Positions 1-64,000 of a DNA stretch of 64,000 nt are shown one piece after another. Source of the stretch: an uncultured Syntrophorhabdus sp. (GTDB lineage Bacteria; Desulfobacterota; BSN033; UBA1163). Made by a program: the position numbers and the translations under genes. The stretch is taken from positions 48,577 through 112,576 of the forward strand of contig CAYZFX010000003.1 in the NCBI GenBank assembly GCA_964477935.1, given 5' to 3'. Positions within the stretch are counted from its first letter, which is position 1; every line of letters starts with the position of its first letter. Under the pieces are notes generated by a model. It was not told the DNA's origin and did no database searches. It saw only the letters and a list, made by a program, of their open reading frames with translations.

Positions 1-1416
1 GATATTCTCAAAAGCAGGTATAGGAATGGGAAACAGGTGAAAGTCTTCACCATCGGAAGAGCAGGAGAAAACCTGGTCAAGTTTGCTGGGATCGGAAATG
101 ACAAGGGACATTTTGCAGGACGAACCGGGATGGGCGCCTTGATGGGGTCAAAGAAACTGAAGGCCATCGTCGTGCGTGGAAGCGGGTCATGCGAGCCAGC
201 AATGGTTGAAGAATACAATGCCCTCAGACGGGCGCTGATCGCAAAAGTCAATGCCTCTGTGCCTGCACAGGCGCTGAGGCAGATGGGAACCGATTCCGGC
301 ATGGACCTCGGAATGATGACCAACGATGTCCCTATCAAGAATTGGGTCTCTCCTCAGGATTTTGACCTTTCGTCAAATCTTGGAGGCCCCACCCTTACCG
401 AAAAGTATCTTGTGAAGCCCCATGCCTGTTATGCCTGTCCCATCGCGTGCAAGCGGGTGGTCAGGGTAGTCGACGGCCCTTATCAGACAGAGCAGGGACC
501 CGGACCTGAGTATGAGACCTGCTGCACCTTTGGCACGATGATCCTGAACAAAGACTTGGCAGGTGTCATCAAGGCAAATGAGCTCTGTAACAGGGCAGGC
601 ATGGACACCCTCTCAGGAGGGGTGGCCATTGCCTTTGCCTACGAATGCTACGAAAAAGGGATCCTCTCAAAGCAAGATACCGATGGTCTGAAGCTTAAAT
701 GGGGTGAAATCGATCCGGCCCTCCAATTGATTGAGATGATTCAGGAGAGAAAAGGAATAGGCGCGGTTTTAGCCGAGGGAACCAGAGAGGCCGCAAGACG
801 CATCGGAAGGGGAGCGGAGGAGTTCTTGGTCGAGGTGAAGGGGCTTGAGGCGCCCATGCACGACCCGAGGGGATATCATGGAATGGGCCTGGGTTATGCG
901 GTTTCGACAAGGGGAGCGTGCCATCTCCAGCACATGACACTCTATATAGAGCAGGGAATGTCAGCTTTCCCTGAGGCAGGGTTAAAGGCAAGTTACAGAG
1001 GTCCCGTCAGTGAAGGAAAGGCTCAGATGTACTTGATTTCCGAAAATCTTGGCGTCCCCTGCAATTCGGCTTGCCTCTGTATCTTCGTCCTCGGATGTCT
1101 TTCTGCGACTGACTTTGCAGAGATGTTGAGGGTAACAACCGGACACAAAGCGTTCGATGTCCAGGAACTGTTGAAATCCGGCCAGCGAATCAATCTTCTT
1201 AAAAGGACAATCAATTTCATCCTCGGAATGAGGAGAAAGGATGACCGATTGCCCAAAAGAATATTGACCCCCCTTGCCCCCGGAGAAAGCGTGCCTGACA
1301 TTGATCTGATGTTAAAGGAGTATTATGCGCTTCGAGGCCTGGATGAAACAGGCCGTCCGAAAAAGGAAACCCTTGAGGCCGCTGGCTTAAAAGATTTAAT
1401 TCCAAAACTCTATTGA
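1..1416 (+). CDS. Aldehyde:ferredoxin oxidoreductase (tungsten AOR family), 5' partial. The reading frame is open from base 1.
   Basis: The frame runs from the window start to a stop at 1414-1416. The translation resembles AOR-family C-terminal domains (KPHACYACPIACKR, GPEYE, GMDT motifs). The upstream part of the gene lies outside the window. Confidence 0.7.
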   Translation, partial: DILKSRYRNGKQVKVFTIGRAGENLVKFAGIGNDKGHFAGRTGMGALMGSKKLKAIVVRGSGSCEPAMVEEYNALRRALIAKVNASVPAQALRQMGTDSGMDLGMMTNDVPIKNWVSPQDFDLSSNLGGPTLTEKYLVKPHACYACPIACKRVVRVVDGPYQTEQGPGPEYETCCTFGTMILNKDLAGVIKANELCNRAGMDTLSGGVAIAFAYECYEKGILSKQDTDGLKLKWGEIDPALQLIEMIQERKGIGAVLAEGTREAARRIGRGAEEFLVEVKGLEAPMHDPRGYHGMGLGYAVSTRGACHLQHMTLYIEQGMSAFPEAGLKASYRGPVSEGKAQMYLISENLGVPCNSACLCIFVLGCLSATDFAEMLRVTTGHKAFDVQELLKSGQRINLLKRTINFILGMRRKDDRLPKRILTPLAPGESVPDIDLMLKEYYALRGLDETGRPKKETLEAAGLKDLIPKLY

Positions 1417-1427
1417 GGAGGTGCGAG

Positions 1428-1850
1428 ATGGCATACAAGTTTCCAAGCGAGGAATGGATTCAGGAATATCAGAAAGCGATCAATACGAGTGATGCCTACA
1501 AACAATCAGGCTCCACCTGGACCGCGGGGCCTGTCTGTCTGGTCGTCACAGCAAACCCTTCCTTGGGCATCGAAAGAGATGTGGGGATCTGGCTGGGTCT
1601 CCATAAAGGAGTCTGCGAGGAAATTAAAATCGTCACTTCAGAAGAAGCCCAGAAAGCCCCTTTTGTCATCATGGGAGATTATGCAAGATGGAAACAGGTT
1701 GTCCTGGGTGAGCTCGATCCTGTGCAGGGAATGATGCAGGGTAAACTCAAATTGAAGGGCGATCTGCCCACCATCGTCCGCTACGTCAGGGCCTCGCAGG
1801 ATCTAGTTCAATGCGCTTCGAAAGTGGACACCCAGTTTATCGATGACTGA
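1428..1850 (+). CDS. SCP2 (sterol carrier protein 2) domain protein
   Basis: GGAGG at 1416-1422 precedes an ATG at 1428. The C-terminus carries the SCP2 signature GDYARW...GMMQGKLKLKGDLPTIVRY. It follows the AOR gene by 12 nt. Confidence 0.65.
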   Translation: MAYKFPSEEWIQEYQKAINTSDAYKQSGSTWTAGPVCLVVTANPSLGIERDVGIWLGLHKGVCEEIKIVTSEEAQKAPFVIMGDYARWKQVVLGELDPVQGMMQGKLKLKGDLPTIVRYVRASQDLVQCASKVDTQFIDD

Positions 1851-1872
1851 AACATGTTAGGGAGATCCTCCA

Positions 1873-3036
1873 ATGGACTACACGAAAACTCTCAATTTCG
1901 TTTTCAGGCTTCCGACGAAGATCGTGTTCGGACCCGGGGCGGCAAAGGAAATCGGAATGGAAGTGGATGAATTCAAGAGAACCAAGGCGCTGATCGTCAC
2001 CGACCGGGATCTCATAAAAACGGACCTTATTCAAGTTGTTCGAAATGCCTTGGGGTCAAGATGCGCGGGCGTCTTCTCTGACGTTACTCCGGATACAGGT
2101 GTGCATATTGTTAATGCCGGAGCCGAATATGGAAGAGCGGTTGGAGCAGACATATTGGTCAGTGTCGGAGGGGGAAGCACCATAGATACAGCAAAAGGGA
2201 TGGCAATCTGTCTGACAAAAGGCGGCAAGCTCGAAGACCACGTAGGCCTCAATTTCCTCGATGGCCCGATCATGCCCCACATTGCCATCCCCACAACGGC
2301 TGGAACCGGAAGCGAGGTCACTTACGCCGCAGTGATTAAAGATCACGAACAAAAAAGAAAGCTGTTATTTGCAGACAACTACCTCGTCCCCAATGTAGCC
2401 ATCCTCGACCCGAAGATGACGACTGGGATGCCAAAGAGACTAACAGCGGCTACGGGGATGGATGCCTTGAGCCACTGCATCGAAGCGCTTCATTCCATGC
2501 AGAGGGAACCCATCGCAGACGCCCTCGCCTTTCATGGAATAAGGATGATCAGAGAATTTCTTCCAAAGGCAGTCGAAGATGGGGAGGATCTCATCGCCAG
2601 AGGACAGATGCTCATTGCCGCCACCCTTGCAGGAGCCGCCTTTTCGAACTCCCAGCTGGGGATTGTTCATGCCCTTGCACACCCCGTTGGAGCAAAATTC
2701 GGTGTCCCTCATGGCGTGGCCAACAGCATCCTTTTACCGCATTGCATCCTCTACAATCTTGACGCCTGCCCGGATCTTTACGCCCGAATCGCTCAGGCCA
2801 TGGGAAAAGAAGTGAGAGGAATGGACTCCCTGAAGGCGGCGGAACAGGCTGCGGTCGCCATCTGGGAGTTTACTAAAGCCTTAGGCCTGCCCCAGTCTTT
2901 AAGAGAGATGGGTGTGGAAAGATCCATGCTCGCCGAGTGTGCCAATGATGCTCTAATGGACGGAACCATCGTCTATAACCCAAAGCCGATCTTCGATCCG
3001 GATGAGATTTTAAAAATCTACAAGAAAGCACTCTGA
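1873..3036 (+). CDS. Iron-containing alcohol dehydrogenase
   Basis: 387 aa with the Fe-ADH GGGSTIDTAKG motif and conserved His-rich metal-binding region (HALAHPVG...PHG). Confidence 0.85.
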   Translation: MDYTKTLNFVFRLPTKIVFGPGAAKEIGMEVDEFKRTKALIVTDRDLIKTDLIQVVRNALGSRCAGVFSDVTPDTGVHIVNAGAEYGRAVGADILVSVGGGSTIDTAKGMAICLTKGGKLEDHVGLNFLDGPIMPHIAIPTTAGTGSEVTYAAVIKDHEQKRKLLFADNYLVPNVAILDPKMTTGMPKRLTAATGMDALSHCIEALHSMQREPIADALAFHGIRMIREFLPKAVEDGEDLIARGQMLIAATLAGAAFSNSQLGIVHALAHPVGAKFGVPHGVANSILLPHCILYNLDACPDLYARIAQAMGKEVRGMDSLKAAEQAAVAIWEFTKALGLPQSLREMGVERSMLAECANDALMDGTIVYNPKPIFDPDEILKIYKKAL

Positions 3037-3045
3037 TTCAGCTCA

Positions 3046-3471
3046 ATGCCATCTATCACCCTTCTCCAAAACGCAACTGACAGCGGTCTTGCTGTCATGC
3101 TCTCAGAGCTGCTCCGGCAAAACCTCGATCAAAATTCCGAAAGAATAAAAATCTTCGACGCTTTGAAGGCCAGGGTAGTCATAGAAGCCCTCGACATTCA
3201 TACCGTTGTGGGGCTGGAATTTCAACAGGGGAAGCTTACGATCTCAGGAAATACCCCCTCTCCACCCGACCTCCATATCATTACGGATTCGGCAAATATA
3301 CTCGACCTCTGCCTCCTGAAGATCAAATTCGGTCTCCCATACTTTTTTGACGCCAATGGTTTTAAAGTTCTTAAAAAACTCACTACCCGACAACTCATCA
3401 TCAAAGGGTTGCTCCGCCACTTCCCCACCCTTGTTAAACTTACGAAGATTTTCTCCGTTATAAGAAACTGA
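3046..3471 (+). CDS. Hypothetical protein, possible SCP2-like lipid-binding fold
   Basis: 141 aa ORF 9 nt downstream of the ADH. It shows weak SCP2-like patterning (GLEFQQGKLTISG...ILDLCLLKIKFG). The call is tentative. Confidence 0.35.
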   Translation: MPSITLLQNATDSGLAVMLSELLRQNLDQNSERIKIFDALKARVVIEALDIHTVVGLEFQQGKLTISGNTPSPPDLHIITDSANILDLCLLKIKFGLPYFFDANGFKVLKKLTTRQLIIKGLLRHFPTLVKLTKIFSVIRN

Positions 3472-3574
3472 TCTTAAGTCCTTGGTGTCAAGCAACGGGA
3501 ACTAAGTATTGACTTCATCTGGGGGTGATTTTCCATCTGGAGTTACCCTGTTAGAAATTTGAGGTAGGCGTTGT

Positions 3575-4378
3575 TTATAACAAGTTAAATCTTTGATAAA
3601 TCTTTTCGGCAGGAAAAGTCGGCACAAACAGGGTGGGATAAATTAAAGGCAATGATTCGTCTTTTCCGATCACCAGATACCCTTTCTCCCTCAGGCTGTC
3701 GGCAATCTTTTTAAGGACGTTGATCTGACATTCTTTTGAGAAGTAAGTAAAGGCTAAATTCCGGCAAAAGACGATGTCCATTCCTAAAAGGGGGCCCTCT
3801 TCAAGGATATTGTGCTTTCTAAATTCCACACTCTCCCGGATCCTCCTGTCAAGGACGTATGAACCATTTTCGATAGCAAAATATCGTTTTAAGATGTACT
3901 CTGGAATCTCCCGGAGACTGCTCTTCTGATACCTCCCCTCTTCCGCTCTCCGAAGCATTTCCTCGTTGATGTCCGTGGCCAGGATGGAAAGACGAATCTC
4001 CGGATAATCCTTTGCAAATTTCTCTGTCCAGAGAAGTGAGATGCTGTAAGGTTCTTCGCCGCTGGCACATCCGATCGACCAGAGTTTCACTTCCCCTTTC
4101 TCTCTGCTTTTAAGAATCGATGGAAGGATGGAATGTTCGAGGGCACCGAAGACTTCTCTATCCCTGAAAAATCGTGAGATCGTGACCGTGAGGATCTTGG
4201 AGAGATGGCCCCTTTCTTCAGGATCCCTTTGAATCTTTAAGAGGTATTCATTGAAATGAGAAAACCCAACTTCGATGATCCTTCGCTCTATTTTTCGTTT
4301 GATCCCTCTCCTCTGGAAGGGCCGCCATTGAAGACCAAGAAGCGGTGCAACAACTTTGAGGAACTCATCAAAGGACAT
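3575..4378 (-). CDS. CheR-type protein-glutamate O-methyltransferase (SAM-dependent)
   Basis: 267 aa with the CheR signature TVTISRFFRD and a WSIGCASGEEPYS SAM-binding motif. It overlaps the ogt stop by 11 nt. Confidence 0.7.
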   Translation of the reverse strand: MSFDEFLKVVAPLLGLQWRPFQRRGIKRKIERRIIEVGFSHFNEYLLKIQRDPEERGHLSKILTVTISRFFRDREVFGALEHSILPSILKSREKGEVKLWSIGCASGEEPYSISLLWTEKFAKDYPEIRLSILATDINEEMLRRAEEGRYQKSSLREIPEYILKRYFAIENGSYVLDRRIRESVEFRKHNILEEGPLLGMDIVFCRNLAFTYFSKECQINVLKKIADSLREKGYLVIGKDESLPLIYPTLFVPTFPAEKIYQRFNLL

Positions 4379-4886
4379 GGGCCTTTTCGAAATCGAGAAG
4401 CTCTTTTTTCAACCGAAGTCCGTGGCCGAACCCACCCAAGCCACCATGGCTCTCGATCACCCTGTGGCAGGGGATGATCAGAGGGACGGGGTTTGCGCCA
4501 TTCGCATTTCCAACCGCTCGGAAGGCTCTTGGATGGCCGATCATCCGGGCAATCTCCTGATAGGAACGCGTCTCTCCATAAGGAATCCTCCTCAAGGCCA
4601 ACCAGACCTTCTTTTGAAAATGGGTTCCCTGCAGATCCAATTTGCAGTCAAAACGGTGGAGCTTGCCTTCGAGATACTTCTTCAGTTGAAAGAGGATGTT
4701 CTCGTTCTTTCGGTCATCATGCACAATCTCTCCTCGAAATCGCCTTTTCAACTCCTTTAAAAAACTTTTTTCAGGGGTTAAAAAATCCACCATGCAAACC
4801 CCCTTCTCGGTCGAAGCAACAAAGACCTTCTTTAACCATGGCGATTCAAACGAAGAATAATAGATTTTTCCCATCCTTTTCTCCAA
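4368..4886 (-). CDS. ogt: Methylated-DNA--protein-cysteine methyltransferase (Ogt/MGMT)
   Basis: 172 aa with the active-site PCHRV motif and helix-turn-helix (YGETRSYQEIA). Confidence 0.85.
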   Translation of the reverse strand: MEKRMGKIYYSSFESPWLKKVFVASTEKGVCMVDFLTPEKSFLKELKRRFRGEIVHDDRKNENILFQLKKYLEGKLHRFDCKLDLQGTHFQKKVWLALRRIPYGETRSYQEIARMIGHPRAFRAVGNANGANPVPLIIPCHRVIESHGGLGGFGHGLRLKKELLDFEKAHVL

Positions 4887-4901
4887 GTTATCTGTTTTAT
4901 T

Positions 4902-5945
4902 TTACTTCCAGTCTTCTGCCTTCTGGAATCTGTGTTGGGCGGCTTTGATCAGGCCCAATGGGCCGGTCATCATGGTGTTGCCGCCGGGAGCGGCAAACTT
5001 AAAGGGAAGGGAGGTTTCTTTAAAGAGGTCGCGGTTAGGGCCGGTGACCCATACGGAAACTTCTCCAGAAAAAGGAGTCAATGTGATCACTCCATGACCG
5101 TCATCCTCAAAAACCTCTTGCCTCGTCAATGCCCCTTGTGGGAAGCGGCGGAGGTGGTCCTCCAATTTTTTTGGAGTTAACCGGTGGGTATGGTGTTCGT
5201 AAAGCCCCTCAATCTTTCTGTTGATCAGAAGGGCAGCAATCGTATGGCCGTTCCCTGCATTAACAACCAGAGAGGGTTCCTTGATTTCATCCACGCATCC
5301 TAAAATAGCAGAAAAGGCCGTATCCATCACAAGGATAGGAGATAAGGAGGTCCTCCTCACTGCCTTTACGGCCGATTTCATCCGGAGATAACCATCCGGG
5401 ATGGAGGTCTCTGTGAAGTGAAACGACTCCGGCCGGTTATCTTTTTGCAACATCGCCTCCATCTGTTCAAAACGAAAGGTCCGATCGGAAACCTCTTTGG
5501 GGGCCACTCCGTGGTCCTGAACAGCGATGGCGATCACATCGAAGTTAAAATCCTCGCCGAATTGGTTGAGAAATCGCTGAAGGAGAGGAAGGTCAATTTC
5601 GCGGATCTCCAACTCTTGAAACCGGCCCGGACAGGGATTGGGCCCCACCTCGATGCCTATGGCCCGAACCTCCTCGATGTCATTCCGGATCGAATAGGCC
5701 GCAGATTCCTCCATCACCACCCGGTATCCCCTCTGAAGATGGCTTTGAATCGCCCTTCCAATCGATCCTCCGCCAATGGTATCCCCATAGAGATAGAGAT
5801 TCCCTTCGATCTTCCTGATCCTCTCGGCAAACACCTTCGAGGGGGTGGGCAGGACGAGGGTCGTGCAATTCTCGATCTTCTTGTTTGAATCGAAAAGGAG
5901 AATATCCTGTGTTCCTGCCCCGATATCGATGGCCAGAATTTTCAT
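4902..5945 (-). CDS. ASKHA-superfamily (actin/sugar-kinase/Hsp70-like) ATPase, DUF1786-like
   Basis: N-terminal phosphate-1 motif MKILAIDIGAGTQD and a later LVVNAGNGHT motif. The ORF track extends it to 6023, but the M at 5945 has a GGAGA Shine-Dalgarno while the 6023 ATG has none at usable spacing. Confidence 0.5.
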   Translation of the reverse strand: MKILAIDIGAGTQDILLFDSNKKIENCTTLVLPTPSKVFAERIRKIEGNLYLYGDTIGGGSIGRAIQSHLQRGYRVVMEESAAYSIRNDIEEVRAIGIEVGPNPCPGRFQELEIREIDLPLLQRFLNQFGEDFNFDVIAIAVQDHGVAPKEVSDRTFRFEQMEAMLQKDNRPESFHFTETSIPDGYLRMKSAVKAVRRTSLSPILVMDTAFSAILGCVDEIKEPSLVVNAGNGHTIAALLINRKIEGLYEHHTHRLTPKKLEDHLRRFPQGALTRQEVFEDDGHGVITLTPFSGEVSVWVTGPNRDLFKETSLPFKFAAPGGNTMMTGPLGLIKAAQHRFQKAEDWK

Positions 5946-6038
5946 CCCATCTCCAGGATCCGGAGTTTTAAGTTCAGTCTCTCCTTTTTCAGAAATATGT
6001 TCATCTCCATACTTCGAACTCATCCCTCCAAAGGCTCA

Positions 6039-7490
6039 TCACCCTTTGATCACCCCCATGGGCACCAGTTTGACCACTTTAAGGCTGATGCCTGCCTGGT
6101 GGACTACATTGACCACATCATTTACATCTTTATAGGCCTCTGGAATCTCTTCCTGGATCGTCCCTTTGCTGGCACCCATCACAATGATCCCCTTATCTTC
6201 CATCTCTCTCACGAGCGCCCTGCCCTTGGCCGCCTTGATGGCTTGGTGGCGACTCAACACCCTTCCGGCTCCATGGCAAGTTGACCCAAACGTCTCCTCC
6301 ATCGCCCTCTCCGTTCCGACCAGGACGTAAGAACATCGACCCATGTCGCCTGGGATGAGGACAGGCTGCCCGACCGTTTGGTAACCTCTTGGGATGTCCC
6401 GGTGATGAGGTGGAAAGGCCCGGGTCGCTCCTTTCCGATGAACACAAACTCTCCTTTCTTCTCCATTGACCGAATGGGTCTCAATCTTAGCAATATTATG
6501 GCAGACGTCATAGACCAGACTGAGGCCGACGTCCCGCGGACCCCTCTGGAAGACCTGTTCAAAGGTCTCCCTCACCCAGTGGGAGATCATCTGCCGGTTG
6601 GCAAAGGCATAATTGGCGGCACATGCCATCGCTTGAAGATATCGCTCCCCTTCCGGCGAGGTGACAGGAGCGCAGCAGAGCTGAGGATCGGGTAGCTCGA
6701 TGCCGTACTTTTTCGCTGCATTCATCATCACCCGGATATAATCGTCACAGACCTGATGTCCTAAACCCCTTGAGCCGGTATGGACGAGAATGGTCACTTG
6801 GTCCTTCCATAATCCAAAGGTTTGTGCAACCCGTTCATCGAAGACCTCCGCCACATATCCCACCTCTACAAAGTGATTTCCGGACCCGACGGTCCCCAAT
6901 TGGGCCTTTCCCCTTTCCAAGGCCTTTTCAGAGATCTGATCTGGGTCGGCCCCTTCGATACAGCCCGACTCCTCGATGTGTTCGAGATCCTCTACCGTTC
7001 CAAAACCCCTTTCAACCGCCCATCTGGCCCCCTTTTTGAAGACCTGTCTCTCTTCATCCTTACTCAATCTGAGATCCTTCCGATGGGAACCTACGCCCGA
7101 AGGGATGTTGTGAAAGAGGGCTCCTACCAGCTCTTTCATCCTGCCCTCGATCTCCTTGCGGCTCAGACCTGAGCGCATCAGCCTGACCCCTCAGTTGATA
7201 TCATATCCGACCCCTCCGGGCGAAACGATGCCCTCATTCAGATCGAAAGCCGCCACCCCGCCGATGGGAAAACCGTACCCCCAGTGGATATCTGGCATGG
7301 CCAGAGAGGGACCGACGATTCCTGGTAGCCAGGCGACATGGGCGACCTGAGAGAGGCTCTGATCCTTGCGGATATCCTCCAGCATCCTTTCGTCCGCATA
7401 GACGATCCCATCGGTCCTCATCTTCCCCTCCTGTGGAATCCTCCACCGGTAGTCGTCGACCTTCTGGATTTTGATCTTCTCATCACCCAT
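6039..7490 (-). CDS. rtcB: RNA-splicing ligase RtcB, read through one in-frame TGA (7191-7193) as a putative selenocysteine
   Basis: ORFs 7191..7490 (RtcB N-terminus, [13 protein letters not shown]...GGVGYDIN) and 6039..7178 (RtcB C-terminus, [18 protein letters not shown]) are in the same frame. They are separated only by a TGA aligned with the conserved metal-ligand Cys of DINCGVRL. A GGUC-loop hairpin follows at 7157-7177. Confidence 0.75.
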
Positions 7491-7510
7491 CGTCTCTCAC
7501 CCCTTTCCTT

Positions 7511-7969
7511 TCAGAGATCCAGGATTACCCTGGCCTTCCATTCTCCATCCCTTTGTTTGACCTCGATCTGATGGTAGGTGACCGCCTTCACCACGGTTTT
7601 GATCTCGTGGATCTCCTCCTGAAAGAACTCTCCCTTAACGACCGCCCGCAGACCCTCCCCACCCACGGATTGAATGTCAAATCGATTGAAGAGGAGGGTT
7701 TCAACCTCATGGAGATAGAGGAGTTCGTTCAACCACTCGACCATCAATCGTTCCAGAGGCGCGGGAGGAAGCTCGATCAACCGCTCCTCTCTGGGCCTGA
7801 CCTTCTTAATATCGGTGATCAGGCTGAAGAAGGCCTCTCCCGCATTCTCAAAGAGGGTTTTAAGATCCTTCCCGTAAATGATCAATCCGATATCGGCCGT
7901 GTGATCGAGGATCTCAAAATGCCTCCCCTCCCTCCCAGTTCTAGCCCCTGAATGTGACGGTGATGCCAA
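7511..7969 (-). CDS. Archease (RtcB activator)
   Basis: 152 aa with the archease motif FEILDHTADIG. It sits 20 nt upstream of rtcB on the same strand. Confidence 0.8.
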   Translation of the reverse strand: MASPSHSGARTGREGRHFEILDHTADIGLIIYGKDLKTLFENAGEAFFSLITDIKKVRPREERLIELPPAPLERLMVEWLNELLYLHEVETLLFNRFDIQSVGGEGLRAVVKGEFFQEEIHEIKTVVKAVTYHQIEVKQRDGEWKARVILDL

Positions 7970-7972
7970 TGC

Positions 7973-8398
7973 TTAACCTGTTCTCTTCCTTTCAACCCTT
8001 GAAAGGAAAGACTCTTTCGAAACTAAGACCCTCTCATGCTCGCCTTCAGCCACCTTCTCCTTCTCATCATAGGCGTCCACCAGAAAGAAGAGCCGGTTAC
8101 CCTGGACCTCTTTCAGTAGGGCATGACTGACCACCCTCATCCCGGGAGGGGTGGGAGCCAGATGTCTCATCCTGATCCAGGTTCCGAGGCTCAACCGGTC
8201 TGGAGGAAGGACTTCCTGAATGGCTCGAATCGCCGCCTCCTCCAGAAGCTGAATCAATCTTGGGGTCGAGAGGACGTGGAGCGGAAGATCCCCTATGTGG
8301 CTGACCAGATCCTCCTCTTTCACGATCATCTCGGCTTTTCCAGTCAATCCTGGCACCATCACGATGTACTCCTTTTCGCCCCAGGGTTTATGAGACAT
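7973..8398 (-). CDS. Hotdog-fold thioesterase family protein
   Basis: 141 aa with pattern resembling small acyl-CoA thioesterases. It lies 3 nt from the archease start. Confidence 0.5.
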   Translation of the reverse strand: MSHKPWGEKEYIVMVPGLTGKAEMIVKEEDLVSHIGDLPLHVLSTPRLIQLLEEAAIRAIQEVLPPDRLSLGTWIRMRHLAPTPPGMRVVSHALLKEVQGNRLFFLVDAYDEKEKVAEGEHERVLVSKESFLSRVERKRTG

Positions 8399-8414
8399 CC
8401 CTCCGATTTTACCG

Positions 8415-8864
8415 TCAGAATTCGGTCAGGACCTCGCTGTCATAGATCTTTTCCAGCCTTTCCTTATGGGTTGACTCTTCCTGGGCAAGGAACAGCAACA
8501 GTTTTTTCATGTCCGAATCCGTAACCAGCTGTGCAGTGGATTCATAAAGCCTCTGGGATTTCTCCTCGTTCTTGATCGCCGCCCTCAGTAGCTCCCCGTA
8601 GGTCAATCCCGGACCGAAGGGGATGTCCTCAATGATTTCGCTGATCCCCAGACCCTTCGTCTCCCTCACCTCTACCTGACCGACCTGGCTGAGGTCCAAT
8701 TGTTCAAGCCTCCGACGATGGCCCTCCTCTTCCTTGGCCAGTTCCTCGAAGAATTTCTTCACCCCGGGTCTGGATTGATCGGCAGCGATCCTGTAAGTGG
8801 CTGCCGCATCGGCTTCCTTTCGAATCGCAAACCTCAAAATCTCTTCCACGCTATTCAGTCTCAT
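8415..8864 (-). CDS. Ferritin-like / rubrerythrin-family diiron protein
   Basis: 149 aa with two E-x-x-H motifs (EEEGHRRRLEQ and EESTHKERLEK) typical of ferritin-like diiron centres. Confidence 0.55.
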   Translation of the reverse strand: MRLNSVEEILRFAIRKEADAAATYRIAADQSRPGVKKFFEELAKEEEGHRRRLEQLDLSQVGQVEVRETKGLGISEIIEDIPFGPGLTYGELLRAAIKNEEKSQRLYESTAQLVTDSDMKKLLLFLAQEESTHKERLEKIYDSEVLTEF

Positions 8865-9099
8865 CCTCTCCCTCCTTCTGAAATGATCGCTTCACCTCTG
8901 CAATCAACTTCGCCGCATCTTCGCGCCACCCCTCCGGAACCATCACCCTTGCCCATCCCTTCTGGGGGAGATAAAGTCCATCATAGGCCGTATCGAGAAA
9001 GGGACGGATCAAATACGGGATCGCCGCTTCTCTTAGGGCCTGCACGATCCGATCCCCTTCAAAACGGTGATTTATCACCCCTGCCTCCAACCAGCGCAC
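8851..9099 (-). CDS. Small DUF2007-like (PII-like putative signal-transducing) protein. GTG start.
   Basis: 82 aa ORF that overlaps the next gene by 14 nt. GGAGG lies 7 nt upstream of the GTG. It is the first gene of a tight eight-gene minus-strand cluster. Confidence 0.4.
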   Translation of the reverse strand: MRWLEAGVINHRFEGDRIVQALREAAIPYLIRPFLDTAYDGLYLPQKGWARVMVPEGWREDAAKLIAEVKRSFQKEGEDETE

Positions 9100-9125
9100 C
9101 CTCTTTCCTCCACCCTTTTTATAAT

Positions 9126-9155
9126 ATTATAACGAAGCCGGAGGCAATAGAAAAC
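9126..9155 (-). promoter_or_regulatory. Putative sigma70-type promoter of the DUF2007..cheR operon (perfect -10 TATAAT, weak -35)
   Basis: The minus-strand sequence reads TTTTCT-N17-TATAAT about 30 nt upstream of the GTG start. The MITE copy at 9167 lies about 12 bp upstream of the -35 box. Confidence 0.35.
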
Positions 9156-9166
9156 TATCTGAAATC

Positions 9167-9388
9167 GTAATCATTCAGTCAAGGGAATAAAAGGGGTTGG
9201 GAGGTTTCGCTGGAAAAACCTCGAGGCGAAACCCTTATTCATTGAAAGACCGATGCTCGCCTCAAAAGAAGACCATTCAAAAGGCAGCAAGACGAACTGG
9301 GGTCACTTCAATGCTCGTCATTCAAGGTTTTGGAGGGGGAATCTTCCAACCCTTTTGAACCCATGTGACCCCGCCACTATGGAATTAC
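9167..9388 (+). mobile_element. MITE-like repeat, copy 1 (222 bp), flanked by 8 bp direct repeats CTGAAATC at 9159-9166 and 9389-9396
   Basis: It shares about 85-90% identity with copies at 15598, 59310 and 61314. It has a degenerate 5' TIR GTAATCATTCAG and a 3' TIR CTATGGAATTAC. There is no long ORF with coding support. Confidence 0.75.
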
Positions 9389-9400
9389 CTGAAATCCCCT

Positions 9401-9435
9401 TCAGAATGAAAATTCGGTTGAAAATTATCGAATTC
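9401..9435 (+). promoter_or_regulatory. Promoter of the XRE-cupin regulator, with an inverted repeat AATTCG-N12-CGAATT overlapping the -35 box (possible autoregulatory operator)
   Basis: TTGAAA at 9408-9413, a 16 nt spacer and TATAAT at 9430-9435, 44 nt before the ATG. The inverted repeat is at 9401-9406 and 9419-9424. Confidence 0.5.
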
Positions 9436-9478
9436 AGATTATAATGGGTTCATACCTCAAAAAGGACAGGGGGAGACT

Positions 9479-10033
9479 ATGGCGATGAAGAAGGTGGATG
9501 AAAAATCCTTCGGGGCAAAGATGAAACAGCTCAGGCAGTTGAGGAAACTCACTTTTGAGGCCCTGGCCAACAAAACAGGGCTGTCCAATCGTTACCTCAG
9601 GGAAATCGAAGAGGGTAAAATTATCCCCCCTGTCTCTGCGGTCATTCAGATTTCAAAAGCCTTATCCATCGACTCCGGCTCTTTCCTCTCGGCGGAGGAA
9701 CAAGAGGCACTCGTCAAAAAGAGGAAGGAGAGCTTTTATAAACGGACTCAGGCCTACTCCTATAAGACCCTCACCCCTGATGCGGAAACAAAACATATGA
9801 AGGCCTTCCTCGTCACGATCGATCCCAAACAGGACCATCGGATGGTGGAATACCGCCACGAGGGCGAGGAATTCATCTATGTGTTGAAGGGGGAGATAGA
9901 GGTCCGGGTGGGCGAGAATGAGAATCGCCTCAAAAAAGGGGGGACCCTCCATTTCGATTCAGGGATCCCTCACAAACTCCGCAATCTGGGCGATGAGGAG
10001 GCCAAACTCTTGGTGGTATTATACACCCCTTGA
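9479..10033 (+). CDS. XRE-family HTH transcriptional regulator with C-terminal cupin domain
   Basis: N-terminal HTH (LRKLTFEALANKTGLSNRYLREIE) and C-terminal cupin (EFIYVLKGEIEVRVGE...GGTLHFDSGIPH). Confidence 0.85.
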   Translation: MAMKKVDEKSFGAKMKQLRQLRKLTFEALANKTGLSNRYLREIEEGKIIPPVSAVIQISKALSIDSGSFLSAEEQEALVKKRKESFYKRTQAYSYKTLTPDAETKHMKAFLVTIDPKQDHRMVEYRHEGEEFIYVLKGEIEVRVGENENRLKKGGTLHFDSGIPHKLRNLGDEEAKLLVVLYTP

Positions 10034-10053
10034 TCCCGTTTCAGGGTTCAGAT

Positions 10054-11007
10054 TCACTCTCTCCAATTCCTGGGTACGCCCGCAAAGGAAGCCCTGCGCT
10101 CCAACTCGCTCAGCTGGTTCTCAAAGTAGAGGATGGCATTGTTGATCCGGGTTAACTCTGTGCGCGAACTCCTTTGTTCGTAGTAGATCTTGAGCTTCCT
10201 GAGATCCTCCAAGTTCTTGAGGTAGAACCTGAACTGACCCACCCAATACTCCTTCGAGAAACCTCCGGGTCGTTCCGGAGAGGGCGTCCCCTGCATCGAA
10301 TAGAGTATCATCTTCCCGTTGAGGGAATCGATCACCACTTTAAACTTGTTGAGAAAGGAGTTTCCCAAAAGCCCCTGGTAGGTGGGCATCGTATAGACCA
10401 GGGCATCCACATTTTCCACTTCTGCCTTCCCGACCCGAAGGGACGACAAGTTGACCAGGGGCGTCAGTAGGACGTCGCTCACGCTGGCAACCCGTAAAAA
10501 GGGTGTGGTTTCGTTGACCGGGATCCCAAGTTCGTTCGCCGTCTGCCTGCTGATGAGGGTAAAACTGGCTCCCGTATCGACCACAAAATGCTGTCTCAGC
10601 CGGCCATTCAGAACGACCTCTGCGAGCCAGAGCTCATGCCTTCTTAAGAGATGGACCTCAAAGCCCTGAGATTCAGGAGGCGCGGAAGGAGGAGGGAGGC
10701 TTAGAGATCCTTTCGGTTTCTCCTCTTTTCTGGAGGAAGGCGATTCCCCAGCCTCTTTGGGAGTTTTCTTCGTTTCAACCCCGGATCGGTATCTCTCCGG
10801 GACCTTCGAAAGATCATCGGCAAAATGGACTGTGCCTTTCTCATCCACCCACCGGTACATCTCGCCCTGGGCAGGGAGGGCCATCAGGATGAAGAGAAAA
10901 TGGAGGAGAAGAACATACGTCCCGCAGAATCGACCCGTTCCCACAAGACTCATTTTATCTATGGAGGGGAGGATTGTCAACGTGCGGCTCATTTCCCTTG
11001 ATCCCAT
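10054..11007 (-). CDS. Secreted DUF4124 protein with retropepsin-like (clan AA) aspartic protease domain
   Basis: Signal peptide, a DUF4124 motif (MYRWVDEKGTVHFAD) and an aspartic protease motif (HFVVDTGAS). The true start is probably the M at about 10953. Confidence 0.6.
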   Translation of the reverse strand: MGSREMSRTLTILPSIDKMSLVGTGRFCGTYVLLLHFLFILMALPAQGEMYRWVDEKGTVHFADDLSKVPERYRSGVETKKTPKEAGESPSSRKEEKPKGSLSLPPPSAPPESQGFEVHLLRRHELWLAEVVLNGRLRQHFVVDTGASFTLISRQTANELGIPVNETTPFLRVASVSDVLLTPLVNLSSLRVGKAEVENVDALVYTMPTYQGLLGNSFLNKFKVVIDSLNGKMILYSMQGTPSPERPGGFSKEYWVGQFRFYLKNLEDLRKLKIYYEQRSSRTELTRINNAILYFENQLSELERRASFAGVPRNWRE

Positions 11008-11053
11008 AGGGCCAATTGCCCAGGGGGATCGATTTGGGCTATAATTTTTTGCA

Positions 11054-11770
11054 ATGGCAGCCTATTCTCTCCAACCGGACTCGATCCGAAACCTCTTTAA
11101 CAATATTGCACCGACGTACGACCTTCTCAATCGCCTCCTTAGCCTCCGGAGAGACGTCTACTGGCGGAGGATGGCTGTCCGTGAGTTCGTGGGAGAAACA
11201 GGTTATTTCCTCGATATCGCTACGGGAACGGGAGATGTCGCCCTCGAGTTGATCCGTCAGGGAGATCACGGAAGAAAGGTGGTCGGGATCGACTTCTCTG
11301 AACCGATGATTCGGAGGGCCAGGGAGAAACTCACGAGGCGTGGCCTTCTTCATGCGATCGATCTCGGGCTCGGAGATGCCCTCTCCCTTCCTTTTCCGGA
11401 CCAAACTTTTGCAGGCCTGATCATCGCCTTTGGGTTAAGAAACATCCCAGAGAAGAGAAAGGCGCTTTCCGAGATGGTCCGGGTGGTCCGGTCTGGAGGA
11501 AAGGTCATCGTGCTCGAATTCACTTTGCCGGAAAGAGGATGGATGAAGAAGTTCTACCCGATCTATTTCAAAAAAATTCTCCCCCATATCGGAGGATGGA
11601 TCTCAGGCAATCCGGAGGCCTATGCCTACCTTCCGGACTCCGTTCTTCGCTTCCAGTCTGCCAGGGCCTATGAAGAGTTGATGGAAGATTCGGGATTGAG
11701 AGAGATCTCCACCCGATCCCTTACCGGAGGGATCGTCTCCATCATCTCCGGAATCAAAAAAGACCGATGA
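11054..11770 (+). CDS. ubiE: Demethylmenaquinone / ubiquinone methyltransferase UbiE/MenG
   Basis: 238 aa with a UbiE/COQ5-family N-terminus (NIAPTYDLLNRLLSL...YWRR) and a SAM-binding motif (LDIATGTGD). Confidence 0.85.
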   Translation: MAAYSLQPDSIRNLFNNIAPTYDLLNRLLSLRRDVYWRRMAVREFVGETGYFLDIATGTGDVALELIRQGDHGRKVVGIDFSEPMIRRAREKLTRRGLLHAIDLGLGDALSLPFPDQTFAGLIIAFGLRNIPEKRKALSEMVRVVRSGGKVIVLEFTLPERGWMKKFYPIYFKKILPHIGGWISGNPEAYAYLPDSVLRFQSARAYEELMEDSGLREISTRSLTGGIVSIISGIKKDR

Positions 11771-12240
11771 TCCGATCCTTCACCCTCCAAGATCTCAACG
11801 CCATTCTCGACATCGAGCGCCAATCCTTCCCGAAATCCCCTTACGACCGAATGACCTTCCTTGAACTTCACACCCTTTACCCCCAGCAATTCCTGGTCTA
11901 TACCGAGACAGGTCCTGACTCAAAGGAAAGAATCCTGGGATATATCGTATTCAACCCAGAAGGACATATCATCTCCCTGGCCGTACTTCCCGGGCGTAGA
12001 CGCGAGGGGATCGGAAAGAAACTCCTTCGAAAAGCCATGGAGGCCTCTCCTCCAAGAGGCCTTTCCGCCGAGGTGAGAAGGGGGAATCTCGGGGCCCAGG
12101 CCTTCTACTTCCATATGGGATTCCGAGTCATCGGTGTGATCCCAAATTATTATGGAGATGAAGACGCCCTGGTCATTCGATGGGGACCCTCAACCTCCGA
12201 TGAGAAGAGCAAAGGGCTGATTCAATGGGAGGGGAAATAG
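11767..12240 (+). CDS. rimI: GNAT N-acetyltransferase, RimI-like
   Basis: 157 aa with a GNAT acetyl-CoA-binding motif (RRREGIGKKLL). It overlaps ubiE by 4 nt. Confidence 0.7.
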   Translation: MIRSFTLQDLNAILDIERQSFPKSPYDRMTFLELHTLYPQQFLVYTETGPDSKERILGYIVFNPEGHIISLAVLPGRRREGIGKKLLRKAMEASPPRGLSAEVRRGNLGAQAFYFHMGFRVIGVIPNYYGDEDALVIRWGPSTSDEKSKGLIQWEGK

Positions 12241-12342
12241 CCTTATCCCATAGAGGTTGCTTAATAGGGTCAAAGCTGATATAAATGAGTCATCGGTAGG
12301 AAAAGCGACGCCATCGTTGCAATCCCCTGAAGGAGGTGGAGG

Positions 12343-12780
12343 ATGTACAAGAAGATCTTGGTCCCCCTCGATGGGTCGGAGCTGGCGAAAAAGGCCCTGG
12401 ATCAAGCCGAGAGGTTAGCGGTCCACTTCGGTTCGGAAATCATCCTCTTCGAGGTCGTTCCCTATCTGCCGATCTACGGCTCGCCTGAGCTGGTCACGCC
12501 CCTGGTGATCGACGAGAAGCAGAAGGAGGGGGCCGAACGGTATCTTCAAGAGCTGGCAGAAGAGGTGAGGAAGAAAGGTCTCCGGGTGTCGGCGATGGTG
12601 AAGACAGGGCATCAGGTCGCTGTGGAGATCATCGATTACGCGAAGGAGATCGGAGCAGACCTGATCGTCATGTGCACCCACGGCCGATCCGGAATAACCC
12701 GATGGGTCCTCGGAAGCATCGCCCTGAAGGTCTTGACCAGGGCCGAGACCCCAATCCTTTTAATTCGATCCAAAGAGTGA
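12343..12780 (+). CDS. Universal stress protein UspA family
   Basis: 145 aa with the Usp ATP-binding motif (MCTHGRSGITRWVLGS). GGAGG RBS before the ATG. Confidence 0.85.
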   Translation: MYKKILVPLDGSELAKKALDQAERLAVHFGSEIILFEVVPYLPIYGSPELVTPLVIDEKQKEGAERYLQELAEEVRKKGLRVSAMVKTGHQVAVEIIDYAKEIGADLIVMCTHGRSGITRWVLGSIALKVLTRAETPILLIRSKE

Positions 12781-12790
12781 TGGATCCGGT

Positions 12791-13411
12791 ATGCCCGTTG
12801 TTCTCGTCGGACTCTATATCGCCTGTGAATTGATCGCCAATGTGACCGCCTCCAAACCCGTTCAGATCGGGGGATTGGTCGTGCCTGCCGCCATCTTTAT
12901 CTACACCCTCACCTTCACCCTCATTGACCTGATTAACGAATCGATGGGAAAACTGGGTGCCCGAAGGGTCATCCTGGCCGCTTTCCTCGCCAATCTCATC
13001 CTCGCGGCCTACGCCCAATTTGCGGTTTTGCTCCCTCCCGCCTCTTTCTACTCCGGCCAGGAGGCCTTTGCCAGTGTCCTCGGAAGCACCCCAAGGATCG
13101 TCTTCGCAAGTCTCACGGCCTACCTCGTCAGTTCGCTCATCGACGCAGAGATCTTTGCCTTCTGGAGGGCTAAGATCCGGGGTCCCAAGTGGTTGAGGGT
13201 CTTGACCAGCAACGCCATCGCTACCTGGATCGATAGCGTTCTGTTCATCACCCTCGCTTTCTACGGTGTGATGCCCATCTGGCCGTTAATCCAAGGTCAG
13301 TATCTCGTGAAGATGGCCATCACGCTCGTGAGTCTTCCCCTGATCTACCTCGTGAGAGGTCAGGGGCGGCCCCGTTTAAAAGCGATGGACCTTTACCGGC
13401 GGTCCCTTTGA
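12791..13411 (+). CDS. yhhQ: Queuosine precursor transporter (YhhQ / DUF165 family)
   Basis: 206 aa polytopic membrane protein with the YhhQ-family pattern (ACELIANVTASKP..., TYLVSSLIDAEIFAFW). It lies 10 nt after the usp gene. Confidence 0.75.
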   Translation: MPVVLVGLYIACELIANVTASKPVQIGGLVVPAAIFIYTLTFTLIDLINESMGKLGARRVILAAFLANLILAAYAQFAVLLPPASFYSGQEAFASVLGSTPRIVFASLTAYLVSSLIDAEIFAFWRAKIRGPKWLRVLTSNAIATWIDSVLFITLAFYGVMPIWPLIQGQYLVKMAITLVSLPLIYLVRGQGRPRLKAMDLYRRSL

Positions 13412-13439
13412 ACACCCTCAGTGTCTTACCGAGGTAACC

Positions 13440-14504
13440 TTGGTGAAAAAAGAAAACGTCTTTCTCATCTTCATTCTTCTCCTCACCTCCCTCACGTTTT
13501 ATTACCTCTACCGGATCCTTTCTCCCTTCTTAACCTCCCTCCTCTGGGCAATCCTTCTGGCCGTCGTCTTCTATCCCGTCTACCTGAGGCTCCAGCCCCT
13601 GTTTAAGAAGCATCAGATCCTCCCGGCCCTGACCATGACGCTCTTCGTTGTCCTCCTGATCGTCCTGCCGGCGGCCTTCCTGACCATCGCCCTCGCCCAC
13701 GAGGTCATCGACTTTTACCATCACCTCGAAGAGATGATCAAAACCGGTCGGCTCCAATCCTATGTGATTCAAATGAGCCAACTTCCCTTGCTTAGGGAAG
13801 GGCTGGCGAAGTTGAAGCAACATGTGGATCTCTCTCACGCCGATCCCGTCAACTTCCTGCTGAAGAATCTTCAGCAGATCAGCGCCTTCCTCTTTAACCA
13901 GACCTCCAGCCTCCTGAAATCCATCTCCACCTTTGTCGTTGGCTTCTTCTTCACCCTCCTCTCCCTTTACTACCTTTTTAAAGACGGAGACCGACTCCTG
14001 AAAAGCGTCAAAGAGATCCTCCCCCTCCGGGGAAAGGAGAGTGAATTGATCATTCAACGATTCAAAGAGATGGTCTCCGCCACGATCTACGGAGGAATAC
14101 TGATTGCCATCCTTCAGGGAGTTCTGGGGGGATTGTCCTTCTGGGTCTTGGGGCTTGCTTCTCCGGTCTTCTGGGGAACGGCTATGACCTTCCTCTCCTT
14201 CATCCCGATGGTCGGGACAGCTCTCATCTGGGGGCCTGCGGCCATCTTACTCTTCATTCAGGGGGCTTTTTGGAAGGGGATCATTCTCCTGGCTCTGGGA
14301 GTTCTGCTGATCGGGATGGTCGATAACTTTCTTCGGCCTCTGTTCGTCAGCTCTCGAACGAACATTCATCCCCTCCTTCTCTTCTTCTCGGTTCTGGGCG
14401 GAATCCAGGCCTTCGGAATGATCGGCCTGGTCGCAGGTCCCCTGATCATGACCCTCTCGCTCACCCTCATCGAGATTTATATCAAGGGAATCAAAGAATT
14501 TTAG
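13440..14504 (+). CDS. AI-2E family transporter (PerM/UPF0118)
   Basis: 354 aa with 8 predicted TM segments and AI-2E family conserved segments. Confidence 0.8.
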   Translation: MVKKENVFLIFILLLTSLTFYYLYRILSPFLTSLLWAILLAVVFYPVYLRLQPLFKKHQILPALTMTLFVVLLIVLPAAFLTIALAHEVIDFYHHLEEMIKTGRLQSYVIQMSQLPLLREGLAKLKQHVDLSHADPVNFLLKNLQQISAFLFNQTSSLLKSISTFVVGFFFTLLSLYYLFKDGDRLLKSVKEILPLRGKESELIIQRFKEMVSATIYGGILIAILQGVLGGLSFWVLGLASPVFWGTAMTFLSFIPMVGTALIWGPAAILLFIQGAFWKGIILLALGVLLIGMVDNFLRPLFVSSRTNIHPLLLFFSVLGGIQAFGMIGLVAGPLIMTLSLTLIEIYIKGIKEF

Positions 14505-14554
14505 AATTCGGATGGCGGATATAAGTTCCCCAAGTTCAATAAGCAATCTGAAAA

Positions 14555-15520
14555 TTAAAGGCTGGGCGCTTCGACGATCTCGACCTTGAACTCTTTAGCC
14601 TGGGCAGGCAGGTCCTTAAAAACGACCATGAAGGGCAGGCGACTCCCCGGGGAAGCCATCAGGTCTTTCTCCGTTTTGGGTTGAAGGATCATATCGCCCG
14701 CAAAGAAGCCGGGGGGGAGATGCTTCAGCTCCCCACGACCGAGAACGGGACCGCAAAGGGTCTCCTTTTCCGCCACCTTTATCTTACTCTGATCGAAGAT
14801 AGTCACCCTGACCCTGATGAGCCTCTTCATCTTTGAGGATTGGTTGGCCACCTTCCCTTCAATAATATAGAGAGGAATGTCTCCCACCTTCTCCTCGTAT
14901 CCTGTGAGGTCCTTGAGGATCAATCCCTCCTTTTCCGTTCCCCAAAATCGTTCCCACCACCGGGTCGTCTGACCGATGGGGTCGCCCAGATAGGAGGAGA
15001 TTCTTCCTCCTGTGTCTATTTCTGTCCATACATAGAAGAGGCCAAGAAGGAGGAGGGTGATGACCACGAGGAGGGCAAGCAGGCGGGTGGGCCTCGGCCT
15101 ACTCCTTCTCACCCGCCACAAATCGGGACCCACCTTCTTTGGCGTTGCCTCCTGGGTGGGCTCCCTGACCTCCTCCGGCAATGGTTGGTCCCAAGGTTCG
15201 GCGGTTGTCGGAATTTTCTTGTCCGAGAAAAGCTCCTCCTCTTCCCGCCTTTCCTCTACGACCACCTCTCTCCCAGAAGTGGCCTCATCCCTCTCTGCCT
15301 GAGGGGGTTGCTCTGCCTCCCGTAGACCCGCCCCCATCAGTTCTTGATGATATCTGGCAAAAGACTCGAAGCCCTCCGCCACCTGCTCCACCGTTTCCGG
15401 AGGTCGAACGACATAAAAGACATGCTTGCATCTTGAACATCGAACCTTGGCTCCCTTCTCAGAAACCCGTGAATCATCGAGGTGATACTTCGTCAGGCAG
15501 GAGGCACAGGTCACGATCAT
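14555..15520 (-). CDS. MJ0042-type zinc-ribbon protein with TM segment and DUF3426 domain
   Basis: N-terminal CxxC...CxxC ribbon (MIVTCASCLTKYHL...CSRCKHVFYV), a Pro/Glu-rich linker, a TM helix and a C-terminal DUF3426-like region. Confidence 0.6.
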   Translation of the reverse strand: MIVTCASCLTKYHLDDSRVSEKGAKVRCSRCKHVFYVVRPPETVEQVAEGFESFARYHQELMGAGLREAEQPPQAERDEATSGREVVVEERREEEELFSDKKIPTTAEPWDQPLPEEVREPTQEATPKKVGPDLWRVRRSRPRPTRLLALLVVITLLLLGLFYVWTEIDTGGRISSYLGDPIGQTTRWWERFWGTEKEGLILKDLTGYEEKVGDIPLYIIEGKVANQSSKMKRLIRVRVTIFDQSKIKVAEKETLCGPVLGRGELKHLPPGFFAGDMILQPKTEKDLMASPGSRLPFMVVFKDLPAQAKEFKVEIVEAPSL

Positions 15521-15597
15521 GGGGATCCCCCTCCATTGCTATTTTTCCAAATTATGATGAAAGGGAGAGAAAAAAGCAAGGAAAAAAGCCCTGAGGA

Positions 15598-15820
15598 GTA
15601 ATCCCTCAGTCAAGGGAACAAAAAGGGTTGGGAGGTTCTTCCGGAAAAACCTTGAGGCGAAACCTTGATTCATTTAAACAGTGAGGCTTCCCTCAAAAGA
15701 ACACCATTCAAAAGGCAGGAAGACCCATTGGGGTCACTTCAATGCCCGCCATTCAAGGTTTTGGAGGGGGAATCTTCCAACCCCTTTGAACCCATGTGAC
15801 CCCGTAACTGAGGGGTTACG
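15598..15820 (+). mobile_element. MITE-like repeat, copy 2 (~222 bp), flanked by direct repeats CCTGAGGA at 15590-15597 and 15821-15828
   Basis: TIRs are GTAATCCCTCAG and CTGAGGGGTTAC. It lies between the zinc-ribbon gene and etfA, about 10 bp upstream of a putative -35 box for the zinc-ribbon gene. Confidence 0.75.
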
Positions 15821-15915
15821 CCTGAGGAGAAGATAGAGAACCCATTCCAATTACCCAATCCCCTTACCATATGGTCTGGGCATTGGAATAGGGTGTTCAG
15901 GTTTGATCGACAGGA

Positions 15916-17115
15916 TTATCGCCCCAGCCTCTTCCTGAACTCCTCCTTGAGCATGGGGACGACAGTGAAGAGATCGCCCACAATCCCATAGGTGGCAATT
16001 TTGAAGATGGGAGCCTCAGGGTCCTTATTGATGGCGACAATGATGTCCGAGGTCTTCATTCCGGCCTGGTGCTGGATGGATCCCGAAATCCCGCAGGCAA
16101 TATAGATCTTCGGCCTGACCGTCCGGCCAGTCTGCCCCACCTGATGCTCGTAGGAGATCCATCCCGCATCCACCGCAGCCCGAGAGGCTCCGACCGCCGC
16201 GCCCAGGACTTCCGCCAGTTCCCGGACCACCCTGAAGTTTTCTGCGCCTCCGATCCCTCTGCCTCCTGAAACGATGATCTCCGCATCCGCAAGGTTGACC
16301 GTTTCAGTGCCCCTGATAAATTCAAGAACCTTTGTCCGGATCTGATCCTCGGTCATGGGCAGGGGCTCCCGGATGACCTCCCCCATTCTCCCATCATCCC
16401 TCCCGGGCATGGGAAAAACTTTCGGCCTCACCGTGGCCATCTGGGGGCGGTAATTGGGGTAGTCGAGGATGGTGGCCATGATATTTCCACCAAATGCGGG
16501 CCTTGTCTGTTTCAAATACTTCGTCTCCGGATCGATCTCCAGGCCCGTGCAGTCTGCCGTCAAGCCGGTCTCGAGGGTCGTGGCCACGGTGCCTGCAAAG
16601 TCTCTGCCCTGGATCGTGGCGCCTATGAGGACGATTTCAGGCCTGTATTTCCGGATGAGGTTGACCGCAGCACTGGCGTAAGGGTCGGTCCGGTAGGGCT
16701 CAAGCAATGGACTTTCTGTGGCATAGACGATTTCGGCTCCATAGGCGATCGCCTCCTTGACGAACTCCTCCACGTCGTTGCCCAAAACGAATCCACATAA
16801 TTTGCATCCGAGGGCATCGGCAAGCTTCCTCCCTTCGCCGAGAAGCTCGAAGGAGACACTCGAGACCTTTCGGTCCTCATGCTCAATGAAGACCCAGACA
16901 TCCTTATAGTTGGCGGTGTCGATCGTTACCGCCTTTTCATCCTTCTCCAAGGTGATGGCGTTAACCGGACAGACCTCCACGCAGGCCCCGCAGAAGGTGC
17001 ATTTTTCGTCAACGACCGCCACCCCCTCCTTCATGCTGAGGGCCCCGAAGGGACAGGCAGGGATACAGGCTTCACATCCCGTGCAGGTATTTTTATCGAT
17101 CAACAGGTTGGCCAT
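15916..17115 (-). CDS. etfA: Electron transfer flavoprotein alpha subunit with N-terminal 2x[4Fe-4S] ferredoxin domain
   Basis: Two CxxCxxCxxxCP motifs in the first 55 aa are followed by EtfA FAD-binding domains. Confidence 0.85.
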
Positions 17116-17166
17116 GCTCTCTCCTCCTCTATTCCTATGAATTGGTATTCCAGGGAGTCGCTTATC

Positions 17167-17979
17167 TTACTTGATGAATTTCGATTCCATCAATTTATCC
17201 ACCAGAAGGGGTACGACCTCGGTCAGCTCCCCTTTCAGGATCTCGCCTCCTCCTCTTGGCTCGGGGGTAAAGATTTTGGTCACCCAGGTGGGAGATCCCT
17301 TCAACCCGATGCGATTCTCGTCGGCATGGATATCTTTGGCAGTTAAAGTGGGGATCTGGGCCTTGGCCGCCTTTTTGATGCCGAGGAGCGAAGGGAGCCT
17401 CGGTTCGTTGATATCCTTGACCACGGTGATCAGGGCAGGTAGAGTAGCCTCGACCACCTCTTTTCCGTGCTCCAGAAGTCGCTCCACGATAATCTTCTTC
17501 TGTTCATTATTGATCTCCCTCACCTTACAGACATAGGTCAGCTGAGGAATCCCGAGCCGGGTGGCGATCCCTGGTCCAACCTGGGCCGTGTCTCCGTCAA
17601 TGGCCTGCTTGCCGCAGATCACAAGATCGGCTCCCCCGATATATTCGATCGTCTTGGAAAGGGCATAGGCGGTGGCTAAGGTATCCGACCCGGCTAAGGC
17701 CTTGTCTGAAAGGAGATAGACCTTGTCGCAACCGACCGCCAGGGCGTTCTTCAGGATCTCGACCGCCTGAGGAGGTCCCATGGTGATGACGTGGACCTCG
17801 CCGCCATACTTCTCTTTGGTCCGAAGCCCCTCTTCGATGGCGAACTCATCGAAGGGGTTGGTGATGCTGGCCACCCCCTCCCGGATCAGTGTATTGGTTT
17901 CGGGGTTGATCTTCACCTCTGCGGTCGTATCGGGAACCTGTTTGATGCAGACGACGATCTTCACTTCTCTCCTCCTCAT
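17167..17979 (-). CDS. etfB: Electron transfer flavoprotein beta subunit
   Basis: 270 aa with the EtfB N-terminus (MKIVVCIKQVPDT). It overlaps the crotonase stop by 4 nt. Confidence 0.85.
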   Translation of the reverse strand: MRRREVKIVVCIKQVPDTTAEVKINPETNTLIREGVASITNPFDEFAIEEGLRTKEKYGGEVHVITMGPPQAVEILKNALAVGCDKVYLLSDKALAGSDTLATAYALSKTIEYIGGADLVICGKQAIDGDTAQVGPGIATRLGIPQLTYVCKVREINNEQKKIIVERLLEHGKEVVEATLPALITVVKDINEPRLPSLLGIKKAAKAQIPTLTAKDIHADENRIGLKGSPTWVTKIFTPEPRGGGEILKGELTEVVPLLVDKLMESKFIK

Positions 17980-18758
17980 CTCCCCTTAAAAACGGGTTTT
18001 CTCTTCTCCACAAAGGCCCGCATCCCCTCTTTCTGATCCTCCGAGGCGAAGCCGATCCCGAAGGCATAGGCCTCGAGATTGCAGGCCTCTGTAAGGTCCA
18101 TATTGAAGCCGCTATCAATCACCATCTTCGCCAGCCTCACCCCGACCGCCCCATTGGCAGCGATCTGTAGCGCAACCTTCTTCGTCTCATCCATGAGGGT
18201 GGCCTGAGGAACGACCCTGTTGACGATGCCCATCTCCAGGGCCTCCTGGGCGCTGATCATCTTGCCGGTGTAGATCAATTCCTTTGCTTTGGCCTTTCCG
18301 ATCAGACGAGGGAGTCGCTGGGTACCGCCGAAGCCGGGAAAGATTCCGAGGGTCACCTCCGGGAGGCCAAATCTGGCATTCTCCGAGGCATAGATGAAAT
18401 CGCAGGCCAGGGCGATCTCCGTTCCTCCACCCAAGGCGAACCCGTTCACGGCGGCAATCACCGGACAGTGAAAATCCTGCAACATTTTCAGGGTATGGTG
18501 GCCTGCCCGTGAAAAATTGAGGGCCTCGATCGAATTCATCTCCTTCATCTCGAGAATATCGGCTCCCGCCACAAAGGCCTTCTCTCCCGCTCCGGTGACG
18601 ATGAGGACCTTCAACTCCGGATGTTCCTTGGCCTCATTGAGAGCCATCTGGATCTCCTGAAGGGTCTCCCGGTTTAGGGCGTTGAGCGCCTTCGGTCGGT
18701 TGATCGTCAGAATTCCGATCTCCCCTTCAAATGAGACTAAAATATTTTTGTATTCCAT
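17976..18758 (-). CDS. Enoyl-CoA hydratase (crotonase family)
   Basis: 260 aa with crotonase-fold motifs (AFVAGADI, ALGGGTEIALACD). Confidence 0.85.
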   Translation of the reverse strand: MEYKNILVSFEGEIGILTINRPKALNALNRETLQEIQMALNEAKEHPELKVLIVTGAGEKAFVAGADILEMKEMNSIEALNFSRAGHHTLKMLQDFHCPVIAAVNGFALGGGTEIALACDFIYASENARFGLPEVTLGIFPGFGGTQRLPRLIGKAKAKELIYTGKMISAQEALEMGIVNRVVPQATLMDETKKVALQIAANGAVGVRLAKMVIDSGFNMDLTEACNLEAYAFGIGFASEDQKEGMRAFVEKRKPVFKGR

Positions 18759-18845
18759 TCTTCCTCCTATTGGGTGTCCGTGTCTGTTTTCCGTGTCCGT
18801 ATTCTTTTACGGTCTCGTGACACTCGACACGGTCACGGGTCACTC

Positions 18846-20129
18846 CTAACTCCTTTCGACAATCATGGCCATTCCCTGGCCGCCACCGATGCAAAGCGTA
18901 GCCAGTCCGAGTTCCACGTTCCTCCTTCTCATCTCGTAAAGGAGCGAAACGATTAACCTGGCCCCAGTGCATCCGATCGGATGGCCTAAAGAGATCCCGC
19001 TTCCATTCACATTGGTCTTCTCAAGATCGAACTTCAGCTCCCGAATACAGGCGATCGCCTGGGAGGCAAATGCCTCATTCAGCTCGGTCAGTCCAATGTC
19101 TCCGAGAGAAAGGCCTGCCTTCTTCAAAACCTTTCTCACCGCGGGAATGGGACCCAGACCCATGTAGGCTGGATCGATCCCAGCAGAGGCATAGGCCTTG
19201 ATCTTCCCCAAGGGCTCCAATCCGAATTCTTTCGCCTTTTCCCTCGACATCAGAAGGACCGCGGCGGCGGCGTCATTGATCCCGGAGGCATTCCCTGCCG
19301 TCACCGTGCCCCCGGATTTGAAGGCCGTGGGGAGCTTGGCCATCTTCTCAAGAGTGGTATCCATCGGTCTTTCGTCCGTTTCAAAGAAGAGAGGTTCTCC
19401 TTTTTTCTGGGGAATGGCCACAGGAACGATCTCTTCCTTAAAAATCCCCTTCTGGATCGCAGCCCTTGCCCTCTGATGGCTAAGCAAGCCCAACTCATCC
19501 TGTTCCTTTCTCGAGATGCCGTACTTTTCGGCAATATTTTCAGCCGTCATCCCCATATGGTATCCATAGAAGATCTCAAAGAGCCCGTCGAAGACCATGA
19601 GATCGACCATCTCCTGGTTGAACATCCTGGCACCCCACCGTCCCTGGGGAAAGGCATAGGGGACCTGGCTCATGTTCTCCATCCCTCCCGCGATAACCAC
19701 CTCAGCTTCGCCTGCTTGAATGGCCTGCGCTCCCAGGGCAATCGCCTTGAGACCCGAGGCACAGACCTTATTGATGGTAAAGGCGGTTGTCTCCTTTGGG
19801 ACGCCGCCGAGAATGAGGGCCTGCCGGGCCGGATTCTGTCCCTGTCCGGCCTGAAGCACATTGCCCATAATCACCTCGTCCACCTCGATCTCTTTGAGAG
19901 AGGCATCCCATTGATCATAACCCTTTTCAAGGTCGGTCATCCCCGTCCCTTTCAGCAGGTCCGGAGCGATCTCAACATCCTCCTTTCTGGCCACAGGCTT
20001 CAGGCCCGCCTTTTTCAAAACCTCTCGGATCACAGTGGCTCCTAACTTCACCACCGGGACATCTTTTAGCGAACCTCCAAAACTGCCGATAGCCGTCCTC
20101 GCCCCGGTTACAATTACAACCTCTCTCAT
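18846..20129 (-). CDS. Acetyl-CoA C-acetyltransferase (thiolase)
   Basis: 427 aa with thiolase active-site regions (NKVCASGLKA, GHPIGCTGAR). Confidence 0.9.
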   Translation of the reverse strand: MREVVIVTGARTAIGSFGGSLKDVPVVKLGATVIREVLKKAGLKPVARKEDVEIAPDLLKGTGMTDLEKGYDQWDASLKEIEVDEVIMGNVLQAGQGQNPARQALILGGVPKETTAFTINKVCASGLKAIALGAQAIQAGEAEVVIAGGMENMSQVPYAFPQGRWGARMFNQEMVDLMVFDGLFEIFYGYHMGMTAENIAEKYGISRKEQDELGLLSHQRARAAIQKGIFKEEIVPVAIPQKKGEPLFFETDERPMDTTLEKMAKLPTAFKSGGTVTAGNASGINDAAAAVLLMSREKAKEFGLEPLGKIKAYASAGIDPAYMGLGPIPAVRKVLKKAGLSLGDIGLTELNEAFASQAIACIRELKFDLEKTNVNGSGISLGHPIGCTGARLIVSLLYEMRRRNVELGLATLCIGGGQGMAMIVERS

Positions 20130-20187
20130 TCTGGCCTCCTTAAGTAAATGATAATTTTCACAAGTGTTTTTTCTTTAGCCGAAATTC

Positions 20188-20212
20188 ATCGATTTGTCAA
20201 TAAGAAATCGAT
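20188..20212. promoter_or_regulatory. Palindromic candidate operator ATCGATTT-N9-AAATCGAT upstream of the thiolase operon, plus a third AATCGAT at about 20306
   Basis: Perfect 8 bp inverted repeat in the AT-rich 530 bp intergenic region upstream of the thiolase-crotonase-etfBA operon. Confidence 0.4.
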
Positions 20213-20656
20213 AATCCTCCCCTAATCTTCCCGTTGAAATTAAAAGGATCGAGCTTAATTTGAACCGGAAGGACGATTTTTAATGATTCAATTAAGAATC
20301 GATCAAGACTTCGACTCTTTGAAGATCTTTTAACTTATTGAAAAAAGATAAAAATTCGACCGGTTTTTAAATATCCAGGGTATTTTGAAGTTCCGCTTCG
20401 ATTCATTGGATTTGATCTTTAAAAACAGGGGGCAGACCGAAAAGACCTATTTTAGCATCATTCTCTTAAAAGAGTTATCTATTTTCATCTTTCTTTTCCG
20501 TTCCCCCTGCGGCTTTTCGAAATCAAGTCAGGTTCGTCGATGACCCTTAGGACCGATAGACGGAAAAAATGGTATTTCCTTGGGGGTGCGATCACCGGTC
20601 ATAAAAATTCCTTACCACGAAAAATTATCTCATTGCAAAAGGTAGAATGGGCCTCA

Positions 20657-22159
20657 TTAATAATAACGTTTCTCTTCGATATGGTCTTCGGGGAGGTCGA
20701 TCCCCCATTCATTGAGGATTTTTGAAACGGCCTTCTCGCCGCTCTCGATGCAGTTCGGAAGTCCCACCCCCCTGTAACTTCCCCCAGCGAGGGCAAGCCC
20801 TTTGATTTCTGCACTCCGGTTTTCGACCAACTCCACACGGTCGAGGTGGCCCATGGTGTACTGAGGCATGCCCCTGGGCCATCGGTAGACCCGGGTGAAG
20901 AGGGGCTTGGCCTTCGGATTGAGCCCGAGGATCTCGCAAAACTCTTGCCTTACTAACTCGACGAGTTCTTCATCCGAGCGTTCCAGGACCTCCTGATTGT
21001 GGGGCCCTCCCACAAACCCGCGGAGAAGGACCTTCCCCTTCGGGGCCCTGCCCGGCCATTTGGTCGAGGAGAAGGTGGCCGCCATCAAGGAACGCCCCTC
21101 CACCAGGGGACAGAGAACTCCAAAGGCGTTGAGATCGAAACCCACGTCCGACTCTTTAAAGGCCAATGAAATCGTCGCCGAAGAAGACCACGGGATGGCC
21201 GCGAGGGCATCGGCGATGGCCTCGTCATGGGGCCTGACAAGGGGTTCAGCAGCCCAGGATTCGGTCGCGAGGATAACCCCATCGCCTTCGAGCGTTGAAC
21301 CATCCGATAATTGAACCACCCACCTGTTCTGCGCCAGAGAACGAAGGGAGAGGACGGTGACGCCCGTTCGCATCCTGTCTCGACCGGCCACCTCTGCCAT
21401 CCGGTCGGTCAGCTGTTGCATTCCGTTGACGAAGGAGGTGAAGAAGGTTCGGGGCTTCTGCCCCGGTTTGGGCGGGTATTTTCGCCGCATCTCCTCCGCC
21501 ATCCGGCGGATCGCAAGAAACCCCCTCATAAGCGACCCATACTTTTGCTCCATGTCGAGGAGGCGGGGAAATGTGGCGGCAAGAGACATCAGGGCAGGAT
21601 CTGAGGCATGGATACCGCCCACGAGTGGCTCCGCCAGGCGATCCAGACATTCTCTCCCCATCCGCCGCACCACGAAACTCTCGAGCGTCTCGTCGTTGAG
21701 CTCTCCCGGCTTCACCTTCTTGGCCGGGATGAAGAACTCCAGACCCATTCGGATCTTTGCAGACCATGAGAAGAGACCGGTGGTGACAAAGGGGAGGAAC
21801 TTCGTTGGAGCAAACATCATGACCCCATCGGGAAGGGCATGGAGTTTTCCGCGCGAGAGGATCCAGGTCTTCCGCCGAGAATCATCGGTGGGCAACTCGT
21901 CATCGAAAATCCCAATCAACTTAGCAATCCGGTGACATGCGGGTTTCTCCGTCAGAAAACAGTCCGGCCCCCCATCGACGATGAACCTACCCTCTCCCTC
22001 CGGATCGGGCAGGATCTCCGTGAGAATCTTTCCTCCGAGTCGGGGATCTTTCTCGACCAAAATAAACTCAACCGCGTGGCCGAGGTCTGCGGCCCTCTTG
22101 ACCTTGAAGGCAGAAGCCAGGCCAGCAATGCCCCCACCGATGATCAGGATTCGTCTCAT
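20657..22159 (-). CDS. hemY: Protoporphyrinogen/coproporphyrinogen oxidase (HemY-type FAD amine-oxidase family)
   Basis: 500 aa with an N-terminal FAD dinucleotide-binding motif (ILIIGGGIAGLASAF). The ATG overlaps the hemH stop. Confidence 0.75.
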   Translation of the reverse strand: MRRILIIGGGIAGLASAFKVKRAADLGHAVEFILVEKDPRLGGKILTEILPDPEGEGRFIVDGGPDCFLTEKPACHRIAKLIGIFDDELPTDDSRRKTWILSRGKLHALPDGVMMFAPTKFLPFVTTGLFSWSAKIRMGLEFFIPAKKVKPGELNDETLESFVVRRMGRECLDRLAEPLVGGIHASDPALMSLAATFPRLLDMEQKYGSLMRGFLAIRRMAEEMRRKYPPKPGQKPRTFFTSFVNGMQQLTDRMAEVAGRDRMRTGVTVLSLRSLAQNRWVVQLSDGSTLEGDGVILATESWAAEPLVRPHDEAIADALAAIPWSSSATISLAFKESDVGFDLNAFGVLCPLVEGRSLMAATFSSTKWPGRAPKGKVLLRGFVGGPHNQEVLERSDEELVELVRQEFCEILGLNPKAKPLFTRVYRWPRGMPQYTMGHLDRVELVENRSAEIKGLALAGGSYRGVGLPNCIESGEKAVSKILNEWGIDLPEDHIEEKRYY

Positions 22160-23142
22160 TCGCTCTCCTCCGTTCTTCCTGACAGATCGAAAGACCGACC
22201 TGCTGTCGTCTCTTCAATGGCCAAAGCCAGGGCCTCGAGAAACGTTTCGGAGCAGTTCAGCGATGGGGTTCGTCGTAATCGCATCCCGAGCGATTCAGCC
22301 TTCTCCCTATAAACCCGATCGATATCGTAGAGAATTTCAATGTGATCGGACACAAAACCGATCGGCACGAGGAGAATGTCTCGCACTCCGATCTTGCTTA
22401 ACTCCCCGAGGACACTCTCGACCTCCGGACCGATCCACCTCTCCCTTCCGCTTCCCTTGCTCTGAAAGGCCATGTGCCAGAAAAAAGGGCCCACCCGTTT
22501 CATCACTCCCTCCACGCACGCCTGCATGTCGTGCCCATAAGGATCCTCTCGGATCACCGACTCCGGAAGGCTATGGGCCGTAAAGAGGAGGTGGACCTTC
22601 CTTCTCTCTTCGGAAGGAAATTGTTTCAGCCCCTCTTCGATGCGTTCGGCTATTGATTGGAGAAAGAGGGGATGGAGATGCCACCCCTTGATCAGAAAGG
22701 TTCTCAACCGATTTCCCAGAATCTGATTGGCCCGTTCCAGTTCCTTCCTGTAGGCATCCGTGGTATAGCGCGATCGAAAAGGAACCATCGGAACCGCGAC
22801 GACCACCTCAAGGCCATCCCGAAGGATCTCTTCCAGGGTCTCCTCGATCAAGGGATGGCTATAGCGCATGCCCACATAGGATCTGAATCGATGACCCCTG
22901 GCGTTCAGTCTCCCTTCCAACGCCTTCGCCTGTTCCTCCGTGATGGCTAAAAGAGGCGAGGCCCCTCCGATCTGACGATACCGACCTCTGACCGCCTCGA
23001 CCATTTCCGGAGAGGGTTTTTGACCCAAAAGGCGTGTCATCATGAACTCCACCTCTTCAAGGGATCGGGGACCGCCAAAGGCCAATAGAAGGAGGGCCTT
23101 CTCCATAGGGGCTCGAAAAAAAAGTTTCGGTTGACCCTTCAT
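22156..23142 (-). CDS. hemH: Ferrochelatase
   Basis: 328 aa with ferrochelatase family features (LLLAFGGP, FTAHSLPE). The start may be the internal M at about 23106. Confidence 0.85.
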   Translation of the reverse strand: MKGQPKLFFRAPMEKALLLLAFGGPRSLEEVEFMMTRLLGQKPSPEMVEAVRGRYRQIGGASPLLAITEEQAKALEGRLNARGHRFRSYVGMRYSHPLIEETLEEILRDGLEVVVAVPMVPFRSRYTTDAYRKELERANQILGNRLRTFLIKGWHLHPLFLQSIAERIEEGLKQFPSEERRKVHLLFTAHSLPESVIREDPYGHDMQACVEGVMKRVGPFFWHMAFQSKGSGRERWIGPEVESVLGELSKIGVRDILLVPIGFVSDHIEILYDIDRVYREKAESLGMRLRRTPSLNCSETFLEALALAIEETTAGRSFDLSGRTEESE

Positions 23143-23166
23143 GGAGGTGGGCTTGGTGGCTTAACC

Positions 23167-24219
23167 TTAAGCCCTTCCATGTTTCAATCCTGAACTATAT
23201 TCGTGGACGATATCGATCAGGGCCGAGACATGTTCAACCGGCGTCTCCGGTAAGATGCCATGGCCCAGGTTGAAGATATGGCCAGGACGGCCCGAAGCCT
23301 TTTTCAGAATCCGTTTGACCTCTTTCCGGATCAAACTCAAGGGTCCGAAGAGGACGACGGGATCGAGATTCCCCTGGATGCCGACATCGTAACCGATGCG
23401 TTCCCAGGCCTCGTCGAGATCGATCCTCCAGTCCACGCCGATCACGTCGCCCCCTGCCTTCTTCATCAATGGAAGGAGGGCTGAGGTGGAGGTGCCGAAG
23501 TGGATGACCGGGACCTCCCGACCTAAACTGCTCAACACCCTTTTCGAATAGGGATAGACGAACTCCCCGTAATCCTCAGGGCTCAGACATCCCACCCAGG
23601 AGTCGAATATCTGGAGGGCCTGCACCCCTGCCCGGATCTGTGCTTTGAGGTATTGAACGAGCACGTCCGAGATCTTCTTCATCAGAAGGTCCCAGACCTG
23701 AGGAGACCGGTACATCATCGTCTTGGTGCGGATGTAGTCCCTCGAATGTCCGCCCTCGATGAGGTAACTGGCGAGGGTGAAGGGGGCCCCTGAGAATCCG
23801 ATCAGAGGCAGTCTCCCGTCCAGCTTCCTTCGCACCAGACGGATCGCCTCAAACAGGAAGGGAACCTCTTCTTCGGGATCGATGACCCTCAATCGCTCCA
23901 CATCCTTCATCTCCCTAAGGGGGTGATGAAAGACTGGGCCCTCCCCTTTGGCAAATTCGAAGCCTGCGCCCATCGGTGCCAGAGGGATGAGGATGTCCGA
24001 GAAGATGATGGCCGCATCGAGTTTGAACTTTTCAACGGGCTGGAGCGTGACCTCTGCAGCGATCGCTGGATTCTGGCACATCTCCAAAAAAGAGAATCGC
24101 CTCCGGAGGGCCCGGTACTCCTTTAGGTAGCGGCCCGCCTGCCGCATCAGCCAGACGGGTGTAAAGGGAGTGGGCTCCCTCCGGCAGGCCTTGAGAAATG
24201 GATGATCCGGCTCTTTCAT
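23167..24219 (-). CDS. hemE: Uroporphyrinogen decarboxylase
   Basis: The HemE N-terminal signature PVWLMRQAGRYL starts at the M at 24219. The 442 aa ORF-track extension overlaps pepA and lacks homology. Confidence 0.85.
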   Translation of the reverse strand: MKEPDHPFLKACRREPTPFTPVWLMRQAGRYLKEYRALRRRFSFLEMCQNPAIAAEVTLQPVEKFKLDAAIIFSDILIPLAPMGAGFEFAKGEGPVFHHPLREMKDVERLRVIDPEEEVPFLFEAIRLVRRKLDGRLPLIGFSGAPFTLASYLIEGGHSRDYIRTKTMMYRSPQVWDLLMKKISDVLVQYLKAQIRAGVQALQIFDSWVGCLSPEDYGEFVYPYSKRVLSSLGREVPVIHFGTSTSALLPLMKKAGGDVIGVDWRIDLDEAWERIGYDVGIQGNLDPVVLFGPLSLIRKEVKRILKKASGRPGHIFNLGHGILPETPVEHVSALIDIVHEYSSGLKHGRA

Positions 24220-24248
24220 TTTCTGACCCTTCCTCTCCTCCCCGCACG

Positions 24249-25745
24249 TCAGGATCGACCCCAATCTCTCAGCAACTGGATCACCAACCTCACACCGACT
24301 CCGGTGCCTCCCTTCGGAAGGTAGGGTCTCTCCTTCTCGATAAAGGCCGGTCCCGCGATGTCGAGGTGGACCCAGGGCGTCTTCTCCACGAACCTGCTCA
24401 GGAACATTCCACCGATGATCGTCCCAGCGGCGCGGGTCCCCACATTCCTGAAGTCGGCCGTATCGCTTTTGAGGTAGTCGAAATATTCCTCCCATAGGGG
24501 GAGGCGCCAGACCTTCTCGCCCACCTTATGGGAGGCCTCTTCTACCCTCTTCACCAGGCCCTCGTCATTCCCCATCATCCCGATGACATAATCTCCCAGG
24601 GCGATGATGCAGGCCCCGGTGAGCGTGGCCAGATCGATGATCGCCTTTGGCTGATACCGGAGGCTATAGGTCAGGGCATCGGCCAGGATGAGGCGCCCCT
24701 CCGCATCCGTGCTGATGACCTCCACGGTCTGACCGGAGAGGGTTTTCAAGACATCGCCCGGCTTATAGGCCTTTCCGCTCGGAAGATTCTCCGTGGCTGG
24801 GATGATACCCACCAGATGGAGGGGGATGCGAAGCTGAGCCGCCGCCTGCATGGCGCCGAGCACGGCAGCGGCCCCGGACATGTCGTCCTTCATCCGTTCC
24901 ATCCCCTCCGAGGGCTTGATCGAGATCCCGCCGCTGTCGAAGGTGATTCCTTTGCCCAGGAGGGCGATCGTATCCAGCTCCTTTCCTTTATTATATTCAA
25001 GGACGATAAACTTTGCGGGCTCCTGGCTCCCTTTGGCCACGGCCACAAAGGCTCCCATGCCCATCGCTTCGGCTTCGTCAAGATCGAGGACCTGGACCTC
25101 GAGGTCATGCTCCGCCGCGATCTGTCTGGCTTTCTCGGCCAGCACCGTCGGTGTAATGCTATTGCTTGGACCATTGACCAGGTCCCTTGCCATGCAGACC
25201 GCCGACGAGATCCACTCTCCTCTCCTCGCCCCCTCCTCGATGAGCCGGATCTCCTCATCTGTCTCGCCGAGGAGGATGACCTCGTCGACCGTCTTGATCT
25301 TTTCCCGATCCCGGGTCTTCAACTCATGAAACTGATAGAGCCCGAGGACGAGACCTGTGACAAAGTTCTCTGCGAGTTCTTCTTCCGGATAGTCCTTCAG
25401 CCTCTTCAATTCACAGGCAAACTGTTTGAGACCGATCTCCCGAACCAACTGCCCGGCCTTGGAGACCACCCCCCTCCATCGTTCCAGGTCGAACTCCTCC
25501 CTCTTCCCGAGCCCCGCGAGGAGGACCCTTTTAGCCGGAATGGCCTTCTGGGTATGGACCAGCCGGCACTGAAACAACTCTCCTCTGAAATCCCCCTGGC
25601 TGATCAGGTCGGAGAGAAATCCCTCCCACTCCCGATCCACCTCTTGGGTCGGTCCTTCAAGGGGTTCTGGCACCTCGAAAGAAAAAAGGAGGAGAACCTC
25701 ACAGGGGAACCTTTTTGCCTGACCCTTCATGACTCGAATCTTCAT
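24249..25745 (-). CDS. pepA: Leucyl aminopeptidase (M17 family)
   Basis: 498 aa with the M17 signature NTDAEGRL and metal-binding residues. Confidence 0.85.
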   Translation of the reverse strand: MKIRVMKGQAKRFPCEVLLLFSFEVPEPLEGPTQEVDREWEGFLSDLISQGDFRGELFQCRLVHTQKAIPAKRVLLAGLGKREEFDLERWRGVVSKAGQLVREIGLKQFACELKRLKDYPEEELAENFVTGLVLGLYQFHELKTRDREKIKTVDEVILLGETDEEIRLIEEGARRGEWISSAVCMARDLVNGPSNSITPTVLAEKARQIAAEHDLEVQVLDLDEAEAMGMGAFVAVAKGSQEPAKFIVLEYNKGKELDTIALLGKGITFDSGGISIKPSEGMERMKDDMSGAAAVLGAMQAAAQLRIPLHLVGIIPATENLPSGKAYKPGDVLKTLSGQTVEVISTDAEGRLILADALTYSLRYQPKAIIDLATLTGACIIALGDYVIGMMGNDEGLVKRVEEASHKVGEKVWRLPLWEEYFDYLKSDTADFRNVGTRAAGTIIGGMFLSRFVEKTPWVHLDIAGPAFIEKERPYLPKGGTGVGVRLVIQLLRDWGRS

Positions 25746-25793
25746 TCTCCTTCACCTCTGGAGGGTTGATCGAAGCCCGAAGGCCTTCGGACA

Positions 25794-26999
25794 TCACTCC
25801 CTCTCTTTCAATTTAGACACGATAATAGAACGGCTCTTTTCGACCGTGGAAAACTCTTTAATTTTCTGAACGAGGGGAGGGGGCCAATTCCCCCGTTCGA
25901 GGATCCTGGCCAGCAGCCAGGGATTCAGATCGGAGACCTCCATCCACTTCCCAGCACCCTTGATCATCTCATCGAGGATCTTCCGATTCGGATCTCCTTT
26001 CAAGGGATACTTCTCCTTGGTCTCGATCTTGATCTTGGCCACATGATCGCTTCCATAAATCGCATCGATCGCTTCCCTTTGGGCATAGGCGAAAAGGGCC
26101 TCCTCGAGCTTGGCCAGCTCCGTATCGATCTCTCCCAGCAGGATCCCCCTCTTCTCTTTTAACTCCACATATCGATTGACCAGATTGACCCCTTCTTCTT
26201 GGAGATACTCGTTGGGTGGAAGGTTTTCGGTGATCACGAGATGGCGTCGCTTGGGGCAGAGCCCTTGATAATCGCACCAGTCACAGAGGGGCCCCTCTTT
26301 GGGAGAAAATTCCCGATCCGATTCGATCCTCTGGATGAGCTCGATCGTTTCCTCCCGGAGTCGTTGGAGTTCTTCTTCGGTCCTTTGAGATTGAATCTCC
26401 ACATCAAAGACGAGGTAGTGCCAGATCAGTCTGATCTCCTTAATGTCCTTCCACCTCCCGTTCACCCCCATCTGGTAGAAGGCCAGTTGCCGGTCCTTCT
26501 CGACTTCCCTCTGGGTAGGCAGTTTGCCCGAAGTCTTATAATCATGAATTTCGATGACGGATTGATCCACCAGGGTGAGGCGGTCGATCACCCCCCGGAT
26601 CCAGTACCCCCTATTTTCCTCCAGGGGAAAGTAGATCGTCTCCTCCAGTCCGAGGGTTCTGCCCTGGTCAAAGGGATAGTAACGACGGTAATAGTCCCTG
26701 AGGCATCTCTCGCCCAGACGGCGGTAATCTTCGGGGCTGTACTCTTTCCGGATGATCTGGACCGCAGGACTCCAGTTCTTCTCCCAGCATAGGTGGTAGT
26801 AGGAGAGAACCTCCTCGAGGGTGTTGAGCTTTGTCATTTTCAGATCCCGATAGAGTTTTTCGAGGGCATCATGGACCCTCGACCCCATAAACGCCTCGAT
26901 CCCCTCAGTATCGACCTTGATCTTCTCGATATAGTGGAGACGATATTGATGGGGACAGGTTTCGTAAGTGGATAACTGGGAGTGGGAATAGGCGGGCAT
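25794..26999 (-). CDS. PD-(D/E)xK nuclease superfamily protein with C-terminal Cys cluster (Cas4/AddB-like fold)
   Basis: 401 aa. The N-terminus (SHSQLSTYETCPHQYRLHY) and the CDWCDYQGLC cluster are typical of RecB-like nucleases with an Fe-S cluster. Confidence 0.6.
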   Translation of the reverse strand: MPAYSHSQLSTYETCPHQYRLHYIEKIKVDTEGIEAFMGSRVHDALEKLYRDLKMTKLNTLEEVLSYYHLCWEKNWSPAVQIIRKEYSPEDYRRLGERCLRDYYRRYYPFDQGRTLGLEETIYFPLEENRGYWIRGVIDRLTLVDQSVIEIHDYKTSGKLPTQREVEKDRQLAFYQMGVNGRWKDIKEIRLIWHYLVFDVEIQSQRTEEELQRLREETIELIQRIESDREFSPKEGPLCDWCDYQGLCPKRRHLVITENLPPNEYLQEEGVNLVNRYVELKEKRGILLGEIDTELAKLEEALFAYAQREAIDAIYGSDHVAKIKIETKEKYPLKGDPNRKILDEMIKGAGKWMEVSDLNPWLLARILERGNWPPPLVQKIKEFSTVEKSRSIIVSKLKERE

Positions 27000-27111
27000 A
27001 CTGACCTCATTTATGCATGGTGATGGTTAATCTCATTTTTAACAAGAAATCGCCCCCCTGTCAAAAGAGCCCCTCCCTTGATGAGGCAGACAAATTCCTT
27101 GTTTATCTCCC

Positions 27112-27140
27112 TTGACAAACCTTGGATTTTTCTCTATCCT
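27112..27140 (+). promoter_or_regulatory. Sigma70-like promoter TTGACA-N17-TATCCT for the FAD-oxidoreductase/transporter pair
   Basis: Consensus -35 at 27112-27117 and -10 at 27135-27140, 55 nt upstream of the ATG at 27195. Confidence 0.5.
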
Positions 27141-27194
27141 CTCGGACCATGGGGGAGCATTCGTGATGAAAGACGATCGGAAGGGGAGCCTCTG

Positions 27195-28469
27195 ATGAAG
27201 GTTGTGGTTGTCGGGGGAGGCTGGGCAGGATGTGCAGCCTCCCTCTCCGCCAGAAGACAGGGCGCTGAAGTCTTACTCATCGAGCGAACCGATATGCTCC
27301 TGGGGACCGGCCTCGTGGGAGGGATCATGCGCAACAACGGTCGGTTCACGGCTGCTGAAGAGATGATCGCCATGGGTGGGGGTGATCTCTTCAAGCTCAT
27401 CGATCAGAATACCCTCCATCGGGAGATCGACTTTCCGGGCCATCGCCATGCCTCGCTCTATCACGTGGCGACCATGGAGCCTCTGGTCAAAAAGTTTCTC
27501 CTTCAGCAGGGGATCTCTATTTCCTTCTCGACCCGGGTCGAGGAGGTCGAAAGGGAGGGGGACTGGATCCAGGCCCTCACGGGAAAGAGGGGAGAGGAGA
27601 AGATTCGTTTCGTCGCCGATGCCTTTGTCGATGCCACGGGAACCGCGGGACCAACCGCTCACTGTCAGAAATACGGAAATGGCTGCGCCATGTGTATCCT
27701 CCGCTGTCCATCTTTCGGGGGACGAATCAGCCCTACCGCCAAAACTGGGGTGACTGAGCTCGTGGGTCGGAAGGGAGGTCAGATTGGGGCCATGAGCGGT
27801 TCCTGCAAACTCCTCAAGGAATCCCTCTCCCGTGAGATCGTTTCCGTCCTCGACAAAGAAGGGGTGGCCATCATCCCTATCCCTCCCTCTGAGCGATCCA
27901 GGGAGAGACTCTCCCTCAAGGCGTGTCAACAGTATGCCCTCCCCGAATTTGAGGAAAACCTCATCCTCCTCGATACGGGCCATGCCAAGTTGATGGTCCC
28001 GTTTTTTCCATTGGAAGACCTTCGCCAGATTCCTGGATTTGAAAATGCCCGTTATGAAGATCCCTATGCGGGTGGTCTCGGGAATTCGATCCGGTATATC
28101 GGTATGGCACCCCGTGACGACAGCCTGAAAGTTGTCGGGATAAAAAACCTCTTCTGCGCCGGTGAGAAGGCCGGTTTGTTGGTCGGGCACACGGAGGCGA
28201 TCGTCACCGGAACGTTGGCCGGGTTCAATGCGGTGAGGCAGATTCGCAGGGAGGAGCTGCTCATCCTACCCGAGTCGCTCGCAGTGGGCGATGCGATCGC
28301 CTATGTTCGAAGGCGGATGGAAACGGAAGAGGGCCTCGGCCTGAAATATACTTTCTCCGGATCGGTCTATTTTGATCGGATGAAAGAGAGAGGCCTCTAT
28401 ACGACCGACCTCAAGGAGATTGAAAAGAGGGTGGATCGGGCCGGAATGGCTGGGATCTTTTCAGGTTAA
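27195..28469 (+). CDS. FAD-dependent oxidoreductase, GidA/TrmFO-like fold, with Cys-rich segment
   Basis: Dinucleotide-binding N-terminus (MKVVVVGGGWAGCAAS) and an internal CxxxxxxCxxCxxxC segment. The start is taken at the M after GGAAGGGGAG rather than the ORF-track start at 27078. Confidence 0.55.
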   Translation: MKVVVVGGGWAGCAASLSARRQGAEVLLIERTDMLLGTGLVGGIMRNNGRFTAAEEMIAMGGGDLFKLIDQNTLHREIDFPGHRHASLYHVATMEPLVKKFLLQQGISISFSTRVEEVEREGDWIQALTGKRGEEKIRFVADAFVDATGTAGPTAHCQKYGNGCAMCILRCPSFGGRISPTAKTGVTELVGRKGGQIGAMSGSCKLLKESLSREIVSVLDKEGVAIIPIPPSERSRERLSLKACQQYALPEFEENLILLDTGHAKLMVPFFPLEDLRQIPGFENARYEDPYAGGLGNSIRYIGMAPRDDSLKVVGIKNLFCAGEKAGLLVGHTEAIVTGTLAGFNAVRQIRREELLILPESLAVGDAIAYVRRRMETEEGLGLKYTFSGSVYFDRMKERGLYTTDLKEIEKRVDRAGMAGIFSG

Positions 28470-28493
28470 CCCATCTCAAAAAGGAGGAATCCT

Positions 28494-29888
28494 ATGGTCG
28501 AACTCACCGCGGCTCATTGGGTCTATGCCATCTTCATCGTCCTCATCCTGTTGACCATGGCCTTGAGGAGGGAGACGCCCATCGTTTGCCTCATCGGTTC
28601 ACTCCTCCTCGCCTGGGTCATCACGGGCAACCTGGTCAAGGCCGTCCAGGCTGTTTTCAACGCAATCACCGTCGCCTTCAGTGAGCTGTTAGGCGTGGTG
28701 GTCATCATCTCCCTCATCGTCGCTATGGCCAAGATGCTCGAAGAGACCGGGATGGCCGAAATGATGTTCCGGCCTATCCAGAAAATGATGATCTCTCCAG
28801 TGGCAGCCTTCTGGGTGATGGGGTTCGTCATCATGATCGCGGCTTGGGTGATCTGGCCCTCCCCTGCCATCGCTCTGGTGGGGACTCTTCTGCTTCCGGG
28901 AGCGATCAAGGTCGGGCTTCCCCCGATCAGCGCGGCCATGGCCATCAGCATGTTCGGCTACGGATGTGCCCTGACGACCGATTTTATCATTCAAGGAGCG
29001 CCCGGGATCACCTCCAAGGCCTCAGGGGTGGCCGTTACGGAGGTGATGGCGAAGAGCCTTCCCATGCTCATCGTCTGGGGGGTGATTGCCCTTCCCCTCT
29101 CCTTCCTCTCGGTGAAAAAAGACATCCGGGCAACAGGGGGAAAGCCCATCGCATGGGCCCCTTTTGAAATCGGTCCGGAAGCCAGGGCAGAGAGGGAAAA
29201 ATGGACCAAGGCCGCACCTGGCTTCAAGATGCTGGCCCTCTGGGTGATCGCCATCCTCTTCATCTTGGTGATCATCGGAATGCTCGCCTTCAAATTGCGG
29301 GGTGGGGATGCCACTGCCCTTTTGGGGGGGGCGGTGGGCCTCATCATGGTCTTCGTTGGGTTTGGGGCTTATGGAAAAGAGGGGTTTGGCAAGCTGACCG
29401 AACATGCCCGGTCAGGCTTCATGTTCGGCGTCCGGATCTTTGCACCGGTCTTCTTGATCGCCGGGTTCTTCTTTATGGGTTCTCCTGGAACGGCTAAGGC
29501 CATCTTCGGGGAAGGGGCGAGAGGACTCCTCTTCGATCTTGGTCAGGCCCTTGCCAATGCGGTCCCCTTGAGCCGGATCCCGGTGGCTCTGGTCCAGGCC
29601 GTGGTGGGGGGGATCACTGGGCTGGACGGATCGGGATTCTCCGGGTTGCCCCTGGTGGGAACCCTGGCGCAGGCCCTGGGAGGAGCAACCAAACTCGACA
29701 TCGCAACGCTTGGTGCCCTCGGTCAATACTTCGCTGTGGCCGTGGGCGGGGGCTGTATCGTCCCATGGGCGGTCATCCCGGCCGCAGCCATTACCGGAAC
29801 CGATCCTGTGGAGATTGCCAGGCGAAATCTCTGGCCCACGCTGGCAGGTTTCTTAGGGGTGCTCATCGTGGCCATCTTCATGCTCTAA
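28494..29888 (+). CDS. Polytopic membrane transporter, family uncertain (ion-transporter superfamily-like)
   Basis: 464 aa with 11-12 predicted TM helices. GGAGG RBS. It lies 24 nt after the FAD protein. Confidence 0.45.
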   Translation: MVELTAAHWVYAIFIVLILLTMALRRETPIVCLIGSLLLAWVITGNLVKAVQAVFNAITVAFSELLGVVVIISLIVAMAKMLEETGMAEMMFRPIQKMMISPVAAFWVMGFVIMIAAWVIWPSPAIALVGTLLLPGAIKVGLPPISAAMAISMFGYGCALTTDFIIQGAPGITSKASGVAVTEVMAKSLPMLIVWGVIALPLSFLSVKKDIRATGGKPIAWAPFEIGPEARAEREKWTKAAPGFKMLALWVIAILFILVIIGMLAFKLRGGDATALLGGAVGLIMVFVGFGAYGKEGFGKLTEHARSGFMFGVRIFAPVFLIAGFFFMGSPGTAKAIFGEGARGLLFDLGQALANAVPLSRIPVALVQAVVGGITGLDGSGFSGLPLVGTLAQALGGATKLDIATLGALGQYFAVAVGGGCIVPWAVIPAAAITGTDPVEIARRNLWPTLAGFLGVLIVAIFML

Positions 29889-29924
29889 ACCGGAAGGGGA
29901 GGTTCCATCCTCCCCTATGGCCTT

Positions 29925-30698
29925 TCAATCAAACCTCGTGATCATCGCCCCGATGAAGGGCATGGCCTCCAAATACTCGATGAACCGCACTTTCTTCACC
30001 TCTCCTCCCCGCTCTTTATTGCCAGCGGCGTGGATAAGAAAGATATCCTGATCCCTTTTAATCACCCCGATATGACCCACGATCTCCTCGCGGATTCTCT
30101 TCTTCGGGTCTTTAATCAAGAAGAGAAGGTCACCGCTTTTCAACTTGCCTACCCTTCTTAGGAGTTCCTCGGTGGGAAGGATCTCCACAGAGGTTCTCCC
30201 CCGCGATCCTTCGATCTGCTTCGTCCTTCCGAGGGTTCGGGTGATGTCTCTCCCCCATTTCCCGCTGAAGATCATATCCTCCCCATATTCGAAACGCCCT
30301 TCATAATTGATCACCTTTCCATCTTTGAGGATCCCCTTCGAATGGAACCTTTTCTCGAGGGCAATCTGAATCGCCCCTTCTGGGGTTTGGCCCAAAGCGA
30401 GCTCCACCGCTCGGAACGTCAGATACATGCAATCGACTCGATCGTCGGCCACGATGACCGACCGGGTGACATAGGCACCCAGGGGATCCTGGTCATACGG
30501 AGTTCCGAGAAATTTCTCCGCAAAGAAGGCGATTCTCTCACCTGCTTTCTTGTTTTTCAACTCCGTCTGATATTTCTGAATCTCCTCATCGGTCAGGCCG
30601 AAACAGGGGTTCACCCCAAAGAGGAGGAGGGAAATAAGGCAGACCTTAAGGAGGATCGCCTTTGCTCCCGTGCTCTTTCCTTTTCTGATCTCCACCAT
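29925..30698 (-). CDS. Hypothetical secreted protein
   Basis: The start is placed at MVEIRKG (30698) because the longer ORF would overlap tRNA-Leu. It has a hydrophobic N-terminal segment. Confidence 0.4.
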   Translation of the reverse strand: MVEIRKGKSTGAKAILLKVCLISLLLFGVNPCFGLTDEEIQKYQTELKNKKAGERIAFFAEKFLGTPYDQDPLGAYVTRSVIVADDRVDCMYLTFRAVELALGQTPEGAIQIALEKRFHSKGILKDGKVINYEGRFEYGEDMIFSGKWGRDITRTLGRTKQIEGSRGRTSVEILPTEELLRRVGKLKSGDLLFLIKDPKKRIREEIVGHIGVIKRDQDIFLIHAAGNKERGGEVKKVRFIEYLEAMPFIGAMITRFD

Positions 30699-30759
30699 CT
30701 CTAAAATCAAAAAGGGGGTTTTTCTTTGTCGCAACCCCCTTTGATTCGTTGAATGACCA

Positions 30760-30848
30760 TGGTGCCGGAGGTCGGATTCGAACCGACACGGGGTGTGAGC
30801 CCCGCGGGATTTTGAGTCCCGTGCGTCTACCAGTTTCACCACTCCGGC
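30760..30848 (-). tRNA. tRNA-Leu (anticodon CAA)
   Basis: Class II tRNA with a long variable arm, anticodon loop CUCAAAA, T-loop GGTTCGAATCC and an encoded CCA. Cloverleaf checked by hand. Confidence 0.85.
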
Positions 30849-30928
30849 ACAGCCACAATATAAAAAAATTTAGGGGGGATGTCAAATAAAAGCCTGACCT
30901 CAGGGGAACAGATCATCCGAGAAATCAT

Positions 30929-30958
30929 TTGACTTTTTTTCACCGAATATGCTAAATA
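30929..30958 (+). promoter_or_regulatory. Sigma70-like promoter TTGACT-N17/18-TAAATA for tRNA-Ala
   Basis: -35 at 30929-30934 and -10 at about 30952-30958, about 15 nt before the tRNA 5' end. Confidence 0.5.
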
Positions 30959-30973
30959 AAATGCTGTTCAGGT

Positions 30974-31049
30974 GGGGCTGTAGCTCAGCTGGGAGAGCGC
31001 ATGAATGGCATTCATGAGGTCGTGGGTTCGATCCCCATCAGCTCCACCA
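30974..31049 (+). tRNA. tRNA-Ala (anticodon GGC)
   Basis: GGGGCUGUAGCUCAG with the G3:U70 alanine identity pair, anticodon loop AUGGCAU and an encoded CCA. Confidence 0.9.
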
Positions 31050-31294
31050 ATCCCTCTACCCCATCCCCTGTTACCTCGACGTCCTTCGGGCCGAATCGAA
31101 TGACTCCTCTGACTTAGGCCATACCGCCCACCATGACAAAAGGTTCCTCAAACCCAACAGGAGAGAACGCCTCGTCACCAAGAAGGATTTCCCTTATGCG
31201 CCGAAGCCATCTCAAGGTTAAAAGAGCTTAAACCCCTCCGGGGAAGGCTCGAATTGAAAACGTTGCGAAGAATCGAGGGGCACATTTATAATTT

Positions 31295-32179
31295 TTGAAT
31301 AAAGGTCAGGCCCCCACAGGATTATACCTCATGCAGGGAGAGAACAACAAACTTCCAAAGAGAGCTCTCGGAAAGGCAGGAGTTGAGATTTCCATCCTGG
31401 GACTGGGCGGAGAAGGGATACTCCGGACATACCATGAGGAAGAGCGGGCAGTGGCCCTGATCCAGCGCGCCCTCGATCTGGGCATCACCTATTTTGAATC
31501 GGCCCGGGCTTACTCGGGAAGCGAGTCCTACTATGGCCATGCCCTTCGAGAGAGACGGCGCGAGATCTTCTTGGCCAGTAAATCCCATGAGCGCAGCGGT
31601 GAGGGAGCTTTAAAGCATCTTGAAACGACCCTTCAACAGATGAAGACCGATCTTCTCGACCTCTGGATGATCCACGATGTACGAACCCAAAGGGAGATCG
31701 ATCAGATCTTCTCCCCCAAGGGTGCGATCAAAGCCTTTGAGGGGGCCAAGCGAAATAAATTGGTCCGGTTCATAGGAATCTCCGGCCACAAAAACCCCAC
31801 CGTCCTCTCCCACGCCCTCGACCTCTTCTCCTTTGATGTCGTCCTGATTCCGGTGAATCCTGCTGAACCCCACTACTCGTCATTCCTCGCCGAGGTCCTA
31901 CCCAAGGCTCTGAATAAGGGGATGGGCGTCCTCGGAATGAAGACCCTCTCCCGTGGCATCAGCCTCAGGATCTTCGGGGAGGAATCGGTGGAGATGTTTC
32001 TCCGTTTTGCCTTGACCCAGCCGATCGCCGCCGCTGTTGTGGGGTGTGACACCATCGATCATCTGGAAACCAACGTCCGAATCGCCCGGTCCTTTCAAAC
32101 GATGGAGGAAAAAGAGAGGTCGGTCCTCATCAACAGGGTTAAACCCTATGCCCGGGAGTTGATGTATTATAAATGGTGA
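31295..32179 (+). CDS. Aldo/keto reductase
   Basis: 294 aa with AKR family motifs (GLGG, IGISGH). The start may be the M at 31331. Confidence 0.8.
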   Translation: MNKGQAPTGLYLMQGENNKLPKRALGKAGVEISILGLGGEGILRTYHEEERAVALIQRALDLGITYFESARAYSGSESYYGHALRERRREIFLASKSHERSGEGALKHLETTLQQMKTDLLDLWMIHDVRTQREIDQIFSPKGAIKAFEGAKRNKLVRFIGISGHKNPTVLSHALDLFSFDVVLIPVNPAEPHYSSFLAEVLPKALNKGMGVLGMKTLSRGISLRIFGEESVEMFLRFALTQPIAAAVVGCDTIDHLETNVRIARSFQTMEEKERSVLINRVKPYARELMYYKW

Positions 32180-32336
32180 GATGAGCCGAAGCGGACGATT
32201 CGGAAAGTACGGAGAGCAGAAGAGGCTTAAACGACTTCGACAGAAGATGGGGAGACCTTTTCCGTTGAAAAAATCGATTTGCCCCTTGAGAAAAAGACCT
32301 CACCAACCTTAAATCTCGGGATCTCGACATCCCTTT

Positions 32337-32825
32337 CTATAACGACTTGAGGATCTCTTCGGCCGTCTCCCGAAGTTCCTGATGGCTGGCAGTCATCGCC
32401 AGGATATCCAGTTTGGCTTTAAATCCCTGCCTCTCCGCCGGTGATCTCGTCTCGTAGAGAGGTCGCATCACCCGAAGAACCTCCAAGACCTTTTCAGGAT
32501 CGGTGTAATCCAACAGGAGGGAGAGCGTTCCCCAGTCTTCGGGCAACCCATATTGATCCAGATAAGCCTTGACCGCTCCGTTGAACTCTTCCGTCCCATA
32601 GGTCCGATCGATCTCTTCGTGGGCCTTCTGATGCCTTTTCGTCCCCTTCTTTCCTGAGAAGAGTTTATCCGCTTCCTTTCGATATCTCTTCATCAACCAT
32701 TCCGAGCGTTTCGACTTCCGCCGCTCCGTCAAGGGTTCCTTAGGGGCATGGCGACTTCGATCCCTCCTCCGGTCGATCTCCCTCCATGAAAGTTTCTCTC
32801 TCTCTTCTTCGAGATCTTGAGCCAT
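32337..32825 (-). CDS. Hypothetical highly charged protein
   Basis: ORF downstream of era. The start is chosen at MAQDLEE to avoid overlap with era. Confidence 0.35.
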   Translation of the reverse strand: MAQDLEEEREKLSWREIDRRRDRSRHAPKEPLTERRKSKRSEWLMKRYRKEADKLFSGKKGTKRHQKAHEEIDRTYGTEEFNGAVKAYLDQYGLPEDWGTLSLLLDYTDPEKVLEVLRVMRPLYETRSPAERQGFKAKLDILAMTASHQELRETAEEILKSL

Positions 32826-32895
32826 GAACTGTCCTCCTCCCTCAATCTTAGGGTTTGGACTCGTCGCCGTCCTTGACAGGGGATCAGACCTTACC

Positions 32896-33792
32896 CTATC
32901 GAGGCAGATACCCCAGTTCATCAAGGGTTCGGGGATCCCTTGTCCAGTCCTTCACGACCTTCACCCATAACTCCAGAAAGACCCTCTTCCCCAGAAAGGT
33001 TTCGATCTCTTTCCTCGCCGCCTCACCGATCTTTTTCAACCGTTGGCCACCTTTTCCGATGAGAATCTTCTTCTGAGACTCTTTTTCGACGTAGATCGTC
33101 CCCTGGATCACCACCAACTGCCTCTCGGGATGTTCTTTAAAGGACTCAATGGTCACTGCGGTAGCGTGTGGCACCTCATGATGAGTCTGCCGGATCACCT
33201 GCTCCCGGATCATCTCGGAGACGATCGATCGTTCAGTCTGGTCGGTGAAAATCTCTTCAGGGTAGAAGGGTGGAGATTCAGGAAGGGAATTTAGGACCTC
33301 CCTGATCAACAGGTCCACCCCATCTCCGGTGGTGGCCGAGACGGGGATGATCTTTTCGAAGGGATGGAGCCTCTGGTATTGATCTATCAGGGGCAGGAGG
33401 AATTCTTTCCGGACCAGATCGATCTTGTTAATCACCAAGAAAGGAATCCCCTTGTTATGTTTGAGAGCGTTGAGCAGCTTCCGATCTTCTTCGATCGGGG
33501 GAGAGACCGCCTCGATCATGAAGAGGATGACGTCGGCGTCCCGGCTGGAGGCCATGGCCGTTTGAATCATCCGCCTGTTCAATTCCGTTCGGCCTTCGTG
33601 AATTCCCGGGGTGTCGAGAAAGATGAGTTGCCCTTTTTCGAGATTCTTAATACCGAGGATTCGGTGACGCGTCGTCTGTGGCGTGGGGGTCACGATGGCG
33701 ATTTTTTCGCCTATGATACGGTTGAAGAGGGTCGATTTCCCTACATTGGGCCTTCCTAAAATGGAGATAAAACCTGATTTAAAGGTCTCCAT
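32896..33792 (-). CDS. era: GTPase Era
   Basis: 298 aa with G1 (GRPNVGKST), G3 (DTPG), G4 (NKID) and a C-terminal KH domain. Confidence 0.9.
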   Translation of the reverse strand: METFKSGFISILGRPNVGKSTLFNRIIGEKIAIVTPTPQTTRHRILGIKNLEKGQLIFLDTPGIHEGRTELNRRMIQTAMASSRDADVILFMIEAVSPPIEEDRKLLNALKHNKGIPFLVINKIDLVRKEFLLPLIDQYQRLHPFEKIIPVSATTGDGVDLLIREVLNSLPESPPFYPEEIFTDQTERSIVSEMIREQVIRQTHHEVPHATAVTIESFKEHPERQLVVIQGTIYVEKESQKKILIGKGGQRLKKIGEAARKEIETFLGKRVFLELWVKVVKDWTRDPRTLDELGYLPR

Positions 33793-33885
33793 GAAGTCGT
33801 TGACCGAGCCCCTCAGAAAGGTTTTGGAATCCTATCCGTTCCATCCCTTGAGAGACCCCGATCGTGGCCTTGTTCTCGCTCCTCT

Positions 33886-36219
33886 CTATGGGGGCAGGAC
33901 CTGATCGAATACCTCCTGAATGTGCTCGACCAGAATAAAGTTGATCTCCTTTTTGACGTACTCGGGAATATCCTCGAGGTTCTCCTCGTTCTTCTTCGGA
34001 AGGATGATCGTCTTCACCCCTGCCCTTCGGCCTGCAAGAACCTTCTCTTTGATCCCGCCAACAGGCAATACCCTTCCACTCAGAGTCAACTCTCCGGTCA
34101 TGGCCACCTCCCGGGGGATAGCCTTCCCTTTTAGGAGGGAGAGCACGGCTGTGGCAATCGCGATTCCTGCAGAAGGGCCATCCTTTGGAGTCGCACCCGA
34201 GGGAACATGGATGTGAAGATCCCACTCCTGATAGAAATTTTCCGGGATCTCGAGGAGAGTGGCATTGGCCCGAAGGTAGGAGAGGGCAGCCTGGGCAGAC
34301 TCCTTCATCACCTCGCCTAAGGATCCGGTGAGGAGGAGCCCCTTGTCCCCCTTCATCTTTGAGGTCTCAATGAAGATGATATCCCCCCCACTCTCGGTCC
34401 AGGCAAGCCCTGTGGCGACCCCGATCCGATCCTCCACCTGGGCCACCTCCCGGAAGAATTTCCTCGGCCCTAAAAGGTTTTCCACAGCAGCGGCCTCGAC
34501 AACGGCCAGGGACTCTTTGCCCATGGCCACCTCTTTGGCGATCTTTCTGCAGACCGTCGCGATCTCCCGTTCAAGGTTTCTCACGCCAGCCTCTCGGGTA
34601 TATTCCCGGATGATCTTCTGGACGGCTTCCGGAGTGAAGAGGAGAGAATGGTCTCTCAATCCATTCTCCTCTTTCTGACGAGGGATCAGAAAGTGGAGGG
34701 CGATCTTCTCCTTCTCTTCCTCCGTATATCCCGGGATGGAGATGACCTCCATTCGATCCAGCAGGGCTGGAGGGATGGGTGTCAGGGTATTGGCCGTCGT
34801 GATGAAGAGGACATGGGAGAGGTCAAAGGGCACATCGAGATAATGGTCGGTGAAGGAGAAGTTCTGCTCCGGATCGAGGGCCTCCAGAAGGGCAGCGGCC
34901 GGATCCCCCCGCACATCCTGACCGATCTTGTCGATCTCGTCAAGCATGAAGACCGGATTGGAGGTCCCCGCCCTCTTGATCTCCTGGATGATCCTGCCGG
35001 GAAGGGCTCCGACATAGGTCCTTCGATGACCCCGGATCTCAGCCTCATCCCTCACCCCTCCAAGAGAGATACGGATGAACTTCCTCTCCAGGGAGCGGGC
35101 GATGGACCGCCCCAAGGAAGTCTTGCCCACGCCCGGTGGTCCCACGAAGCAGAGAATTGGCCCCTTCATCGGGTCTTTCAATTTCCGGACGGCCAGGAAT
35201 TCGAGGATCCGGTCTTTCACCTTCTCAAGTCCATAATGGTCCTCGTTCAGAATGGCTTCGGCCCTTCTGAGATCGAGGTTGTCCTCGGTGGTCTTGTCCC
35301 ATGGCATATGGATGAGGTAATCGAGATACGTCCGCGAGACCGTATATTCGGCTGAAATGGGGTTCATCCGCTCCAGACGATGGATCTCCTTGTAAGCGAT
35401 CTCCATTACCTTTTCCGGCATCCCCGAGGCTTGGACCTTGGATCGAAGTTCCTGGATTTCATTGAGATAGGGATCTTCATCAGGTGTCTCTCTTGGCCCC
35501 CGGACAGGGGAGCGATGAAAGGCATCCCGCTGGGATTTTCCCGTCTCCTTGCAACCAGTGAAGAAGAGACGTCCGCTCAGGGAGAGGGGTGAATATTCCC
35601 GGTTGAACAGCTGATAGGCCTTCTTCAATCGTTCGAGGGGATCGACCGTCTCAAAGATCTCCTGCTGCTCCTTCAATCCCAACGGCAGGGTGATGGCGAT
35701 CAGATCCGCCAGACGGCCGGGATGTTCGATCTGATCGAGCGCCTTCAATGCCTCCTCGGAGATCGGCCTTCCGAGAGAGAGGGAAAGTTTAAAGAGGGTT
35801 CCGACGCTTTGAACGAGGGGTTCCACCAGAGGGTTCTTGGCCTCGGGCTCCCTGACCTCTCTCACATCCGCCCTGAAATAGGGCGTCTCGGGGAGGACGT
35901 GCTCGATCTGGATGCGTGAGATTCCTTCGAGAAAGACCTTCATGCCCCGTTCAGGCAACTTGACCAGCTGGAGAATCTTGCAGGCCGTTCCGATGCTCAG
36001 AAACTCCCTCGACAGGAGCCCTTTCGAAAGGGAAGGCCTCGGATAGATACAACCGATGAAACTGTTTTCAAGGACCGCCTGGTTGAGGATATGGATGGCC
36101 TCTTCCGACTGGAGGAAGAGCGGAACCACGACATTCGGAAAGACCACGGTGTCTCTAATCGGGATAAAGAAAAGTCTTTGTGGGATGGAGCCGGTCTCTG
36201 TTTTATAAAGGTATCTCAT
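33886..36219 (-). CDS. lon: ATP-dependent Lon protease
   Basis: 777 aa with a LON N-domain, AAA+ Walker A (GPPGVGKTS) and the S16 protease active site (PKDGPSAG). Confidence 0.9.
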   Translation of the reverse strand: MRYLYKTETGSIPQRLFFIPIRDTVVFPNVVVPLFLQSEEAIHILNQAVLENSFIGCIYPRPSLSKGLLSREFLSIGTACKILQLVKLPERGMKVFLEGISRIQIEHVLPETPYFRADVREVREPEAKNPLVEPLVQSVGTLFKLSLSLGRPISEEALKALDQIEHPGRLADLIAITLPLGLKEQQEIFETVDPLERLKKAYQLFNREYSPLSLSGRLFFTGCKETGKSQRDAFHRSPVRGPRETPDEDPYLNEIQELRSKVQASGMPEKVMEIAYKEIHRLERMNPISAEYTVSRTYLDYLIHMPWDKTTEDNLDLRRAEAILNEDHYGLEKVKDRILEFLAVRKLKDPMKGPILCFVGPPGVGKTSLGRSIARSLERKFIRISLGGVRDEAEIRGHRRTYVGALPGRIIQEIKRAGTSNPVFMLDEIDKIGQDVRGDPAAALLEALDPEQNFSFTDHYLDVPFDLSHVLFITTANTLTPIPPALLDRMEVISIPGYTEEEKEKIALHFLIPRQKEENGLRDHSLLFTPEAVQKIIREYTREAGVRNLEREIATVCRKIAKEVAMGKESLAVVEAAAVENLLGPRKFFREVAQVEDRIGVATGLAWTESGGDIIFIETSKMKGDKGLLLTGSLGEVMKESAQAALSYLRANATLLEIPENFYQEWDLHIHVPSGATPKDGPSAGIAIATAVLSLLKGKAIPREVAMTGELTLSGRVLPVGGIKEKVLAGRRAGVKTIILPKKNEENLEDIPEYVKKEINFILVEHIQEVFDQVLPP

Positions 36220-36455
36220 CCACCAACCTTTTTCTCGAAGGGAAATCGTCCTGGGTCACGACCATTCAATTTTATGAAACGATATATTTCCTTCTGACCG
36301 AGTTCCACAATCGAAAGATTCTTCTGCTGACAAAGAAGGGTGACGAGGAAATCTTTGAGCGCCCAGGACCCTAACCGACGTAATGACCGTTTGTCTGAAC
36401 GCGAGGCTCTTTAAATCCCATTTGTTTCAATCATATACGAAAGGCGAGGAGTTTG

Positions 36456-37040
36456 TCAATGAAGACCAAAGACTTCCTGGATGGCCGATATGGCTTCCAA
36501 TGAGTTCCACTCCCTCTGGCCGACGATCACTCCCTCCATCCACCCTTCCTGATTGATCAGATAAGCTGTCGGAATCATCCGGACGCCGTAGACCCTTGCG
36601 ATCCTCTCCTTCTGGTCAAGGAGGACAGGAAGGGTGATCCGGTATTCTTTAATGGTCGCCCGAACCTTCTTTTCCCTCTCCCCATCAACGGCAATGGTAA
36701 GGATCTCCAACCGTCCCCTAAACCGATCGTAAAATTTTTCCAGAAGGACCAGATCTTCCTTGCACGCCTGACACCAGGATCCCCAGAAGAAGAGAAGCAA
36801 CGGCTTCCCTTTGTAATCCCTCAGGGTCACCTCCTTCCCTCCCAGATCTCTCAGGAAGAAGGCAGGGGGTTCTCTCTTCATATCGAACCGATGAATCCCA
36901 AGAGACTCGCAAGGGTTTGTCTTCGAAGGAGGGGGCAGCATGGCCTGCGCCCCAACCTTCGAGATCAGGATCGGGAAGAGGAGACCCAGAAAGAGCCACT
37001 TTCGTCCTTTCCCCCTTTTGAAAAGCTGCAGACGTTCCAT
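36456..37040 (-). CDS. TlpA-like thiol:disulfide oxidoreductase (thioredoxin fold), secreted
   Basis: Signal peptide and a WCQAC active site. Confidence 0.7.
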   Translation of the reverse strand: MERLQLFKRGKGRKWLFLGLLFPILISKVGAQAMLPPPSKTNPCESLGIHRFDMKREPPAFFLRDLGGKEVTLRDYKGKPLLLFFWGSWCQACKEDLVLLEKFYDRFRGRLEILTIAVDGEREKKVRATIKEYRITLPVLLDQKERIARVYGVRMIPTAYLINQEGWMEGVIVGQREWNSLEAISAIQEVFGLH

Positions 37041-37268
37041 AAATTAAAGTTAAGATATTCAGAAGATGGCGTCAATATGAGGCCGCTTCGACACGGATCT
37101 TTCTACGCGGAAAAAGGAAGAGAGGTAAGATTTCTTCGCGGGAAAGAAATTCTTGAAAAGAAAGCCTGGAAATGATAAGGTGAAGTGGGTTCGATGCCCA
37201 TTCGTGAATCGGACCGAAGAAAGAAGCTCGAGAAAGAAAGGAAGCCTTCATACCAAGGAGGTGAGACA

Positions 37269-37688
37269 ATGGCCGGGGTGAACAAGGTAATCCTCGTCGG
37301 CAATTTGGGAGCAGATCCAGAGGTCAAATTCCTTGGGAATGGCACCCAGGTCGCCAATTTTCGGGTCGCAACGACGGAGAACAGGGTCAACCGCTCGGGA
37401 GAGAGGGTTTCGGTCACCGAGTGGCACCGGATCGTCGCTTTTGGCAAACTGGCAGAAATCTGCCGGCAGTATTTGAGCAAAGGGAAACAGGTCTATATCG
37501 AGGGCCGGCTCAGGACCCGCACCTGGGAGGATAAGGAAGGAAACCGGAGATATACGACAGAGATCGTCGCCAACCAGATGCAGATGTTGGGACCACCAGG
37601 ACCCCCTCTCGATGCTGCCCTCCCGGAGAGAGAGTTTGAGATCGATCAGGATGAGGCCCCCCCTCCCGAAGATGATGTCCCCTTCTGA
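37269..37688 (+). CDS. ssb: Single-stranded DNA-binding protein
   Basis: GGAGG then an ATG at 37269. Classic SSB OB-fold N-terminus ([18 protein letters not shown]) and an acidic C-terminal tail (DDVPF). Confidence 0.85.
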
Positions 37689-37717
37689 CCGGTGGTGCAA
37701 GGAAGGATCTTTCTCCT

Positions 37718-38815
37718 TTAAAAGAGATACCTTCGCATATTCACGTTATGGAGGAGACCGATTCCGATCAGGGTCGAGAGAAGAAAAGAGCCTCCATAAC
37801 TGAAGAGGGGAAGGGGGATCCCCACCACGGGCATCAACCCCAGAACCATGGCAATATTGATGAAGCAATGCCAGAAGATCATGGAGACCGCCCCAAACGA
37901 AAGGATTGCACCGAATCGGTCTTTCGCGTTCTCGGAGATCCCCAGCCCCTTCATGATCAGTAAGACATAGAGACCCATCACCATGGCGCAGCCGACCAGC
38001 CCCCACTCCTCCCCGAAGGCCGAAAAGATGAAATCGGTGTGCTGCTCAGGAAGGAAACCCAATTTGCACTGAGTTCCCTTCATATAACCTTTCCCGAAGA
38101 GGCCTCCCGATCCGATGGCGATCTTCGACTGGATGAGGTGGTAGCCCGTTCCGAGAGGGTCAAGGTCCGGATTAAGGAACGTGAGGATTCGCTGCCTCTG
38201 ATAATCCTTCAGAAATTGCCAGCCCAGGGGAACCATGGCAAGGCCGATACCAGCGAGCGTAGCCAGGGCGGTCCATCGTACCCCAACATAGACCAGGATG
38301 GACAGAAAGACCAGCAAGAGAAGGATGGCGGTTCCAAGATCGGGCTGTTTCAGGATGAGCAGCATCGGAACAAGCAACAGGAGCAGGGGAAAACCGATCT
38401 GTTTCAATGAATAACCCTCACGGCCTGGATATCTCTGGAAATATTTTGCCAAGGCCAGAATGAGAGAAAGTTTCACGAATTCAGAGGGCTGAAAGGTCAG
38501 CGGGCCAAACCTCACCCACCGCTGCGCCCCTGAGGTGATGATCCCGTAGACCAAGACGAGGATGAGAAGGAGGACGAGAATCCCGTGGACGAGATAGGCG
38601 AAATCGGTAAAGTAACGATATTCGATAAGGGCGATCACCAGCATGGCCCCCAGACCGATGGTCAGCCAGAGGATCTGTTTGAGGTAATAGGGCATGCCAG
38701 TCGTTACTTCGTTTAAAGTGGCGCTGTAGAGATTCAAGATCCCGATCCCTGAGAGGAGCAGGACGATCCCCAAAAGACCCCAATCAAAATGGAGGATGAG
38801 ACGTCGATCAATCAC
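37718..38815 (-). CDS. rodA: Rod shape-determining protein RodA (SEDS family)
   Basis: 365 aa polytopic membrane protein of the FtsW/RodA family. It overlaps mrdA by 8 nt. Confidence 0.85.
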   Translation of the reverse strand: MIDRRLILHFDWGLLGIVLLLSGIGILNLYSATLNEVTTGMPYYLKQILWLTIGLGAMLVIALIEYRYFTDFAYLVHGILVLLLILVLVYGIITSGAQRWVRFGPLTFQPSEFVKLSLILALAKYFQRYPGREGYSLKQIGFPLLLLLVPMLLILKQPDLGTAILLLLVFLSILVYVGVRWTALATLAGIGLAMVPLGWQFLKDYQRQRILTFLNPDLDPLGTGYHLIQSKIAIGSGGLFGKGYMKGTQCKLGFLPEQHTDFIFSAFGEEWGLVGCAMVMGLYVLLIMKGLGISENAKDRFGAILSFGAVSMIFWHCFINIAMVLGLMPVVGIPLPLFSYGGSFLLSTLIGIGLLHNVNMRRYLF

Positions 38816-40673
38816 GAAGGGTATCCGCTGAACCTTCCTCCCCTTTCTGGGGTGGTCCGAGGTCGAGGTTAAAATACCTGGCGATCACCCGTTTGGCAAT
38901 CGGGGCAGCGGCCGCTCCCCCATAGCCTCCGTGCTCGACCAATACGGAGACCGCTATCTGAGGATCTTCGAAGGGGGCATAGGCGACGAACCATGCATGA
39001 TCCCTGAATTTGACCGGCAGCCGGTTCATCTCCCCTCTCTTAAAATCGGAGGCCATTCGAACAACTTGAGCCGTCCCTGTCTTTCCCGCCACCTTCACCT
39101 GCTTCAAGGCCGCCGCCCCTCCGGTGCAACCCGGTTCGTTCACCGCTCCCAACAAGGCCTCCTGAATGATGCGTAGGGTCATTTCGGAGATATTCGCTCT
39201 TCCCTTTTCCTTGGGAGGATAGGCTTTAACCGTCACCCCATAGATGTCCTCAACCCGCTCCACGACCTGGGGAACGTAGAGCTTCCCCCCGTTGGCCACC
39301 GCCGAGATGAGCGAGGCCAGCTGGAGGGGAGTGGTGTTGAGATATCCCTGACCCACTGCGACCGAAAGGGTTTCCCCACTGTACCAGGGCACGCCGAAGC
39401 GTCTCTTCTTCCACGCCGTGGAAGGAACGGTGCCACCCTTTTCATGGGGGAGGTCAATCCCTGTCTTCCTGCCCAGGCCAAGTTCGGCCGCATAATGGGC
39501 AATCGCATCGACGCCGACCTTCAATCCAACCTGATAGAAATAGACATCGCACGAATAGACCAGGGCCTGATGAAGATTTAGTGTTCCGTGCCCCTTCTCC
39601 TTCCAACACCGGAACTCTCGATTTCCGTAAGGGAAGGCACCCGTGCAGGTAATCTGGGTCTGGGGAGTGATGGCACCGGTCTCCAGGCCTGCGATCGCTG
39701 TAACAATCTTGAAGACCGAACCGGGAGGATACTGCCCCTGGATGCCCTTGTTCTGAAGCGGATGGAAGGGATGATCGATCAAGGCCTTCCACTCTTCCGA
39801 AGAAACACCTCTCGCGAAGATCGACGGATCGAAGGAGGGTTGGCTCACCAGGGCGAGGATGCGGCCGGTCTTTGGCTCCATGGCGATGAGCGCACCCATT
39901 TTGTCCTGATAGGCCTCTTCGGCCACCTTTTGGAGGCCAAGGTCGATGGTGAGGACAACATTGCTCCCGGGAAATGGGTCCACGCTTCGGAGGGACTTGA
40001 TCTCTCTTCCCAGGGCATCCACCTCGATCTGCCGGCCCCCGTCCACCCCCTTCAGATAGGTCTCCCATTCGTATTCCACACCGTACTTTCCGATCATGGA
40101 GCCCATGCGATAGGCCTGGCCCCTTCTCTGCTTCAACTCCACCTCGTCCACCTCTCCGATATAGCCTAAAACGTGAGCGGCCAAAGAACCGTAAGGGTAG
40201 GCCCGGGTAGGCCTCACGTCCACGAAGACCCCTGGAAGGTGGACCCGGTTGGTCTCCAGCAGAACCAGCTTCTCCCAATCGACATCCGATCTCACCCTGA
40301 GCGGTCTGAAGGTGGGTTGCCGTTTCAGTTGCTTGAGTCGCTCCCCAATCTCCTCGCTGGAGAGACAGATGATCTCTCCCACTCTTCCCAACACTTCGGG
40401 ATTGGCTCGGATATCCTCAGGGATGATAAAGAGATCGAAGGAGGGCCGATTATGACCCTGCCGATTCCGGTCGAGAATCATTCCACGATCGGCCACCACT
40501 TCTCGGATCCGAATCCGATTGTTTTCCGAGAGCTGCCGGAACTCACTCCCCCTGATCACTTGGAGGTACCAGAGGTAGATAAAAATCAGTAGAAAAGTTC
40601 CCGTAACAATGAATCGGAGATAGCGAACCCTCTTCTGAAATTCCTCCATTCTCTGGGTGTTCAGTTCGATCAT
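38808..40673 (-). CDS. mrdA: Penicillin-binding protein 2 (peptidoglycan D,D-transpeptidase)
   Basis: 621 aa with transpeptidase motifs (SVFK, SCD, KTGT). Confidence 0.85.
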   Translation of the reverse strand: MIELNTQRMEEFQKRVRYLRFIVTGTFLLIFIYLWYLQVIRGSEFRQLSENNRIRIREVVADRGMILDRNRQGHNRPSFDLFIIPEDIRANPEVLGRVGEIICLSSEEIGERLKQLKRQPTFRPLRVRSDVDWEKLVLLETNRVHLPGVFVDVRPTRAYPYGSLAAHVLGYIGEVDEVELKQRRGQAYRMGSMIGKYGVEYEWETYLKGVDGGRQIEVDALGREIKSLRSVDPFPGSNVVLTIDLGLQKVAEEAYQDKMGALIAMEPKTGRILALVSQPSFDPSIFARGVSSEEWKALIDHPFHPLQNKGIQGQYPPGSVFKIVTAIAGLETGAITPQTQITCTGAFPYGNREFRCWKEKGHGTLNLHQALVYSCDVYFYQVGLKVGVDAIAHYAAELGLGRKTGIDLPHEKGGTVPSTAWKKRRFGVPWYSGETLSVAVGQGYLNTTPLQLASLISAVANGGKLYVPQVVERVEDIYGVTVKAYPPKEKGRANISEMTLRIIQEALLGAVNEPGCTGGAAALKQVKVAGKTGTAQVVRMASDFKRGEMNRLPVKFRDHAWFVAYAPFEDPQIAVSVLVEHGGYGGAAAAPIAKRVIARYFNLDLGPPQKGEEGSADTLRD

Positions 40674-40676
40674 CGC

Positions 40677-41207
40677 CTACCCCTTGCCTCCTGCCCCTGC
40701 CTTGGGAAGGGCAACAGGGTGTCCGAGTAACTCCCTCCCCCCTAAGAGAAAGAAAAGGAAGGGAGAGAGAAGGGCGGAGACGACACAATGGGGAAGAAAA
40801 GGATAAAAAAATTGCCGGAAGAAGTCGGAGGAGGCTTCAGGAACAAGGGCTTTAAGAAGAAGGAAGAGCAGAGGTCCTTCAGAGAGAGATACGAGAAAAA
40901 CGAAGAGGAATCTCGCAGGGAAACCTTCGAGATAGAGGTGCCTTTTAAAAAACTGGGTCCCGAGAAATAGGAGGAGTCGGCTCAGCGTAAAGAGCCCCAG
41001 ACCATTCCCCGAGTAAAGGTCCATCAAATATCCCAAAAAGAGGGCCAGGATCCCTCCGGAAAAGAGGGGAAAGGTGAGGCCCACGTAGAGGGTCAACAGC
41101 AGGACGATATCCGGTCGGATCCACCGGAGATAGGGGAGGGTGAGCCAGGAGGCCTGTAATGTGATGGACAGAAGCCCTAAGAGGACGGGAAGAAAGAAGC
41201 GTTTCAT
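40677..41207 (-). CDS. mreD: Rod shape-determining protein MreD
   Basis: 176 aa hydrophobic protein located between mreC and mrdA. Confidence 0.6.
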   Translation of the reverse strand: MKRFFLPVLLGLLSITLQASWLTLPYLRWIRPDIVLLLTLYVGLTFPLFSGGILALFLGYLMDLYSGNGLGLFTLSRLLLFLGTQFFKRHLYLEGFPARFLFVFLVSLSEGPLLFLLLKALVPEASSDFFRQFFYPFLPHCVVSALLSPFLFFLLGGRELLGHPVALPKAGAGGKG

Positions 41208-42124
41208 CTGCCTTTTTCTGTCTTTTTAGACCTTTTCTCCGACCTTCCTTCTCCAAGAGTTTGGGGGCTTCTCCCCTTTTTCGGTCTCTCTTCAACCGGA
41301 GGAGGAGATTCTTGAACCACCAGGACCTCCTCCAGCCTCGTAAAATCCACACTGGGAATGAGTTCAGCATATTGAAAGATGCCGTGTCCCCTTTGATCCA
41401 CCTTCCTGATCTCTCCGATCATGACCCCTTTGGGGAAATTTCCAGCCAGGCCGGAAGTCACGACCCGATCTCCAATCACGACATCCTCCGTGCGAAGAAG
41501 GTATTTCAACTGGCATCGGTTCTCTCCCCCCCCTTCCACAATGGCCTTTGCCCTGGTCCTCTGGATGATGGAATCCACCGCACTATTGTAATCCGTAATG
41601 AGGAGGACAACGGAATACGAGGGCCCGACCTTGAGGATCTGCCCGACCACCCCTTCCGGAGAGATCACCGCCATCCCTCTCCGAACCCCCTCCTTCTCCC
41701 CTTTATTGATGGTCAGGCTTTTGAACCAGGAGGTGGGATCCCGGCCGATGACTTCTGCCACAAGGGCTTTGACAGGGTTTGCCTCTCGAAACTGGAGGAG
41801 GTTCCTGAGCCGTTCGAGCGACAGGAGCATCTCTCTCATCTGATCGTTCTCCCTCTGCAGTTCGGCCAGCTTCTTCTTCAGCTCCTCGTTCTCCTTTTGA
41901 ACGTGGACCAGATAAAGATACCCCTTCCAGAGGTTCCCCAACTTCATGTAGACGGAAGTGGCTCCCCTCTGGAGGGGGGCGGTCACCTCCAGGAAGAGGG
42001 CATCGAGAAAAATAACCCCTGGATGTCCCTTCACCCTCAGGGAGACCAGAATCAATGGAATGAAGAGAAGAAAGATAAGGGCGGGTAAGATGGATCTTCG
42101 AAAGAGGAAGTTTCGGATCCTCAT
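41204..42124 (-). CDS. mreC: Rod shape-determining protein MreC
   Basis: 306 aa with an N-terminal TM segment, a coiled coil and MreC beta-domains. Confidence 0.8.
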   Translation of the reverse strand: MRIRNFLFRRSILPALIFLLFIPLILVSLRVKGHPGVIFLDALFLEVTAPLQRGATSVYMKLGNLWKGYLYLVHVQKENEELKKKLAELQRENDQMREMLLSLERLRNLLQFREANPVKALVAEVIGRDPTSWFKSLTINKGEKEGVRRGMAVISPEGVVGQILKVGPSYSVVLLITDYNSAVDSIIQRTRAKAIVEGGGENRCQLKYLLRTEDVVIGDRVVTSGLAGNFPKGVMIGEIRKVDQRGHGIFQYAELIPSVDFTRLEEVLVVQESPPPVEERPKKGRSPQTLGEGRSEKRSKKTEKGR

Positions 42125-42142
42125 CGATCTCTGTCACGAAAC

Positions 42143-43324
<1,182 letters not shown>

Positions 43325-43329
43325 TCAAG

Positions 43330-45231
43330 ATGTTAACGATCCTGAGGAAACATGCCACCTCCTGGATGCTCAGAGGGCTTCTCCTCCTGGTGGCGGTCAC
43401 GTTCATCTCCTGGGGAGGATACTCCTTCTTTCGTGAAAAAACGGAGGACTACGCCGCCCGGGTGAACCAGACTCCCATCTCCCTCCGGGAGTATCAGGAG
43501 ACGCTTCAGGAGGTGCTCAACCGCTATCGCGAGGCCATGGGATCTGCCTTCAACGAGAAAATGGTCGAAACCTTGCGCCTCAGAGAGATGGTGTTAGAGG
43601 AGCTCATCTCCAGGACCCTGATTCTCGAAGAGGGAAAGCGCCTGGGATTAAAGGTCTCCGATGGGGAATTGAGAATGGCTATCGAAGCGATCCCCTCCTT
43701 TCAGATCAACGGCCAGTTCGACGCCCGCCTCTACGAGAGATTCCTGCGGATCAACAGGATGACGGCTGAAGAATTTGAGCGGAGGCAGAGGGAATCCCTT
43801 CTCTATGCGAAGGTGGTCAATCTCATCCGGCTCAATGGCGGAATGGTTTCAGAGGATGAAATCCTCGAGACCTACCTCTTCGAAAATGAGAAGGTGAATC
43901 TCCTCTTCGTGAAGGTCGCTCCCGAATCGCTCCGGGATCAGGTGAACGCCAACGAGGTGGAGATCAAGGACTATTTTCAAAAGCATCCGGAGGAGTTCAG
44001 AATCCCCACCTATCTCCAGGTTCAATATCTAGCCTTTCGACCATCGGATGAGGAGGCCAAGGTTCGGATCTCCGCCGAGGAAATCCAGCGTTTCTATGAC
44101 CAGCGCAAAGAGGCCTTTAAGACGCCGAAACAGGTCAGAGCAAGGGAAATCCTCATCCGGGTCGACCCTCAATCCCAACCGGAGGTAATCGAGCAGAAGA
44201 GGAAGAAGGTGGAGGAGATTCTTGCGTTGGCCAGGAAGAGAAAGGACTTTGGCTTACTGGCGAGAGAGCATTCCGAATCGGAAACGGCTTCGAGGTCAGG
44301 CGATCTCGGCTGGCTTCCCCCGGGAAGCTTGGAGGAGCCCCTTGAGAAAACCCTCTTCGCTCTCAAGGCAGGCGAAGTGAGCGATCCGGTCCGAGGGAAG
44401 GCCGGGTTCTATCTCTTTAAAGTGGAGGAGGTGAGAGAGGAGAGGCAGAAGCCCCTTGAGGAGGTGAGAGACCAGATCCTCCAGACCCTCAAACGGGAGA
44501 AGGCCAGGGCAGAGGCCTCCCGGAGGGCGGACGAGGCCTTCTACGCCCTCTTCCGGAGCAGGGAACTGGAGAGGTATGCCGGTGAGAAGGGGGTGCCGAT
44601 CAGGACCACCGGTTTTTTTAAGGAGGGGGATGAGATCCCAGAAATTGGAAACCATCCCTCCTTCCATACCAGCGCCTCTTCACTCAAAATAGGAGAGATC
44701 TCTCCCGTGGTGAACATTCCGCCCAACTTTTATATCCTGAAGCTGGTGGACAGAAAGGAATCCAGAATCCCTTCCCTCGAAGAAGTCAAGGAACAGATCC
44801 TTCAGAAAGTCCTCGCCAAGAAGATGGATGAGAAGGCCCGGGGCTTGGCCGAGGAGATGCTCCAACAGATGAAAAGCGGAAGGGAGATGAGTCGGGTGGC
44901 GGCTGAAAAACGATTTAAGGTTGAAGAGACCGGACCGTTCCTGCGGGGAAGTGGTTTCATCCCCAGGATCGGACCCGTCGGGGAATGGAGCCCTTCCCTC
45001 GCCTCCCTCACCGAAAGTAAGCCCTTCCCCGAGGCTCCCCTCAAAACAAAGGAAGGCTACTTCGTGGTGAGGCTTCTCAGCTCCGAGCCCGCCGATCGAG
45101 CCAAATTCGAATCGATCAAGAAGGGTCTCGAAAGAAGGTTAATCTACCAAAAGCAAGAGGAATGCTTCAGGAACTGGCTCAACCAGCTTCGAACAAAGGC
45201 CAAGATCGAAATCAATAAAGAGCTTCTCTGA
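43330..45231 (+). CDS. ppiD: Periplasmic chaperone / peptidyl-prolyl isomerase PpiD (SurA-like)
   Basis: 633 aa with an N-terminal TM anchor, a SurA-like chaperone domain and a PpiC-type rotamase domain ([11 protein letters not shown]). Confidence 0.7.
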
Positions 45232-45311
45232 TCGGTTCTTTCGATGCCCCCCAAGAGATTTTCTCCCTTTCTCTGTTGGAGCATGACGCCCCAAGAGGGG
45301 GAAAGGCGAAG

Positions 45312-46292
45312 ATGAGGAGTTTAACCCAAACTCGGATCCTGGTGACGGGCGGAGCGGGTTTCCTGGGTTCCCATCTCTGCGAGCGTCTCCTCGGAGAAGG
45401 CCACGATGTCCTCTGTGTGGACAACTTCTATACGGGGACGAAGAGGAATATTGCCCATCTTCTCGACCATCCCTACTTCGAACTGCTCCGCCATGACATC
45501 ACCTTCCCCCTCTATGTCGAGGTCGACCAGATCTACAATCTGGCCTGTCCTGCATCCCCCATCCATTATCAATATGACCCGGTTCAGACGACCAAGGTCA
45601 ATGTCCACGGCTCGATCAACATGCTGGGCCTGGCCAAACGATTGAGGGCGAAAATCCTCCAGGCCTCCACCTCTGAAGTCTATGGAGATCCTACCATCCA
45701 TCCGCAACCTGAGCACTACTGGGGCAATGTTAACTGCATCGGACCCCGGTCCTGCTACGACGAGGGCAAGCGATGTGCCGAAACCCTCTTTTTCGATTAC
45801 CACCGTCAGCATGGGATTAAGATCAAAGTCGCCCGGATCTTCAATACCTATGGCCCTCGCATGCATCCCGAGGACGGTCGGGTCATCTCCAATTTCATCC
45901 TTCAGGCCCTCCGGGATGAACCGATCACCATCTATGGGGACGGCTCCCAGACCCGTTCCTTCTGCTATGTGGACGACATGATCGAGGCCTTGGTCCGGTT
46001 GATGGAGACCCCGGACGATTTCACCGGGCCGGTCAACCTCGGAAATCCCGAGGAGGCCTCCATCCTCGAACTGGCGGAGAAGATCATCGCATTGACAGGC
46101 TCGAAATCGGAGATGGTCTTCAAGCCCCTTCCGCCGGACGACCCCAAACAGCGTCGCCCCCTCATCGACCTGGCAAAGGAGAAGCTGGGATGGGTCCCCA
46201 GGATCTCCTTAGAAGAAGGGCTGAAAAGAACGATCGCCTATTTTGAAGAGATGCTCCGGAAGGGAGATCTCAAAAAGGGGAGATGGGTTTAG
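45312..46292 (+). CDS. UDP-glucuronate decarboxylase (UDP-xylose synthase), SDR family
   Basis: NAD-binding [10 protein letters not shown] and the YxxxK catalytic motif. It is highly similar in pattern to UXS enzymes. Confidence 0.8.
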
Positions 46293-47332
46293 GATCTTCT
46301 CCGGGTGGGGAAGGAGAGCTGCCTTTCGGATTCCGGGTAGGGGATCCCGAAATGTTCGTAGGCCCGCTCCGTGGCCCTCCTTCCGTTCTGCGTCCTCGTG
46401 ACCAAACCGATCTTCAAGAGAAAAGGCTCCACCATATCCACGAGGGTATCGGTCTCCTCCTGAAGGGTGGCGGCGATCGCCTCCATTCCCACAGGCCCTC
46501 CTTTATAATACCGGATGATCGTCTCGAGGAACCTCCGGTCAAGGCTCGTGAGGCCCATCTCGTCCACGCCTTCGAGGCGGAGCGCCTCATCGGTGATCGC
46601 TTTGGTGATCCTGCCCTGACCTCGGATTTCGGCATAATCCCTCACTCGCTTGAGGAGGCGGTTCGAAATCCTGGGGGTGCCTCTCGAACGTCTGGCAATC
46701 TCCTCCGTCCCCTCCTGATCGATGGGCACACCCAAGAGGGCCGCTGATCGTTTGACGATCTGACTCAACTCCTCCACCGTGTAGAAGTCGAGGCTCCTTA
46801 AGATCCCGAACCGCTCCCGGAGCGGGGCCGACAGCAGTCCTGCCCGTGTCGTGGCGCCCACGAGCGTGAACCGCTCGAGTCGATATCGGTGGCTTCGGGC
46901 ATGGGCGCCTCGATCGAAAATGAAATCGATGCAGAAATCCTCCATGGCCGGGTAGAGAAACTCCTCCACGACCTTCGGAAGGCGGTGGATCTCATCGATG
47001 AAGAGCACATCCCCTTTCTCGAGATGGGTGAGGATGCTGATGAGGTCTCCACCTTTTTCGATGGCAGGACCCGAAGAGGTGACGATCTGGACCCCCATCT
47101 CTGTGGCAATGATGTGGGCAAGGGTCGTCTTCCCCAGCCCTGGAGGAGACTGAAACAGGATGTGATCGAGGGGCTCGCCTCTCCGCTTCGCCGCCGCGAT
47201 GGCGATCTCAAGGGTCTCGACCACCTGTCTCTGGCCGATATATTCGGAGAGCCTTCTGGGCCGGAGGTCCTGGAACTCCTCTTCTTTTGGGTTGGCCGGA
47301 TTCGACTTCGTCTCTCTTTCAGCCTTCTTCAT
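46289..47332 (-). CDS. ruvB: Holliday junction helicase RuvB
   Basis: 347 aa AAA+ protein ([11 protein letters not shown]) of the RuvB family. Confidence 0.9.
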
Positions 47333-47344
47333 TCATCCTGCCTT

Positions 47345-47974
47345 CTATGACGGATTCCCTCTCTGGCCCCGATAGACCTCCTCGAAGAGCTCTTCGGGCG
47401 AGGAGATATTGGGGTTCCTCTTCAGGGCTTCCTGGACCAGCCTCTGGGCCTCGCTCACCTTGTGTCCGAGGTCCTTGACCAGAACCTCCTCCACCTGCCT
47501 CTTGAAGTCCACCACCTCGTCCATCGGAATCTGGTCCTCCCTCATCAAGGCAAATTTTCCAACCTTTCCCTGAAGGGTGGCGATGATCTTATCGGCAGTC
47601 CGCTTTCCGATGCCCCGTAGGCTTTCGAGGGTCTTTGAATCCCTCTCCTCGATGGCCCTTGCAATTTTGGGAATGGGCTGGATCAGGGCTTTGACCGCGG
47701 TGAGGGGGCCGATATCCTCTACCGTGATGAACTTTTCGAAGAACTCCTTCTCCGGTTCATAGTTGAACCCGATGAGTACCGGCTTGGGTTGCCTCTCGGT
47801 CTGTTGATAATGGATGAAGAGCTTAACGATCTCTCCATCCTCGCCAGCCTTTTTAGAGTTGAAAGTCTTCCGGACAATCGCCGGCAAGAGGACCTCGTAA
47901 CCGACGCCGTTGGCGAGGACGACCACACGATCCTCCTCTTTTTTCAACAACTTCCCCTCAATGTAACGAATCAT
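47345..47974 (-). CDS. ruvA: Holliday junction DNA helicase RuvA
   Basis: 209 aa with the RuvA N-terminus MIRYIEGKL and an HhH motif. Confidence 0.85.
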   Translation of the reverse strand: MIRYIEGKLLKKEEDRVVVLANGVGYEVLLPAIVRKTFNSKKAGEDGEIVKLFIHYQQTERQPKPVLIGFNYEPEKEFFEKFITVEDIGPLTAVKALIQPIPKIARAIEERDSKTLESLRGIGKRTADKIIATLQGKVGKFALMREDQIPMDEVVDFKRQVEEVLVKDLGHKVSEAQRLVQEALKRNPNISSPEELFEEVYRGQRGNPS

Positions 47975-48041
47975 CCCCTCTATCCTGTCATCCGAATCTT
48001 GAGGATCGAAAGAGATCCAACGCGTTCAACGAAAGGGACCT

Positions 48042-48527
48042 CTACCATCGGAAATGCCTGCTCCGGGAAAGACCGGTCAGGGCAAGGGCCAACGCATCGC
48101 CTGCATGGCTCGATTTAATGGGCCCTTCGATCTTGAGGAGTTGTCGGATGGCTCTCTCCATCTGCCTCTTGTCGGCGCGTCCGCTTCCGGTGAGGGCGCT
48201 CTTCACCTCTGTGGGTTTGATCCCGACCACCGGAACGTTCCTCTCTTGGGCGGCGAGAGAGATCACCCCCCTGACCTCCCCCAGATGGATGGCCGCTTTT
48301 GGAAATTCTCTGAGCACGAAGACCTCTTCCATGGCCAGAAGGTCCGGCTTCCACTCTTCGAGAAGGCCTTTAATCCCATCATAGATGGTCTTCAAGCGGA
48401 AGGGCAGGGAGTGGTGTGATCCGGTCCGGATCGTCCCCCAATCGCAGGCTCTCCCTCCCCGTGAAAGGGCTTCGACGATCCCAAACCCGGTCATGGACAG
48501 GCCTGGGTCGATGCCAATCGCCTTCAA
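48042..48527 (-). CDS. ruvC: Holliday junction resolvase RuvC
   Basis: 161 aa with the RuvC N-terminus (AIGIDPGLSMTGFGI). Confidence 0.85.
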   Translation of the reverse strand: MKAIGIDPGLSMTGFGIVEALSRGGRACDWGTIRTGSHHSLPFRLKTIYDGIKGLLEEWKPDLLAMEEVFVLREFPKAAIHLGEVRGVISLAAQERNVPVVGIKPTEVKSALTGSGRADKRQMERAIRQLLKIEGPIKSSHAGDALALALTGLSRSRHFRW

Positions 48528-48546
48528 GCCATCCTCCCTCAGGTGT

Positions 48547-48584
48547 AAAAAAAGCCACCTATCTCAATCCTGGGATATGGTGGC
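48547..48584 (-). terminator. Rho-independent terminator after yebC
   Basis: On the minus strand a GC-rich stem (GCCACC...GGUGGC) is followed by UUUUUUU, immediately downstream of the yebC stop. Confidence 0.6.
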
Positions 48585-48611
48585 TTTGGCCTCGAAAATT
48601 CTTCGGCGGAA

Positions 48612-49385
48612 TTAAGCACTGAGCCGTTCCATCTCCTCGTCGGCAATGTCGAAATTGGCGTAGACCTTCTGGACGTCATCTGAATCTTCAAGCCCCTCCA
48701 TAAGCTTGAGCATCTGTTCGGCATCCTTCCCAGTGAGACGAACGGTGGATTGAGGGACCATCGTCACCTCGGCATAGCTGGATTTGAAACCCGCCTCTTC
48801 AAGGGCTCTCTTCACACCCTCCAGCTGGGCAGGAGGGACCGTCACCTCGAATTCCCTCCCGGTGTCCTTCACGTCGATCGCTCCGGAGTCGAGGGCCACC
48901 TCGATCAGCCGGTCCTCCTCGACCCCTGCCTTGTCCACCAGAATCAATCCCTTCTTCTCGAACATCCAGGAGACGCATCCGGTTTCGCCGAGGCTTCCAT
49001 TATATTTCGAAAAGATGTGTCTCACCTCCGCAACGGTCCGGTTTTTGTTATCCGTCAAGACCTCAAGCAGCATCGCCACCCCACCAGGACCGTAGCCCTC
49101 GTAGGTCAGGGTTTCATAATGGGTCCCTTCCAGTTCCCCGGTCCCTTTCTTAATCGCCCTCTCGATATTCTCTTTCGGCATGTTTTCTGCTTTGGCGGCC
49201 AGGACCGCGGCTCTCAGCCTCGGATTGGCATTGATATCCCCTCCACCCACGCGGGCGGCGACCATGATCTCCCGGATGAGCTTTGTGAAGAGCTTTCCCC
49301 GTTTGGCATCGGCCGCCCCTTTCTTCCGTTTGATGGTGCTCCATTTGGAATGTCCGGACATCGCTTCTCTCTCGATGATGGCCAA
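48612..49385 (-). CDS. yebC: YebC/PmpR family DNA-binding transcriptional regulator
   Basis: 257 aa with the YebC family N-terminus ([14 protein letters not shown]). Confidence 0.85.
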
Positions 49386-49391
49386 TAAGGA

Positions 49392-49466
49392 TGGTGGGCG
49401 CTAGAGGATTTGAACCTCTGACTTCCTGCGTGTGAAGCAGGCGTTCTCCCCCTGAACTAAGCGCCC
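49392..49466 (-). tRNA. tRNA-Val (anticodon CAC)
   Basis: GGGCGCUUAGUUCAG..., anticodon loop UUCACAC, T-loop GGUUCAAAUCC and an encoded CCA. Confidence 0.85.
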
Positions 49467-49525
49467 TGTGGCAGAATTATTATAGAACCGGTCCAAAAAG
49501 TCAACACCCTCTCCGAAGCATAGGG

Positions 49526-49999
49526 TCATCGTCCTAAATACCGTTCGAGGAGCATCCACTGGAGGGTATCGATCGGCCGTTTCGCCCCTTTCTCCTTCTG
49601 TAAGGCCCGAATCCCGCAGAGAATGCAGACGACAAGGGAGTCGGACCGTTCAAAGGATTTCATCCCCTTCATCGAAGGGTCTCCCAATAGCCTCGTCCTC
49701 ATCTCCTTCACAAACCGATAAAGGTCACGAAAAACGGGCAACAGGGGGGAATCCTCTGTCTTCACGAGTTTTGGGTCGAGATGCCTTCGAATCCCTTTCT
49801 CAAGGACTTCTGACCAGTTCGACAACCTTTCCTCGTCGATCTCCCGCCTGAGGATCTCCAGGATGTCGGTATGCTCGATATTCCATGAGGTGAGCTCATC
49901 CATCTGCTGGTCATAAGTCAGGTCCTCTCTTTTAGGGGGATGCTCTTTCCCGTCTCTCCTCCCCGATCCCCCACCTTTTATGAGCTCGAAGAGCTTCAA
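49526..49999 (-). CDS. Hypothetical protein
   Basis: 157 aa ORF with no recognisable family. Confidence 0.3.
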   Translation of the reverse strand: MKLFELIKGGGSGRRDGKEHPPKREDLTYDQQMDELTSWNIEHTDILEILRREIDEERLSNWSEVLEKGIRRHLDPKLVKTEDSPLLPVFRDLYRFVKEMRTRLLGDPSMKGMKSFERSDSLVVCILCGIRALQKEKGAKRPIDTLQWMLLERYLGR

Positions 50000-50117
50000 A
50001 ACCGACCTCCCTCTCAGGCGCTTGTCTTATGAGATAAGATATTTTATATTGGATGGCTTCGACTTTGTCAAATGGAAAGGTCTTTTACAGAATCAACCCG
50101 ATCCTTTTAAAAAAGGG

Positions 50118-50145
50118 TTGACAATCCCATGGGGAAACATATAAT
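50118..50145 (+). promoter_or_regulatory. Near-consensus sigma70 promoter TTGACA-N16-TATAAT for the branched-chain amino acid ABC transporter operon
   Basis: -35 at 50118-50123 and -10 at 50140-50145, about 60 nt upstream of the first gene. Confidence 0.55.
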
Positions 50146-50209
50146 AACAACACTTCTCGGAGAAGAACCTTTTGATCTAAAAAATTTCCTGCACCTCGGG
50201 TGAAGTTTC

Positions 50210-51271
50210 TTGGATATCAAGCGGAACTATTACGAAGATATCGAACTCTTTAAAAGCAAGACCGTTCTCGTCTGGACCATTCTCTTCCTCATCTTTCTTG
50301 CCTTTCTGCCTGCCTTCATAAAAAAGTTCCACCTGTTGGGATTATCCCTCTACATTGTCAACCTGATCACGGTCCATGCGATCGTCGCGGTCGGCCTCAA
50401 TATTCTCGTTGGGTATACCGGCCAAATCTCCATGGGACATGCGGGCTTCTTCGCCATAGGGGCTTTCACCTCGGTCATCCTCGTATCGAGATGGAGCCTC
50501 CCCCTCTTTATCGCCCTTCCCATCGCGGGCTTCACCTCCTCTGCTTTCGGGTTCCTCTTGGGACTTCCCTCACTGCGGTTGAAGGGCCCCTATCTGGCCA
50601 TTGCGACCCTCGGGTTCGGGATGGCGGTGACCACAACCATCAAACATCTTGAATTCTTCGGCGGCCGCATGGGCCTCCAGGCCCCTAAACTCGCATTTCT
50701 TGGTACCCCGATCAAGGACATTCATCTATATTATATGATCCAAATCATTGCGATCGTCATGGTCATCGGAGCGGTGAAGTTGATGAAGACCAGGGTGGGC
50801 CGGGCCTTCATCGCCATCCGCGACAGCGACATCGCTGCGGAGGCCATGGGGGTCAACCTCACCTATTACAAGACCCTCGCCTTTGCCGTAAGCGCTTTTT
50901 ATACGGGGATCGCAGGAGGGCTTTACGCCTTCATCCTGGGCTTTATCAATCCGGAGAGCTTCCATCTCATCATGTCGATCACCTTTCTGGCGATGGTGGT
51001 GGTCGGGGGATTGGGCTCAATCATGGGATCCATCAGCGGGGCAGCCCTGATGACCTTTCTCGACATCAAACTGCAGGCCATTCAGGATATCTCATGGATC
51101 GGACCGGCCCTGGTGACCTTCTCTCAGAAATATATGAGCCTCGCAGGGATCTCGAACATAGCGGTCATCGTCTACGGGTTGATCATGATCCTCATCGTCC
51201 TTTTTGAGCCTCTGGGGATCTTCGGTTTCTGGATACGATGCAAACGGTACTGGAAGACCTGGCCCTTCTAA
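50210..51271 (+). CDS. livM: Branched-chain amino acid ABC transporter permease (LivM-type)
   Basis: 353 aa polytopic permease. TTG start as in the ORF track, but the start is uncertain. Confidence 0.75.
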   Translation: MDIKRNYYEDIELFKSKTVLVWTILFLIFLAFLPAFIKKFHLLGLSLYIVNLITVHAIVAVGLNILVGYTGQISMGHAGFFAIGAFTSVILVSRWSLPLFIALPIAGFTSSAFGFLLGLPSLRLKGPYLAIATLGFGMAVTTTIKHLEFFGGRMGLQAPKLAFLGTPIKDIHLYYMIQIIAIVMVIGAVKLMKTRVGRAFIAIRDSDIAAEAMGVNLTYYKTLAFAVSAFYTGIAGGLYAFILGFINPESFHLIMSITFLAMVVVGGLGSIMGSISGAALMTFLDIKLQAIQDISWIGPALVTFSQKYMSLAGISNIAVIVYGLIMILIVLFEPLGIFGFWIRCKRYWKTWPF

Positions 51272-51331
51272 AATCATCGTTGGGAGTTCGGAGGAGAAGG
51301 ATATATCGGTGGATAACGGCAATCTGGTAAA

Positions 51332-52237
51332 TTGAAAAGATTAATGCCCCGAGCGGGAGGTTCAATGCTGGGACAACTCATCATCAGTGGACTGGCCGTG
51401 GGCGCCTGTTATGCACTACTCGCCCTTGCCATGGTGATCATCTACAAGACCTCCGAGGTGCTCAATTTCGCCCAGGGGGAAATGGCGATGATCAGCACCT
51501 TCATCGCCTTCACCCTCCTCGATACTTATCAGGTGCCATTTCCCTATGCCTTTGCCCTTACCCTTCTATTTGCCATTCTGCTCGCCGTCTTTTTTGAGTT
51601 CTCCTTCCTCAGGAGAGCCAAAGACCCGACGGTCCTCGGTTTGATCATCATCACCCTCGGCTTTGAAATGATTCTGATGGGATTTGTCGGATGGAAATGG
51701 GGTCCGGATCAGAGATCGCTTCCCTTTCCTGTCTCCAATATCGAAACGTATAACCTTTCCGGATTGGTGATCAGCAAAATCAATTTCTGGACGATCATCG
51801 TCTCCCTCGTCCTGATGTTCGTCCTCTTTCTCTTCTTCCGGTATACGAAACTGGGCATTGCAATGCGAGCCACCCAGCAGAACCAGTTGGCCGCCCGTGT
51901 CATGGGGATCCGAACCAAATGGATCTTCTCCTTCACCTGGGCTCTCAGCTCCATGGTCGGGGCCGTGGCAGGAATGCTCATCGCTGCCCTCGGTGTGCTC
52001 GATCCGCCGATGATGATGGATCCCCTGCTCAAAGGCTTTGCCTCAGGAGTCCTCGGTGGAATGACGAGCCTCCCGGGTGCAGCCCTCGGAGGGGCCCTGT
52101 TGGGAGTGATCGAAAACCTCTTTGGAGGGTATGTCTCCCTCTCGTTTAAGTCGGTGGTGGCCTTTGCGATCATCGTATTGATGCTCTGCGTGAGGCCAAG
52201 CGGATTATTGGCCAGGCATTATGTGAAAAAGGTCTGA
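51332..52237 (+). CDS. livH: Branched-chain amino acid ABC transporter permease (LivH-type)
   Basis: 301 aa permease of the LivH family. Confidence 0.8.
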   Translation: MKRLMPRAGGSMLGQLIISGLAVGACYALLALAMVIIYKTSEVLNFAQGEMAMISTFIAFTLLDTYQVPFPYAFALTLLFAILLAVFFEFSFLRRAKDPTVLGLIIITLGFEMILMGFVGWKWGPDQRSLPFPVSNIETYNLSGLVISKINFWTIIVSLVLMFVLFLFFRYTKLGIAMRATQQNQLAARVMGIRTKWIFSFTWALSSMVGAVAGMLIAALGVLDPPMMMDPLLKGFASGVLGGMTSLPGAALGGALLGVIENLFGGYVSLSFKSVVAFAIIVLMLCVRPSGLLARHYVKKV

Positions 52238-52300
52238 GTCAACCGGTAAGCGTCAAGAGCCATGAGTCATTCACAAGAAGACCAAGAAAGGAGGAGGATT

Positions 52301-53488
52301 ATGGTGAGGAAGAGTCTGTTGGGGATCGGTCTGATGATGTTTACATTCCTTATCATTTCTCCCGTTTGGGGTCAGGCAGTCCGGGGAGTGACAGACACGG
52401 AAATCCTCATCGGGCAGTGGGGACCCCAAACCGGACCGGCCGCTCCCTGGGGGGCTGTGGCAAGAGGGACGGACCTATTGGTGAAGATCATCAACGATGA
52501 GGGAGGCATTCACGGAAGGAAGATCCGGTACTTTTTAAGGGATGATTCCTATATGCCGGCCAAAACCAAGGCGATTGCGAAAGAATTTGTGGAGCAGATC
52601 GGCGTTTTTGCCGTCGTGGGGGGCGTCGGGGTGGCCACCGGCATGACGGCTCGGGATTACCTGATGGAGAACAAGGTTCCCTGGTGTGGCCCGGTCACGG
52701 GTGTCTACGAATGGATCACCCCGATTCAAAAATACCTCTTCGCCATCTACCCCCTCTACGACGACGAGGCCTTCAATCTCACCGGCTACCTCTACGAGAA
52801 GCTCGGATACAGAAAGATCGCCATGTTCTACCAGAACGACGATTACGGAAAACAGGGCCTCATGGGCGTCGAGCGATATCTCCTGAAGCATAAGATCAAG
52901 CTGGTCGAAAAGGTCTCGGCAGAGGTCACGGACCGGGATCTCAGCACCCATGCCCTGAAGTTGAAAACCTCCGGAGCTGAAGCGGTGATCATGTGGGCCA
53001 TGCCCACACATGCCGCCCTGCTTCTGGCTGAAACAGCAAAGATCGGGTTCAAGCCCCAGTGGGCCACGAGCAATACGCTCTCCGACGCTGCCCTGATGAT
53101 GAGCATCACCAAGGGGTTATGGGCGGGGATGATCAACTCCTTCTTCGGCGAGCTGCCGGACTCAAACCATCCCCTGATGGTCAAATATCGCGAGGCCCAG
53201 AAGAAATACGCTCCCCAGGAGCGTTGGGGCGTCTTCTACTATGCCGGCATCATCTTTGCGGAACCCTTTTTCGAAGGTCTTCGGAGGGCGGGAAGGAATC
53301 TGACGCCTGAGACCTGGGTCAGTGCGATGGAGACGCTCAAGAACTGGCAGGGCATCGGCCCACCGATCACCTACGGTCCTCCCAAAACGCCGATGGACCG
53401 ACAGGGTGGGAAACATGTCTTCTATGGAAAGGTGCGGCCCGACGGTTCGATCGAGAGGTTAACCGACTGGATCCAGATTTCAAAATAA
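52301..53488 (+). CDS. ABC transporter substrate-binding protein, LivK/LivJ-like (type I periplasmic binding fold)
   Basis: Start at MVRKSLLG after AGGAGGAGG. Signal peptide and a Leu/Ile/Val-binding-protein-like fold. Confidence 0.8.
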   Translation: MVRKSLLGIGLMMFTFLIISPVWGQAVRGVTDTEILIGQWGPQTGPAAPWGAVARGTDLLVKIINDEGGIHGRKIRYFLRDDSYMPAKTKAIAKEFVEQIGVFAVVGGVGVATGMTARDYLMENKVPWCGPVTGVYEWITPIQKYLFAIYPLYDDEAFNLTGYLYEKLGYRKIAMFYQNDDYGKQGLMGVERYLLKHKIKLVEKVSAEVTDRDLSTHALKLKTSGAEAVIMWAMPTHAALLLAETAKIGFKPQWATSNTLSDAALMMSITKGLWAGMINSFFGELPDSNHPLMVKYREAQKKYAPQERWGVFYYAGIIFAEPFFEGLRRAGRNLTPETWVSAMETLKNWQGIGPPITYGPPKTPMDRQGGKHVFYGKVRPDGSIERLTDWIQISK

Positions 53489-53586
53489 AAATACTTCAGG
53501 GGCCTTAGAGCAGGAAGGGTTCGGATCAAACAGAAGGGGATGGTCGGAGAGGTGGAAGCCTCTCCATTCCCCTCCATTTCAAATCC

Positions 53587-54378
53587 ATGGGACCGATTCT
53601 GAAAGTCGAAAATTTAACCATCTCTTTTGGCGGCATCAAGGCTGTTAACCATGTGAGCTTTGAGGTCGAAAAGGGCTCCATCTATTCCATCATCGGACCG
53701 AACGGGGCAGGAAAGACCACCATCTTCAACTGCATCAGCGGAATCTACCCCCCCGACTCAGGAAAGATCTCTTTCAAGGGGGAGGAGATCACCTATTTGA
53801 AACCCCATCAGGTGGCTAAAAAAGGAATCGCCCGGACCTTTCAGAATATCGAGCTCTTCTCCCACATGACCACGATGGACAACCTGATGCTGGGCCGCCA
53901 TATCCACATGAAAACGGGCGTCTGGAGCGGAGCCACCTTTCTCAATCAGCATTCCAGGGCAGCCCGGGAGGAGATCGAACATCGAAGGAAGGTGGAGGAG
54001 ATCATCGACTTCCTCGACCTGCAGTCGGCAAGAAACCAGTTCGTGATCAACTTGCCCTATGGAACCCGAAAACTGGTCGAATTAGGACGGGCCTTAGCCC
54101 TGGAGCCAGAGCTGATCCTTCTCGACGAACCTTCGGCGGGGATGAATCTTGAGGAGAAGATGGATATGATCTTCTCCATTCAAGACATCCGGGACGACCT
54201 CGGCATCACCGTTCTCCTCGTCGAACATGACATGAACCTGATCATGGAGGTCTCTGACAGGATCCTGGCCCTCAATTTTGGAGTCAAGATCGCCGAAGGG
54301 TTGCCCCAGGAGATCCAGAAACACCCCGAGGTCCTCAAGGCCTATCTGGGAGAGGAAGAGAGCCTTGCTAAAAGTTAA
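53587..54378 (+). CDS. livG: ABC transporter ATP-binding protein LivG-type
   Basis: Walker A GPNGAGKTT, ABC signature and Walker B. Confidence 0.85.
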   Translation: MGPILKVENLTISFGGIKAVNHVSFEVEKGSIYSIIGPNGAGKTTIFNCISGIYPPDSGKISFKGEEITYLKPHQVAKKGIARTFQNIELFSHMTTMDNLMLGRHIHMKTGVWSGATFLNQHSRAAREEIEHRRKVEEIIDFLDLQSARNQFVINLPYGTRKLVELGRALALEPELILLDEPSAGMNLEEKMDMIFSIQDIRDDLGITVLLVEHDMNLIMEVSDRILALNFGVKIAEGLPQEIQKHPEVLKAYLGEEESLAKS

Positions 54379-55132
54379 AAACATCGAAACCTTTTACGGC
54401 CTGATCATGGCTATCCGGGGAGTCTCCCTCGAGGTTGAGGCGAGACAGATCGTCTCTATCCTCGGGGCCAACGGCGCCGGGAAGACGACCATCCTCAAGA
54501 CGATCATGGGACTCCTGGAAGACCAACCGGACAAAGGGACGATCGAATTCATGGGCAAGAGGATCGACGGGAAGGATGCGGAGGAAATTGTCCATCTGGG
54601 CATCTCCTATGTTCCCGAAGGGAGAGAGGTCTTTCCGGAGTTGAGCGTGGATGAAAACTTGAAGATGGGGGCCTACACCCGCAGGGATAAAAAGGGCATC
54701 CGGGAGGACTACGAGCGGGTCATTCACCATTTCCCCATCCTTCACCAGAGAAAAGACCAGTGGGCAGGGACCTTGAGCGGTGGCGAACAACAGATGCTGG
54801 CCATCGGAAGGGCGCTGATGGCCCGTCCCAAATTATTGATGCTCGATGAACCTTCCCTGGGCCTCTCTCCCCTGCTCGTCAAAGAGATCTTCGGAATCAT
54901 CAAGACGATCAATGAAGAAGGGACGACGATCCTCCTCGTCGAACAGAATGCGAAGATGGCGTTGAGGATCTCTGATTATGCCTTTGTGTTAGAAAGTGGA
55001 AGGATCGTGGCAGCCAATAAACCTGAGATCCTCCTCCAGGACGAGGATGTGAAAGAATTCTACCTCGGTATCCGCTCCGAGGAATCGGCCAAGGGCTACC
55101 AGAGGTGGAAACGGAAGAAGCGGTGGCGATAA
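54366..55132 (+). CDS. livF: ABC transporter ATP-binding protein LivF-type
   Basis: TTG start (LLKVKNIETFYG) that overlaps the livG stop. Walker A GANGAGKTT. Confidence 0.75.
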
Positions 55133-55166
55133 AAATTTATTAACCGAAACCATGGGGGGAATTCAT

Positions 55167-56953
55167 TTACTCTCCACCTTTATATAACTTTTCGATCACA
55201 TCCTTATAGGCCTCATTGATCGCCTTTCGCTTCACCTTCATGGTGGGCGTCACCTCCCCATCTTCTTCGTAAAGCTTCTTGGGGATGATGGCGAATTTCT
55301 TCACCTGCTCCACCTGAGCGAGGGTCTTATTGACCCGATCTACCTCCTTCTGGATCAACTGTCTGATCTCCGGTGCCTGGGTGAGGCTGGCATAGGTACT
55401 GAACTGGATCTTGTGATCCTGAGCGTATTTGATCACATTCTCTTCGTCGATGGCGATGAGGGCCACGAGGTACTTCCGGCGATCTCCAATGACGATGGCA
55501 TCGTTGATGTAAGGGCTGAACTTTAACTGATTCTCGATGTTCTGGGGAGCGATGTTCTTTCCTCCCGCAGTGATGATCAGATCCTTCTTCCGATCGGTGA
55601 TCTTCAGGAACCCATCCTCATCCAGTTCACCGACGTCTCCTGAGTGAAGCCATCCCTCCTTGAGCGTCTCCGCCGTCGCCTCAGGATTTTTAAAATAGCC
55701 CTTGAAGACGCCCGGGCCTCTCACCAGGATCTCTCCATCCTCGGCAATCTTCACCTCTACACCTGGCAAAGGTTGACCGACCTTTCCGATCTTGAGTCGT
55801 CCCTTCTGGCTGACACTCGTAACCCCCGTCCCCTCGGTCTGACCGTAACCCTCTACAAGCGGAAGCCCGATGGCGTTAAAAAACTTCAATACCTCGGGAG
55901 AGATGGGAGCGGCGCCCGAATAGGCGATCCTCACCCGATCGAACCCCAAACGCTCCTTCAGTTTGCGAAAGACGGCTGCATAGGCAGCCAGATAGGCCGC
56001 CTTCAAATAGAGGGGAATGGGTTTAAAGTTCAACTTCAGATCGGCATACTTCATGCCGATTCCCATAGAGGCTTTGAAGACGGTCCGTTTGAACCAGGTG
56101 GCATCGGCCATCCGGATCATGATGCCTGAAGCATACTTCTCCCAGATTCGGGGAACCCCGCAGGTGACCGTCGGAGAGACTTCTCTCATATTCTCCATGA
56201 CCGTATCCGGGCTCTCGATGAAATTGCATACGGTCCGGTATCGAATATTGATCATCACGGTGAAGAGCTGTTCAAAAATGTGACACAAGGGAAGATAAGA
56301 GAGGGTCTCATCGCCGTCCTTCACCGGATTCACCCGGGTCATGGCCTCGCTCATAAAGAGGAGGTTGGCATGGGTGAGCATAGCTCCCTTCGGAGGGCCT
56401 GTCGTACCGGAGGTATAGATGAGAACAGCGAGGTCCTCCGGTTTGACTTCATTCAGGCGCTGGTCAAAAAGACCTGGATGTTTCTCATCGTACTCTTTCC
56501 CCAGCTCTAATAGGTCGTCGAAACTCATCAGGAGGGGATCGGGATACCGTTTCAACCCCTCCATGTCCATCACGATCACCTTCTCGAGATGGGGGGTATC
56601 CTTTCTGAATTTGAGGGTCTTGTCGAACTGTTCCTCATTCTCGGCAATGTAGAACCTCGAACCGGAGTTCTGGACGATGTAACCGCACTGTTCGGGGGCA
56701 TTGGTGGTATAGATTCCGGCGGTCACTCCGCCTGCCGACATGATTCCGAAGTCGGCATAGACCCATTCCGGACGGTTTTCGCTGATGATGGAGACGCACT
56801 GATCAGGCCCATGGCCACCTGTCTCACCTTCTCGCCATACTGTTTCCAGGTGACATCGTGCCAGATTCCGTAATCCTTATGGCGTAAGGCCACCCGGTCG
56901 GGACACTCTTTAACATTTTTATAAAAATAGGTGAGAAGGGTCTCGTGGCTCAT
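55167..56953 (-). pseudogene. Long-chain acyl-CoA synthetase (AMP-binding), disrupted by a frameshift/short deletion near 56797
   Basis: ORF 56723..56953 encodes the N-terminus up to ...VRQVAMGL. ORF 55167..56741 encodes the remainder, with homology running upstream of its first M in a different frame (VSIISENRPEWVYADFGIM). About 5 expected residues between GL and ENRPEW are missing. Confidence 0.55.
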
Positions 56954-56967
56954 GATATCGCTCCTTC

Positions 56968-58290
56968 TTAAACAACCCTGTGAAAGGATTCGTCGAATTC
57001 CGGCTTCCCTTCAAATCGTTTCATAAAGAAACCCGCGGCCATGTCCATGGTCTCGAAGAACGTCGGGCTGGCATCGATCCCGGCTCTCTGAAGGGCATGG
57101 AGGGCCTCCCTCAGGTCGGGCGGGCACCCCTTCACCGCAATCATCTCCTGGATATGTTCGCTGTCCTGATTCGCCTCAACCATACACCGCCCTAACAGGA
57201 TCGTCTTCTTCTTTCCGGGGGTCGGTCTCATCCTCTTGCCGGTCAGGATCTCCACTTCATCCCAGGGGCTTCCCCTCCAGGCATGGGCAATGGCCATCAG
57301 CATGATCGTGGTGAAACCAGAACAGTAGGTGCAGATCGTATCATCATATTGGCGATAGGTCAGGCCTCTGATCCCGAGCTTCTCCAGGGGTTTAGGGAGG
57401 GTCCCATCGGCGGTATAAGGGAAGGCGTATTCATGGAGGGAGGCAACCGATTCAATCGGCTCTCCTTTTACCTCGACATCGGAGAAATCGAGAGGCCTTC
57501 CGAAATCCTGTGAGGCATAAACGAGATGAGGAACCTGCGTGGGTTCGTATCCTAATACCTTGGCCCCCACCTTATCCACGGAAAAGATATCGGGAGAGGC
57601 AATGAGGAGGTTGCTCCTCCTCAGTCTTCCCTCGAAAAAAGGCCCCCTCTCAGCGGTGAAGATCCCGTCGAGCAAGGTGAAGGAGGGCGGAAGTTGATTG
57701 GCAAGCCTGGCGACCCAATAATTCAGATTCTTCTCCGGGTCCGGATTGTGACACTTCTTTCTGGAGGGGACATCCACCAATCCCTTGAGGTTCTTGATGC
57801 CGAGGCTGACCACGGTCTGGGCGTGGGTCTTCAGGACCGGAAGGTTGACCACGAAGTCGGCTTCCAGAACATCTTCATTGAAGTTGAGAACCACCCCCGC
57901 CCCTAAATCTATCTTCCGGAAGGGTCGTTCGAAAACATTGACCGTTTTAATCCCGTAGCGTTTCTTTAAGATATTATACCCAAGGCTTTCGAAGGCGTGG
58001 GCAGGCGTCTCCCGGTCCTTCGGATCGAAGGTCGTGATCCCTTCGATGAGCGTAATGTCCCCTACTCCTCCCTCTTTGAGGAGGATCACCATATCTTCGA
58101 CCACCCGGGAGGTCGTCACCACCCCCCATTTCGGAAAAGGCGTGTTGCGGGTCCAGAAGACGATGTTGGGTTTGATAAAGACCTTTCCCCCGACAGGCAG
58201 ATGGGCAAGGCCTTGGCAGAGATCCACCGCTCTTCTGACCGATTCCAATGGCTTCTCATATTTCACAATCGCAACGAGATGTTTTTTCAT
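56968..58290 (-). CDS. DUF362 domain protein with C-terminal Cys motifs
   Basis: 440 aa. The N-terminal KVFIKPNIV region is typical of DUF362. Confidence 0.65.
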   Translation of the reverse strand: MKKHLVAIVKYEKPLESVRRAVDLCQGLAHLPVGGKVFIKPNIVFWTRNTPFPKWGVVTTSRVVEDMVILLKEGGVGDITLIEGITTFDPKDRETPAHAFESLGYNILKKRYGIKTVNVFERPFRKIDLGAGVVLNFNEDVLEADFVVNLPVLKTHAQTVVSLGIKNLKGLVDVPSRKKCHNPDPEKNLNYWVARLANQLPPSFTLLDGIFTAERGPFFEGRLRRSNLLIASPDIFSVDKVGAKVLGYEPTQVPHLVYASQDFGRPLDFSDVEVKGEPIESVASLHEYAFPYTADGTLPKPLEKLGIRGLTYRQYDDTICTYCSGFTTIMLMAIAHAWRGSPWDEVEILTGKRMRPTPGKKKTILLGRCMVEANQDSEHIQEMIAVKGCPPDLREALHALQRAGIDASPTFFETMDMAAGFFMKRFEGKPEFDESFHRVV

Positions 58291-58778
58291 GCCTCCCCCT
58301 TAAAGAGGATACCCATCTTCTCCAGTCCCAACAACTTTATATCCTAACCCAAAAGAGGTGTCAAACACCCCCTCTTGGGAACTCTTCCCTTTGAAACAGG
58401 GAAGATTCTCCCTAAAAGCTGCCCTCATCGCCGTGACCCTCAGGGATGAAGAGAATTACCACAAGGCAGAGGAGCGACTATTTCTGAGTATCATGGCCGA
58501 TGAGGCCCGAATCAGGCAGGGAAGGGAGAGGAAATCCTCAGTCAAGAGAAGTTTGTCAAGGATCTGCCCGAGGGGGTTAAGGAGATGGGAACCTCCAGTT
58601 TTTCCGACACGGAGATTAGGATCAAAGAGGCGGATCGCCTCTGGTGATTGACGGGAGGCCTCTCGGTCTTCCTCGTGAGATAGGACCGATCGCTCAATTT
58701 AGGTATCTAAAACCGTTGATTGACATTGGGGTCAATTTTTGATAGGATTTCGATAATCCCAAGAGAAGGAGGTCCCTG

Positions 58779-59096
58779 ATGATCAAACGGGGGAGAAAGA
58801 TCACGATCCTATTTCTGGTAATCTTATGGGTTACAGGAGGGATAGGGACTGAAGGATGGTCTCAGGAAAAACCCCAAGGGGAGAATCCACCGATCAGTGA
58901 TGGAAAAGCCTTCATCGATCTCGTGATTGCAAGGCCTATCGGGTTAGCCGTAGGCCTGTTGGGTGTGGGTATTTTCATAACCACGTTACCTTTTACCATT
59001 CCCACAAGAAGCGCGGATGAGGCCGCGAAGTCTCTTATCCTCGATCCCTTCAAGTTCTCTTTTGGTAGAAAATTCCCAGATGAGGATTTGAAATAG
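58779..59096 (+). CDS. Small hypothetical membrane/secreted protein
   Basis: 105 aa with a GGAGG RBS and two hydrophobic segments. Confidence 0.4.
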   Translation: MIKRGRKITILFLVILWVTGGIGTEGWSQEKPQGENPPISDGKAFIDLVIARPIGLAVGLLGVGIFITTLPFTIPTRSADEAAKSLILDPFKFSFGRKFPDEDLK

Positions 59097-59309
59097 CCCT
59101 CTCTCGTGTGAAATCGTGAAAAAAAGAGAGGTCCCTCAATATTCCGCGATCTTCCCTGTGGGGAACCTATATCCCTTAGGGGGAGAGAGGCATTTCTCTC
59201 CTAAAAGACCCCCCACCGGTGGAAATCTTAAAACCGACGATAAAATCCTTGTTAAAAAAGTCCCGTGGCCAACACTTCACCCCACCATACAAGATCCTAA
59301 GCTATCCCA

Positions 59310-59406
59310 GTAATCCTTTAGTCAAGGGAACAAAAAGGGTTGGGAGGTTCTTCCGAAAAAAAACCTTGAGGCGAACCCTTGATTCATTGAAAGACGGAGG
59401 GGATAC
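59310..59406 (+). mobile_element. MITE-like repeat, copy 3 (97 bp internal-deletion derivative), flanked by perfect 8 bp direct repeats CTATCCCA at 59302-59309 and 59407-59414
   Basis: It retains the 5' TIR GTAATCCTTTAG and the first about 85 bp of the element plus a degenerate 3' end GGATAC. Confidence 0.65.
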
Positions 59407-59425
59407 CTATCCCAAAAGTTTTTGC

Positions 59426-59455
59426 TTGACAGGTCTTAGATCATTTTGGTAGATT
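59426..59455 (+). promoter_or_regulatory. Sigma70-like promoter TTGACA-N18-TAGATT for the acyl-CoA dehydrogenase
   Basis: -35 at 59426-59431, 12 bp downstream of the MITE copy 3 duplication. GGAGG RBS before the ATG at 59511. Confidence 0.45.
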
Positions 59456-59510
59456 AATGGTCGTTCATTAATAACCGAAGATCCCAGCAAGATGGGGAAA
59501 GGAGGATCTT

Positions 59511-61289
59511 ATGGTCGAATTCGTCAAAGGGGGGGCGTTTCTGATCGAGTCGACTTCGCCCCAGGAGGTCTTCACGCCGGAGGACTTCAATGAAGAACAG
59601 CTCTTGATTGCCAAGGCCGTGACCGAATTTGTGGAAGGCGAAATCCATCCCGTAAGCGAGGAGATCGAGGAGAAGAAAGAAGGCCTTCTGGTGAGCCTCC
59701 TCAGGAAGGCTGGGGAGCTCGGCTTCCTTTCCGCGGACATCCCGGAGGAATACGGAGGACAGGATCTGGATAAGGTCAGCTCTCTCCTCCTCTGGGAGAA
59801 GATGGCTCAGGCAGGGGGGTCTTTTATGGCGACGTTTGGCACGCAAACCGGAATTGGATCCCTTCCCATTGTCTTCTTCGGAAATCCGGACCAGAAGCGG
59901 CGGTATCTTCCTGGGCTGGCCACGGGAAAGATCATCGGCGCCTATGCCCTGACCGAACCGGAAGCGGGTTCGGACGCCCTTAACGCCAAGACCACGGCCA
60001 CCCTCAGTCCCGATGGGAAATATTATATCCTCAACGGTCAGAAGCAGTTCATCACCAATGCCGGCATTGCGGACCTCTTCACCACCTATGCCAAGGTGGA
60101 TGGAACGAAATTCACCGCCTTCCTCGTCGAACGAAAGTATGAAGGGGTTTCTCTGGATGAGGAAGAGAATAAGATGGGGGTGAAGGGTTCCTCCACCCGG
60201 AGCGTAATCTTCTCCGACGTTAAGGTCCCTGTGGAAAATGTCCTCGGAGAGGTCGGAAGGGGACACATCGTAGCTCTCAACGTGCTCAACATGGGTCGTT
60301 TCGCCCTGGGAGCAGGGAACTTAGGAGGAGCGAAGCGGGCTCTCCAGGAATCTGTCTCTTATGCCAAAAAGAGGGTCCAGTTTGGCAGGCCCATTGCTGA
60401 ATTCGGCCTGATCAAAGAAAAGATCGCCGAAATGGCCATCCTCTGCTTTATCATGGAGAGCATGGTCTACCGAACCGGAGGGTTGACCGATCAGATTCTC
60501 AAAACCATCGACCGTCAAGCCGAGGACGCCATGACCCAGATGGCCAACGGGATCGAGGAATACAATATTGAAGATTCGATCAATAAGATCTTCTGCTCCG
60601 AAATGACCGGCCATGTGGTGGATGAGGCGGTTCAGATCCACGGGGGATATGGGTATATTCACGACTACCCGGTGGAGCGGGGGTATCGGGATGCCCGGAT
60701 CAATCGCATCTGGGAGGGGACGAACGAAATCAACCGTCTTCTCATCGTGGACATGTTAACGAAGCGTGCGATGAAGGGACGACTCCCTGTCCTTGCGGCC
60801 ACTCAGAAGATTGTTGGAGAGCTGCTCAGCCTCCGGCCCCGAATCGAGAGCGATGATGGAAAATTAACCATGCAACAGGAGATGGTCGAGATGTCAAAAA
60901 AGATCACCCTCCTGGTGACCGGAGCGGCTGTGCAGAAATATATGATGAAACTCGCCGAGGAACAGGAACTCCTGGGGTTAATCAGCGATATGGTGATTCA
61001 GGTATTTGCGATGGAGAGCGGACTGCTTCGAGCCATGAAGACCCTCGAGAGATTTGGGGACGAAAGAGCTCAGATCCAGAAAGCGATGGCAAAGGTCTTT
61101 GTCAACGACGCCTTTGAAAGGCTGGAGGGCTATGCCAAAAGAGGACTTACCGCCGTGGCTGAGGGAGATACCCTCAGGACCCAGCTCTCCGGTCTCAAGA
61201 AGCTCACCCGTTTCACCCCGGTCAATACGATCGCTCTGAGGCGGGAGATCGCAGATGCCGTGATTAAGGCGGGTAGGTATCCCTTTTAG
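59511..61289 (+). CDS. Acyl-CoA dehydrogenase (long form with C-terminal extension)
   Basis: 592 aa with ACAD N-terminal, middle and C-terminal domains (YALTEPEAGSDA, QIHGGYGY). Confidence 0.85.
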   Translation: MVEFVKGGAFLIESTSPQEVFTPEDFNEEQLLIAKAVTEFVEGEIHPVSEEIEEKKEGLLVSLLRKAGELGFLSADIPEEYGGQDLDKVSSLLLWEKMAQAGGSFMATFGTQTGIGSLPIVFFGNPDQKRRYLPGLATGKIIGAYALTEPEAGSDALNAKTTATLSPDGKYYILNGQKQFITNAGIADLFTTYAKVDGTKFTAFLVERKYEGVSLDEEENKMGVKGSSTRSVIFSDVKVPVENVLGEVGRGHIVALNVLNMGRFALGAGNLGGAKRALQESVSYAKKRVQFGRPIAEFGLIKEKIAEMAILCFIMESMVYRTGGLTDQILKTIDRQAEDAMTQMANGIEEYNIEDSINKIFCSEMTGHVVDEAVQIHGGYGYIHDYPVERGYRDARINRIWEGTNEINRLLIVDMLTKRAMKGRLPVLAATQKIVGELLSLRPRIESDDGKLTMQQEMVEMSKKITLLVTGAAVQKYMMKLAEEQELLGLISDMVIQVFAMESGLLRAMKTLERFGDERAQIQKAMAKVFVNDAFERLEGYAKRGLTAVAEGDTLRTQLSGLKKLTRFTPVNTIALRREIADAVIKAGRYPF

Positions 61290-61313
61290 AAACAGATCTT
61301 AAAAGGGACGTCG

Positions 61314-61499
61314 TCATCCCTCAGTCAAGGGAACAAAAAGGGCTTGATTCAATGAAAGACGGAGGCTCGCCTCAAAAGAACCCCATTCAAAAGGCAGGAA
61401 GATCCATGGGGGTCACTTCAATGCCCGCCATTCAAGGTTTTTGGAGGGGGAATCTCCCAACCCTTTTGAACCCATGTGACCCCGTACCTGAGGGATTAC
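61314..61499 (+). mobile_element. MITE-like repeat, copy 4 (186 bp), with perfect 12 bp TIRs GTCATCCCTCAG/CTGAGGGATTAC and perfect 8 bp direct repeats GGGACGTC (61306-61313 and 61500-61507)
   Basis: It lacks an internal ~38 bp segment present in copies 1 and 2. It lies between the acyl-CoA dehydrogenase and the beta-lactamase-family gene. Confidence 0.8.
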
Positions 61500-61618
61500 G
61501 GGACGTCCCCATTTCCCTTGAGAGGAAGGGAGGTCACCTCCAAGAACGGCCGAGGGTCCTCTCAAAAGAGATACCAAAGGCCTCCGTATCCGTAAGGGAG
61601 AGAGAAAGGAGGAAAGCC

Positions 61619-62881
61619 ATGCGAAACGTGATCCGGATCCCTGCTGTCGCCATTCTTCTTACCTTTCTTCTTGGGACGGCGATAGCCCAGGACCTCCAAC
61701 AAGCAAGAGGCCCGGAAGAAGTCGGTCTATCTTCGGAAAGGCTCCAACGCCTGGATGCGGTTTTAAAAGGGGATATCGAATGGGGTAAAATCAATGGAGC
61801 GGTCCTCCTGATCGCCCGTAAGGGAAAGATCGCCTACTTTAAGAATTTCGGCTGGAGAGACGCTGAAAAGAGATTACCAATGGAAAAGGATTCGATCTTT
61901 CGAGTCTACTCCATGACGAAATCAATCACGGCCGTCGCCACGGCCATGTTCATGGAAGAGGGGAAGATCCTCCTCTCCGACCCCGTCGCCAAATATATCC
62001 CCTCCTTTAAGGAAATCCAGGTGGGAGAGATCAAAAAAGATGAGACAGGAAAAGAGGTACTCTCTCTGGTGGCGCCCAGGACGGCCATGACGATCTATGA
62101 CTTACTCCTCCACACCTCAGGCCTGAGCTACTTCTTCTTTCCTCCAAGGCTTATCCAGGAAAGGTATCTGGCGGCTGGAATGCACCGCCTCGAAGAATTG
62201 ACCAATGCAGAGGTCTGTGAGAGATTGGCCAGATTGCCTCTGGTGGCCCATCCGGGAACCCGTTATCAGTACGGCATGTCGTATGACGTCTTGGGAAGAG
62301 TGCTGGAAGTCATCTCTGGAAGGCCTCTCGATCAACTTTTTGAAGAACGGATATTTAGACCGCTCAAGATGAAGGATTCGGGATTTCGGGTCAAAGAATC
62401 CGAAGCCAATCGCCTCGTATACCTCGACCCCAAAGTACCCATTTATATTGATCCGACGAGCCCAGTGAGGAGATATATGAGCGGCGGAGCAGGAACCGTA
62501 TCGACGGCCATGGACTTTGCTCGTTTCGCTCAGATGCTTCTCAACGGAGGAGAGATTGACGGGGTCCGGTTGCTCAGTTCGAGAACCGTCTCCTATATGA
62601 CCACAGATCACTTAGGGCCGTTGGGACACCGGGATGATCCCCTCTATGTTCCAGGCCGGGGGTACGGTCAGGGCTTCGATTTCTATGTTCGTCTCGAAAC
62701 GGGACGATCCACCTTTTTGGGTAACCCCGGAGAATTCTACAAGGGAGGGATTGCAGGAACCCATTTCTGGGTCGATCCCAAAGAAGCATTGGGGGCTGTC
62801 TTTATGGTCAGCGCCCCAGATTATCGAGAGTACTACCGGTTTCTGATCAAAAGCCTGATATACCAGGCCATTATGATGTAA
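61619..62881 (+). CDS. Serine hydrolase of the beta-lactamase/transpeptidase-like family, secreted
   Basis: Start at MRNVIRIP after a GGAGG RBS. Signal peptide and an S-x-x-K motif (SMTKS). The ORF-track start at 61352 would run through the MITE. Confidence 0.75.
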   Translation: MRNVIRIPAVAILLTFLLGTAIAQDLQQARGPEEVGLSSERLQRLDAVLKGDIEWGKINGAVLLIARKGKIAYFKNFGWRDAEKRLPMEKDSIFRVYSMTKSITAVATAMFMEEGKILLSDPVAKYIPSFKEIQVGEIKKDETGKEVLSLVAPRTAMTIYDLLLHTSGLSYFFFPPRLIQERYLAAGMHRLEELTNAEVCERLARLPLVAHPGTRYQYGMSYDVLGRVLEVISGRPLDQLFEERIFRPLKMKDSGFRVKESEANRLVYLDPKVPIYIDPTSPVRRYMSGGAGTVSTAMDFARFAQMLLNGGEIDGVRLLSSRTVSYMTTDHLGPLGHRDDPLYVPGRGYGQGFDFYVRLETGRSTFLGNPGEFYKGGIAGTHFWVDPKEALGAVFMVSAPDYREYYRFLIKSLIYQAIMM

Positions 62882-62947
62882 AAAGACGACGACGGAAATT
62901 AACGACCTGAAAAAGTTCCGGGACTCCCTTTCTTCAACCCTGTCCCC

Positions 62948-63184
62948 ATGATGGAAGTGATGGAGGTCATCGAAGGCATGAGGGCTTCTGAAGAGACGAT
63001 GAGGACCGGGGTGAATTTTGTAAAAACGATCGGCAAAGAACCCACCCGCGTCGAAAGCGATATATCGGGTTTTCTCCTCAACCGGATCAATCTCGTGGGT
63101 TATATCGAAGCCATTCGCCCGCTGGAACAGGGGATCGGCGAAACCGTTGAGGATATCGATAGGGGCGTAAGAAGGAGAAATTAA
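62948..63184 (+). pseudogene. Remnant of a 3-hydroxyacyl-CoA (3-hydroxybutyryl-CoA) dehydrogenase, internal fragment only
   Basis: 78 aa that match only the mid/C-terminal-domain region of Hbd-type enzymes (EVIEG...SEET...IGK.P..V.D.SGFLLNRI...YI.EAIR..E.G....EDID). The NAD-binding N-terminus and the last about 65 aa are absent. Confidence 0.5.
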
Positions 63185-63966
63185 TGGGCCAGACACTCGC
63201 TTATTACGAACTCAGAGGTCCAATCGCCATTGTTACCATCGATCACCCGCCGATGAATGCCCTGGATGCCGCTACCAAAGAGGCTATTGCCGGTATCTTC
63301 GGGGAACTGGATGACCAAAGGCAGCAGATCCGGGCCGTTATTCTCCGGGGCGCTGGAGAGAAGGCCTTTGCCGCGGGGGCGGACATCAAAACCTTCTTAG
63401 AATTGACACCGGACACGGCCAGGAGGCGCCTCTCGAGGAGCCACCAGATCTATTCGATTGTCGAAAACTTCCAATGGCCGGTGATTGCGGCCATCCACGG
63501 TTTCTGTTTGGGCGGGGGATTGGAGCTGGCCCTTTGTTGTGATATCCGCTATGCGGAGGAGACAGCCAAGTTCGGTTTCCCAGAGGTGAACCTTTCGGTT
63601 TTTCCGGGCAATGGAGGGGTTGCCCGTTCTCTCTATCATCTCCCTTTGGGTAAATTGAAAGAGCTCGTCTTCACTGGCGAAATCATCAGTGCCCAGGAGG
63701 CGCTCTCCCTCGGCCTGATCGAAAGGGTGGTTCCGGCAAACCAAAGCCTCGAGGCCTGTCTCGAACTGGCCTCCAAAATTGCCGAGAAGGGGCCATTGGG
63801 AGTGGCCGCAGGGAAAAAGGTGATCAATCGGGCGAGAGATCTTACGATTCAACAAGGATTGGAACTGGAGACGGAATGGTGGGCCAATCTGACCGCAACG
63901 GAAGATATGAAAGAGGGCGCTCGGGCCTTCTTGGAAAAAAGAAAACCGCAATATAAATGCAAATGA
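63184..63966 (+). CDS. Enoyl-CoA hydratase (crotonase family)
   Basis: 260 aa with crotonase motifs (AFAAGADI, CLGGGLELALCCD). The ATG overlaps the stop of the hbd remnant. Confidence 0.85.
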   Translation: MGQTLAYYELRGPIAIVTIDHPPMNALDAATKEAIAGIFGELDDQRQQIRAVILRGAGEKAFAAGADIKTFLELTPDTARRRLSRSHQIYSIVENFQWPVIAAIHGFCLGGGLELALCCDIRYAEETAKFGFPEVNLSVFPGNGGVARSLYHLPLGKLKELVFTGEIISAQEALSLGLIERVVPANQSLEACLELASKIAEKGPLGVAAGKKVINRARDLTIQQGLELETEWWANLTATEDMKEGARAFLEKRKPQYKCK

Positions 63967-63974
63967 GGTAGCCA

Positions 63975-64000
63975 TGCTCTATGAATTGAATGAGGAACAG
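63975..64000 (+). CDS. Start of a further ORF (MLYELNEEQ..., acyl-CoA dehydrogenase-like N-terminus), 3' partial
   Basis: Only 9 codons are in the window. The N-terminal pattern resembles ACAD starts. Confidence 0.25.

Follow-up and report, generated by a model that had tools for sequence, protein, structure and literature searches.

Known systems and the locus under study

RNA-repair operons are known in E. coli (rtcBA-rtcR) and Salmonella (rsr-yrlBA-rtcBA). In some bacterial selenoenzymes, formate dehydrogenase H (Sec-Mo) and [NiFeSe] hydrogenase (Sec-Ni) among them, selenocysteine (Sec) takes the place of a Cys metal ligand. In the RtcB ligase of P. horikoshii the metal ligands are Asp95, His203, His234 and His329, and His404 is guanylylated. 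The archease-RtcB tRNA-splicing/RNA-repair operon is found in P. horikoshii and in many bacteria and archaea (PMC3973293, PMC4604427). The two Mn2+ ions are bridged by Cys98 of RtcB, whose replacement by Ala abolishes activity (PMC10630183). No description of a Sec form of RtcB was found in the literature, and a 2026 catalogue of prokaryotic selenoproteins, with more than 110 families, has no entry for RtcB.

The stretch analysed here, referred to as the window, is 64,000 nt of DNA from an uncultured Syntrophorhabdus sp. (GCA_964477935.1 CAYZFX010000003.1:48577-112576). Its locus of interest is, with a probability that we put at roughly 0.8, a one-strand cluster of eight genes peculiar to one lineage, with the widespread archease-rtcB pair as its core and with an rtcB that is a selenoprotein gene. 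The UGA codon in rtcB, predicted to specify Sec, is the most unusual feature of the locus.

Gene content of the cluster

Eight ORFs, all on the minus strand, span positions 3575-9099, just where the sequence-only reading had placed them. Listed from the first gene, they are:

8851-9099, minus strand: DUF2007-like small protein, first in the cluster, with a GTG start and a GGAGG ribosome-binding site
8415-8864, minus strand: rubrerythrin/ferritin-like four-helix-bundle protein (PF02915, Rubrerythrin, 8e-17)
7973-8398, minus strand: FlK-type hotdog thioesterase (PF22636, 3e-30), its conservation restricted to the clade described below
7511-7969, minus strand: archease, the RtcB activation cofactor (PF01951, 3e-44)
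6039-7490, minus strand: rtcB, 3'-phosphate/5'-OH RNA ligase, 483 codons when read through the UGA (PF01139, 7e-179)
4902-6023, minus strand: DUF1786 protein with an ASKHA-type DIGAGT motif (PF08735, 5e-75)
4368-4886, minus strand: ogt, O6-alkylguanine-DNA alkyltransferase (PF01035, DNA_binding_1, 2.5e-34; TIGR00589 111.9 against a cutoff of 46.4)
3575-4378, minus strand: CheR-type SAM-dependent methyltransferase (PF01739, 3e-50)

The families that had been proposed from the sequence alone were thus recovered by Pfam, DUF1786 among them. The DUF2007 assignment also held: the match to PF09413 (2e-4) lies slightly under the gathering score, the gene is conserved in relatives at 55-68% identity, and the orthologue in one of them (L157) clears that score. 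Archease scores 142.9 with NCBIfam NF001617 (cutoff 126). The rubrerythrin-like protein has two ExxH motifs (EEGH and ESTH in the translation) and no rubredoxin domain, and Ogt is of the Cys type, with the acceptor-cysteine motif PCHR (IPCHRVI in the translation). The CheR-type protein stays under the orthology thresholds (94.7 against a cutoff of 435 for the NF007902 equivalog, 18.6 against 27 for CheR_N) and no che genes occur among the neighbours examined, in agreement with its earlier description as a cheR-like gene outside a chemotaxis context.

The intergenic gaps, from the DUF2007-like to the cheR-like gene, are -14, 16, 3, 20, 15, 15 and -11 nt, the range and the 11-nt cheR/ogt overlap being those already reported; the 20-nt gap separates the 3' end of archease from rtcB, with archease upstream. 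The 14-nt overlap of the rubrerythrin-like and DUF2007 genes is kept in relatives (-5 to -11 nt). In many of them ogt and cheR overlap as well (-2 to -8 nt), and in some the two genes are 41-207 nt apart. For DUF1786 the true start is probably at 5945, giving a product of 347 aa; this form is the one in the NCBI annotation, ribosome-binding sites precede both candidate starts, and with the NCBI-called start the gap from rtcB grows to ~93 nt.

A probably recoded UGA codon in rtcB

All eight ORFs of the original inventory are present, but under the standard code one of them is interrupted: an in-frame TGA that had been overlooked breaks rtcB into 99 + 383 codons. Two features in rtcB are relevant here:

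7191-7193, minus strand: in-frame TGA, predicted selenocysteine codon U100, aligned with the metal-bridging Cys98 of P. horikoshii RtcB
7158-7176, minus strand: SECIS-like hairpin GCGCUCA-GGUC-UGAGC(C)GC, with the apical loop GGUC at 7169-7166

Read through the TGA, the protein matches PF01139 over the full profile (positions 1-426 of 426) and aligns end to end with RtcB of T. thermophilus (2epg, 1.5e-186) and P. horikoshii (1uc2, 3e-177; also 4dwq). Its active site is intact: D97, H206, H237, H331 and H406 correspond to D95, H203, H234, H329 and H404 of the P. horikoshii enzyme. Only the metal-bridging cysteine has the codon TGA instead of TGY, and this ligand would be provided only if UGA is read as Sec, which is chemically analogous to Cys.

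The same codon recurs in many homologues. In species-representative GTDB genome loci the position of Cys98 is occupied by TGA in 12/80 and by TGC or TGT in 63/80, so that together with the window there are 13 TGA and 63 TGY cases. A TGA-specific pattern retrieved rtcB of this type from at least 120 metagenome contigs with 115 distinct downstream sequences, and the downstream ORF of 379-383 aa is intact wherever the contig allows. In all, more than 130 independent sequences, drawn from several phyla, have TGA at this rtcB position. The non-TGA homologues have Cys at this position without exception (63/63 among the genome loci, and 119/119). RtcBs of the Sec type, with both the UGA and the hairpin, number well over a hundred independent sequences and are phylogenetically interspersed with those of the Cys type. 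Purifying selection acts on both sides of the UGA (dN 0.07-0.13, dS saturated). TGA is at the same time the commonest stop codon in the window, where it ends 27 of 58 genes.

The SECIS-like hairpin

The loop of the rtcB hairpin starts 21 nt past the UGA, and its stem is composed of 5+2 bp with a one-nucleotide bulge (-9.8 kcal/mol). In its GGUC sequence and its closing A-U pair the loop presumably resembles the element of E. coli fdhF. According to the bSECIS consensus (PMC13188914), the apical loop is of 3-9 nt with a G in the first two loop positions, the upper stem of 4-16 bp, the distance from the UGA 16-37 nt, and the minimum free energy at most -7.5 kcal/mol; the rtcB hairpin agrees with the consensus in all four criteria. 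Among the Sec homologues 77/128, and among those with Cys 4/63, have a hairpin whose loop lies at nt 24-26 (Fisher p = 7.5e-14). The Sec-type hairpin sequence is found in three of these four Cys homologues, as expected after a recent change from Sec to Cys.

Both the pairing and the sequence of the hairpin appear to be maintained. Compensatory variants of the stem were found (GCGUUCC/GGAACGC, GAAGACC/GGUCUUC, ACGGACC/GGUCUGU, CGGCUCA/UGAGCCG), and the covariation score of 0.228, against 0.083 in shuffles, was reached in 0 of 500 of them. Identity at synonymous codons amounts to 87% in the six hairpin codons and 44% elsewhere in rtcB (p = 2.8e-6). In about a quarter of the Sec-type sequences the stem is another one, which is longer, has its A-rich loop at nt 31-34 and breaks the loop rule of the consensus, and in the global minimum-energy fold calculated with ViennaRNA for a longer segment of the window an alternative fold is preferred over the hairpin.

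Readings of the UGA

Because TGA recurs at the codon of the catalytic Cys, the frame downstream of it is intact and a covarying hairpin specific to the Sec type follows, rtcB very probably encodes a selenoprotein. Were the TGA a true stop, rtcB would be a pseudogene, an artefact of sequencing or assembly, or a gene for two polypeptides of 99 aa and 379 aa that reassemble. Automated annotation does split rtcB into ORFs of these two lengths, an ATG lies five codons past the TGA, and the window has no visible Sec machinery. Termination is nevertheless hardly credible in view of the recurrence of TGA at one codon across phyla and of the strong purifying selection on both halves of the gene, which have no frameshifts. 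The Met after the TGA is variable, being Leu, Ile or Val in many sequences; a split at this point would remove an essential metal ligand whose replacement by Ala inactivates the enzyme (PMC10630183); and the covarying hairpin 3' of the TGA is essentially missing where the codon is one for Cys.

It is very unlikely, too, that the UGA is recoded to something other than Sec, either by near-cognate read-through (Trp, Cys, Arg) or by insertion of Cys via the Sec machinery, in which case the hairpin would only stimulate read-through or attenuate the translation of rtcB. DNA cannot reveal the inserted residue, the subset with a non-canonical long stem and A-rich loop would be in line with such a process, and an artificial U98 RtcB was unstable (PMC4150793). 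Against it, Cys in all non-TGA homologues is the classic signature of a Sec/Cys pair, and the loop sequence of the main hairpin and its distance from the UGA both conform to the SelB-type bSECIS consensus. Furthermore, the lineages involved, Thermodesulfobacteriota, Acidobacteriota and Nitrospirota, include groups rich in selenoproteins. In BSepDB, Desulfobacterota are among the top organisms.

Under the selenoprotein reading, SelB and Sec-tRNA(Sec) would bind the hairpin and Sec would be inserted, yielding the full-length ligase of 483 residues. The selenolate of Sec100, instead of a thiolate, would then ligate the metals, and archease would promote the guanylylation of His406 as in characterised RtcBs. 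Neither the 64-kb window nor 30 related loci yielded genes for tRNA-Sec, SelA, SelB, SelD or a second selenoprotein, and the Sec machinery of the host is therefore assumed. The likely benefit would be that an oxidation-prone ligand is spared irreversible metal-catalysed over-oxidation, and/or that metal affinity is changed. Substitution by Sec need not be harmless: when Sec was engineered into position 98 of P. horikoshii RtcB, the protein obtained was a cleaved fragment (PMC4150793).

Conservation of the cluster and its promoters

The pairing of archease with rtcB, as supposed at the outset, holds widely: the two genes adjoin in 69/80 genome and 95/123 metagenome loci. The neighbourhood as a whole is conserved too, which the sequence-only reading had set as its test, and this conservation is confined to one lineage. 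The eight-gene order is kept in ~38 contigs or genomes of a single, uncultured Thermodesulfobacteriota clade, whose proteins are only 55-75% identical and whose synonymous sites are saturated; outside it, in 76 of the 80 species-representative RtcB loci, archease-rtcB alone recurs, and DUF1786, ogt, cheR, FlK or rubrerythrin genes adjoin rtcB in none of the 76.

The order is separable inside the clade as well. One relative (L083) lacks archease-rtcB and cheR and retains rubrerythrin-FlK and DUF1786-ogt. In two others (L081, L082) a toxin-antitoxin pair is inserted between DUF1786 and ogt, insertions of YtfJ likewise interrupt the cluster in some relatives, and ~11 contigs have two additional genes between FlK and archease. 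A sister lineage retains only XRE-cupin<>DUF2007-archease-rtcB, with a transglutaminase-like gene downstream of rtcB.

The region upstream of the cluster contains the following elements:

9126-9154, minus strand: promoter-like site for the cluster, with a weak -35 box (TTTTCT) and a perfect -10 box (TATAAT at 9131-9126)
9418-9445, plus strand: near-consensus sigma-70 promoter of the XRE-cupin gene, TTGAAA-16-TATAAT (score 11/12)
9479-10033, plus strand: HTH_3 + Cupin_2 (XRE-cupin) protein identified by Pfam, divergently transcribed, a candidate local regulator

The promoter-like region noted previously is real as a sequence feature: its -10 block, TTCGTTATA(T)AAT, is conserved in five relatives (L001, L003, L008, L081, L084). 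The promoter block of the XRE-cupin gene is invariant across six aligned intergenic regions, and its product, with 74-92% identity in relatives, is the best-conserved protein of the neighbourhood.

By consensus scans the cluster has the sequence features of a single operon: its genes share one strand and are closely spaced or overlap, a single promoter-like site precedes them, and no terminator-like sites were detected on the minus strand inside the cluster. The proposal that the eight genes are one integrated operon for nucleic-acid damage or stress repair, in which RtcB/archease, Ogt, the CheR-type methyltransferase and the ASKHA ATPase act jointly or under regulation by methylation, draws on these features, on the single conserved -10 box with its divergent regulator, and on an order that has outlasted considerable sequence divergence; the conserved ogt/cheR and DUF2007/rubrerythrin overlaps suggest translational coupling. 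We consider an integrated repair operon unlikely and weakly supported, because the order is limited to one clade and the modules come apart within it. Genes of the other strand flanking the cluster (XRE-cupin, DUF4124/Asp-protease, ubiE, GNAT, AOR, SCP2, Fe-ADH) are equally conserved in the clade, so plain synteny accounts equally for the pattern. The bare archease-rtcB pairs of the other 76 loci, the interrupting insertions, the locus without archease-rtcB and cheR and the different 3' neighbour of rtcB in the sister lineage also speak against integration; these families have no known biochemical link, and for DUF1786 no literature was found in the library searched. The six genes other than archease and rtcB are clade-specific additions, open to independent gain or loss, and are best read as a loose cluster for stress response and maintenance, not an obligatory multi-enzyme pathway. 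They would probably be co-transcribed from the -10 box at 9131-9126, possibly under the control of the divergent XRE-cupin protein.

Comparison with known systems

Like the rtcBA-rtcR system of E. coli and rsr-yrlBA-rtcBA of Salmonella, the cluster combines a stress-linked RNA-repair ligase in an operon-like setting with an adjacent dedicated regulator gene. Unlike them, it has no RtcA, sigma-54 RtcR, Ro or Y RNA (the Rfam scan gave tRNAs alone), its candidate regulator is the XRE-cupin protein, and archease is present. With formate dehydrogenase H and [NiFeSe] hydrogenase it shares the UGA at a catalytic metal-ligand position, coexisting Cys-type homologues and an in-ORF SECIS hairpin directly 3' of the codon, whereas RtcB, with its binuclear Mn2+ site, is not a redox enzyme but ligates RNA in a GTP-dependent reaction. 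The Sec-containing methylated-DNA-protein-cysteine methyltransferase is a known selenoprotein family (PMC13188914); an ogt gene is present in the cluster, but it encodes an ordinary Cys-type protein, and the predicted selenoprotein is RtcB.

As in the archease-RtcB operon, archease lies directly upstream of rtcB on the same strand, and RtcB is of full length and retains the Asp, the three His and the guanylylated His. The locus differs in that the metal-bridging Cys is encoded by a UGA followed by a SECIS-like hairpin and in that the pair is embedded among six more genes not described with it. Human RTCB-PYROXD1 (PMC12263435; reviewed in PMC10630183) addresses the same weak point, oxidative metal-induced inactivation of the conserved active-site cysteine of RtcB. 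No PYROXD1-like gene is present in the cluster: while Metazoa shield this Cys by a partner flavoprotein, here the Cys itself would be replaced by Sec.

An in-frame TGA at the catalytic cysteine codon of rtcB

The rtcB gene of the eight-gene cluster is not one open frame under the standard code, a point overlooked in the sequence-only reading of this DNA. Codon 100 is a TGA, and alignment to the P. horikoshii enzyme (1uc2/4dwq) places it on Cys98, while D97, H206, H237, H331 and H406 align with Asp95, His203, His234, His329 and the guanylylated His404, respectively. Cys98 is a ligand to both Mn2+ ions; replacing this cysteine with alanine abolishes activity, whether in the archaeal, the E. coli or the human enzyme (PMC10630183). 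We consider the rtcB of the window to be a selenoprotein gene, with a probability of about 0.9, selenocysteine (Sec) being predicted at position 100. The relevant features are as follows.

Features of the cluster and its upstream region (window coordinates)
3575-9099, minus strand, eight consecutive ORFs, in transcription order DUF2007-rubrerythrin-FlK-archease-rtcB-DUF1786-ogt-cheR
6039-7490, minus strand, rtcB
7191-7193, minus strand, in-frame TGA of rtcB (predicted Sec100)
7176-7158, minus strand, SECIS-like hairpin, GCGCUCAGGUCUGAGCCGC
9126-9155, minus strand, promoter-like site of the cluster, with a weak -35 and a perfect TATAAT (9131-9126)
9418-9445, plus strand, promoter of the XRE-cupin gene, near-consensus TTGAAA-16-TATAAT, invariant across six relatives
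9479-10033, plus strand, HTH_3-Cupin_2 (XRE-cupin) regulator gene, divergent from the cluster

The TGA is not an accident. Among 80 RtcB loci of species-representative genomes the same codon is TGA in 12 and TGC or TGT in 63, the remaining five having no motif match. The TGA loci are spread over Thermodesulfobacteriota (Syntrophaceae-like and others), Desulfarculaceae, Acidobacteriota and Thermodesulfovibrionales. The TGA-specific DNA pattern was also found in at least 120 metagenome contigs with at least 115 distinct downstream sequences, and wherever the contig is long enough the frame continues for 379-383 codons past the TGA. In comparisons of the window with its relatives, dS is saturated, while dN stays at 0.07-0.13 on either side of the codon. 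All 119 full-length, motif-bearing homologues in the protein database carry Cys at this position, as is expected when Sec forms are cut in two by gene callers; the window gene itself was deposited as two fragments of 99 and 379 aa.

Two other explanations of the codon were weighed. A general reassignment of UGA to a sense codon is rejected, since TGA is the commonest stop in the window, where it terminates 27 of the 58 genes; no credible candidate for another TGA read-through gene was found there. A split enzyme could be produced by re-initiation downstream of the TGA, and a Met does lie five codons past it; this Met is not conserved, leaving re-initiation unsupported, and the split form would also miss an essential ligand.

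A SECIS-like hairpin downstream of the TGA

With the U of UGA counted as nt 1, the hairpin starts at nt 18; its stem of 5+2 bp is interrupted by a single bulged C, its apical loop, GGUC, starts 21 nt past the UGA, and its local energy is -9.8 kcal/mol. It conforms throughout to the published bacterial SECIS consensus (PMC13188914), which asks for a loop of 3-9 nt that opens with G at its first two positions, a stem of 4-16 bp, a spacing of 16-37 nt and an energy no higher than -7.5 kcal/mol. Global minimum-energy folds of 51- to 67-nt segments are often alternatives that mask the hairpin, so that fixed-register and local analyses are needed; one fixed structure also under-counts the pairing, since the bulged C is present in one of the two registers used by the variants and absent from the other.

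Of 128 Sec-type genes (TGA at the catalytic codon), 77 have a hairpin of at least 5 bp whose loop starts at nt 24-26, versus 4 of 63 Cys-type genes (Fisher p = 7.5e-14). It is retained through stem variants (GCGUUCC/GGAACGC, GCGCUCC/GGAGCGC, GAAGACC/GGUCUUC, ACGGACC/GGUCUGU and CGGCUCA/UGAGCCG) and loop variants (GGUC, GGUU, GGGCU and GGUCU). Covariation across the alignment of 128 sequences scores 0.228 versus 0.083 after shuffling, with none of 500 shuffles reaching 0.228. Comparison of the window rtcB with its five nearest relatives gave a codon identity at conserved residues of 87% in the six hairpin codons versus 44% gene-wide (p = 2.8e-6).

Three of the four Cys-type exceptions bear the same hairpin sequence as the Sec forms, as expected of a recent Sec-to-Cys change. 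In these TGC-bearing genes of related loci (L001:10203-10262, L009:490-549 and L013:1602-1661) the SECIS-type hairpin is identical or nearly so (GCGCUCAGGUCUGAGCCGC, GCGCUCCGGUCUGGAGCGC) and looks like a fossil SECIS element left after recent conversion; the L001 protein is 83% identical to the window RtcB. The RSGLSR peptide is also kept in 19 Cys-type proteins 81-83% identical to the window RtcB. In a neighbour-joining tree the Sec forms are scattered among the Cys forms in several places, which points to repeated Sec/Cys interconversion.

About 25 sequences, including that of the related locus L054, form a second class with a longer stem and an A-rich loop at nt 31-34, outside the consensus. 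In this class (L054:2799-2858, L108, L109, L114, L116 and about 20 other metagenome loci) the TGA-bearing genes encode the peptide RSNLTK or similar, lack the GGUC hairpin and have instead a stem that reaches 15-17 bp and carries an A-rich loop of 6-9 nt, starting 31-34 nt past the UGA. Unfit for the loop rule of the consensus, it may represent a distinct SECIS type. Neither a SECIS family nor a Y RNA was matched by Rfam, run on the rtcB region in E-value mode and on the whole window in gathering mode; three tRNAs and one chance lncRNA match were all it returned.

Novelty of a probable selenocysteine-containing RtcB

A search for tRNA-Sec in the window and 30 related loci found none, and neither Sec machinery nor a second selenoprotein gene was found in the window or the related loci. 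No natural Sec-RtcB was found in the full-text literature pairing RtcB with selenocysteine or selenoprotein; the only match was an engineered U98 variant of the P. horikoshii enzyme, which was recovered cleaved (PMC4150793). A May 2026 review tabulates more than 110 prokaryotic selenoprotein families, among them Ogt, and its table holds no RtcB, ligase, splicing or PF01139 entry (PMC13188914). RtcB is absent from the main text of the deep-Sep and BSepDB papers, and NCBIfam has no selenoprotein RtcB model. Provisionally, a natural Sec-RtcB is probably undescribed, a judgement drawn from the literature.

Gene content and conservation of the cluster

The eight minus-strand ORFs reported from sequence are borne out by the ORF map, and the families named for them by Pfam: CheR SAM-binding domain (3e-50), Ogt DNA_binding_1 (2.5e-34), DUF1786 (5e-75), RtcB (7e-179), archease (3e-44), FlK-type hotdog thioesterase (3e-30) and rubrerythrin (8e-17), the last a diiron protein with two ExxH motifs in its translation. 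For DUF2007 the window protein matches at 2e-4, slightly below the gathering score, and its orthologue in L157, a locus of a sister lineage, scores above it. NCBIfam concurs for Ogt and archease but places the CheR-like protein outside the CheR equivalog, with a score of 94.7 against a cutoff of 435. The tight spacing holds with the longest ORFs (gaps of -14, 16, 3, 20, 15, 15 and -11 nt). DUF1786 probably starts at 5945, giving the 347-aa form of the NCBI annotation; one gap then grows to about 93 nt. No minus-strand terminator-like site was found inside the cluster in a scan of the window.

The pairing of RtcB with archease, regarded as established in the sequence-only reading, recurs in an RtcB-centred survey, where archease adjoins rtcB in 69 of 80 genome loci. 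DUF1786, ogt, cheR, FlK, rubrerythrin and DUF2007 accompany it only in the three to five closest loci, with RtcB 79-83% identical. About 35 further examples of the same clade came from metagenome contigs and from the contexts of DUF1786 homologues, the best 120 of which are all at least 70% identical. Within the clade the gene order is stable even though the accessory proteins share just 55-75% identity; the overlap of DUF2007 with rubrerythrin is conserved, and many relatives retain that of ogt with cheR. Just as conserved are the flanking genes of the opposite strand: XRE-cupin, DUF4124/Asp-protease, ubiE, GNAT, GATase, AOR, SCP2 and Fe-ADH.

The cluster is visibly modular. One related locus, L083, is without archease-rtcB and cheR. 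A DUF433/DUF5615 pair lies between DUF1786 and ogt in L081 and L082; this toxin-antitoxin-like insertion (L081:9181-9777 and L082:2801-3397) belongs to a Lake-type metagenome relative. In about 11 contigs an unannotated gene of about 160 aa (158 aa) and a Spore_YtfJ-family gene stand between FlK and archease; the extra pair is located at L084:5109-5958 and at L083:6819-7662, in the latter directly before DUF1786 because archease-rtcB is missing. The sister lineage (L157, L193 and L091) retains just XRE-cupin<>DUF2007-archease-rtcB(Sec), with a transglutaminase-like gene after rtcB in L157. The suggestion that the eight genes form one combined nucleic-acid repair module is, on this showing, doubtful.

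The promoter-like site proposed upstream of the cluster is present, followed by GGAGG and a GTG start. Two intergenic blocks are conserved, the TATAAT of the cluster and the promoter of the divergent XRE-cupin gene, making the XRE-cupin protein a natural candidate regulator of the cluster. This protein, 74-92% identical in relatives, is the best-conserved of the neighbourhood. The intergenic region of the window (9100-9478) measures 379 nt, exceeding that of most relatives by 140-250 nt. The cluster itself is the lesser point, a lineage-restricted hint of one regulator for RNA repair, DNA dealkylation and a diiron protein.

Other features of the window

A conserved 141-aa protein without a Pfam match is encoded at 3046-3471 (plus strand), convergent with cheR, and is 74% identical and syntenic in L081. 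A beta-oxidation-type block at 15916-20129 (minus strand) encodes both ETF subunits, of which alpha bears a 2x[4Fe-4S] ferredoxin domain at its N terminus, along with enoyl-CoA hydratase and thiolase; with the AOR and Fe-ADH genes at 37-3036, the block fits a syntroph-like anaerobe. A haem-biosynthesis trio at 20657-24495 (minus strand) consists of a protoporphyrinogen-oxidase-like amine oxidase, ferrochelatase and uroporphyrinogen decarboxylase (URO-D). The URO-D ORF as listed shares about 250 nt with an M17 aminopeptidase ORF, and its true start is probably further downstream because the Pfam match begins at residue 96. A 305-aa ORF of the mechanical ORF map at 29925-30842 (minus strand) overlaps tRNA-Leu (30760-30848) and is probably spurious or wrongly started.

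Proposed mechanism and significance

SelB-dependent insertion of Sec100 would yield a full-length ligase of about 53 kDa whose selenolate bridges the two metal ions. Archease would drive guanylylation of His406, and 2',3'-cyclic-phosphate or 3'-phosphate ends would be joined to 5'-OH ends as in known RtcBs. It appears likely that RtcB constitutes an unrecognised, widespread bacterial selenoprotein family, the first in RNA repair or ligation, with Sec bridging the binuclear metal centre and with repeated Sec/Cys interconversion leaving fossil SECIS elements behind. If so, the prokaryotic selenoproteome gains a family, selenium biology reaches from redox enzymes to RNA repair, and the deposition of Sec-type rtcB as two truncated ORFs (about 99 and 379 aa) is a systematic annotation error. 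Natural Sec/Cys pairs, some more than 80% identical, are matched enzymes for direct comparison, which could show whether a metal-ligand residue is spared oxidative inactivation by selenium, or whether selenium alters the metal and NTP specificity of an RNA ligase.

The active-site cysteine is the known weak point of RtcB. It was found oxidised in aerobically purified archaeal RtcB, and in the human enzyme it requires protection by the flavoprotein PYROXD1 (PMC12263435; PMC10630183), so that the gain from Sec would most likely be resistance to irreversible over-oxidation or a changed metal preference. The diiron rubrerythrin-like protein of the cluster fits the theme of oxidative stress circumstantially. 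As part of the same likely reading, selenocysteine would serve, under oxidative or metal stress, as an alternative to the metazoan PYROXD1.

Follow-up and report, generated by a model that had tools for sequence, protein, structure and literature searches.

The window, a stretch of 64,000 nucleotides, contained an RtcB gene and a directly adjacent archease gene, both on the minus strand. An open reading frame encoding the N-terminal part of RtcB (7490..7191) was closed by a TGA at 7193..7191. Past this codon, the same frame remained open for 383 further codons until a stop at 6041..6039, and the TGA was the only in-frame stop found within 7490..6039 ahead of that terminal one. The single in-frame UGA interrupting RtcB, the starting point of the original prediction, was therefore confirmed. 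Read through the UGA, the full coding sequence (6039..7490, minus strand) comprised 483 codons plus the stop, with the UGA (7191..7193) as codon 100, a candidate selenocysteine (Sec) codon. The product was a predicted 3'-phosphate/5'-hydroxyl RNA ligase, with full-length PF01139 homologues of up to 83% identity. Archease, the RtcB activation cofactor, was encoded immediately upstream on the same strand (7511..7969; PF01951, E=3e-44), approximately 20 nt from the RtcB start, and the two genes probably form an operon. The gene order FlK-archease-RtcB-DUF1786-Ogt-CheR was common to contigs with Cys-encoding orthologues (L241–L243) and to strain L245.

Position of the UGA and the genetic code

The alignments with Thermus thermophilus TTHA1785 (2epg; E=1.5e-186) and Pyrococcus horikoshii RtcB (1uc2/4dwq; E=3e-177) both spanned residues 7–483. 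In both, the UGA fell exactly in the column of the Cys that the original prediction had named, which is the Cys of DINCGVRL in TTHA1785 and Cys98 of P. horikoshii RtcB. This position was occupied by Cys in all 119 closest full-length homologues. In the P. horikoshii enzyme, Cys98 binds both active-site Mn ions, and Cys-to-Ala mutants of RtcB are ligase-dead (PMC10630183). The catalytic residues were all present in the alignment to P. horikoshii RtcB: D97, N205/H206, H237, H331 and H406, equivalent to D95, N202/H203, H234, H329 and H404 of that enzyme.

A reassigned genetic code, with UGA read as Trp or Gly (table 4 or 25), would also keep the frame open, and the in-frame UGA itself is the one observation that favours it. 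TGA was the commonest ordinary stop in the window, ending 29 of 62 ORFs, which argues that UGA is not globally reassigned. Read-through of a TGA was required by no other Pfam-annotated gene in the window; the other apparent in-frame TGA genes there proved to be either non-coding or made up of neighbouring genes in a common frame. Furthermore, the UGA aligned with Cys and not with Trp or Gly. We regard the probability of a reassigned code as negligible. The same judgement had been made beforehand and stands, but its premise that all other genes of the window were intact did not hold, as an AMP-binding enzyme gene (approximately 56950..55167, minus strand) was frameshifted. This truncated gene was considered as a second in-frame-TGA case and rejected, its lesion being a frameshift and not a TGA. 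The argument on the genetic code is unaffected.

Recurrence of the UGA and its exchange with Cys

Species genomes were searched for the DNA pattern G[YF]DIN-TGA-GVR, and at least 120 matched, against approximately two chance matches expected by our own estimate from the information content of the pattern. All 120 matches listed were RtcB genes in which the frame continued past the TGA. By record title, these belonged to Thermodesulfobacteriota (approximately 55), Nitrospirota (27), Acidobacteriota (24) and others (14). The TGA form spanned at least 120 species and at least five phyla and also occurred on complete chromosomes (e.g., OZ245365.1, OZ252293.1 and CP070669.1). Among the matches listed, 378–396 open codons followed the TGA in 95 of the 98 complete loci. 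In a metagenome sample, an unselected TGH scan detected TGA in 5 of 117 RtcB genes of this type (4.3%, 95% CI 1.4–9.7%) and a Cys codon in 112.

A nonsense mutation or a sequencing or assembly error would make the gene a pseudogene or the true codon TGC/TGT. The change from TGY to TGA needs a single base, the same assembly contains at least one frameshifted gene, and metagenome-assembled genomes do contain errors, as seen in the local frameshifts of three loci (L039, L066 and L068). This explanation is opposed by the finding of the same TGA in a second strain with an independent read set and assembly (Logan, SRR8369793; 97.2% nucleotide identity), whose RtcB gene differed at 21 synonymous and 5 non-synonymous sites. 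Independent JGI, ENA and Logan fragments, ending at ...DIN, showed it as well. It is further opposed by the recurrence of the codon in at least 120 species, by the intact downstream frames in 95 of the 98 loci among the matches listed, and by dN/dS values of 0.02–0.06 both upstream and downstream of the UGA (dS approximately 0.8–2.6). From these ratios, both halves of the gene are under purifying selection, and an error or a pseudogene is highly improbable.

The flanks of the UGA/Cys codon were conserved on both sides, and residues +1 to +4 after the UGA (GVRL) were strictly conserved at the protein level. At +5, the RtcB of the window has a Met, which could serve as a restart (ATG) after termination at the UGA, so that chains of 99 and 379 residues would assemble without the Cys. 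Gene callers do annotate the gene as split in this way (P0020 and P0122). Across the TGA genes, Met occupied +5 in only 36 of 125, with Leu, Val or Ile in the rest, and GVRL is strictly conserved although it precedes any such restart. Neither fragment would carry the essential metal ligand, the loss of which in Cys-to-Ala mutants abolishes ligase activity (PMC10630183), and the hairpin under RNA-level selection described below would be left unexplained. A split RtcB is accordingly considered very unlikely.

The original prediction had proposed a search for Sec/Cys pairs among orthologues, and these were abundant. Syntenic Cys orthologues shared 82–83% identity with the RtcB of the window and Sec orthologues 83–86%, and the two forms interleaved on the tree, with approximately 20 Sec/Cys switches in a rough NJ tree. 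Such interchange across the tree is a hallmark of selenoproteins (PMC1088965). Apart from residue 100, no notable residues separated the Sec from the Cys forms (MI ≤0.27), and the Sec-versus-Cys residue comparison gave no evidence of second-shell adaptation in the Sec forms. Discriminating columns had been predicted to cluster immediately downstream of the Sec codon, but this comparison did not show it. The four closest TGA genes (83–86% identity) were not among the database homologues, where full-length entries would have outscored all others, and an exact look-up of P0020 matched no encoding contig.

A candidate SECIS hairpin downstream of the UGA

A search for a SECIS-like element, likewise proposed beforehand, yielded a candidate bacterial SECIS hairpin at 7157..7177 (minus strand), starting 13 nt after the UGA. 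It consisted of 8 bp with one bulged C on the 3' side (5'-UGCGCUCA-GGUC-UGAGC(C)GCA-3'), had the apical loop GGUC at 7169..7166 (minus strand) and lay within the codons for (M)RSGLSR. The hairpin of the window folded to -9.3 kcal/mol, and the z-score of the 28-nt hairpin (-0.96) was not significant for a single sequence. Contexts of 67 and 41 nt gave other minimum free energy (MFE) structures, that of the 41-nt context being an alternative pairing with the codons right after the UGA. Since single-sequence thermodynamics cannot support a SECIS here, we relied on comparative tests.

The hairpin was present at a fixed offset in 116 of 125 TGA genes versus 12 of 112 TGY genes (Fisher p=1e-41), and MFE z-scores differed between the two groups (p=7e-7). 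Pairing was observed in 78.9% of cells, compared with 28–48% when the partner was slid, and 0 of 500 shuffles reached the observed value. Pairing and covariation exceeded the shuffles (0–1 of 500) and the slid controls in both the short type and the long type of the Nitrospirota, and pairing was retained while sequence and peptide varied. In 47 genes with an identical peptide, the third-position entropy was 1.64–1.78 bits before the hairpin and 0–0.75 bits in the stem codons. Arg was encoded by CGC in all 47 of these genes, and the two arms differed in their Ser codons (UCN versus AGY).

Short-type loops had a G at position 24 in 80 of 90 cases and at position 25 in 79 of 90. The long type of the Nitrospirota had a 9-nt loop without the GU motif and departs in this from the E. 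coli model; the hairpin was nonetheless conserved. A single fixed register for all short hairpins was considered and rejected, as two pairing registers, with and without the 3' bulge, coexist, which dilutes the count of each. Syntenic Cys orthologues retained a fossil hairpin. Rfam SECIS families gave no match at gathering or permissive thresholds, and the only Rfam matches, to snoRNA and miRNA families, were due to chance (E above 1).

As judged from these sequence comparisons, the hairpin is under RNA-level selection, position-specific, covarying and similar to that of fdhF, with which it shares its apical motif. Its specificity for TGA forms likewise speaks against an error or a pseudogene. 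If it acts as a SECIS, the family shows such an element constraining the peptide that it overlaps (RSGLSR, KTSLVF, RSGLER) and remaining as a relic once Sec has reverted to Cys.

Probable selenocysteine at a dual-metal site

Downstream structures can stimulate stop-codon read-through. The hairpin might be such a generic stimulator, with SelB-independent decoding of the UGA by a tRNA for Trp, Cys, Arg or Gly that is near-cognate or a suppressor, or the Sec machinery might insert Cys at low selenium. The Nitrospirota hairpin, without the canonical GU loop, would fit SelB-independent reading. However, the UGA was confined to the one codon position at which an invariant Cys is essential for catalysis, and a metal ligand could not be supplied there by Trp, Arg or Gly. 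The bidirectional Sec/Cys interchange on the tree (PMC1088965), a loop identical to the SelB-binding loop of fdhF, and host phyla that include the most selenoprotein-rich bacteria known (PMC9312934) also argue against this explanation, which we consider unlikely. Within the window, which is a piece of the genome, Pfam annotation of the predicted ORFs detected no SelA, SelB or SelD; it covered all ORFs except a probably spurious one that overlaps a tRNA gene. Genes for selA, selB and selD were also not found beside RtcB in the 8-kb loci of the 120 matches listed, and ARAGORN detected no tRNA-Sec in the 64-kb window or in these loci. For a piece of 64 kb, these absences carry no information on the Sec trait.

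The match of the UGA with the essential Cys, its recurrence, the selection on both sides of it, the TGA-specific covarying hairpin and the interleaving of Sec and Cys forms make Sec recoding the best explanation. The reading of the UGA as Sec, as first put forward, is supported by the correspondence with Cys, the recurrence in at least 120 species and the TGA-specific hairpin. The UGA form of RtcB showed the computational features that published criteria ask of a bacterial selenoprotein (PMC1088965). We conclude that codon 100 very probably encodes Sec by recoding, and that the gene, with good confidence, specifies a functional RtcB whose RNA ligase activity is predicted.

Under Sec recoding, a ribosome arriving at the UGA would meet the hairpin 13 nt downstream, its GGUC loop bound by SelB together with GTP and Sec-tRNA(Sec). 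SelB, competing with release factor 2, would deliver Sec, after which 383 more codons would be translated. We infer both SelB binding and actual Sec insertion. In the protein, the Sec100 selenolate would replace the Cys thiolate in binding both Mn2+ ions, alongside D97, H206, H237 and H331, in what would be the guanylylation/ligation centre, with H406 as the guanylylated His. RtcB synthesis would become dependent on selenium supply, and RNA repair or tRNA ligation in these organisms would be tied to it.

A Sec-containing RtcB would be unusual, as a non-redox enzyme in which Sec bridges two Mn ions. To our knowledge, nearly every selenoprotein known so far is a redox enzyme. In RtcB, a GTP-dependent nucleotidyl-transfer ligase, Sec would instead coordinate two Mn2+ ions at once, a role that we have not seen described before. 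The Cys that it would replace is a known vulnerability of RtcB, being oxidised in the aerobically purified enzyme and protected in humans by PYROXD1 and thioredoxin (PMC10630183, PMC12263435, PMC10653391, PMC13247085). As a speculation, the most plausible selective advantage would be a metal-binding residue that resists irreversible over-oxidation; alternatively, the lower pKa of Sec might tune metal affinity. If the reading is correct, Sec would be a bacterial, genetically encoded answer to a liability that animals meet with PYROXD1 and thioredoxin. The natural Sec/Cys pairs (82–86% identity, identical neighbourhoods) offer a ready-made test of oxidative protection or metal preference.

Sec-RtcB was absent from the selenoproteome papers and RtcB reviews searched and from NCBIfam models. 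RtcB was unmentioned in selenoproteome papers of 2005, 2021, 2022, 2025 and 2026 (for 2021 and 2025 including the supplements), and selenium was unmentioned in RtcB reviews of 2023 and April 2026. PF01139 was not in the family table of a catalogue of 119 families and subfamilies of prokaryotic selenoproteins (PMC13188914), a review in which the word 'ligase' is absent. Literature on RtcB or 'splicing ligase' together with selenocysteine or selenoprotein yielded the engineered U98 enzyme only. A dedicated annotation model would correct the splitting of these genes by gene callers into fragments of 99 and 379 aa. We tentatively raise the possibility that Sec-RtcB is an uncatalogued, widespread family and the first selenoenzyme to act in RNA ligation or repair, with Sec selected at a two-Mn2+ centre for its resistance to irreversible over-oxidation.

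The RtcB of the window shares family, fold and length with canonical Cys-containing RtcB (P. horikoshii PH1602, T. thermophilus TTHA1785, E. coli RtcB and human RTCB), as well as identical catalytic residues (D, N-H, H, H and the guanylyl-His) and an adjacent archease gene. Unlike in canonical RtcB, the dual-metal residue is encoded by UGA, presumably as Sec, and an mRNA hairpin lies in the codons just after it. The same Cys is special in intein-containing RtcB (NCBIfam NF038162), where the insertion point maps to residue 99/100. An intein was rejected here, as the match, at 760.6 bits, stayed below the cutoff of 1150 and was restricted to the extein segments, and the gene length was normal. 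Sec has been placed at the same residue of the same enzyme in engineered P. horikoshii RtcB U98, which was made via UAG and EF-Tu (UTu system) and reported to cleave itself spontaneously (PMC4150793); Sec is therefore not trivially tolerated at this site. In contrast to the engineered protein, strong purifying selection acts on the natural TGA forms, which are presumably stable.

Like the catalogued selenoprotein families (PMC13188914), RtcB has a conserved UGA/Cys pair with conserved flanks and a bacterial SECIS-like stem-loop whose small apical loop contains G; its UGA form is scattered, and Cys forms predominate. Most of those families are thiol-oxidoreductase-like, whereas RtcB is a GTP-dependent RNA ligase without a redox motif. 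As in E. coli fdhF, the in-frame UGA is followed by a hairpin inside the coding sequence. With the verified fdhF SECIS, the RtcB hairpin shares the exact apical sequence CA-GGU-CUG, in which A-U and C-G pairs close the GGUC loop, as well as its codon phase, but the RtcB loop lies 3 nt (one codon) further from the UGA, and the bulged nucleotide is a 3'-side C where fdhF has a 5'-side U. The RtcB protein is unrelated to the fdhF product, formate dehydrogenase H (FdhH), and is not a redox enzyme. In FdhH, Sec coordinates the catalytic metal, as the putative Sec of RtcB would do as well.

An in-frame UGA at the metal-bridging cysteine codon

The 5' open reading frame of the RtcB gene (minus strand) started at 7490 and ended in GGVGYDIN before a TGA at 7193..7191. 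Translation continued in the same frame for 383 codons to a stop at 6041..6039, and the two parts joined across the UGA gave a protein of 483 residues. Among solved structures, the best matches were T. thermophilus TTHA1785 (2epg, E=1.5e-186) and P. horikoshii RtcB (1uc2/4dwq, E=3e-177). In the alignment, the UGA corresponded to Cys98 of P. horikoshii RtcB, and D97, N205/H206, H237, H331 and H406 corresponded to its D95, N202/H203, H234, H329 and H404, the last being the guanylylated histidine. In the P. horikoshii enzyme, Cys98, His234 and His329 bind one Mn2+ and Asp95, Cys98 and His203 the other, and Cys-to-Ala mutants of RtcB are ligase-dead (PMC10630183, a 2023 review). Cysteine occupied the UGA-equivalent position in all 119 closest full-length homologues (69–83% identity). 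The original prediction had placed the UGA at a conserved cysteine ligating both active-site metals, and the alignment agreed exactly. The gene directly upstream encoded archease (PF01951), the RtcB activator.

Reassignment of the genetic code, previously judged unlikely (code 4 or 25), was refuted, as TGA was an ordinary stop that terminated 29 of the 62 open reading frames in the window. None of the other Pfam-annotated window genes required TGA read-through. The earlier statement that every other gene is intact was slightly too strong, since an AMP-binding (acyl-CoA synthetase-like) gene (55167..56950, minus strand) was frameshifted near 56,780–56,800, showing that the assembly is imperfect. 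The first approximately 60 residues (MSHETLLTYFYKNVKECPDRVALRHKDYGIWHDVTWKQYGEKVRQVAMGLIS) and the body (...CVSIISENRPEWVYADFGIMSAGGV...) were encoded in separate frames; the gene is either misassembled or a pseudogene, and is not a TGA/Sec case. Two minus-strand reading frames at 4368..4886 and 36456..37040 were uninterrupted and had no in-frame TGA.

The TGA was also present in a different strain (contig L245, Logan assembly of SRA run SRR8369793), which was 97.2% identical across 9.3 kb. The two RtcB genes differed at 26 nucleotides (21 synonymous, 5 non-synonymous), and the 60 nt surrounding the TGA were identical. Separate N-terminal RtcB fragments from JGI, ENA and Logan data likewise stopped at ...GGVGYDIN. 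On L245, gene calling divided both an Fe-ADH gene (L245:6252-7413) and an aldehyde:ferredoxin oxidoreductase gene (L245:7870-9732) in two. Their counterparts in the window were uninterrupted, namely Fe-ADH (1873..3036) and as much of the oxidoreductase gene, cut by the window start, as the window includes (37..1416), and the L245 breaks are probably assembly errors or strain-specific lesions.

Recurrence of the TGA form and its Cys orthologues

Species-representative genomes (596 Gb) were scanned with a degenerate DNA pattern for G-[YF]-D-I-N-TGA-G-V-R. At least 120 genomes matched, where approximately 2 chance matches were expected by our estimate from the information content of the pattern. 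In all 120 matches listed, the frame continued through the TGA and the gene was RtcB. By record title, these comprised approximately 55 Thermodesulfobacteriota ('Deltaproteobacteria'), 27 Nitrospirota, 24 Acidobacteriota and 14 others, including Binatia, Eisenbacteria, Gemmatimonadales, Polyangiaceae and Planctomycetota. A metagenome scan admitting TGA, TGC and TGT at the codon found TGA in 5 of 117 usable genes (4.3%, 95% CI 1.4–9.7%). In the protein collection searched, TGA RtcB genes were represented by split fragments and none was full-length.

The frame past the TGA was open for 378–396 codons in 95 of the 98 downstream-complete loci, equal to the Cys forms. In the other three (L039, L066 and L068), local frameshifts or masked sequence interrupted the RtcB frame, which resumed further on; these lesions are most likely errors of metagenome assembly. 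Between the window gene and its four nearest TGA relatives (dS approximately 0.8–2.6), dN/dS was 0.024–0.060 upstream and 0.034–0.055 downstream of the UGA. Together with the open frames on either side, these low ratios indicate that both halves are translated and under strong constraint. Sequencing error or a pseudogene was thus refuted: the TGA was reproducible in a second strain and in independent fragments, recurred across species and had constrained flanks. A split RtcB, with termination at the UGA and a restart downstream, is difficult to reconcile with these genes. A Met at +5 occurred in just 36 of 125, the GVRL preceding any such restart was conserved as protein, and the essential ligand would be absent from both fragments.

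Sec/Cys pairs, which the original prediction had suggested seeking among relatives, were found. A rough neighbour-joining tree with 87 putative Sec forms and 194 Cys forms showed the two kinds intermingled, with approximately 20 changes of state by parsimony. Nearest to the window RtcB were the Sec forms L034 (86%), L053, L120 and L096, followed by Cys forms at approximately 82.5%. Contigs with Cys forms shared with the window the gene order FlK thioesterase, archease, RtcB, DUF1786, Ogt and CheR, and therefore carry true orthologues.

A hairpin downstream of the UGA

A candidate SECIS hairpin, UGCGCUCA-GGUC-UGAGC(C)GCA, was found 13 nt past the UGA (7177..7157, minus strand). It had 8 bp, one bulged C, the loop GGUC and a folding energy of −9.3 kcal/mol; its stability was unremarkable by itself (z-score −0.96), and longer contexts favoured other pairings. 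The apical CA-GGU-CUG was shared with the proven SECIS of E. coli fdhF (TGACACGGCCCATCGGTTGCAGGTCTGCACC...), in the same codon phase, with the fdhF motif 3 nt nearer the UGA. The E. coli element is filed as fdhF ('selenocysteine-containing') in approximately 5,400 genomes.

Counting the U of UGA as 0, the hairpin was centred at i+j = 51/52 in TGA genes and at 67/68 in Nitrospirota. This positional hairpin was specific to TGA genes, with 116 of 125 having it versus 12 of 112 Cys-codon genes (Fisher p=1.3e-41). The MFE z-scores of the two sets also differed (Mann–Whitney p=7e-7), including against GC-matched TGY genes. In the short-type set, two loop positions were G in 80/90 and 79/90 sequences. 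The stem differed by clade with pairing kept, and the encoded peptide shifted alongside: GCGCUCA/UGAGC-GC with RSGLSR, GAAGACC/GGUCUUC with KTSLVF, GCGCUCC/GGAGCGC with RSGLER, GCGCUC/GAGCGY with RSVLSV, and GAGAACC/GGUUCUC with RTGLVL. Among 81 distinct sequences, the bulged register was 78.9% paired versus 28–48% with the partner slid, and the unbulged register had a covariation score of 0.232 versus 0.129 in shuffles; for either register, none of 500 shuffles matched the observed pairing or covariation. In 47 distinct TGA genes with the identical peptide GVR-L-x-RSGLSR, third-position entropy was 1.64–1.78 bits in the four pre-hairpin codons versus 0.00–0.75 in stem codons. The stem Arg was CGC in 47/47 (the Arg three codons upstream used five codons), Ser was always UCN in the 5' arm and AGY in the 3' arm, and Leu was always YUG. 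This codon usage points to selection on the RNA rather than on the protein.

Nitrospirota genes (e.g. L026, L020, L088 and L114) had an 11-bp hairpin starting 16 nt past the UGA, with a 9-nt A-rich loop without the GU motif. It was 81% paired versus 38–61% with the partner slid, and four pairs showed compensatory changes, a number reached in 3 of 500 shuffles. Often there was a second hairpin whose stem took in the UGA itself (UGAGGGG...CCUCA). The Nitrospirota element may reflect another mode of SelB recognition in that phylum.

The syntenic Cys orthologues had the hairpin as well. It was unaltered, with the GGUC loop, in L241 (TGC; L241:4298-4360), and kept with a GGGU loop in L242–L244 (TGC or TGT), where the GU was gone at the fdhF-equivalent position. 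We interpret this hairpin as a fossil SECIS, a remnant of recent Sec-to-Cys reversions in an ancestrally Sec clade. Consistent with this, RSGLSR or RSGLER was retained in 32 of 119 close Cys homologues.

Proposed selenocysteine insertion and comparison with known systems

The original observation of an in-frame UGA at the conserved cysteine was confirmed, and its interpretation as a selenocysteine codon was supported. Given the UGA/Cys match, the recurrence and the hairpin, the UGA very probably encodes Sec. SelB-independent read-through is unlikely, since it would leave unexplained the confinement of the UGA to the invariant Cys, the Sec/Cys interchange and the fdhF-like loop. Standard bacterial Sec insertion is the best-supported account of the genetic signature, with SelB dependence and Sec incorporation as its presumed steps. 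SelB with GTP and Sec-tRNA(Sec) would bind the hairpin and decode the UGA, and in the resulting RtcB a selenolate would replace the thiolate binding both Mn2+ ions. The hairpin starts at nucleotide 16 counted from the U of UGA, which is roughly where mRNA exits a ribosome with UGA in the A site; the competing pairing of the 41-nt fold would use nucleotides then lying inside the ribosome.

Sec can recover from oxidation and its pKa is far lower, so we speculate that a Sec ligand could protect against lasting inactivation or strengthen metal binding. Animals guard the RtcB cysteine with PYROXD1 and thioredoxin (PMC10630183, PMC13247085, PMC12263435, PMC10653391). Two findings call for caution: no second-shell residues specific to Sec forms were found in the comparison with Cys forms, and an engineered P. 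horikoshii U98 RtcB was reported to cleave itself (PMC4150793).

Neither the 64-kb window nor the 8-kb RtcB loci contained selA, selB, selD or tRNA-Sec. The Sec trait is plausible in the host, since no known bacteria are richer in selenoproteins than some members of the host phyla (PMC9312934). Beta-oxidation-type clusters at 15916..20129 (minus strand) and 59511..63966 (plus strand), with genes for thiolase, enoyl-CoA hydratase, EtfB, EtfA bearing an N-terminal ferredoxin domain, and then acyl-CoA dehydrogenase and another enoyl-CoA hydratase, together with the aldehyde:ferredoxin oxidoreductase, fit an anaerobic, possibly syntrophic, fatty-acid-degrading member of the Thermodesulfobacteriota.

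Sec-RtcB would be an unusual selenoprotein, since it is not a redox enzyme and its Sec would bridge two Mn ions. A full-text search of non-paywalled literature for RtcB or 'splicing ligase' with selenocysteine or selenoprotein returned the engineered enzyme alone. A May 2026 review of 119 prokaryotic selenoprotein families and subfamilies contained neither RtcB nor 'ligase'; Sec-RtcB was unmentioned in a 2022 review, a 2021 Deltaproteobacteria study and the 2025 deep-Sep supplements. RtcB reviews of 2023 and 2026 contained no word starting with 'selen', and NCBIfam (June 2026) had no RtcB selenoprotein model. The recoding mechanism and the RtcB family are both known; their combination appears undescribed. 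Cys98 is the splice junction of the RtcB intein (PMC4150793). In the intein-containing RtcB model (NCBIfam NF038162), the insertion point mapped to the window UGA residue, with residues 99–483 aligned to profile positions 578–961. Two unusual genetic events, intein insertion and, as proposed here, Sec recoding, thus converge in this family on the codon of the catalytic Cys.

Follow-up and report, generated by a model that had tools for sequence, protein, structure and literature searches.

A probable bacterial SECIS hairpin inside the rtcB reading frame, directly downstream of a UGA codon at a conserved cysteine position

The window, which is the whole 64-kb stretch of DNA analysed here, carries on its minus strand an archease gene followed by an rtcB gene, and the reading frame of the latter is interrupted by a single UGA codon. 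Positions are counted from this codon with its U as +1, and a position n corresponds to the window coordinate 7194 - n. The features of the locus, all on the minus strand, are as follows.

7511..7969, minus strand: archease gene directly upstream, separated from rtcB by a gap of 20 nt (NCBIfam PRK00407, E = 6.5e-42; Pfam Archease)
7194..7490, minus strand: part of rtcB 5' of the putatively recoded codon, 99 codons, ending in GGVGYDIN (ORF list; Pfam RtcB, PF01139)
7191..7193, minus strand: in-frame UGA, proposed Sec codon, at the conserved Cys position (P. horikoshii Cys98)
7178..7190, minus strand: spacer between UGA and hairpin base, 13 nt, +4..+16, GGGGUCAGGCUGA
7170..7177, minus strand: 5' arm of the putative SECIS hairpin, +17..+24, UGCGCUCA (from the fold; pairing kept in orthologues with changes on both sides)
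7166..7169, minus strand: apical tetraloop GGUC, +25..+28 (from the sequence, the fold and the match to the E. coli fdhF loop)
7157..7165, minus strand: 3' arm of the putative SECIS hairpin, +29..+37, UGAG-C-CGCA, with the bulged C at 7161 (+33) (from the fold and orthologue pairing)
6042..7190, minus strand: part of rtcB 3' of the UGA, 383 codons, ending in VIKG
6036..6041, minus strand: true terminator of rtcB, tandem UGA UGA (direct reading)

The 99-codon upstream part of rtcB aligns with residues 14-113 of T. thermophilus RtcB (2epg), and the fused product of 483 aa is matched with RtcB structures from end to end (E = 1.5e-186 for 2epg and 3e-177 for 1uc2). In the alignment with solved RtcB structures (DIN-C-GVRL) the UGA at 7193-7191 coincides with a conserved Cys, and the close homologues have Cys at this place. 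We take this Cys98-type residue to be the metal-binding active-site Cys of RtcB, a ligand of the catalytic Mn2+ ions. The full-length similarity, the conserved Cys position and the adjacent archease gene together identify the host gene as a predicted RtcB RNA ligase. RtcB joins 3'-phosphate and 5'-OH ends of RNA in tRNA splicing and RNA repair, and archease, which is encoded here on the same strand as rtcB, is its usual partner.

Two independent assemblies both show this TGA. Public gene calls end the upstream ORF at this codon, and the gene is annotated as two ORFs. UGA is also an ordinary stop codon in this genome, because rtcB itself ends with UGA UGA and the archease gene ends with UGA, so the internal UGA of rtcB would need a local signal.

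Around the codon, the minus strand reads GAU AUC AAC UGA GGG GUC AGG CUG AUG CGC UCA GGU CUG AGC CGC AAG. The hairpin, UGCGCUCA-GGUC-UGAG-C-CGCA, occupies +17..+37 (7177..7157), begins 13 nt after the UGA, and is translated as M-R-S-G-L-S-R within the downstream part of rtcB. Its sequence and its coordinates (7157-7177) are exactly those of the original prediction, and the predicted stem of about 8 bp with one bulged C and a GGUC loop was reproduced when the 21-mer was folded: ((((((((....)))).)))), with 8 bp, at -8.5 kcal/mol. The prediction also supposed that the hairpin is thermodynamically favoured, and here the outcome was equivocal. It is favoured in the 21-mer and in the 33-nt context +13..+45 (same hairpin, -9.6 kcal/mol, pair probability about 1), but not in longer contexts of free mRNA, where other structures were the minimum-energy fold (contexts of 44-111 nt) and the pair probability of the hairpin dropped to about 0.01 (+1..+80). 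With the first 15 nt occluded, as by a ribosome at the UGA, the probability was about 0.6. Since the outcome varies with the context chosen, folding of the single sequence was rejected as a decisive test.

Compared with dinucleotide shuffles the hairpin had z = -1.69, and 14 of 200 shuffles were as stable. When the peptide of this region was recoded synonymously with the gene's own codon usage, z was -2.57, and only 14 of 2000 recodings reached the same stability. The hairpin is clearly beyond chance once protein coding and the orthologues are considered, and not from the single sequence alone.

In a pattern scan with one genome per species, 113 of the 120 matches listed were genuine rtcB-UGA-GVR genes. 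At least 113 species thus hold TGA at the conserved Cys codon of rtcB, with strong conservation of the protein on both sides. The carriers belong to Thermodesulfobacteriota/Deltaproteobacteria, Acidobacteriota, Binatia, Gemmatimonadales, Eisenbacteria, Polyangiaceae and Nitrospirota. The best 120 database matches to the N-terminal part of rtcB were nearly all about 99-100 aa long, and all 20 sequences retrieved from among these RtcB matches of about 100 aa end in GGVGYDIN.

For comparison, 85 non-redundant UGA-carrying rtcB ("class 1") were set against 91 Cys-encoding rtcB, which were obtained by changing the end of the pattern to TGY. A hairpin with 5 bp or more, whose loop falls inside +24..+30, was found in 82/85 class-1 sequences but in only 6/91 Cys-encoding ones. 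The mean local folding energy was -10.4 kcal/mol in class 1 and -4.4 kcal/mol in the Cys-encoding set, and the mean z of synonymous recoding was -1.39 versus -0.12. The loop base at +25 is G in 77 and that at +26 is G in 74 of the class-1 sequences, although Gly-Leu codons also dictate the GG of the loop and the closing UG, which confounds loop conservation with protein constraint. Synonymous sites of the spacer (+4..+16) are free to vary among orthologues. The expectation that UGA-carrying orthologues would conserve the hairpin through compensatory changes was borne out by these 82 sequences in the same register and by the covariation given below. The opposite case, UGA orthologues lacking any comparable structure, was not encountered in Nitrospirota, whose rtcB carry a different and longer hairpin after the UGA, not none.

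The structure as originally predicted was paired in 80% of cases over the 85 sequences, compared with at most 45% when the 3' partners were slid. Changes on both sides of a pair were present in 28 cells, a number reached by none of 500 shuffles. Among the pentaloop sequences, 89% of cells were paired and double changes occurred in four of the eight pairs. Whole stems have been exchanged between lineages (GCGCUCA/UGAGCCGC, GAAGACC/GGUCUUC, GAGAACC/GGUUCUC, GCGCUCC/GGAGCGC). Some 60 different stems occur across the three registers, and 75 of the 85 sequences have at least 5 contiguous bp. The encoded peptide varies (RSGLSR, KTGLVF, RTGLVL, RSGLER, RSVLSV) with the pairing kept. Because the class-1 set mixes three registers, RNAalifold gave no consensus fold common to all 85 sequences; the register subsets do give the hairpin.

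Two competing folds were also considered and rejected, and neither had covariation support. The 5' alternative hairpin (+5..+34, -14.3 kcal/mol), which uses spacer bases, had all covariation measures below the shuffle mean. The 3' alternative (+17..+52) is kept in 1 of 85 orthologues.

The hairpin is retained in close relatives that encode Cys, and is therefore not exclusive to UGA alleles. All nine close Cys-encoding loci (eight distinct proteins that are 71-83% identical to the window protein) retain the hairpin codons, with CGC UCA GGN YUG AGC CGC hardly altered while synonymous sites nearby vary: Arg+3 is written in four different codons, and Arg+6 and Arg+11 are CGC, with CGU once. Such a pattern would suit a hairpin kept for some other or additional role in Sec and Cys alleles alike, for example ribosome pausing during metal-site folding, mRNA stability or regulation. 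We consider this unlikely, since 85 of the 91 unrelated Cys-encoding rtcB are without any hairpin in this register, and two rtcB genes of distant, Cys-only Brocadiaceae have decayed to 3-5 bp. Moreover, of the eight Cys forms with the hairpin, five have a Sec form as nearest neighbour (the comparison with the nearest non-redundant Cys cluster covered these five), two Cys forms match a truncated Sec-form fragment with 100% identity over their N-termini, and the geometry and loop of the hairpin are close to the SECIS consensus. Remnant SECIS structures downstream of Cys codons have been reported (Zhang et al. 2006, PMC1794560), and the hairpin of the close Cys relatives is probably such a remnant, left by frequent switching between Sec and Cys. 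It might also be argued that the hairpin simply results from codon bias and from a peptide that is nearly palindromic, Arg-Ser-Gly-Leu-Ser-Arg, and has no function at the RNA level. G25/G26 and U29/G30 do derive from conserved Gly and Leu codons, the z against dinucleotide shuffles is not large, and 8-mers like that of fdhF are not rare in the window. But the rarity of equally stable synonymous recodings, the preservation of pairing through shifts of the peptide (Ser/Ser to Thr/Val to Ser/Glu; Arg/Arg to Lys/Phe) and the presence of the S/T-G-L motif in 0 of 91 randomly fetched Cys forms make this explanation very unlikely.

It is extremely improbable, in our view, that the UGA is a real stop, leaving an rtcB pseudogene or two polypeptides, one of 99 aa and one of 379 aa that would begin at AUG 7178. 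The two ORFs of public annotations, the AUG four codons past the UGA and the fact that no Sec machinery was seen in the 64-kb window would agree with it. However, the split would remove the conserved Cys98-type residue, the many species noted above have TGA at exactly this codon within a protein conserved on either side, and the position of the downstream Met is Leu, Val or Ile in most orthologues, so there is no shared restart codon. We give equally little credence to the view that the hairpin assists recoding of the UGA as a residue other than Sec, such as Cys. Cys insertion by a tRNA(Sec)-like tRNA and a SelB-like factor has been proposed for some Deltaproteobacteria, Sec and Cys alleles of rtcB are frequently interconverted, and the inserted residue is not readable from sequence data. 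But the clade spans many phyla in which UGA plus hairpin is ordinary Sec decoding, and no sign of such a Cys-inserting system was found here.

Taking the fold together with the orthologues, we conclude that the hairpin at 7177-7157 on the minus strand is very probably a bacterial SECIS lying inside the rtcB reading frame. With the UGA (7193-7191) in the ribosomal A site, the following 13 nt would lie in the mRNA channel, and the 8-bp stem with its GGUC loop would stand at the entrance of this channel. SelB would bind the loop and upper stem through its C-terminal winged-helix domains, tethering SelB-GTP-Sec-tRNA(Sec) beside the A site, so that it could outcompete release factor 2. Sec would then be inserted at the conserved Cys98-type position of RtcB, and the ribosome would melt the hairpin and read it as Met-Arg-Ser-Gly-Leu-Ser-Arg, yielding a full-length Sec-RtcB of 483 aa. 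We infer that the organism possesses Sec machinery. Within the 64-kb window there was no tRNA-Sec, no selA, selB or selD (the Pfam scan covered ten larger ORFs) and no convincing second UGA-split gene.

Should the hairpin act as a SECIS, RtcB would be counted among the selenoproteins, selenium would be present at its conserved Cys98-type position, and many "RtcB" fragments of about 100 aa in the databases would represent wrongly annotated halves of a full-length selenoenzyme. An inventory of 119 prokaryotic selenoprotein families from 2026 does not include RtcB, and our full-text literature searches found no natural Sec-RtcB, the sole link being the engineered P. horikoshii RtcB U98. We tentatively propose, as somewhat less likely than not, that Sec-RtcB is an uncatalogued selenoprotein family of multiple phyla, in which selenium replaces the sulfur of the active-site Cys and the in-frame SECIS takes at least four alternative architectures. 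As part of the same proposal, the hairpin persists through repeated Sec/Cys switches and so may be a standing "recoding-ready" element for toggling between UGA and UGY. To our knowledge, Sec-RtcB would be the first selenoenzyme acting on RNA, and the Sec-metal sites known to us involve Mo/W or Ni. The cysteine of eukaryotic RtcB is sensitive to oxidation, which would suggest a testable advantage for Sec. The rtcB family would also offer a natural and compact collection of examples of how a single peptide segment is re-encoded to hold an RNA signal, with three stem registers and a distinct Nitrospirota design, and with frequent Sec/Cys switching during which the signal is kept.

Compared with known systems, the rtcB hairpin agrees with the bacterial SECIS consensus. 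The bSECISearch model, as summarised in PMC13188914, describes a loop of 3-9 nt, a stem of 4-16 bp, a G in one or both of the first two positions of the loop (typically G[G|U]), a spacing of 16-37 nt between UGA and apical loop, and an MFE of -7.5 kcal/mol or lower. The rtcB hairpin has a 4-nt loop starting with GG, an 8-bp stem, a spacing of 21 nt (+4..+24) and -8.5 kcal/mol, and so falls within the consensus on all four counts; it also lies directly downstream of an in-frame UGA aligned with Cys of the homologues. As this model is deliberately loose, being necessary but not specific, the weight of the argument comes from the comparative data. The hairpin also fits the description of a SECIS as a stem of 6-8 bp whose loop has a conserved G some 20 nt past the UGA (PMC4605307). 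A search of Rfam (release 15) returned no SECIS or relevant family in the window at the gathering score, around the site with E up to 10, or at 18 orthologous loci.

In fdhF of E. coli K-12 (formate dehydrogenase H, codon 140), the sequence is UGA CAC GGC CCA UCG GUU GCA GGU CUG CAC C, and the SECIS is in frame directly after the Sec UGA, as in rtcB. The original prediction had called the apical core identical to that of fdhF, and indeed the 8-mer CAGGUCUG is shared, with the A-U-closed GGUC in the same codon phase (NCA GGU CUG). It had also placed the rtcB hairpin one codon further away, which agrees with the loop positions: +25..+28 in rtcB and +22..+25 in fdhF, that is, 3 nt further from the UGA. 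The shared 8-mer is not significant as evidence by itself, with 4 matches in the window against 1.9 expected. The two systems also differ in several respects. The hairpin base lies 13 nt from the UGA in rtcB and 11 nt in fdhF, the extended stem of about 40 nt in fdhF has no counterpart in a conserved lower stem of rtcB reaching back to the UGA, and the host gene is an RNA ligase instead of a Mo/W oxidoreductase. In fdhF, loop base G23 contacts SelB together with the bulged U17, G23/U24 are the conserved loop bases, and E. coli SelB needs this 5' bulged U17 (PMC8659212). The rtcB hairpin is without such a 5' bulge: its 5' arm is fully paired, and the only bulge is C33 of the 3' strand.

The rtcB hairpin of Nitrospirota is, as here, in frame after the same codon of the same gene, but it has a three-tier stem at +4..+66 with -24 to -36 kcal/mol, and its apical loop, at about +31..+39, is not GGUC. 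The architecture is thus a different one, which would presumably do the same job. Finally, the Cys-encoding rtcB nested among Sec forms keep the hairpin, just as the FdhA and HesB-like genes keep their remnant SECIS (PMC1794560). In rtcB, however, it is retained in 9/9 close Cys loci with almost no decay, and it looks more persistent than a simple fossil.

The archease gene of the window is followed by an rtcB gene that is interrupted by an in-frame UGA. The features of this region, including the hairpin, are as follows.

7969-7511, minus strand: archease gene, followed by rtcB after a 20-nt gap
7490 (start), minus strand: upstream part of rtcB, 99 codons, ending ...GGVGYDIN
7193-7191, minus strand: in-frame UGA of rtcB, on the conserved Cys position
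same frame, minus strand: part of rtcB after the UGA, 383 codons, ending ...VIKG
7177-7157, minus strand: hairpin UGCG-CUCA-GGUC-UGAG-C-CGCA (+17..+37), read from the sequence
6041-6036, minus strand: tandem UGA UGA closing rtcB, two consecutive in-frame codons, read from the sequence

Public gene calls break rtcB into two ORFs. With Cys at the UGA, the product has 483 aa and solved RtcB structures match it end to end (T. thermophilus 2epg, E = 1.5e-186; P. horikoshii 1uc2, 3e-177). The UGA aligns with the cysteine of the conserved DIN-C-GVRL, which is Cys98 in P. horikoshii (PMC4150793). Because both rtcB and the archease gene terminate in UGA, this codon is a normal stop here, and the internal rtcB UGA needs a local signal.

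In P. horikoshii RtcB, Cys98, the equivalent of the proposed Sec codon of the window (7191-7193, minus strand), forms an intein splice junction. The same protein engineered to U98 cleaved itself (PMC4150793). The NCBIfam "intein-containing RtcB" model matches the window protein in two stretches, the better of which starts at residue 99. On the source contig the gene order at 4902-8864 (minus strand) is rubrerythrin, FlK-like protein, archease, rtcB and DUF1786, and archease-rtcB-DUF1786 recurs beside several Cys-encoding rtcB genes (loci L242-L246). Two long minus-strand ORFs at 23167-24495 and 24249-25745 overlap by about 250 nt; a frameshift, overlapping genes or an ORF artefact could account for this.

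Counting the U of the rtcB UGA as +1 (window coordinate = 7194 - n), the mRNA reads UGA GGG GUC AGG CUG AUG CGC UCA GGU CUG AGC CGC AAG. The original prediction of a SECIS-like hairpin at 7177-7157 gave its sequence exactly as found on the minus strand, and the 21-mer alone folds into the described stem of about 8 bp with a bulged C and a GGUC tetraloop, ((((((((....)))).)))) at -8.5 kcal/mol. Thermodynamic preference was borne out only in part: the hairpin is the best fold alone and the minimum-energy fold in +13..+45 (-9.6 kcal/mol), but in contexts of 44-111 nt it is beaten by a 5' rival (+5..+34, -14.3 kcal/mol) and a 3' rival (+17..+34 with +39..+52). Its pair probability is about 0.01 in +1..+80, about 1 in +13..+45, and about 0.6 with the first 15 nt removed, mimicking a ribosome on the UGA. 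The 21-mer scores z = -1.69 relative to dinucleotide shuffles, and the 8-mer shared with E. coli fdhF occurs four times in the window versus 1.9 expected. The window sequence by itself is weak evidence for the hairpin. The three further copies of this 8-mer, CAGGTCTG, are at 6748-6755, 12656-12663 and 23693-23700 (minus strand), one of them within rtcB; as far as checked, none has an in-frame TGA ahead of it.

With the 99-aa N-terminal part as query, the best 120 protein matches were almost only 99-100 aa long, and all 20 sequences retrieved end in GGVGYDIN. A scan of one genome per species for GG(V/I)G(Y/F)DIN-TGA, with the downstream sequence unconstrained, gave at least 120 matches. Among the matches listed, at least 113 are genuine rtcB genes reading GVR... 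past the TGA, and they belong to Thermodesulfobacteriota/Deltaproteobacteria, Acidobacteriota, Binatia, Gemmatimonadales, Eisenbacteria, Polyangiaceae and Nitrospirota. After removal of duplicates, 85 sequences including the window (class 1) carry a hairpin at the same place, with at least 5 bp and a loop within +24..+30 in 82 of them. They fall into three registers.

Register 1 (window type): NNN UCA GGN YUG AGC NNN, tetraloop, bulged +33, 39 sequences
Register 2 (hexaloop type): CGC UCC GKG YUG AGC GNN, 26 sequences
Register 3 (pentaloop type): NNN NCC GGN YUG GNN NNN, 20 sequences

Whole stems are exchanged within class 1 (GCGCUCA/UGAGCCGC, GAAGACC/GGUCUUC, GAGAACC/GGUUCUC, GCGCACC/GGUGCG, GCGCUCC/GGAGCGC), and the encoded peptide varies along with the stem (RSGLSR, KTGLVF, RTGLVL, RTGLVR, RSGLER, RSVLSV). 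On the ungapped alignment of 85 sequences the window-type structure is 80% paired, versus at most 45% with the 3' partners slid, and it has two-sided changes in 28 cells, a value reached by none of 500 shuffles. The pentaloop subset has 89% of its cells paired and double changes in 4 of 8 pairs; picking the subset by register inflates the percentage and leaves the double changes unbiased. The position, geometry, conservation and covariation of the hairpin are direct observations. The two rival folds were rejected, since the 5' rival lies under its shuffle mean on every covariation measure and the 3' rival is retained in 1/85 class-1 sequences.

None of 27 UGA-rtcB sequences from Nitrospirota/Thermodesulfovibrionia (L010, L013, L014, L075 and 23 other loci) has the class-1 hairpin. 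In its place a three-tier stem, far longer, extends over +4..+66, with an energy of -24 to -36 kcal/mol and its apical loop at about +31..+39. Thus UGA-carrying orthologues are never without a downstream structure, be it the class-1 hairpin with its compensatory changes or the Nitrospirota one, as the prediction would have it. Such lineage-specific structure is as expected if it co-evolved with SelB. Other RNAs near rtcB in the orthologous loci are a c-di-GMP-I-GGC riboswitch (L095, 3654-3733) and a bacterial RNase P RNA (L014, 5626-6004).

The loop GG and closing UG of the hairpin fall on conserved Gly-Leu codons. As control, the same pattern with a TGY ending was run on metagenomes and supplied 91 usable Cys-encoding rtcB genes. 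A hairpin with 5 bp or more in the class-1 register was present in 6/91 of these Cys forms and in 5/25 of the G+C-matched ones, and the mean local folding energy of the Cys forms was -4.4 versus -10.4 kcal/mol for class 1. When the window peptide was recoded synonymously by the gene's own codon usage, 14/2000 recodings were equally stable (z = -2.57); across class 1 the recoding z averages -1.39, as opposed to -0.12 across Cys forms. Both controls indicate that the protein sequence does not simply account for the hairpin.

Searching with the full-length protein brought up Cys-encoding homologues that are 69-83% identical, many of which share the window's hairpin peptide, and the DNA of eight close ones and of two Brocadiaceae genes was compared. 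All nine close Cys-form loci (L243-L251; eight distinct proteins) keep CGC UCA GGN YUG AGC CGC and the same fold; at codons +6..+11 after TGY the hairpin is almost unchanged, while adjoining synonymous sites vary. The two Cys-only Brocadiaceae genes, at 71-72% identity to any Sec form (UGA at the Cys codon), have 3-5 bp left. For 5/8 hairpin-bearing Cys forms a Sec form is the nearest relative (79-92% identity); for the other 3/8 the comparison is uninformative, because the Cys form listed as nearest belongs to the same near-identical cluster. The N-termini of two hairpin-bearing Cys forms are identical to a truncated Sec-form fragment, and a rough NJ tree (156 sequences) requires at least 15 Sec/Cys changes, a figure that is indicative only, given the biased sampling. 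Former selenoprotein genes are documented to retain SECIS-like remnants behind their Cys codons (PMC1794560), so frequent and recent Sec/Cys switching is the simplest reading of the hairpin in these relatives. The hairpin in Cys alleles may still be under selection. One metagenome locus with a Cys-encoding rtcB holds a tRNA-Sec gene, anticodon tca (L237, 7172-7269).

Judging from the comparative evidence, the window hairpin is very probably a SECIS for the rtcB UGA. With the UGA in the A site, the mRNA channel would hold the 13-nt spacer, leaving the hairpin at the channel entrance. There the GGUC loop and the upper stem would be bound by SelB carrying GTP and Sec-tRNA(Sec), which would deliver Sec against competition from release factor 2; the ribosome would then unwind and translate the hairpin. 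SelB binding, Sec insertion and Sec machinery in the source organism are what we infer; a search of the 64-kb window found neither a sel gene (Pfam: ten of the larger ORFs) nor a tRNA-Sec nor another UGA-split gene.

As a type of element the hairpin would be an ordinary bacterial SECIS, and the novelty lies in its host gene. A 2026 inventory that covers 119 families and subfamilies of prokaryotic selenoproteins omits RtcB, NCBIfam holds no selenoprotein model for it, and full-text search found no natural Sec-RtcB. Since coverage of recent sources was incomplete, Sec-RtcB is probably, not certainly, uncatalogued. No Rfam family matched the hairpin in the window or in 18 orthologous loci.

The consensus bacterial SECIS has four criteria (loop 3-9 nt, stem 4-16 bp, at least one G at loop positions 1-2, a distance of 16-37 nt from UGA, at most -7.5 kcal/mol; PMC13188914), and the window hairpin agrees with all of them (4-nt loop, 8 bp, GG, 21 nt, -8.5 kcal/mol). 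SECIS hairpins have 6-8 bp stems, and a conserved G of the loop lies about 20 nt past the UGA; SelB winged-helix domains 3 and 4 hold them at the mRNA entrance, and a hinge in SelB takes up spacing differences (PMC4605307). In E. coli K-12 fdhF, the codon 140 region reads UGA CAC GGC CCA UCG GUU GCA GGU CUG CAC C. Its apical core is identical to that of the window, as predicted, with the 8-mer CAGGUCUG in the same codon phase, but its GGUC loop is at +22..25 whereas that of the window, at +25..28, is indeed one codon further. E. coli SelB needs the 5' bulged U17 (PMC8659212); the window hairpin lacks this U and the conserved lower stem, and has its bulge on the opposite strand. It is predicted to work like the fdhF SECIS, yet it lies outside the E. 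coli subtype.

Follow-up and report, generated by a model that had tools for sequence, protein, structure and literature searches.

A repeat family with the anatomy of non-autonomous DNA transposons and a possible promoter-guided choice of target in an uncultured Desulfobacterota/Syntrophales-like bacterium

A short repeat occurs four times in a 64-kb stretch of DNA from an uncultured Desulfobacterota/Syntrophales-like bacterium (the window, by which we mean the whole stretch that was analysed). This locus raises the question of what kind of element the repeat is, and whether the places where it sits were chosen. In our judgement the copies very probably form a family of non-autonomous DNA transposons (miniature inverted-repeat elements, MITEs), mobilised in trans and with promoter-guided target choice; the promoter-guided part is held less firmly, as worded below. 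We read the repeat as a MITE because its copies are dispersed and flanked by target duplications, empty sites exist, deletion derivatives keep both ends, Rfam holds no match and no transposase gene is present.

Anatomy and genomic context of the copies

All four window copies (c1 to c4) lie on the + strand (Table 1). A search with the 21-mer GTAATCCCTCAGTCAAGGGAA, allowing at most three mismatches, matched the window at 9167, 15598, 59310 and 61313, always in + orientation, and gave 0 matches in 100 dinucleotide shuffles, which confirmed the four positions proposed by the initial annotation. The pairwise identity among these copies, estimated there at about 85-90%, is 82-90% by BLASTN. A full copy is about 222 bp long and forms an imperfect long palindrome, with 12-bp terminal inverted repeats (TIRs) GTAATCCCTCAG / CTGAGGGrTTAC; the similarity of the left and right ends, itself imperfect, reaches about 22 bp. 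Among the copies c2 is nearest to the family consensus, while alignment reveals that c4 is missing the 38-bp internal hairpin of the other copies. For c4, the perfect 8-bp duplication GGGACGTC first reported was found again; its TIRs, reported as perfect over 12 bp, match at 11 of 12 positions. That each copy has a different 8-bp duplication was also confirmed for c1 to c4, the c2 duplication being displaced by one base.

A blind structural scan for TIR-like pairs with at most three mismatches, accompanied by an 8-bp duplication with at most one mismatch and spaced 30-2500 bp apart, returned c1, c3 and c4 only in the window, and L011 and L033 among the fetched loci. A reading of c3 as a 5' fragment, cut off at the promoter of the acyl-CoA dehydrogenase (ACAD) gene, was rejected, since c3 has a right terminus (CGGAGGGGATAC) and a duplication (CTATCCCA) of its own. 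Copy sizes range from 68 to 222 bp and no copy encodes a protein: the open reading frames within them span at most 51-53 codons and are broken by indels between copies, which agrees with the earlier statement that no transposase is encoded.

Table 1. Repeat copies, duplications, neighbouring genes and promoter-like sites (window positions unless a locus is named)
Feature	Position	Strand	Description
c1	9167-9388	+	222 bp; degenerate TIRs GTAATCATTCAG / CTATGGAATTAC, 8/12 match
c1 duplication	9159-9166 and 9389-9396		CTGAAATC; 8 bp, perfect
c1 neighbours			Rubrerythrin-like gene (-) / HTH-cupin regulator (+)
Weaker promoter-like site	9119-9147	-	TTGCCT, 17-nt spacer, TTATAA; -35 lies 19 nt from c1 left end, reads outward towards rubrerythrin-like gene
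c2	15598-15819	+	222 bp; TIRs GTAATCCCTCAG / CTGAGGGGTTAC, 11/12 match
c2 duplication	15590-15597 and 15821-15828		CCTGAGGA; displaced 1 nt by extra G at 15820
c2 neighbours			Zinc-ribbon/DUF3426 gene 14555-15520 (-) / Fe-S ETF-alpha gene (-)
Promoter-like site of zinc-ribbon/DUF3426 gene	15551-15579	-	TTGCTT, 17-nt spacer, CATAAT; -35 lies 18 nt from c2 left end, reads away; conserved in element-free L036
c3	59310-59406	+	97 bp, complete, internally deleted; TIRs GTAATCCTTTAG / CGGAGGGGATAC, 7/12 match; upstream of ACAD gene 59511-61289 (+)
c3 duplication	59302-59309 and 59407-59414		CTATCCCA; 8 bp, perfect
ACAD promoter	59426-59455	+	TTGACA, 18-nt spacer, TAGATT, upstream TG; -35 lies 19 nt past c3 right end; conserved in L006-L009
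c4	61313-61499	+	187 bp; TIRs GTCATCCCTCAG / CTGAGGGATTAC, 11/12 match (position 3 C vs A)
c4 duplication	61305-61312 and 61500-61507		GGGACGTC; 8 bp, perfect
c4 neighbours			ACAD gene 59511-61289 / beta-lactamase-family gene 61619-62881
TTGAGA hexamer	61518-61523	+	18 nt from c4 right end; poor -10
L011 copy	L011:879-946		68 bp; TIR match 10/12; perfect duplication CAGGAAAT, 8/8
L033 copy			77 bp; TIR match 11/12; duplication GGAAGAGA / GGAAAAGA, 7/8
L025 flank			TTGAGA at 18-19 nt
L026 flank			TTGAAA at 18-19 nt
Solitary 12-bp terminus	36813-36824	+	Exact GTAATCCCTCAG, apparently inside a coding region
tRNA gene	30763-30848	-	Rfam match; no adjoining element copy
tRNA gene	30974-31046	+	Rfam match; no adjoining element copy
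tRNA gene	49395-49466	-	Rfam match; no adjoining element copy

All window copies are intergenic, and c2 is antisense to both adjoining genes. The best named relatives of the ACAD come from MAGs labelled Desulfobacterota, Syntrophaceae or Deltaproteobacteria. Several details of these surroundings deserve a record of their own. The mechanical open reading frame of the beta-lactamase-family gene (61352-62881, +) has its ATG at 61352, inside c4, and the true start is the ATG at 61619, preceded by GGAGGAAAGCC; automatic annotation could falsely extend this protein at its N-terminus by 89 codons of MITE sequence. The interval between the DUF362 and ACAD genes (58290-59310) is about 1 kb in the window, holds TctCBA and an AMP-binding gene over about 5 kb in an 82% relative (L004:4938-10001), and upstream of the ACAD gene in 95% relatives (L006:1-1008) there is yet another sequence; on these comparisons the interval is an apparent rearrangement hotspot, with its right boundary coinciding with c3. 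In another locus of assembly GCA_026415035.1 (L005:9246-9734, -), a 162-aa HTH_32 gene (transposase-type helix-turn-helix) directly upstream of the ACAD gene occupies the position that c3 has in the window, and it shows no similarity to the MITE. Finally, the solitary 12-bp terminus at 36813-36824 has surroundings without similarity to the element, and chance alone would place about 0.008 exact copies in the window, so this terminus may be either a solo end or coincidental.

Mobility and the nature of the element

The initial annotation had proposed a search for empty sites, and they were found at three places. The site of c4 is empty in L006-L008, loci whose ACAD protein is 95% identical and which carry the same ACAD/beta-lactamase gene pair; the spacer between the two genes measures 125 bp there versus 329 bp in the window, and the window sequence minus c4 and one copy of its duplication aligns across the junction. 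These loci lack c3 as well and keep the ACAD promoter. L009, a 99% relative, has both c3 and c4, and its contig starts and finishes within them. At the c2 site there is no element in L036 (GCA_026415035.1), where the adjoining promoter region is kept. Upstream of prmA, the element is present in L027 and in its 97% relative L037, and in L038 (also GCA_026415035.1) the site is empty with the promoter kept. No element copies were found in 87 kb of related loci.

The expectation of many more copies was borne out in public metagenomes. A scan with a 21-mer returned 24 contigs, two of which correspond, at 99.9% identity, to the c3 and c2 loci of the window itself, and the other 22 are further insertion sites with unrelated flanks, sharing nothing with the window or with each other beyond the element. 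Seventeen of the 24 contigs terminate 28-40 nt inside the element, as expected of a repeat that collapses short-read assembly, for which such ends are the usual signature. In all 26 distinct left flanks homology ends exactly at the terminal G, and the left ends of many metagenome copies are identical over 29-39 nt.

Deletion derivatives of 68, 77 and 97 bp (L011, L033 and c3) all keep both ends. The 68-bp form, with the junction GGGAA|TCTTCCAAC, lies at three loci with different flanks (L010, L011 and L030), and therefore the deleted form itself has multiplied; about 21 nt of the left end and 16-47 nt of the right end seem, as judged from these derivatives, to be sufficient in cis. A separate observation concerns the c2 left junction near 15590 in a 97% relative (L035:1-60, Logan SRR8369793), which has 24 nt more than the window, in the order flank CCTAAGGA, GTAATCCCTCAGTTACGG (the inverted right terminus, 18 nt), TTTTTT and the normal left end. 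The additional 24 nt may have been left by a second insertion at this promoter-proximal site, or may have arisen as an artefact of assembly.

A scan of 185,579 GTDB species representatives with the 21-mer AGTCAAGGGAAYAAAARGGG gave three unrelated chance matches only (Treponema, Corynebacterium and a Syntrophales MAG), so the family is narrow and the sample hard to enlarge; no match was found in viral contigs by scanning or in plasmids by BLAST.

Are these copies still part of a mobile family, or are they inert relics (joined ends or decayed copies) of an extinct transposon with no parent left in the lineage? The copies differ by 10-18%, and given this divergence many of them may be old and have lost their mobility; c1 and c3 have degenerate TIRs, and neither a parent insertion sequence (IS) nor a matching transposase was found in the window or the fetched loci. 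However, the parent search covered 64 kb of the host genome only, the insertions are present in the window lineage and its 97-99% relatives and absent from the 95% relatives, many metagenome copies share identical left ends, and one deletion derivative spread to three loci. It seems to us improbable that the family consists of relics.

Two further readings of the copies were weighed. First, the copies might be structured non-coding RNA genes or cis-regulatory RNA elements, the end repeats being part of the fold, as the + strand of c2 is far more stably folded than its shuffled versions (z = -7.2) and the four window copies share the + orientation. Yet the strand asymmetry of c2 (z = -7.2 versus -3.9) is small in c1 and reversed in c4; the minus strand also folds well, and better in c4, which makes the structure a property of palindromic DNA. 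The Rfam search that had been suggested at the outset yielded no matching family: at the gathering threshold, Rfam 15 gave only the three window tRNAs and nothing on the element, and a permissive search on the element reached best E values of 1-10 and 14-16 bits against cut-offs of 40-75. Besides, c2 is antisense to both of its neighbours, the deletions strip most of the "structure" while ends and duplications persist, and RNA genes would not be expected to show target duplications or empty sites, so that we give the RNA reading very little credence.

Secondly, a long imperfect palindrome that is intergenic and present in many copies resembles REP/BIME-like or IS200/IS605-type palindromic elements (PATEs), which would be moved as single-stranded hairpins by a tyrosine HUH transposase (RAYT/TnpA). 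Elements of the HUH type leave the target unduplicated and lack terminal inverted repeats in the DDE sense. In our family every complete copy is bordered by an 8-bp duplication, unrelated in sequence between copies, and the fixed tetra- or pentanucleotide target at the junctions was not seen, which leaves this origin highly implausible as well. The earlier description of a MITE-like family is upheld by the dispersed copies, the 8-bp duplications, the empty sites and the lack of coding capacity.

Candidate parent and comparison with known elements

Read from the anatomy, a DDE transposase encoded elsewhere would recognise both element ends and join them to a target whose strands are cut 8 bp apart, and repair of this stagger would yield the 8-bp duplication. 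The 8-bp length had first been taken as compatible with several families, for example IS256, ISL3, IS66 or hAT-like ones, and among those listed IS66 fits best; the parent IS was not found. Judged by the resemblance of the ends and the length of the duplication, the most likely mobiliser would be an enzyme of the IS66 family, of the single-ORF ISBst12 type, and we put this assignment at about even chances.

The terminal repeats of IS66 elements begin GTAAGCG, and their direct repeats are 8 bp (PMC11946415). The ends of our element start with GTAA (GTAATCCCTCAG, GTAAyCCCTCAG) and its duplication length agrees with the family, while over the extended consensus the ends read GTAATCC instead of GTAAGCG. 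ISDge4 of Deinococcus geothermalis, a member of the ISBst12 group with the ends GTGACTACTCAGCA / GTAACTGCTCAGCA and an 8-bp direct repeat, likewise departs from this consensus with GTAACTG (PMC12898284). Compared with GTAACTGCTCAGCA of ISDge4, the element terminus GTAATCCCTCAGTC has the same base at 9 of 14 positions, among them GTAA and CTCAG (positions 8-12), and in both elements the 8-bp duplication is of variable sequence. IS66/ISBst12 members differ in being about 1.4-2.7 kb long with a transposase, against 68-222 bp without a transposase gene in our family.

Terminal similarity of this sort is not specific to one family, because ends resembling GTAACTATTCAG also occur in an ISLre2-type element: the repeats of the ISGka4 homologue on pHTA426 contain GTAACTATTCAG, which resembles the c1 terminus GTAATCATTCAG, with three further bases preceding GTAA in the repeat, and at NCBI the transposase is listed as "IS66-like". 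ISGka4 of Geobacillus kaustophilus, of the ISLre2 family, makes 9-bp duplications (PMC8024623), and those of our element are 8 bp. By tblastn, no IS66- or ISLre2-like transposase was found in the window and about 200 kb of fetched loci, and the structural scan to 2.5 kb gave no IS-sized element with matching ends in the window and the fetched loci. The solitary 12-mer at 36813 was also considered as the end of a parent IS and rejected, as it shows no further similarity to the element. No autonomous element with these ends was found, so that mobilisation in trans and the IS66 assignment stand as inferences.

Among described MITEs, MITEPsy1 of Pseudomonas syringae is 100 nt long with an 18-nt TIR and a 4-nt duplication, and was trapped while transposing (PMC3189936), and MITECca01 of Cardinium is IS982-derived (PMC9769881). 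They share with our family a small size, lack of coding capacity, TIRs, a duplication of fixed length, many dispersed copies, a restricted host range, IS-like ends and presumed mobilisation in trans, and they differ from it in sequence, TIRs, duplication length and host. Unlike MITEPsy1 (PMC3189936), our element is known to be mobile from the comparison of empty sites only. The literature search for MITEs in Syntrophales and for IS66-derived MITEs returned nothing relevant. As far as can be told from Rfam, the GTDB representatives and the literature searched, the family is new and ordinary in kind. As a MITE, it adds only one family to a class that is well known, from a little-studied lineage of uncultured Desulfobacterota, and it accounts for the breaks of that organism's short-read assemblies at these sites.

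Spacing between insertions and promoters

For the surroundings of the insertions, we read the flanks outward from the element end, 32 in all (26 distinct left and 6 right), so that most insertions are represented by their left flank only. An exact outward-reading TTGACA stands at offset 19, i.e., the 8-nt duplication plus 11 nt, in 6 of the 32 flanks (left of L016, L017, L027 and L032; right of L011 and c3), and over the first 120 nt of all 32 flanks the exact hexamer recurs only three times, at offset 14 and twice at 38. In 200,000 circular-shift randomisations, six exact TTGACA never fell at one offset; when one mismatch was allowed, seven flanks had the hexamer at offset 19 (P = 5e-6). In all six flanks with the exact hexamer, TAnnnT follows 16-18 nt downstream of TTGACA and is followed by a gene. 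The six downstream genes are unrelated, namely a small protein, a nucleotidyltransferase-like protein, PrmA, a periplasmic binding protein, another small protein and the ACAD.

A TTG at offset 18 or 19 is found in 11 of the 32 flanks, and about two thirds of them have no -35 at 18-19 nt. By copy, a -35-like hexamer lies on one side in all four window copies and in five of the six copies with both flanks known (for individual sites, see Table 1); the TTGAGA beside c4 may be there by chance. The promoters were not brought by the element, because the duplication sits between the two and the promoter is conserved in an element-free relative; those beside the c2 site and upstream of prmA are both present without the element (L036 and L038).

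If the hexamer is taken as -35 to -30, the element junction falls at about -55. This is about as far upstream as RNA polymerase usually reaches on sigma-70 promoters, and a junction there leaves the core promoter and the UP-element zone intact. Two ways of arriving at such a pattern have to be weighed, namely choice by the transposition machinery and survival after random insertion.

In the survival account, the MITE is the same and the 19-nt position reflects which insertions persisted rather than what the transposase chose: insertions in genes or core promoters would be lost, and those just outside the polymerase footprint would be tolerated or even favoured, for example if the hairpin insulated the promoter from read-through. 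The intergenic position of all copies seen fits this account, as does a junction at about -55 that spares the -35, the -10 and the UP-element zone, and the long stable hairpin of the element could indeed stop read-through. Purifying selection, however, predicts a boundary, with anything beyond about -55 tolerated, and the data show a single-nucleotide peak (exact hexamers six times at offset 19, once at 14, twice at 38 and nowhere else within 120 nt); moreover, as the downstream genes are unrelated, any shared benefit would have to be generic. We therefore regard survival as a rather unlikely explanation of the 19-nt position, and selection may be a contributor to the promoter pattern.

Promoter-guided choice is favoured because purifying selection alone would hardly yield such a single-nucleotide peak. 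From the flanking sequences, it appears reasonably probable that the target choice is non-random and guided by promoters, with the bound polymerase/sigma or the -35 sequence being read by the transposition complex. A more specific version, to which we would give somewhat less than even chances, is that the transposase reads promoter architecture and inserts the element at about -55, upstream of the -35 hexamer and separated from it by exactly 19 bp. Such reading could proceed via contact with promoter-bound RNA polymerase/sigma, or via a DNA-binding domain of the transposase resembling sigma region 4.

Other target rules were tried on the same flanks. A palindromic target consensus was rejected, since the hexamer stands on one side only of each complete copy. 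The flank TTGACA as a mimic of the element's subterminal GTCAAG, in the manner of the inverted-repeat targeting of IS30 and IS911, was rejected as well, as its orientation relative to the cut site is opposite and the remaining flank has no resemblance to the element end. As a separate observation, purine-rich target sites (AGGAAG, GGAGGA, GAAAAAAA; element top strand) occur in the left flanks of L014, L026, L029, L033, L028 and c2, and A is over-represented at position -9 of the left flanks; these may reflect a weak secondary target preference.

The nearest functional parallel lies in a different domain of life. The yeast retrotransposons Ty3 and Ty1 integrate at genes transcribed by RNA polymerase III, where their integrases are tethered by Pol III factors. 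The likeness is one of function only, i.e., a fixed or narrow distance from a transcription-initiation signal with the gene left intact; Ty3 and Ty1 are retrotransposons, and our element is a probable DNA transposon. We know of no report of a promoter-distance preference in the IS66 family, and none was found in the literature searched; nor did that literature yield a report of transposons inserting at a fixed distance from the -35. A fixed 19-nt spacing to the -35 is not described for MITEPsy1 (PMC3189936) or MITECca01 (PMC9769881).

If promoter-guided integration is true, the family would offer, among bacterial DNA transposons, a counterpart to the Pol III-guided integration of Ty elements, and a natural means of placing DNA beside promoters without inactivating them. 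If the spacing reflects target choice, it would represent a way of selecting sites that is new for bacterial DDE transposons, and would help in studying how promoters or bound RNA polymerase are sensed by a transposition complex; the insertions would also mark a set of promoters, ready for use, in an uncultured organism.
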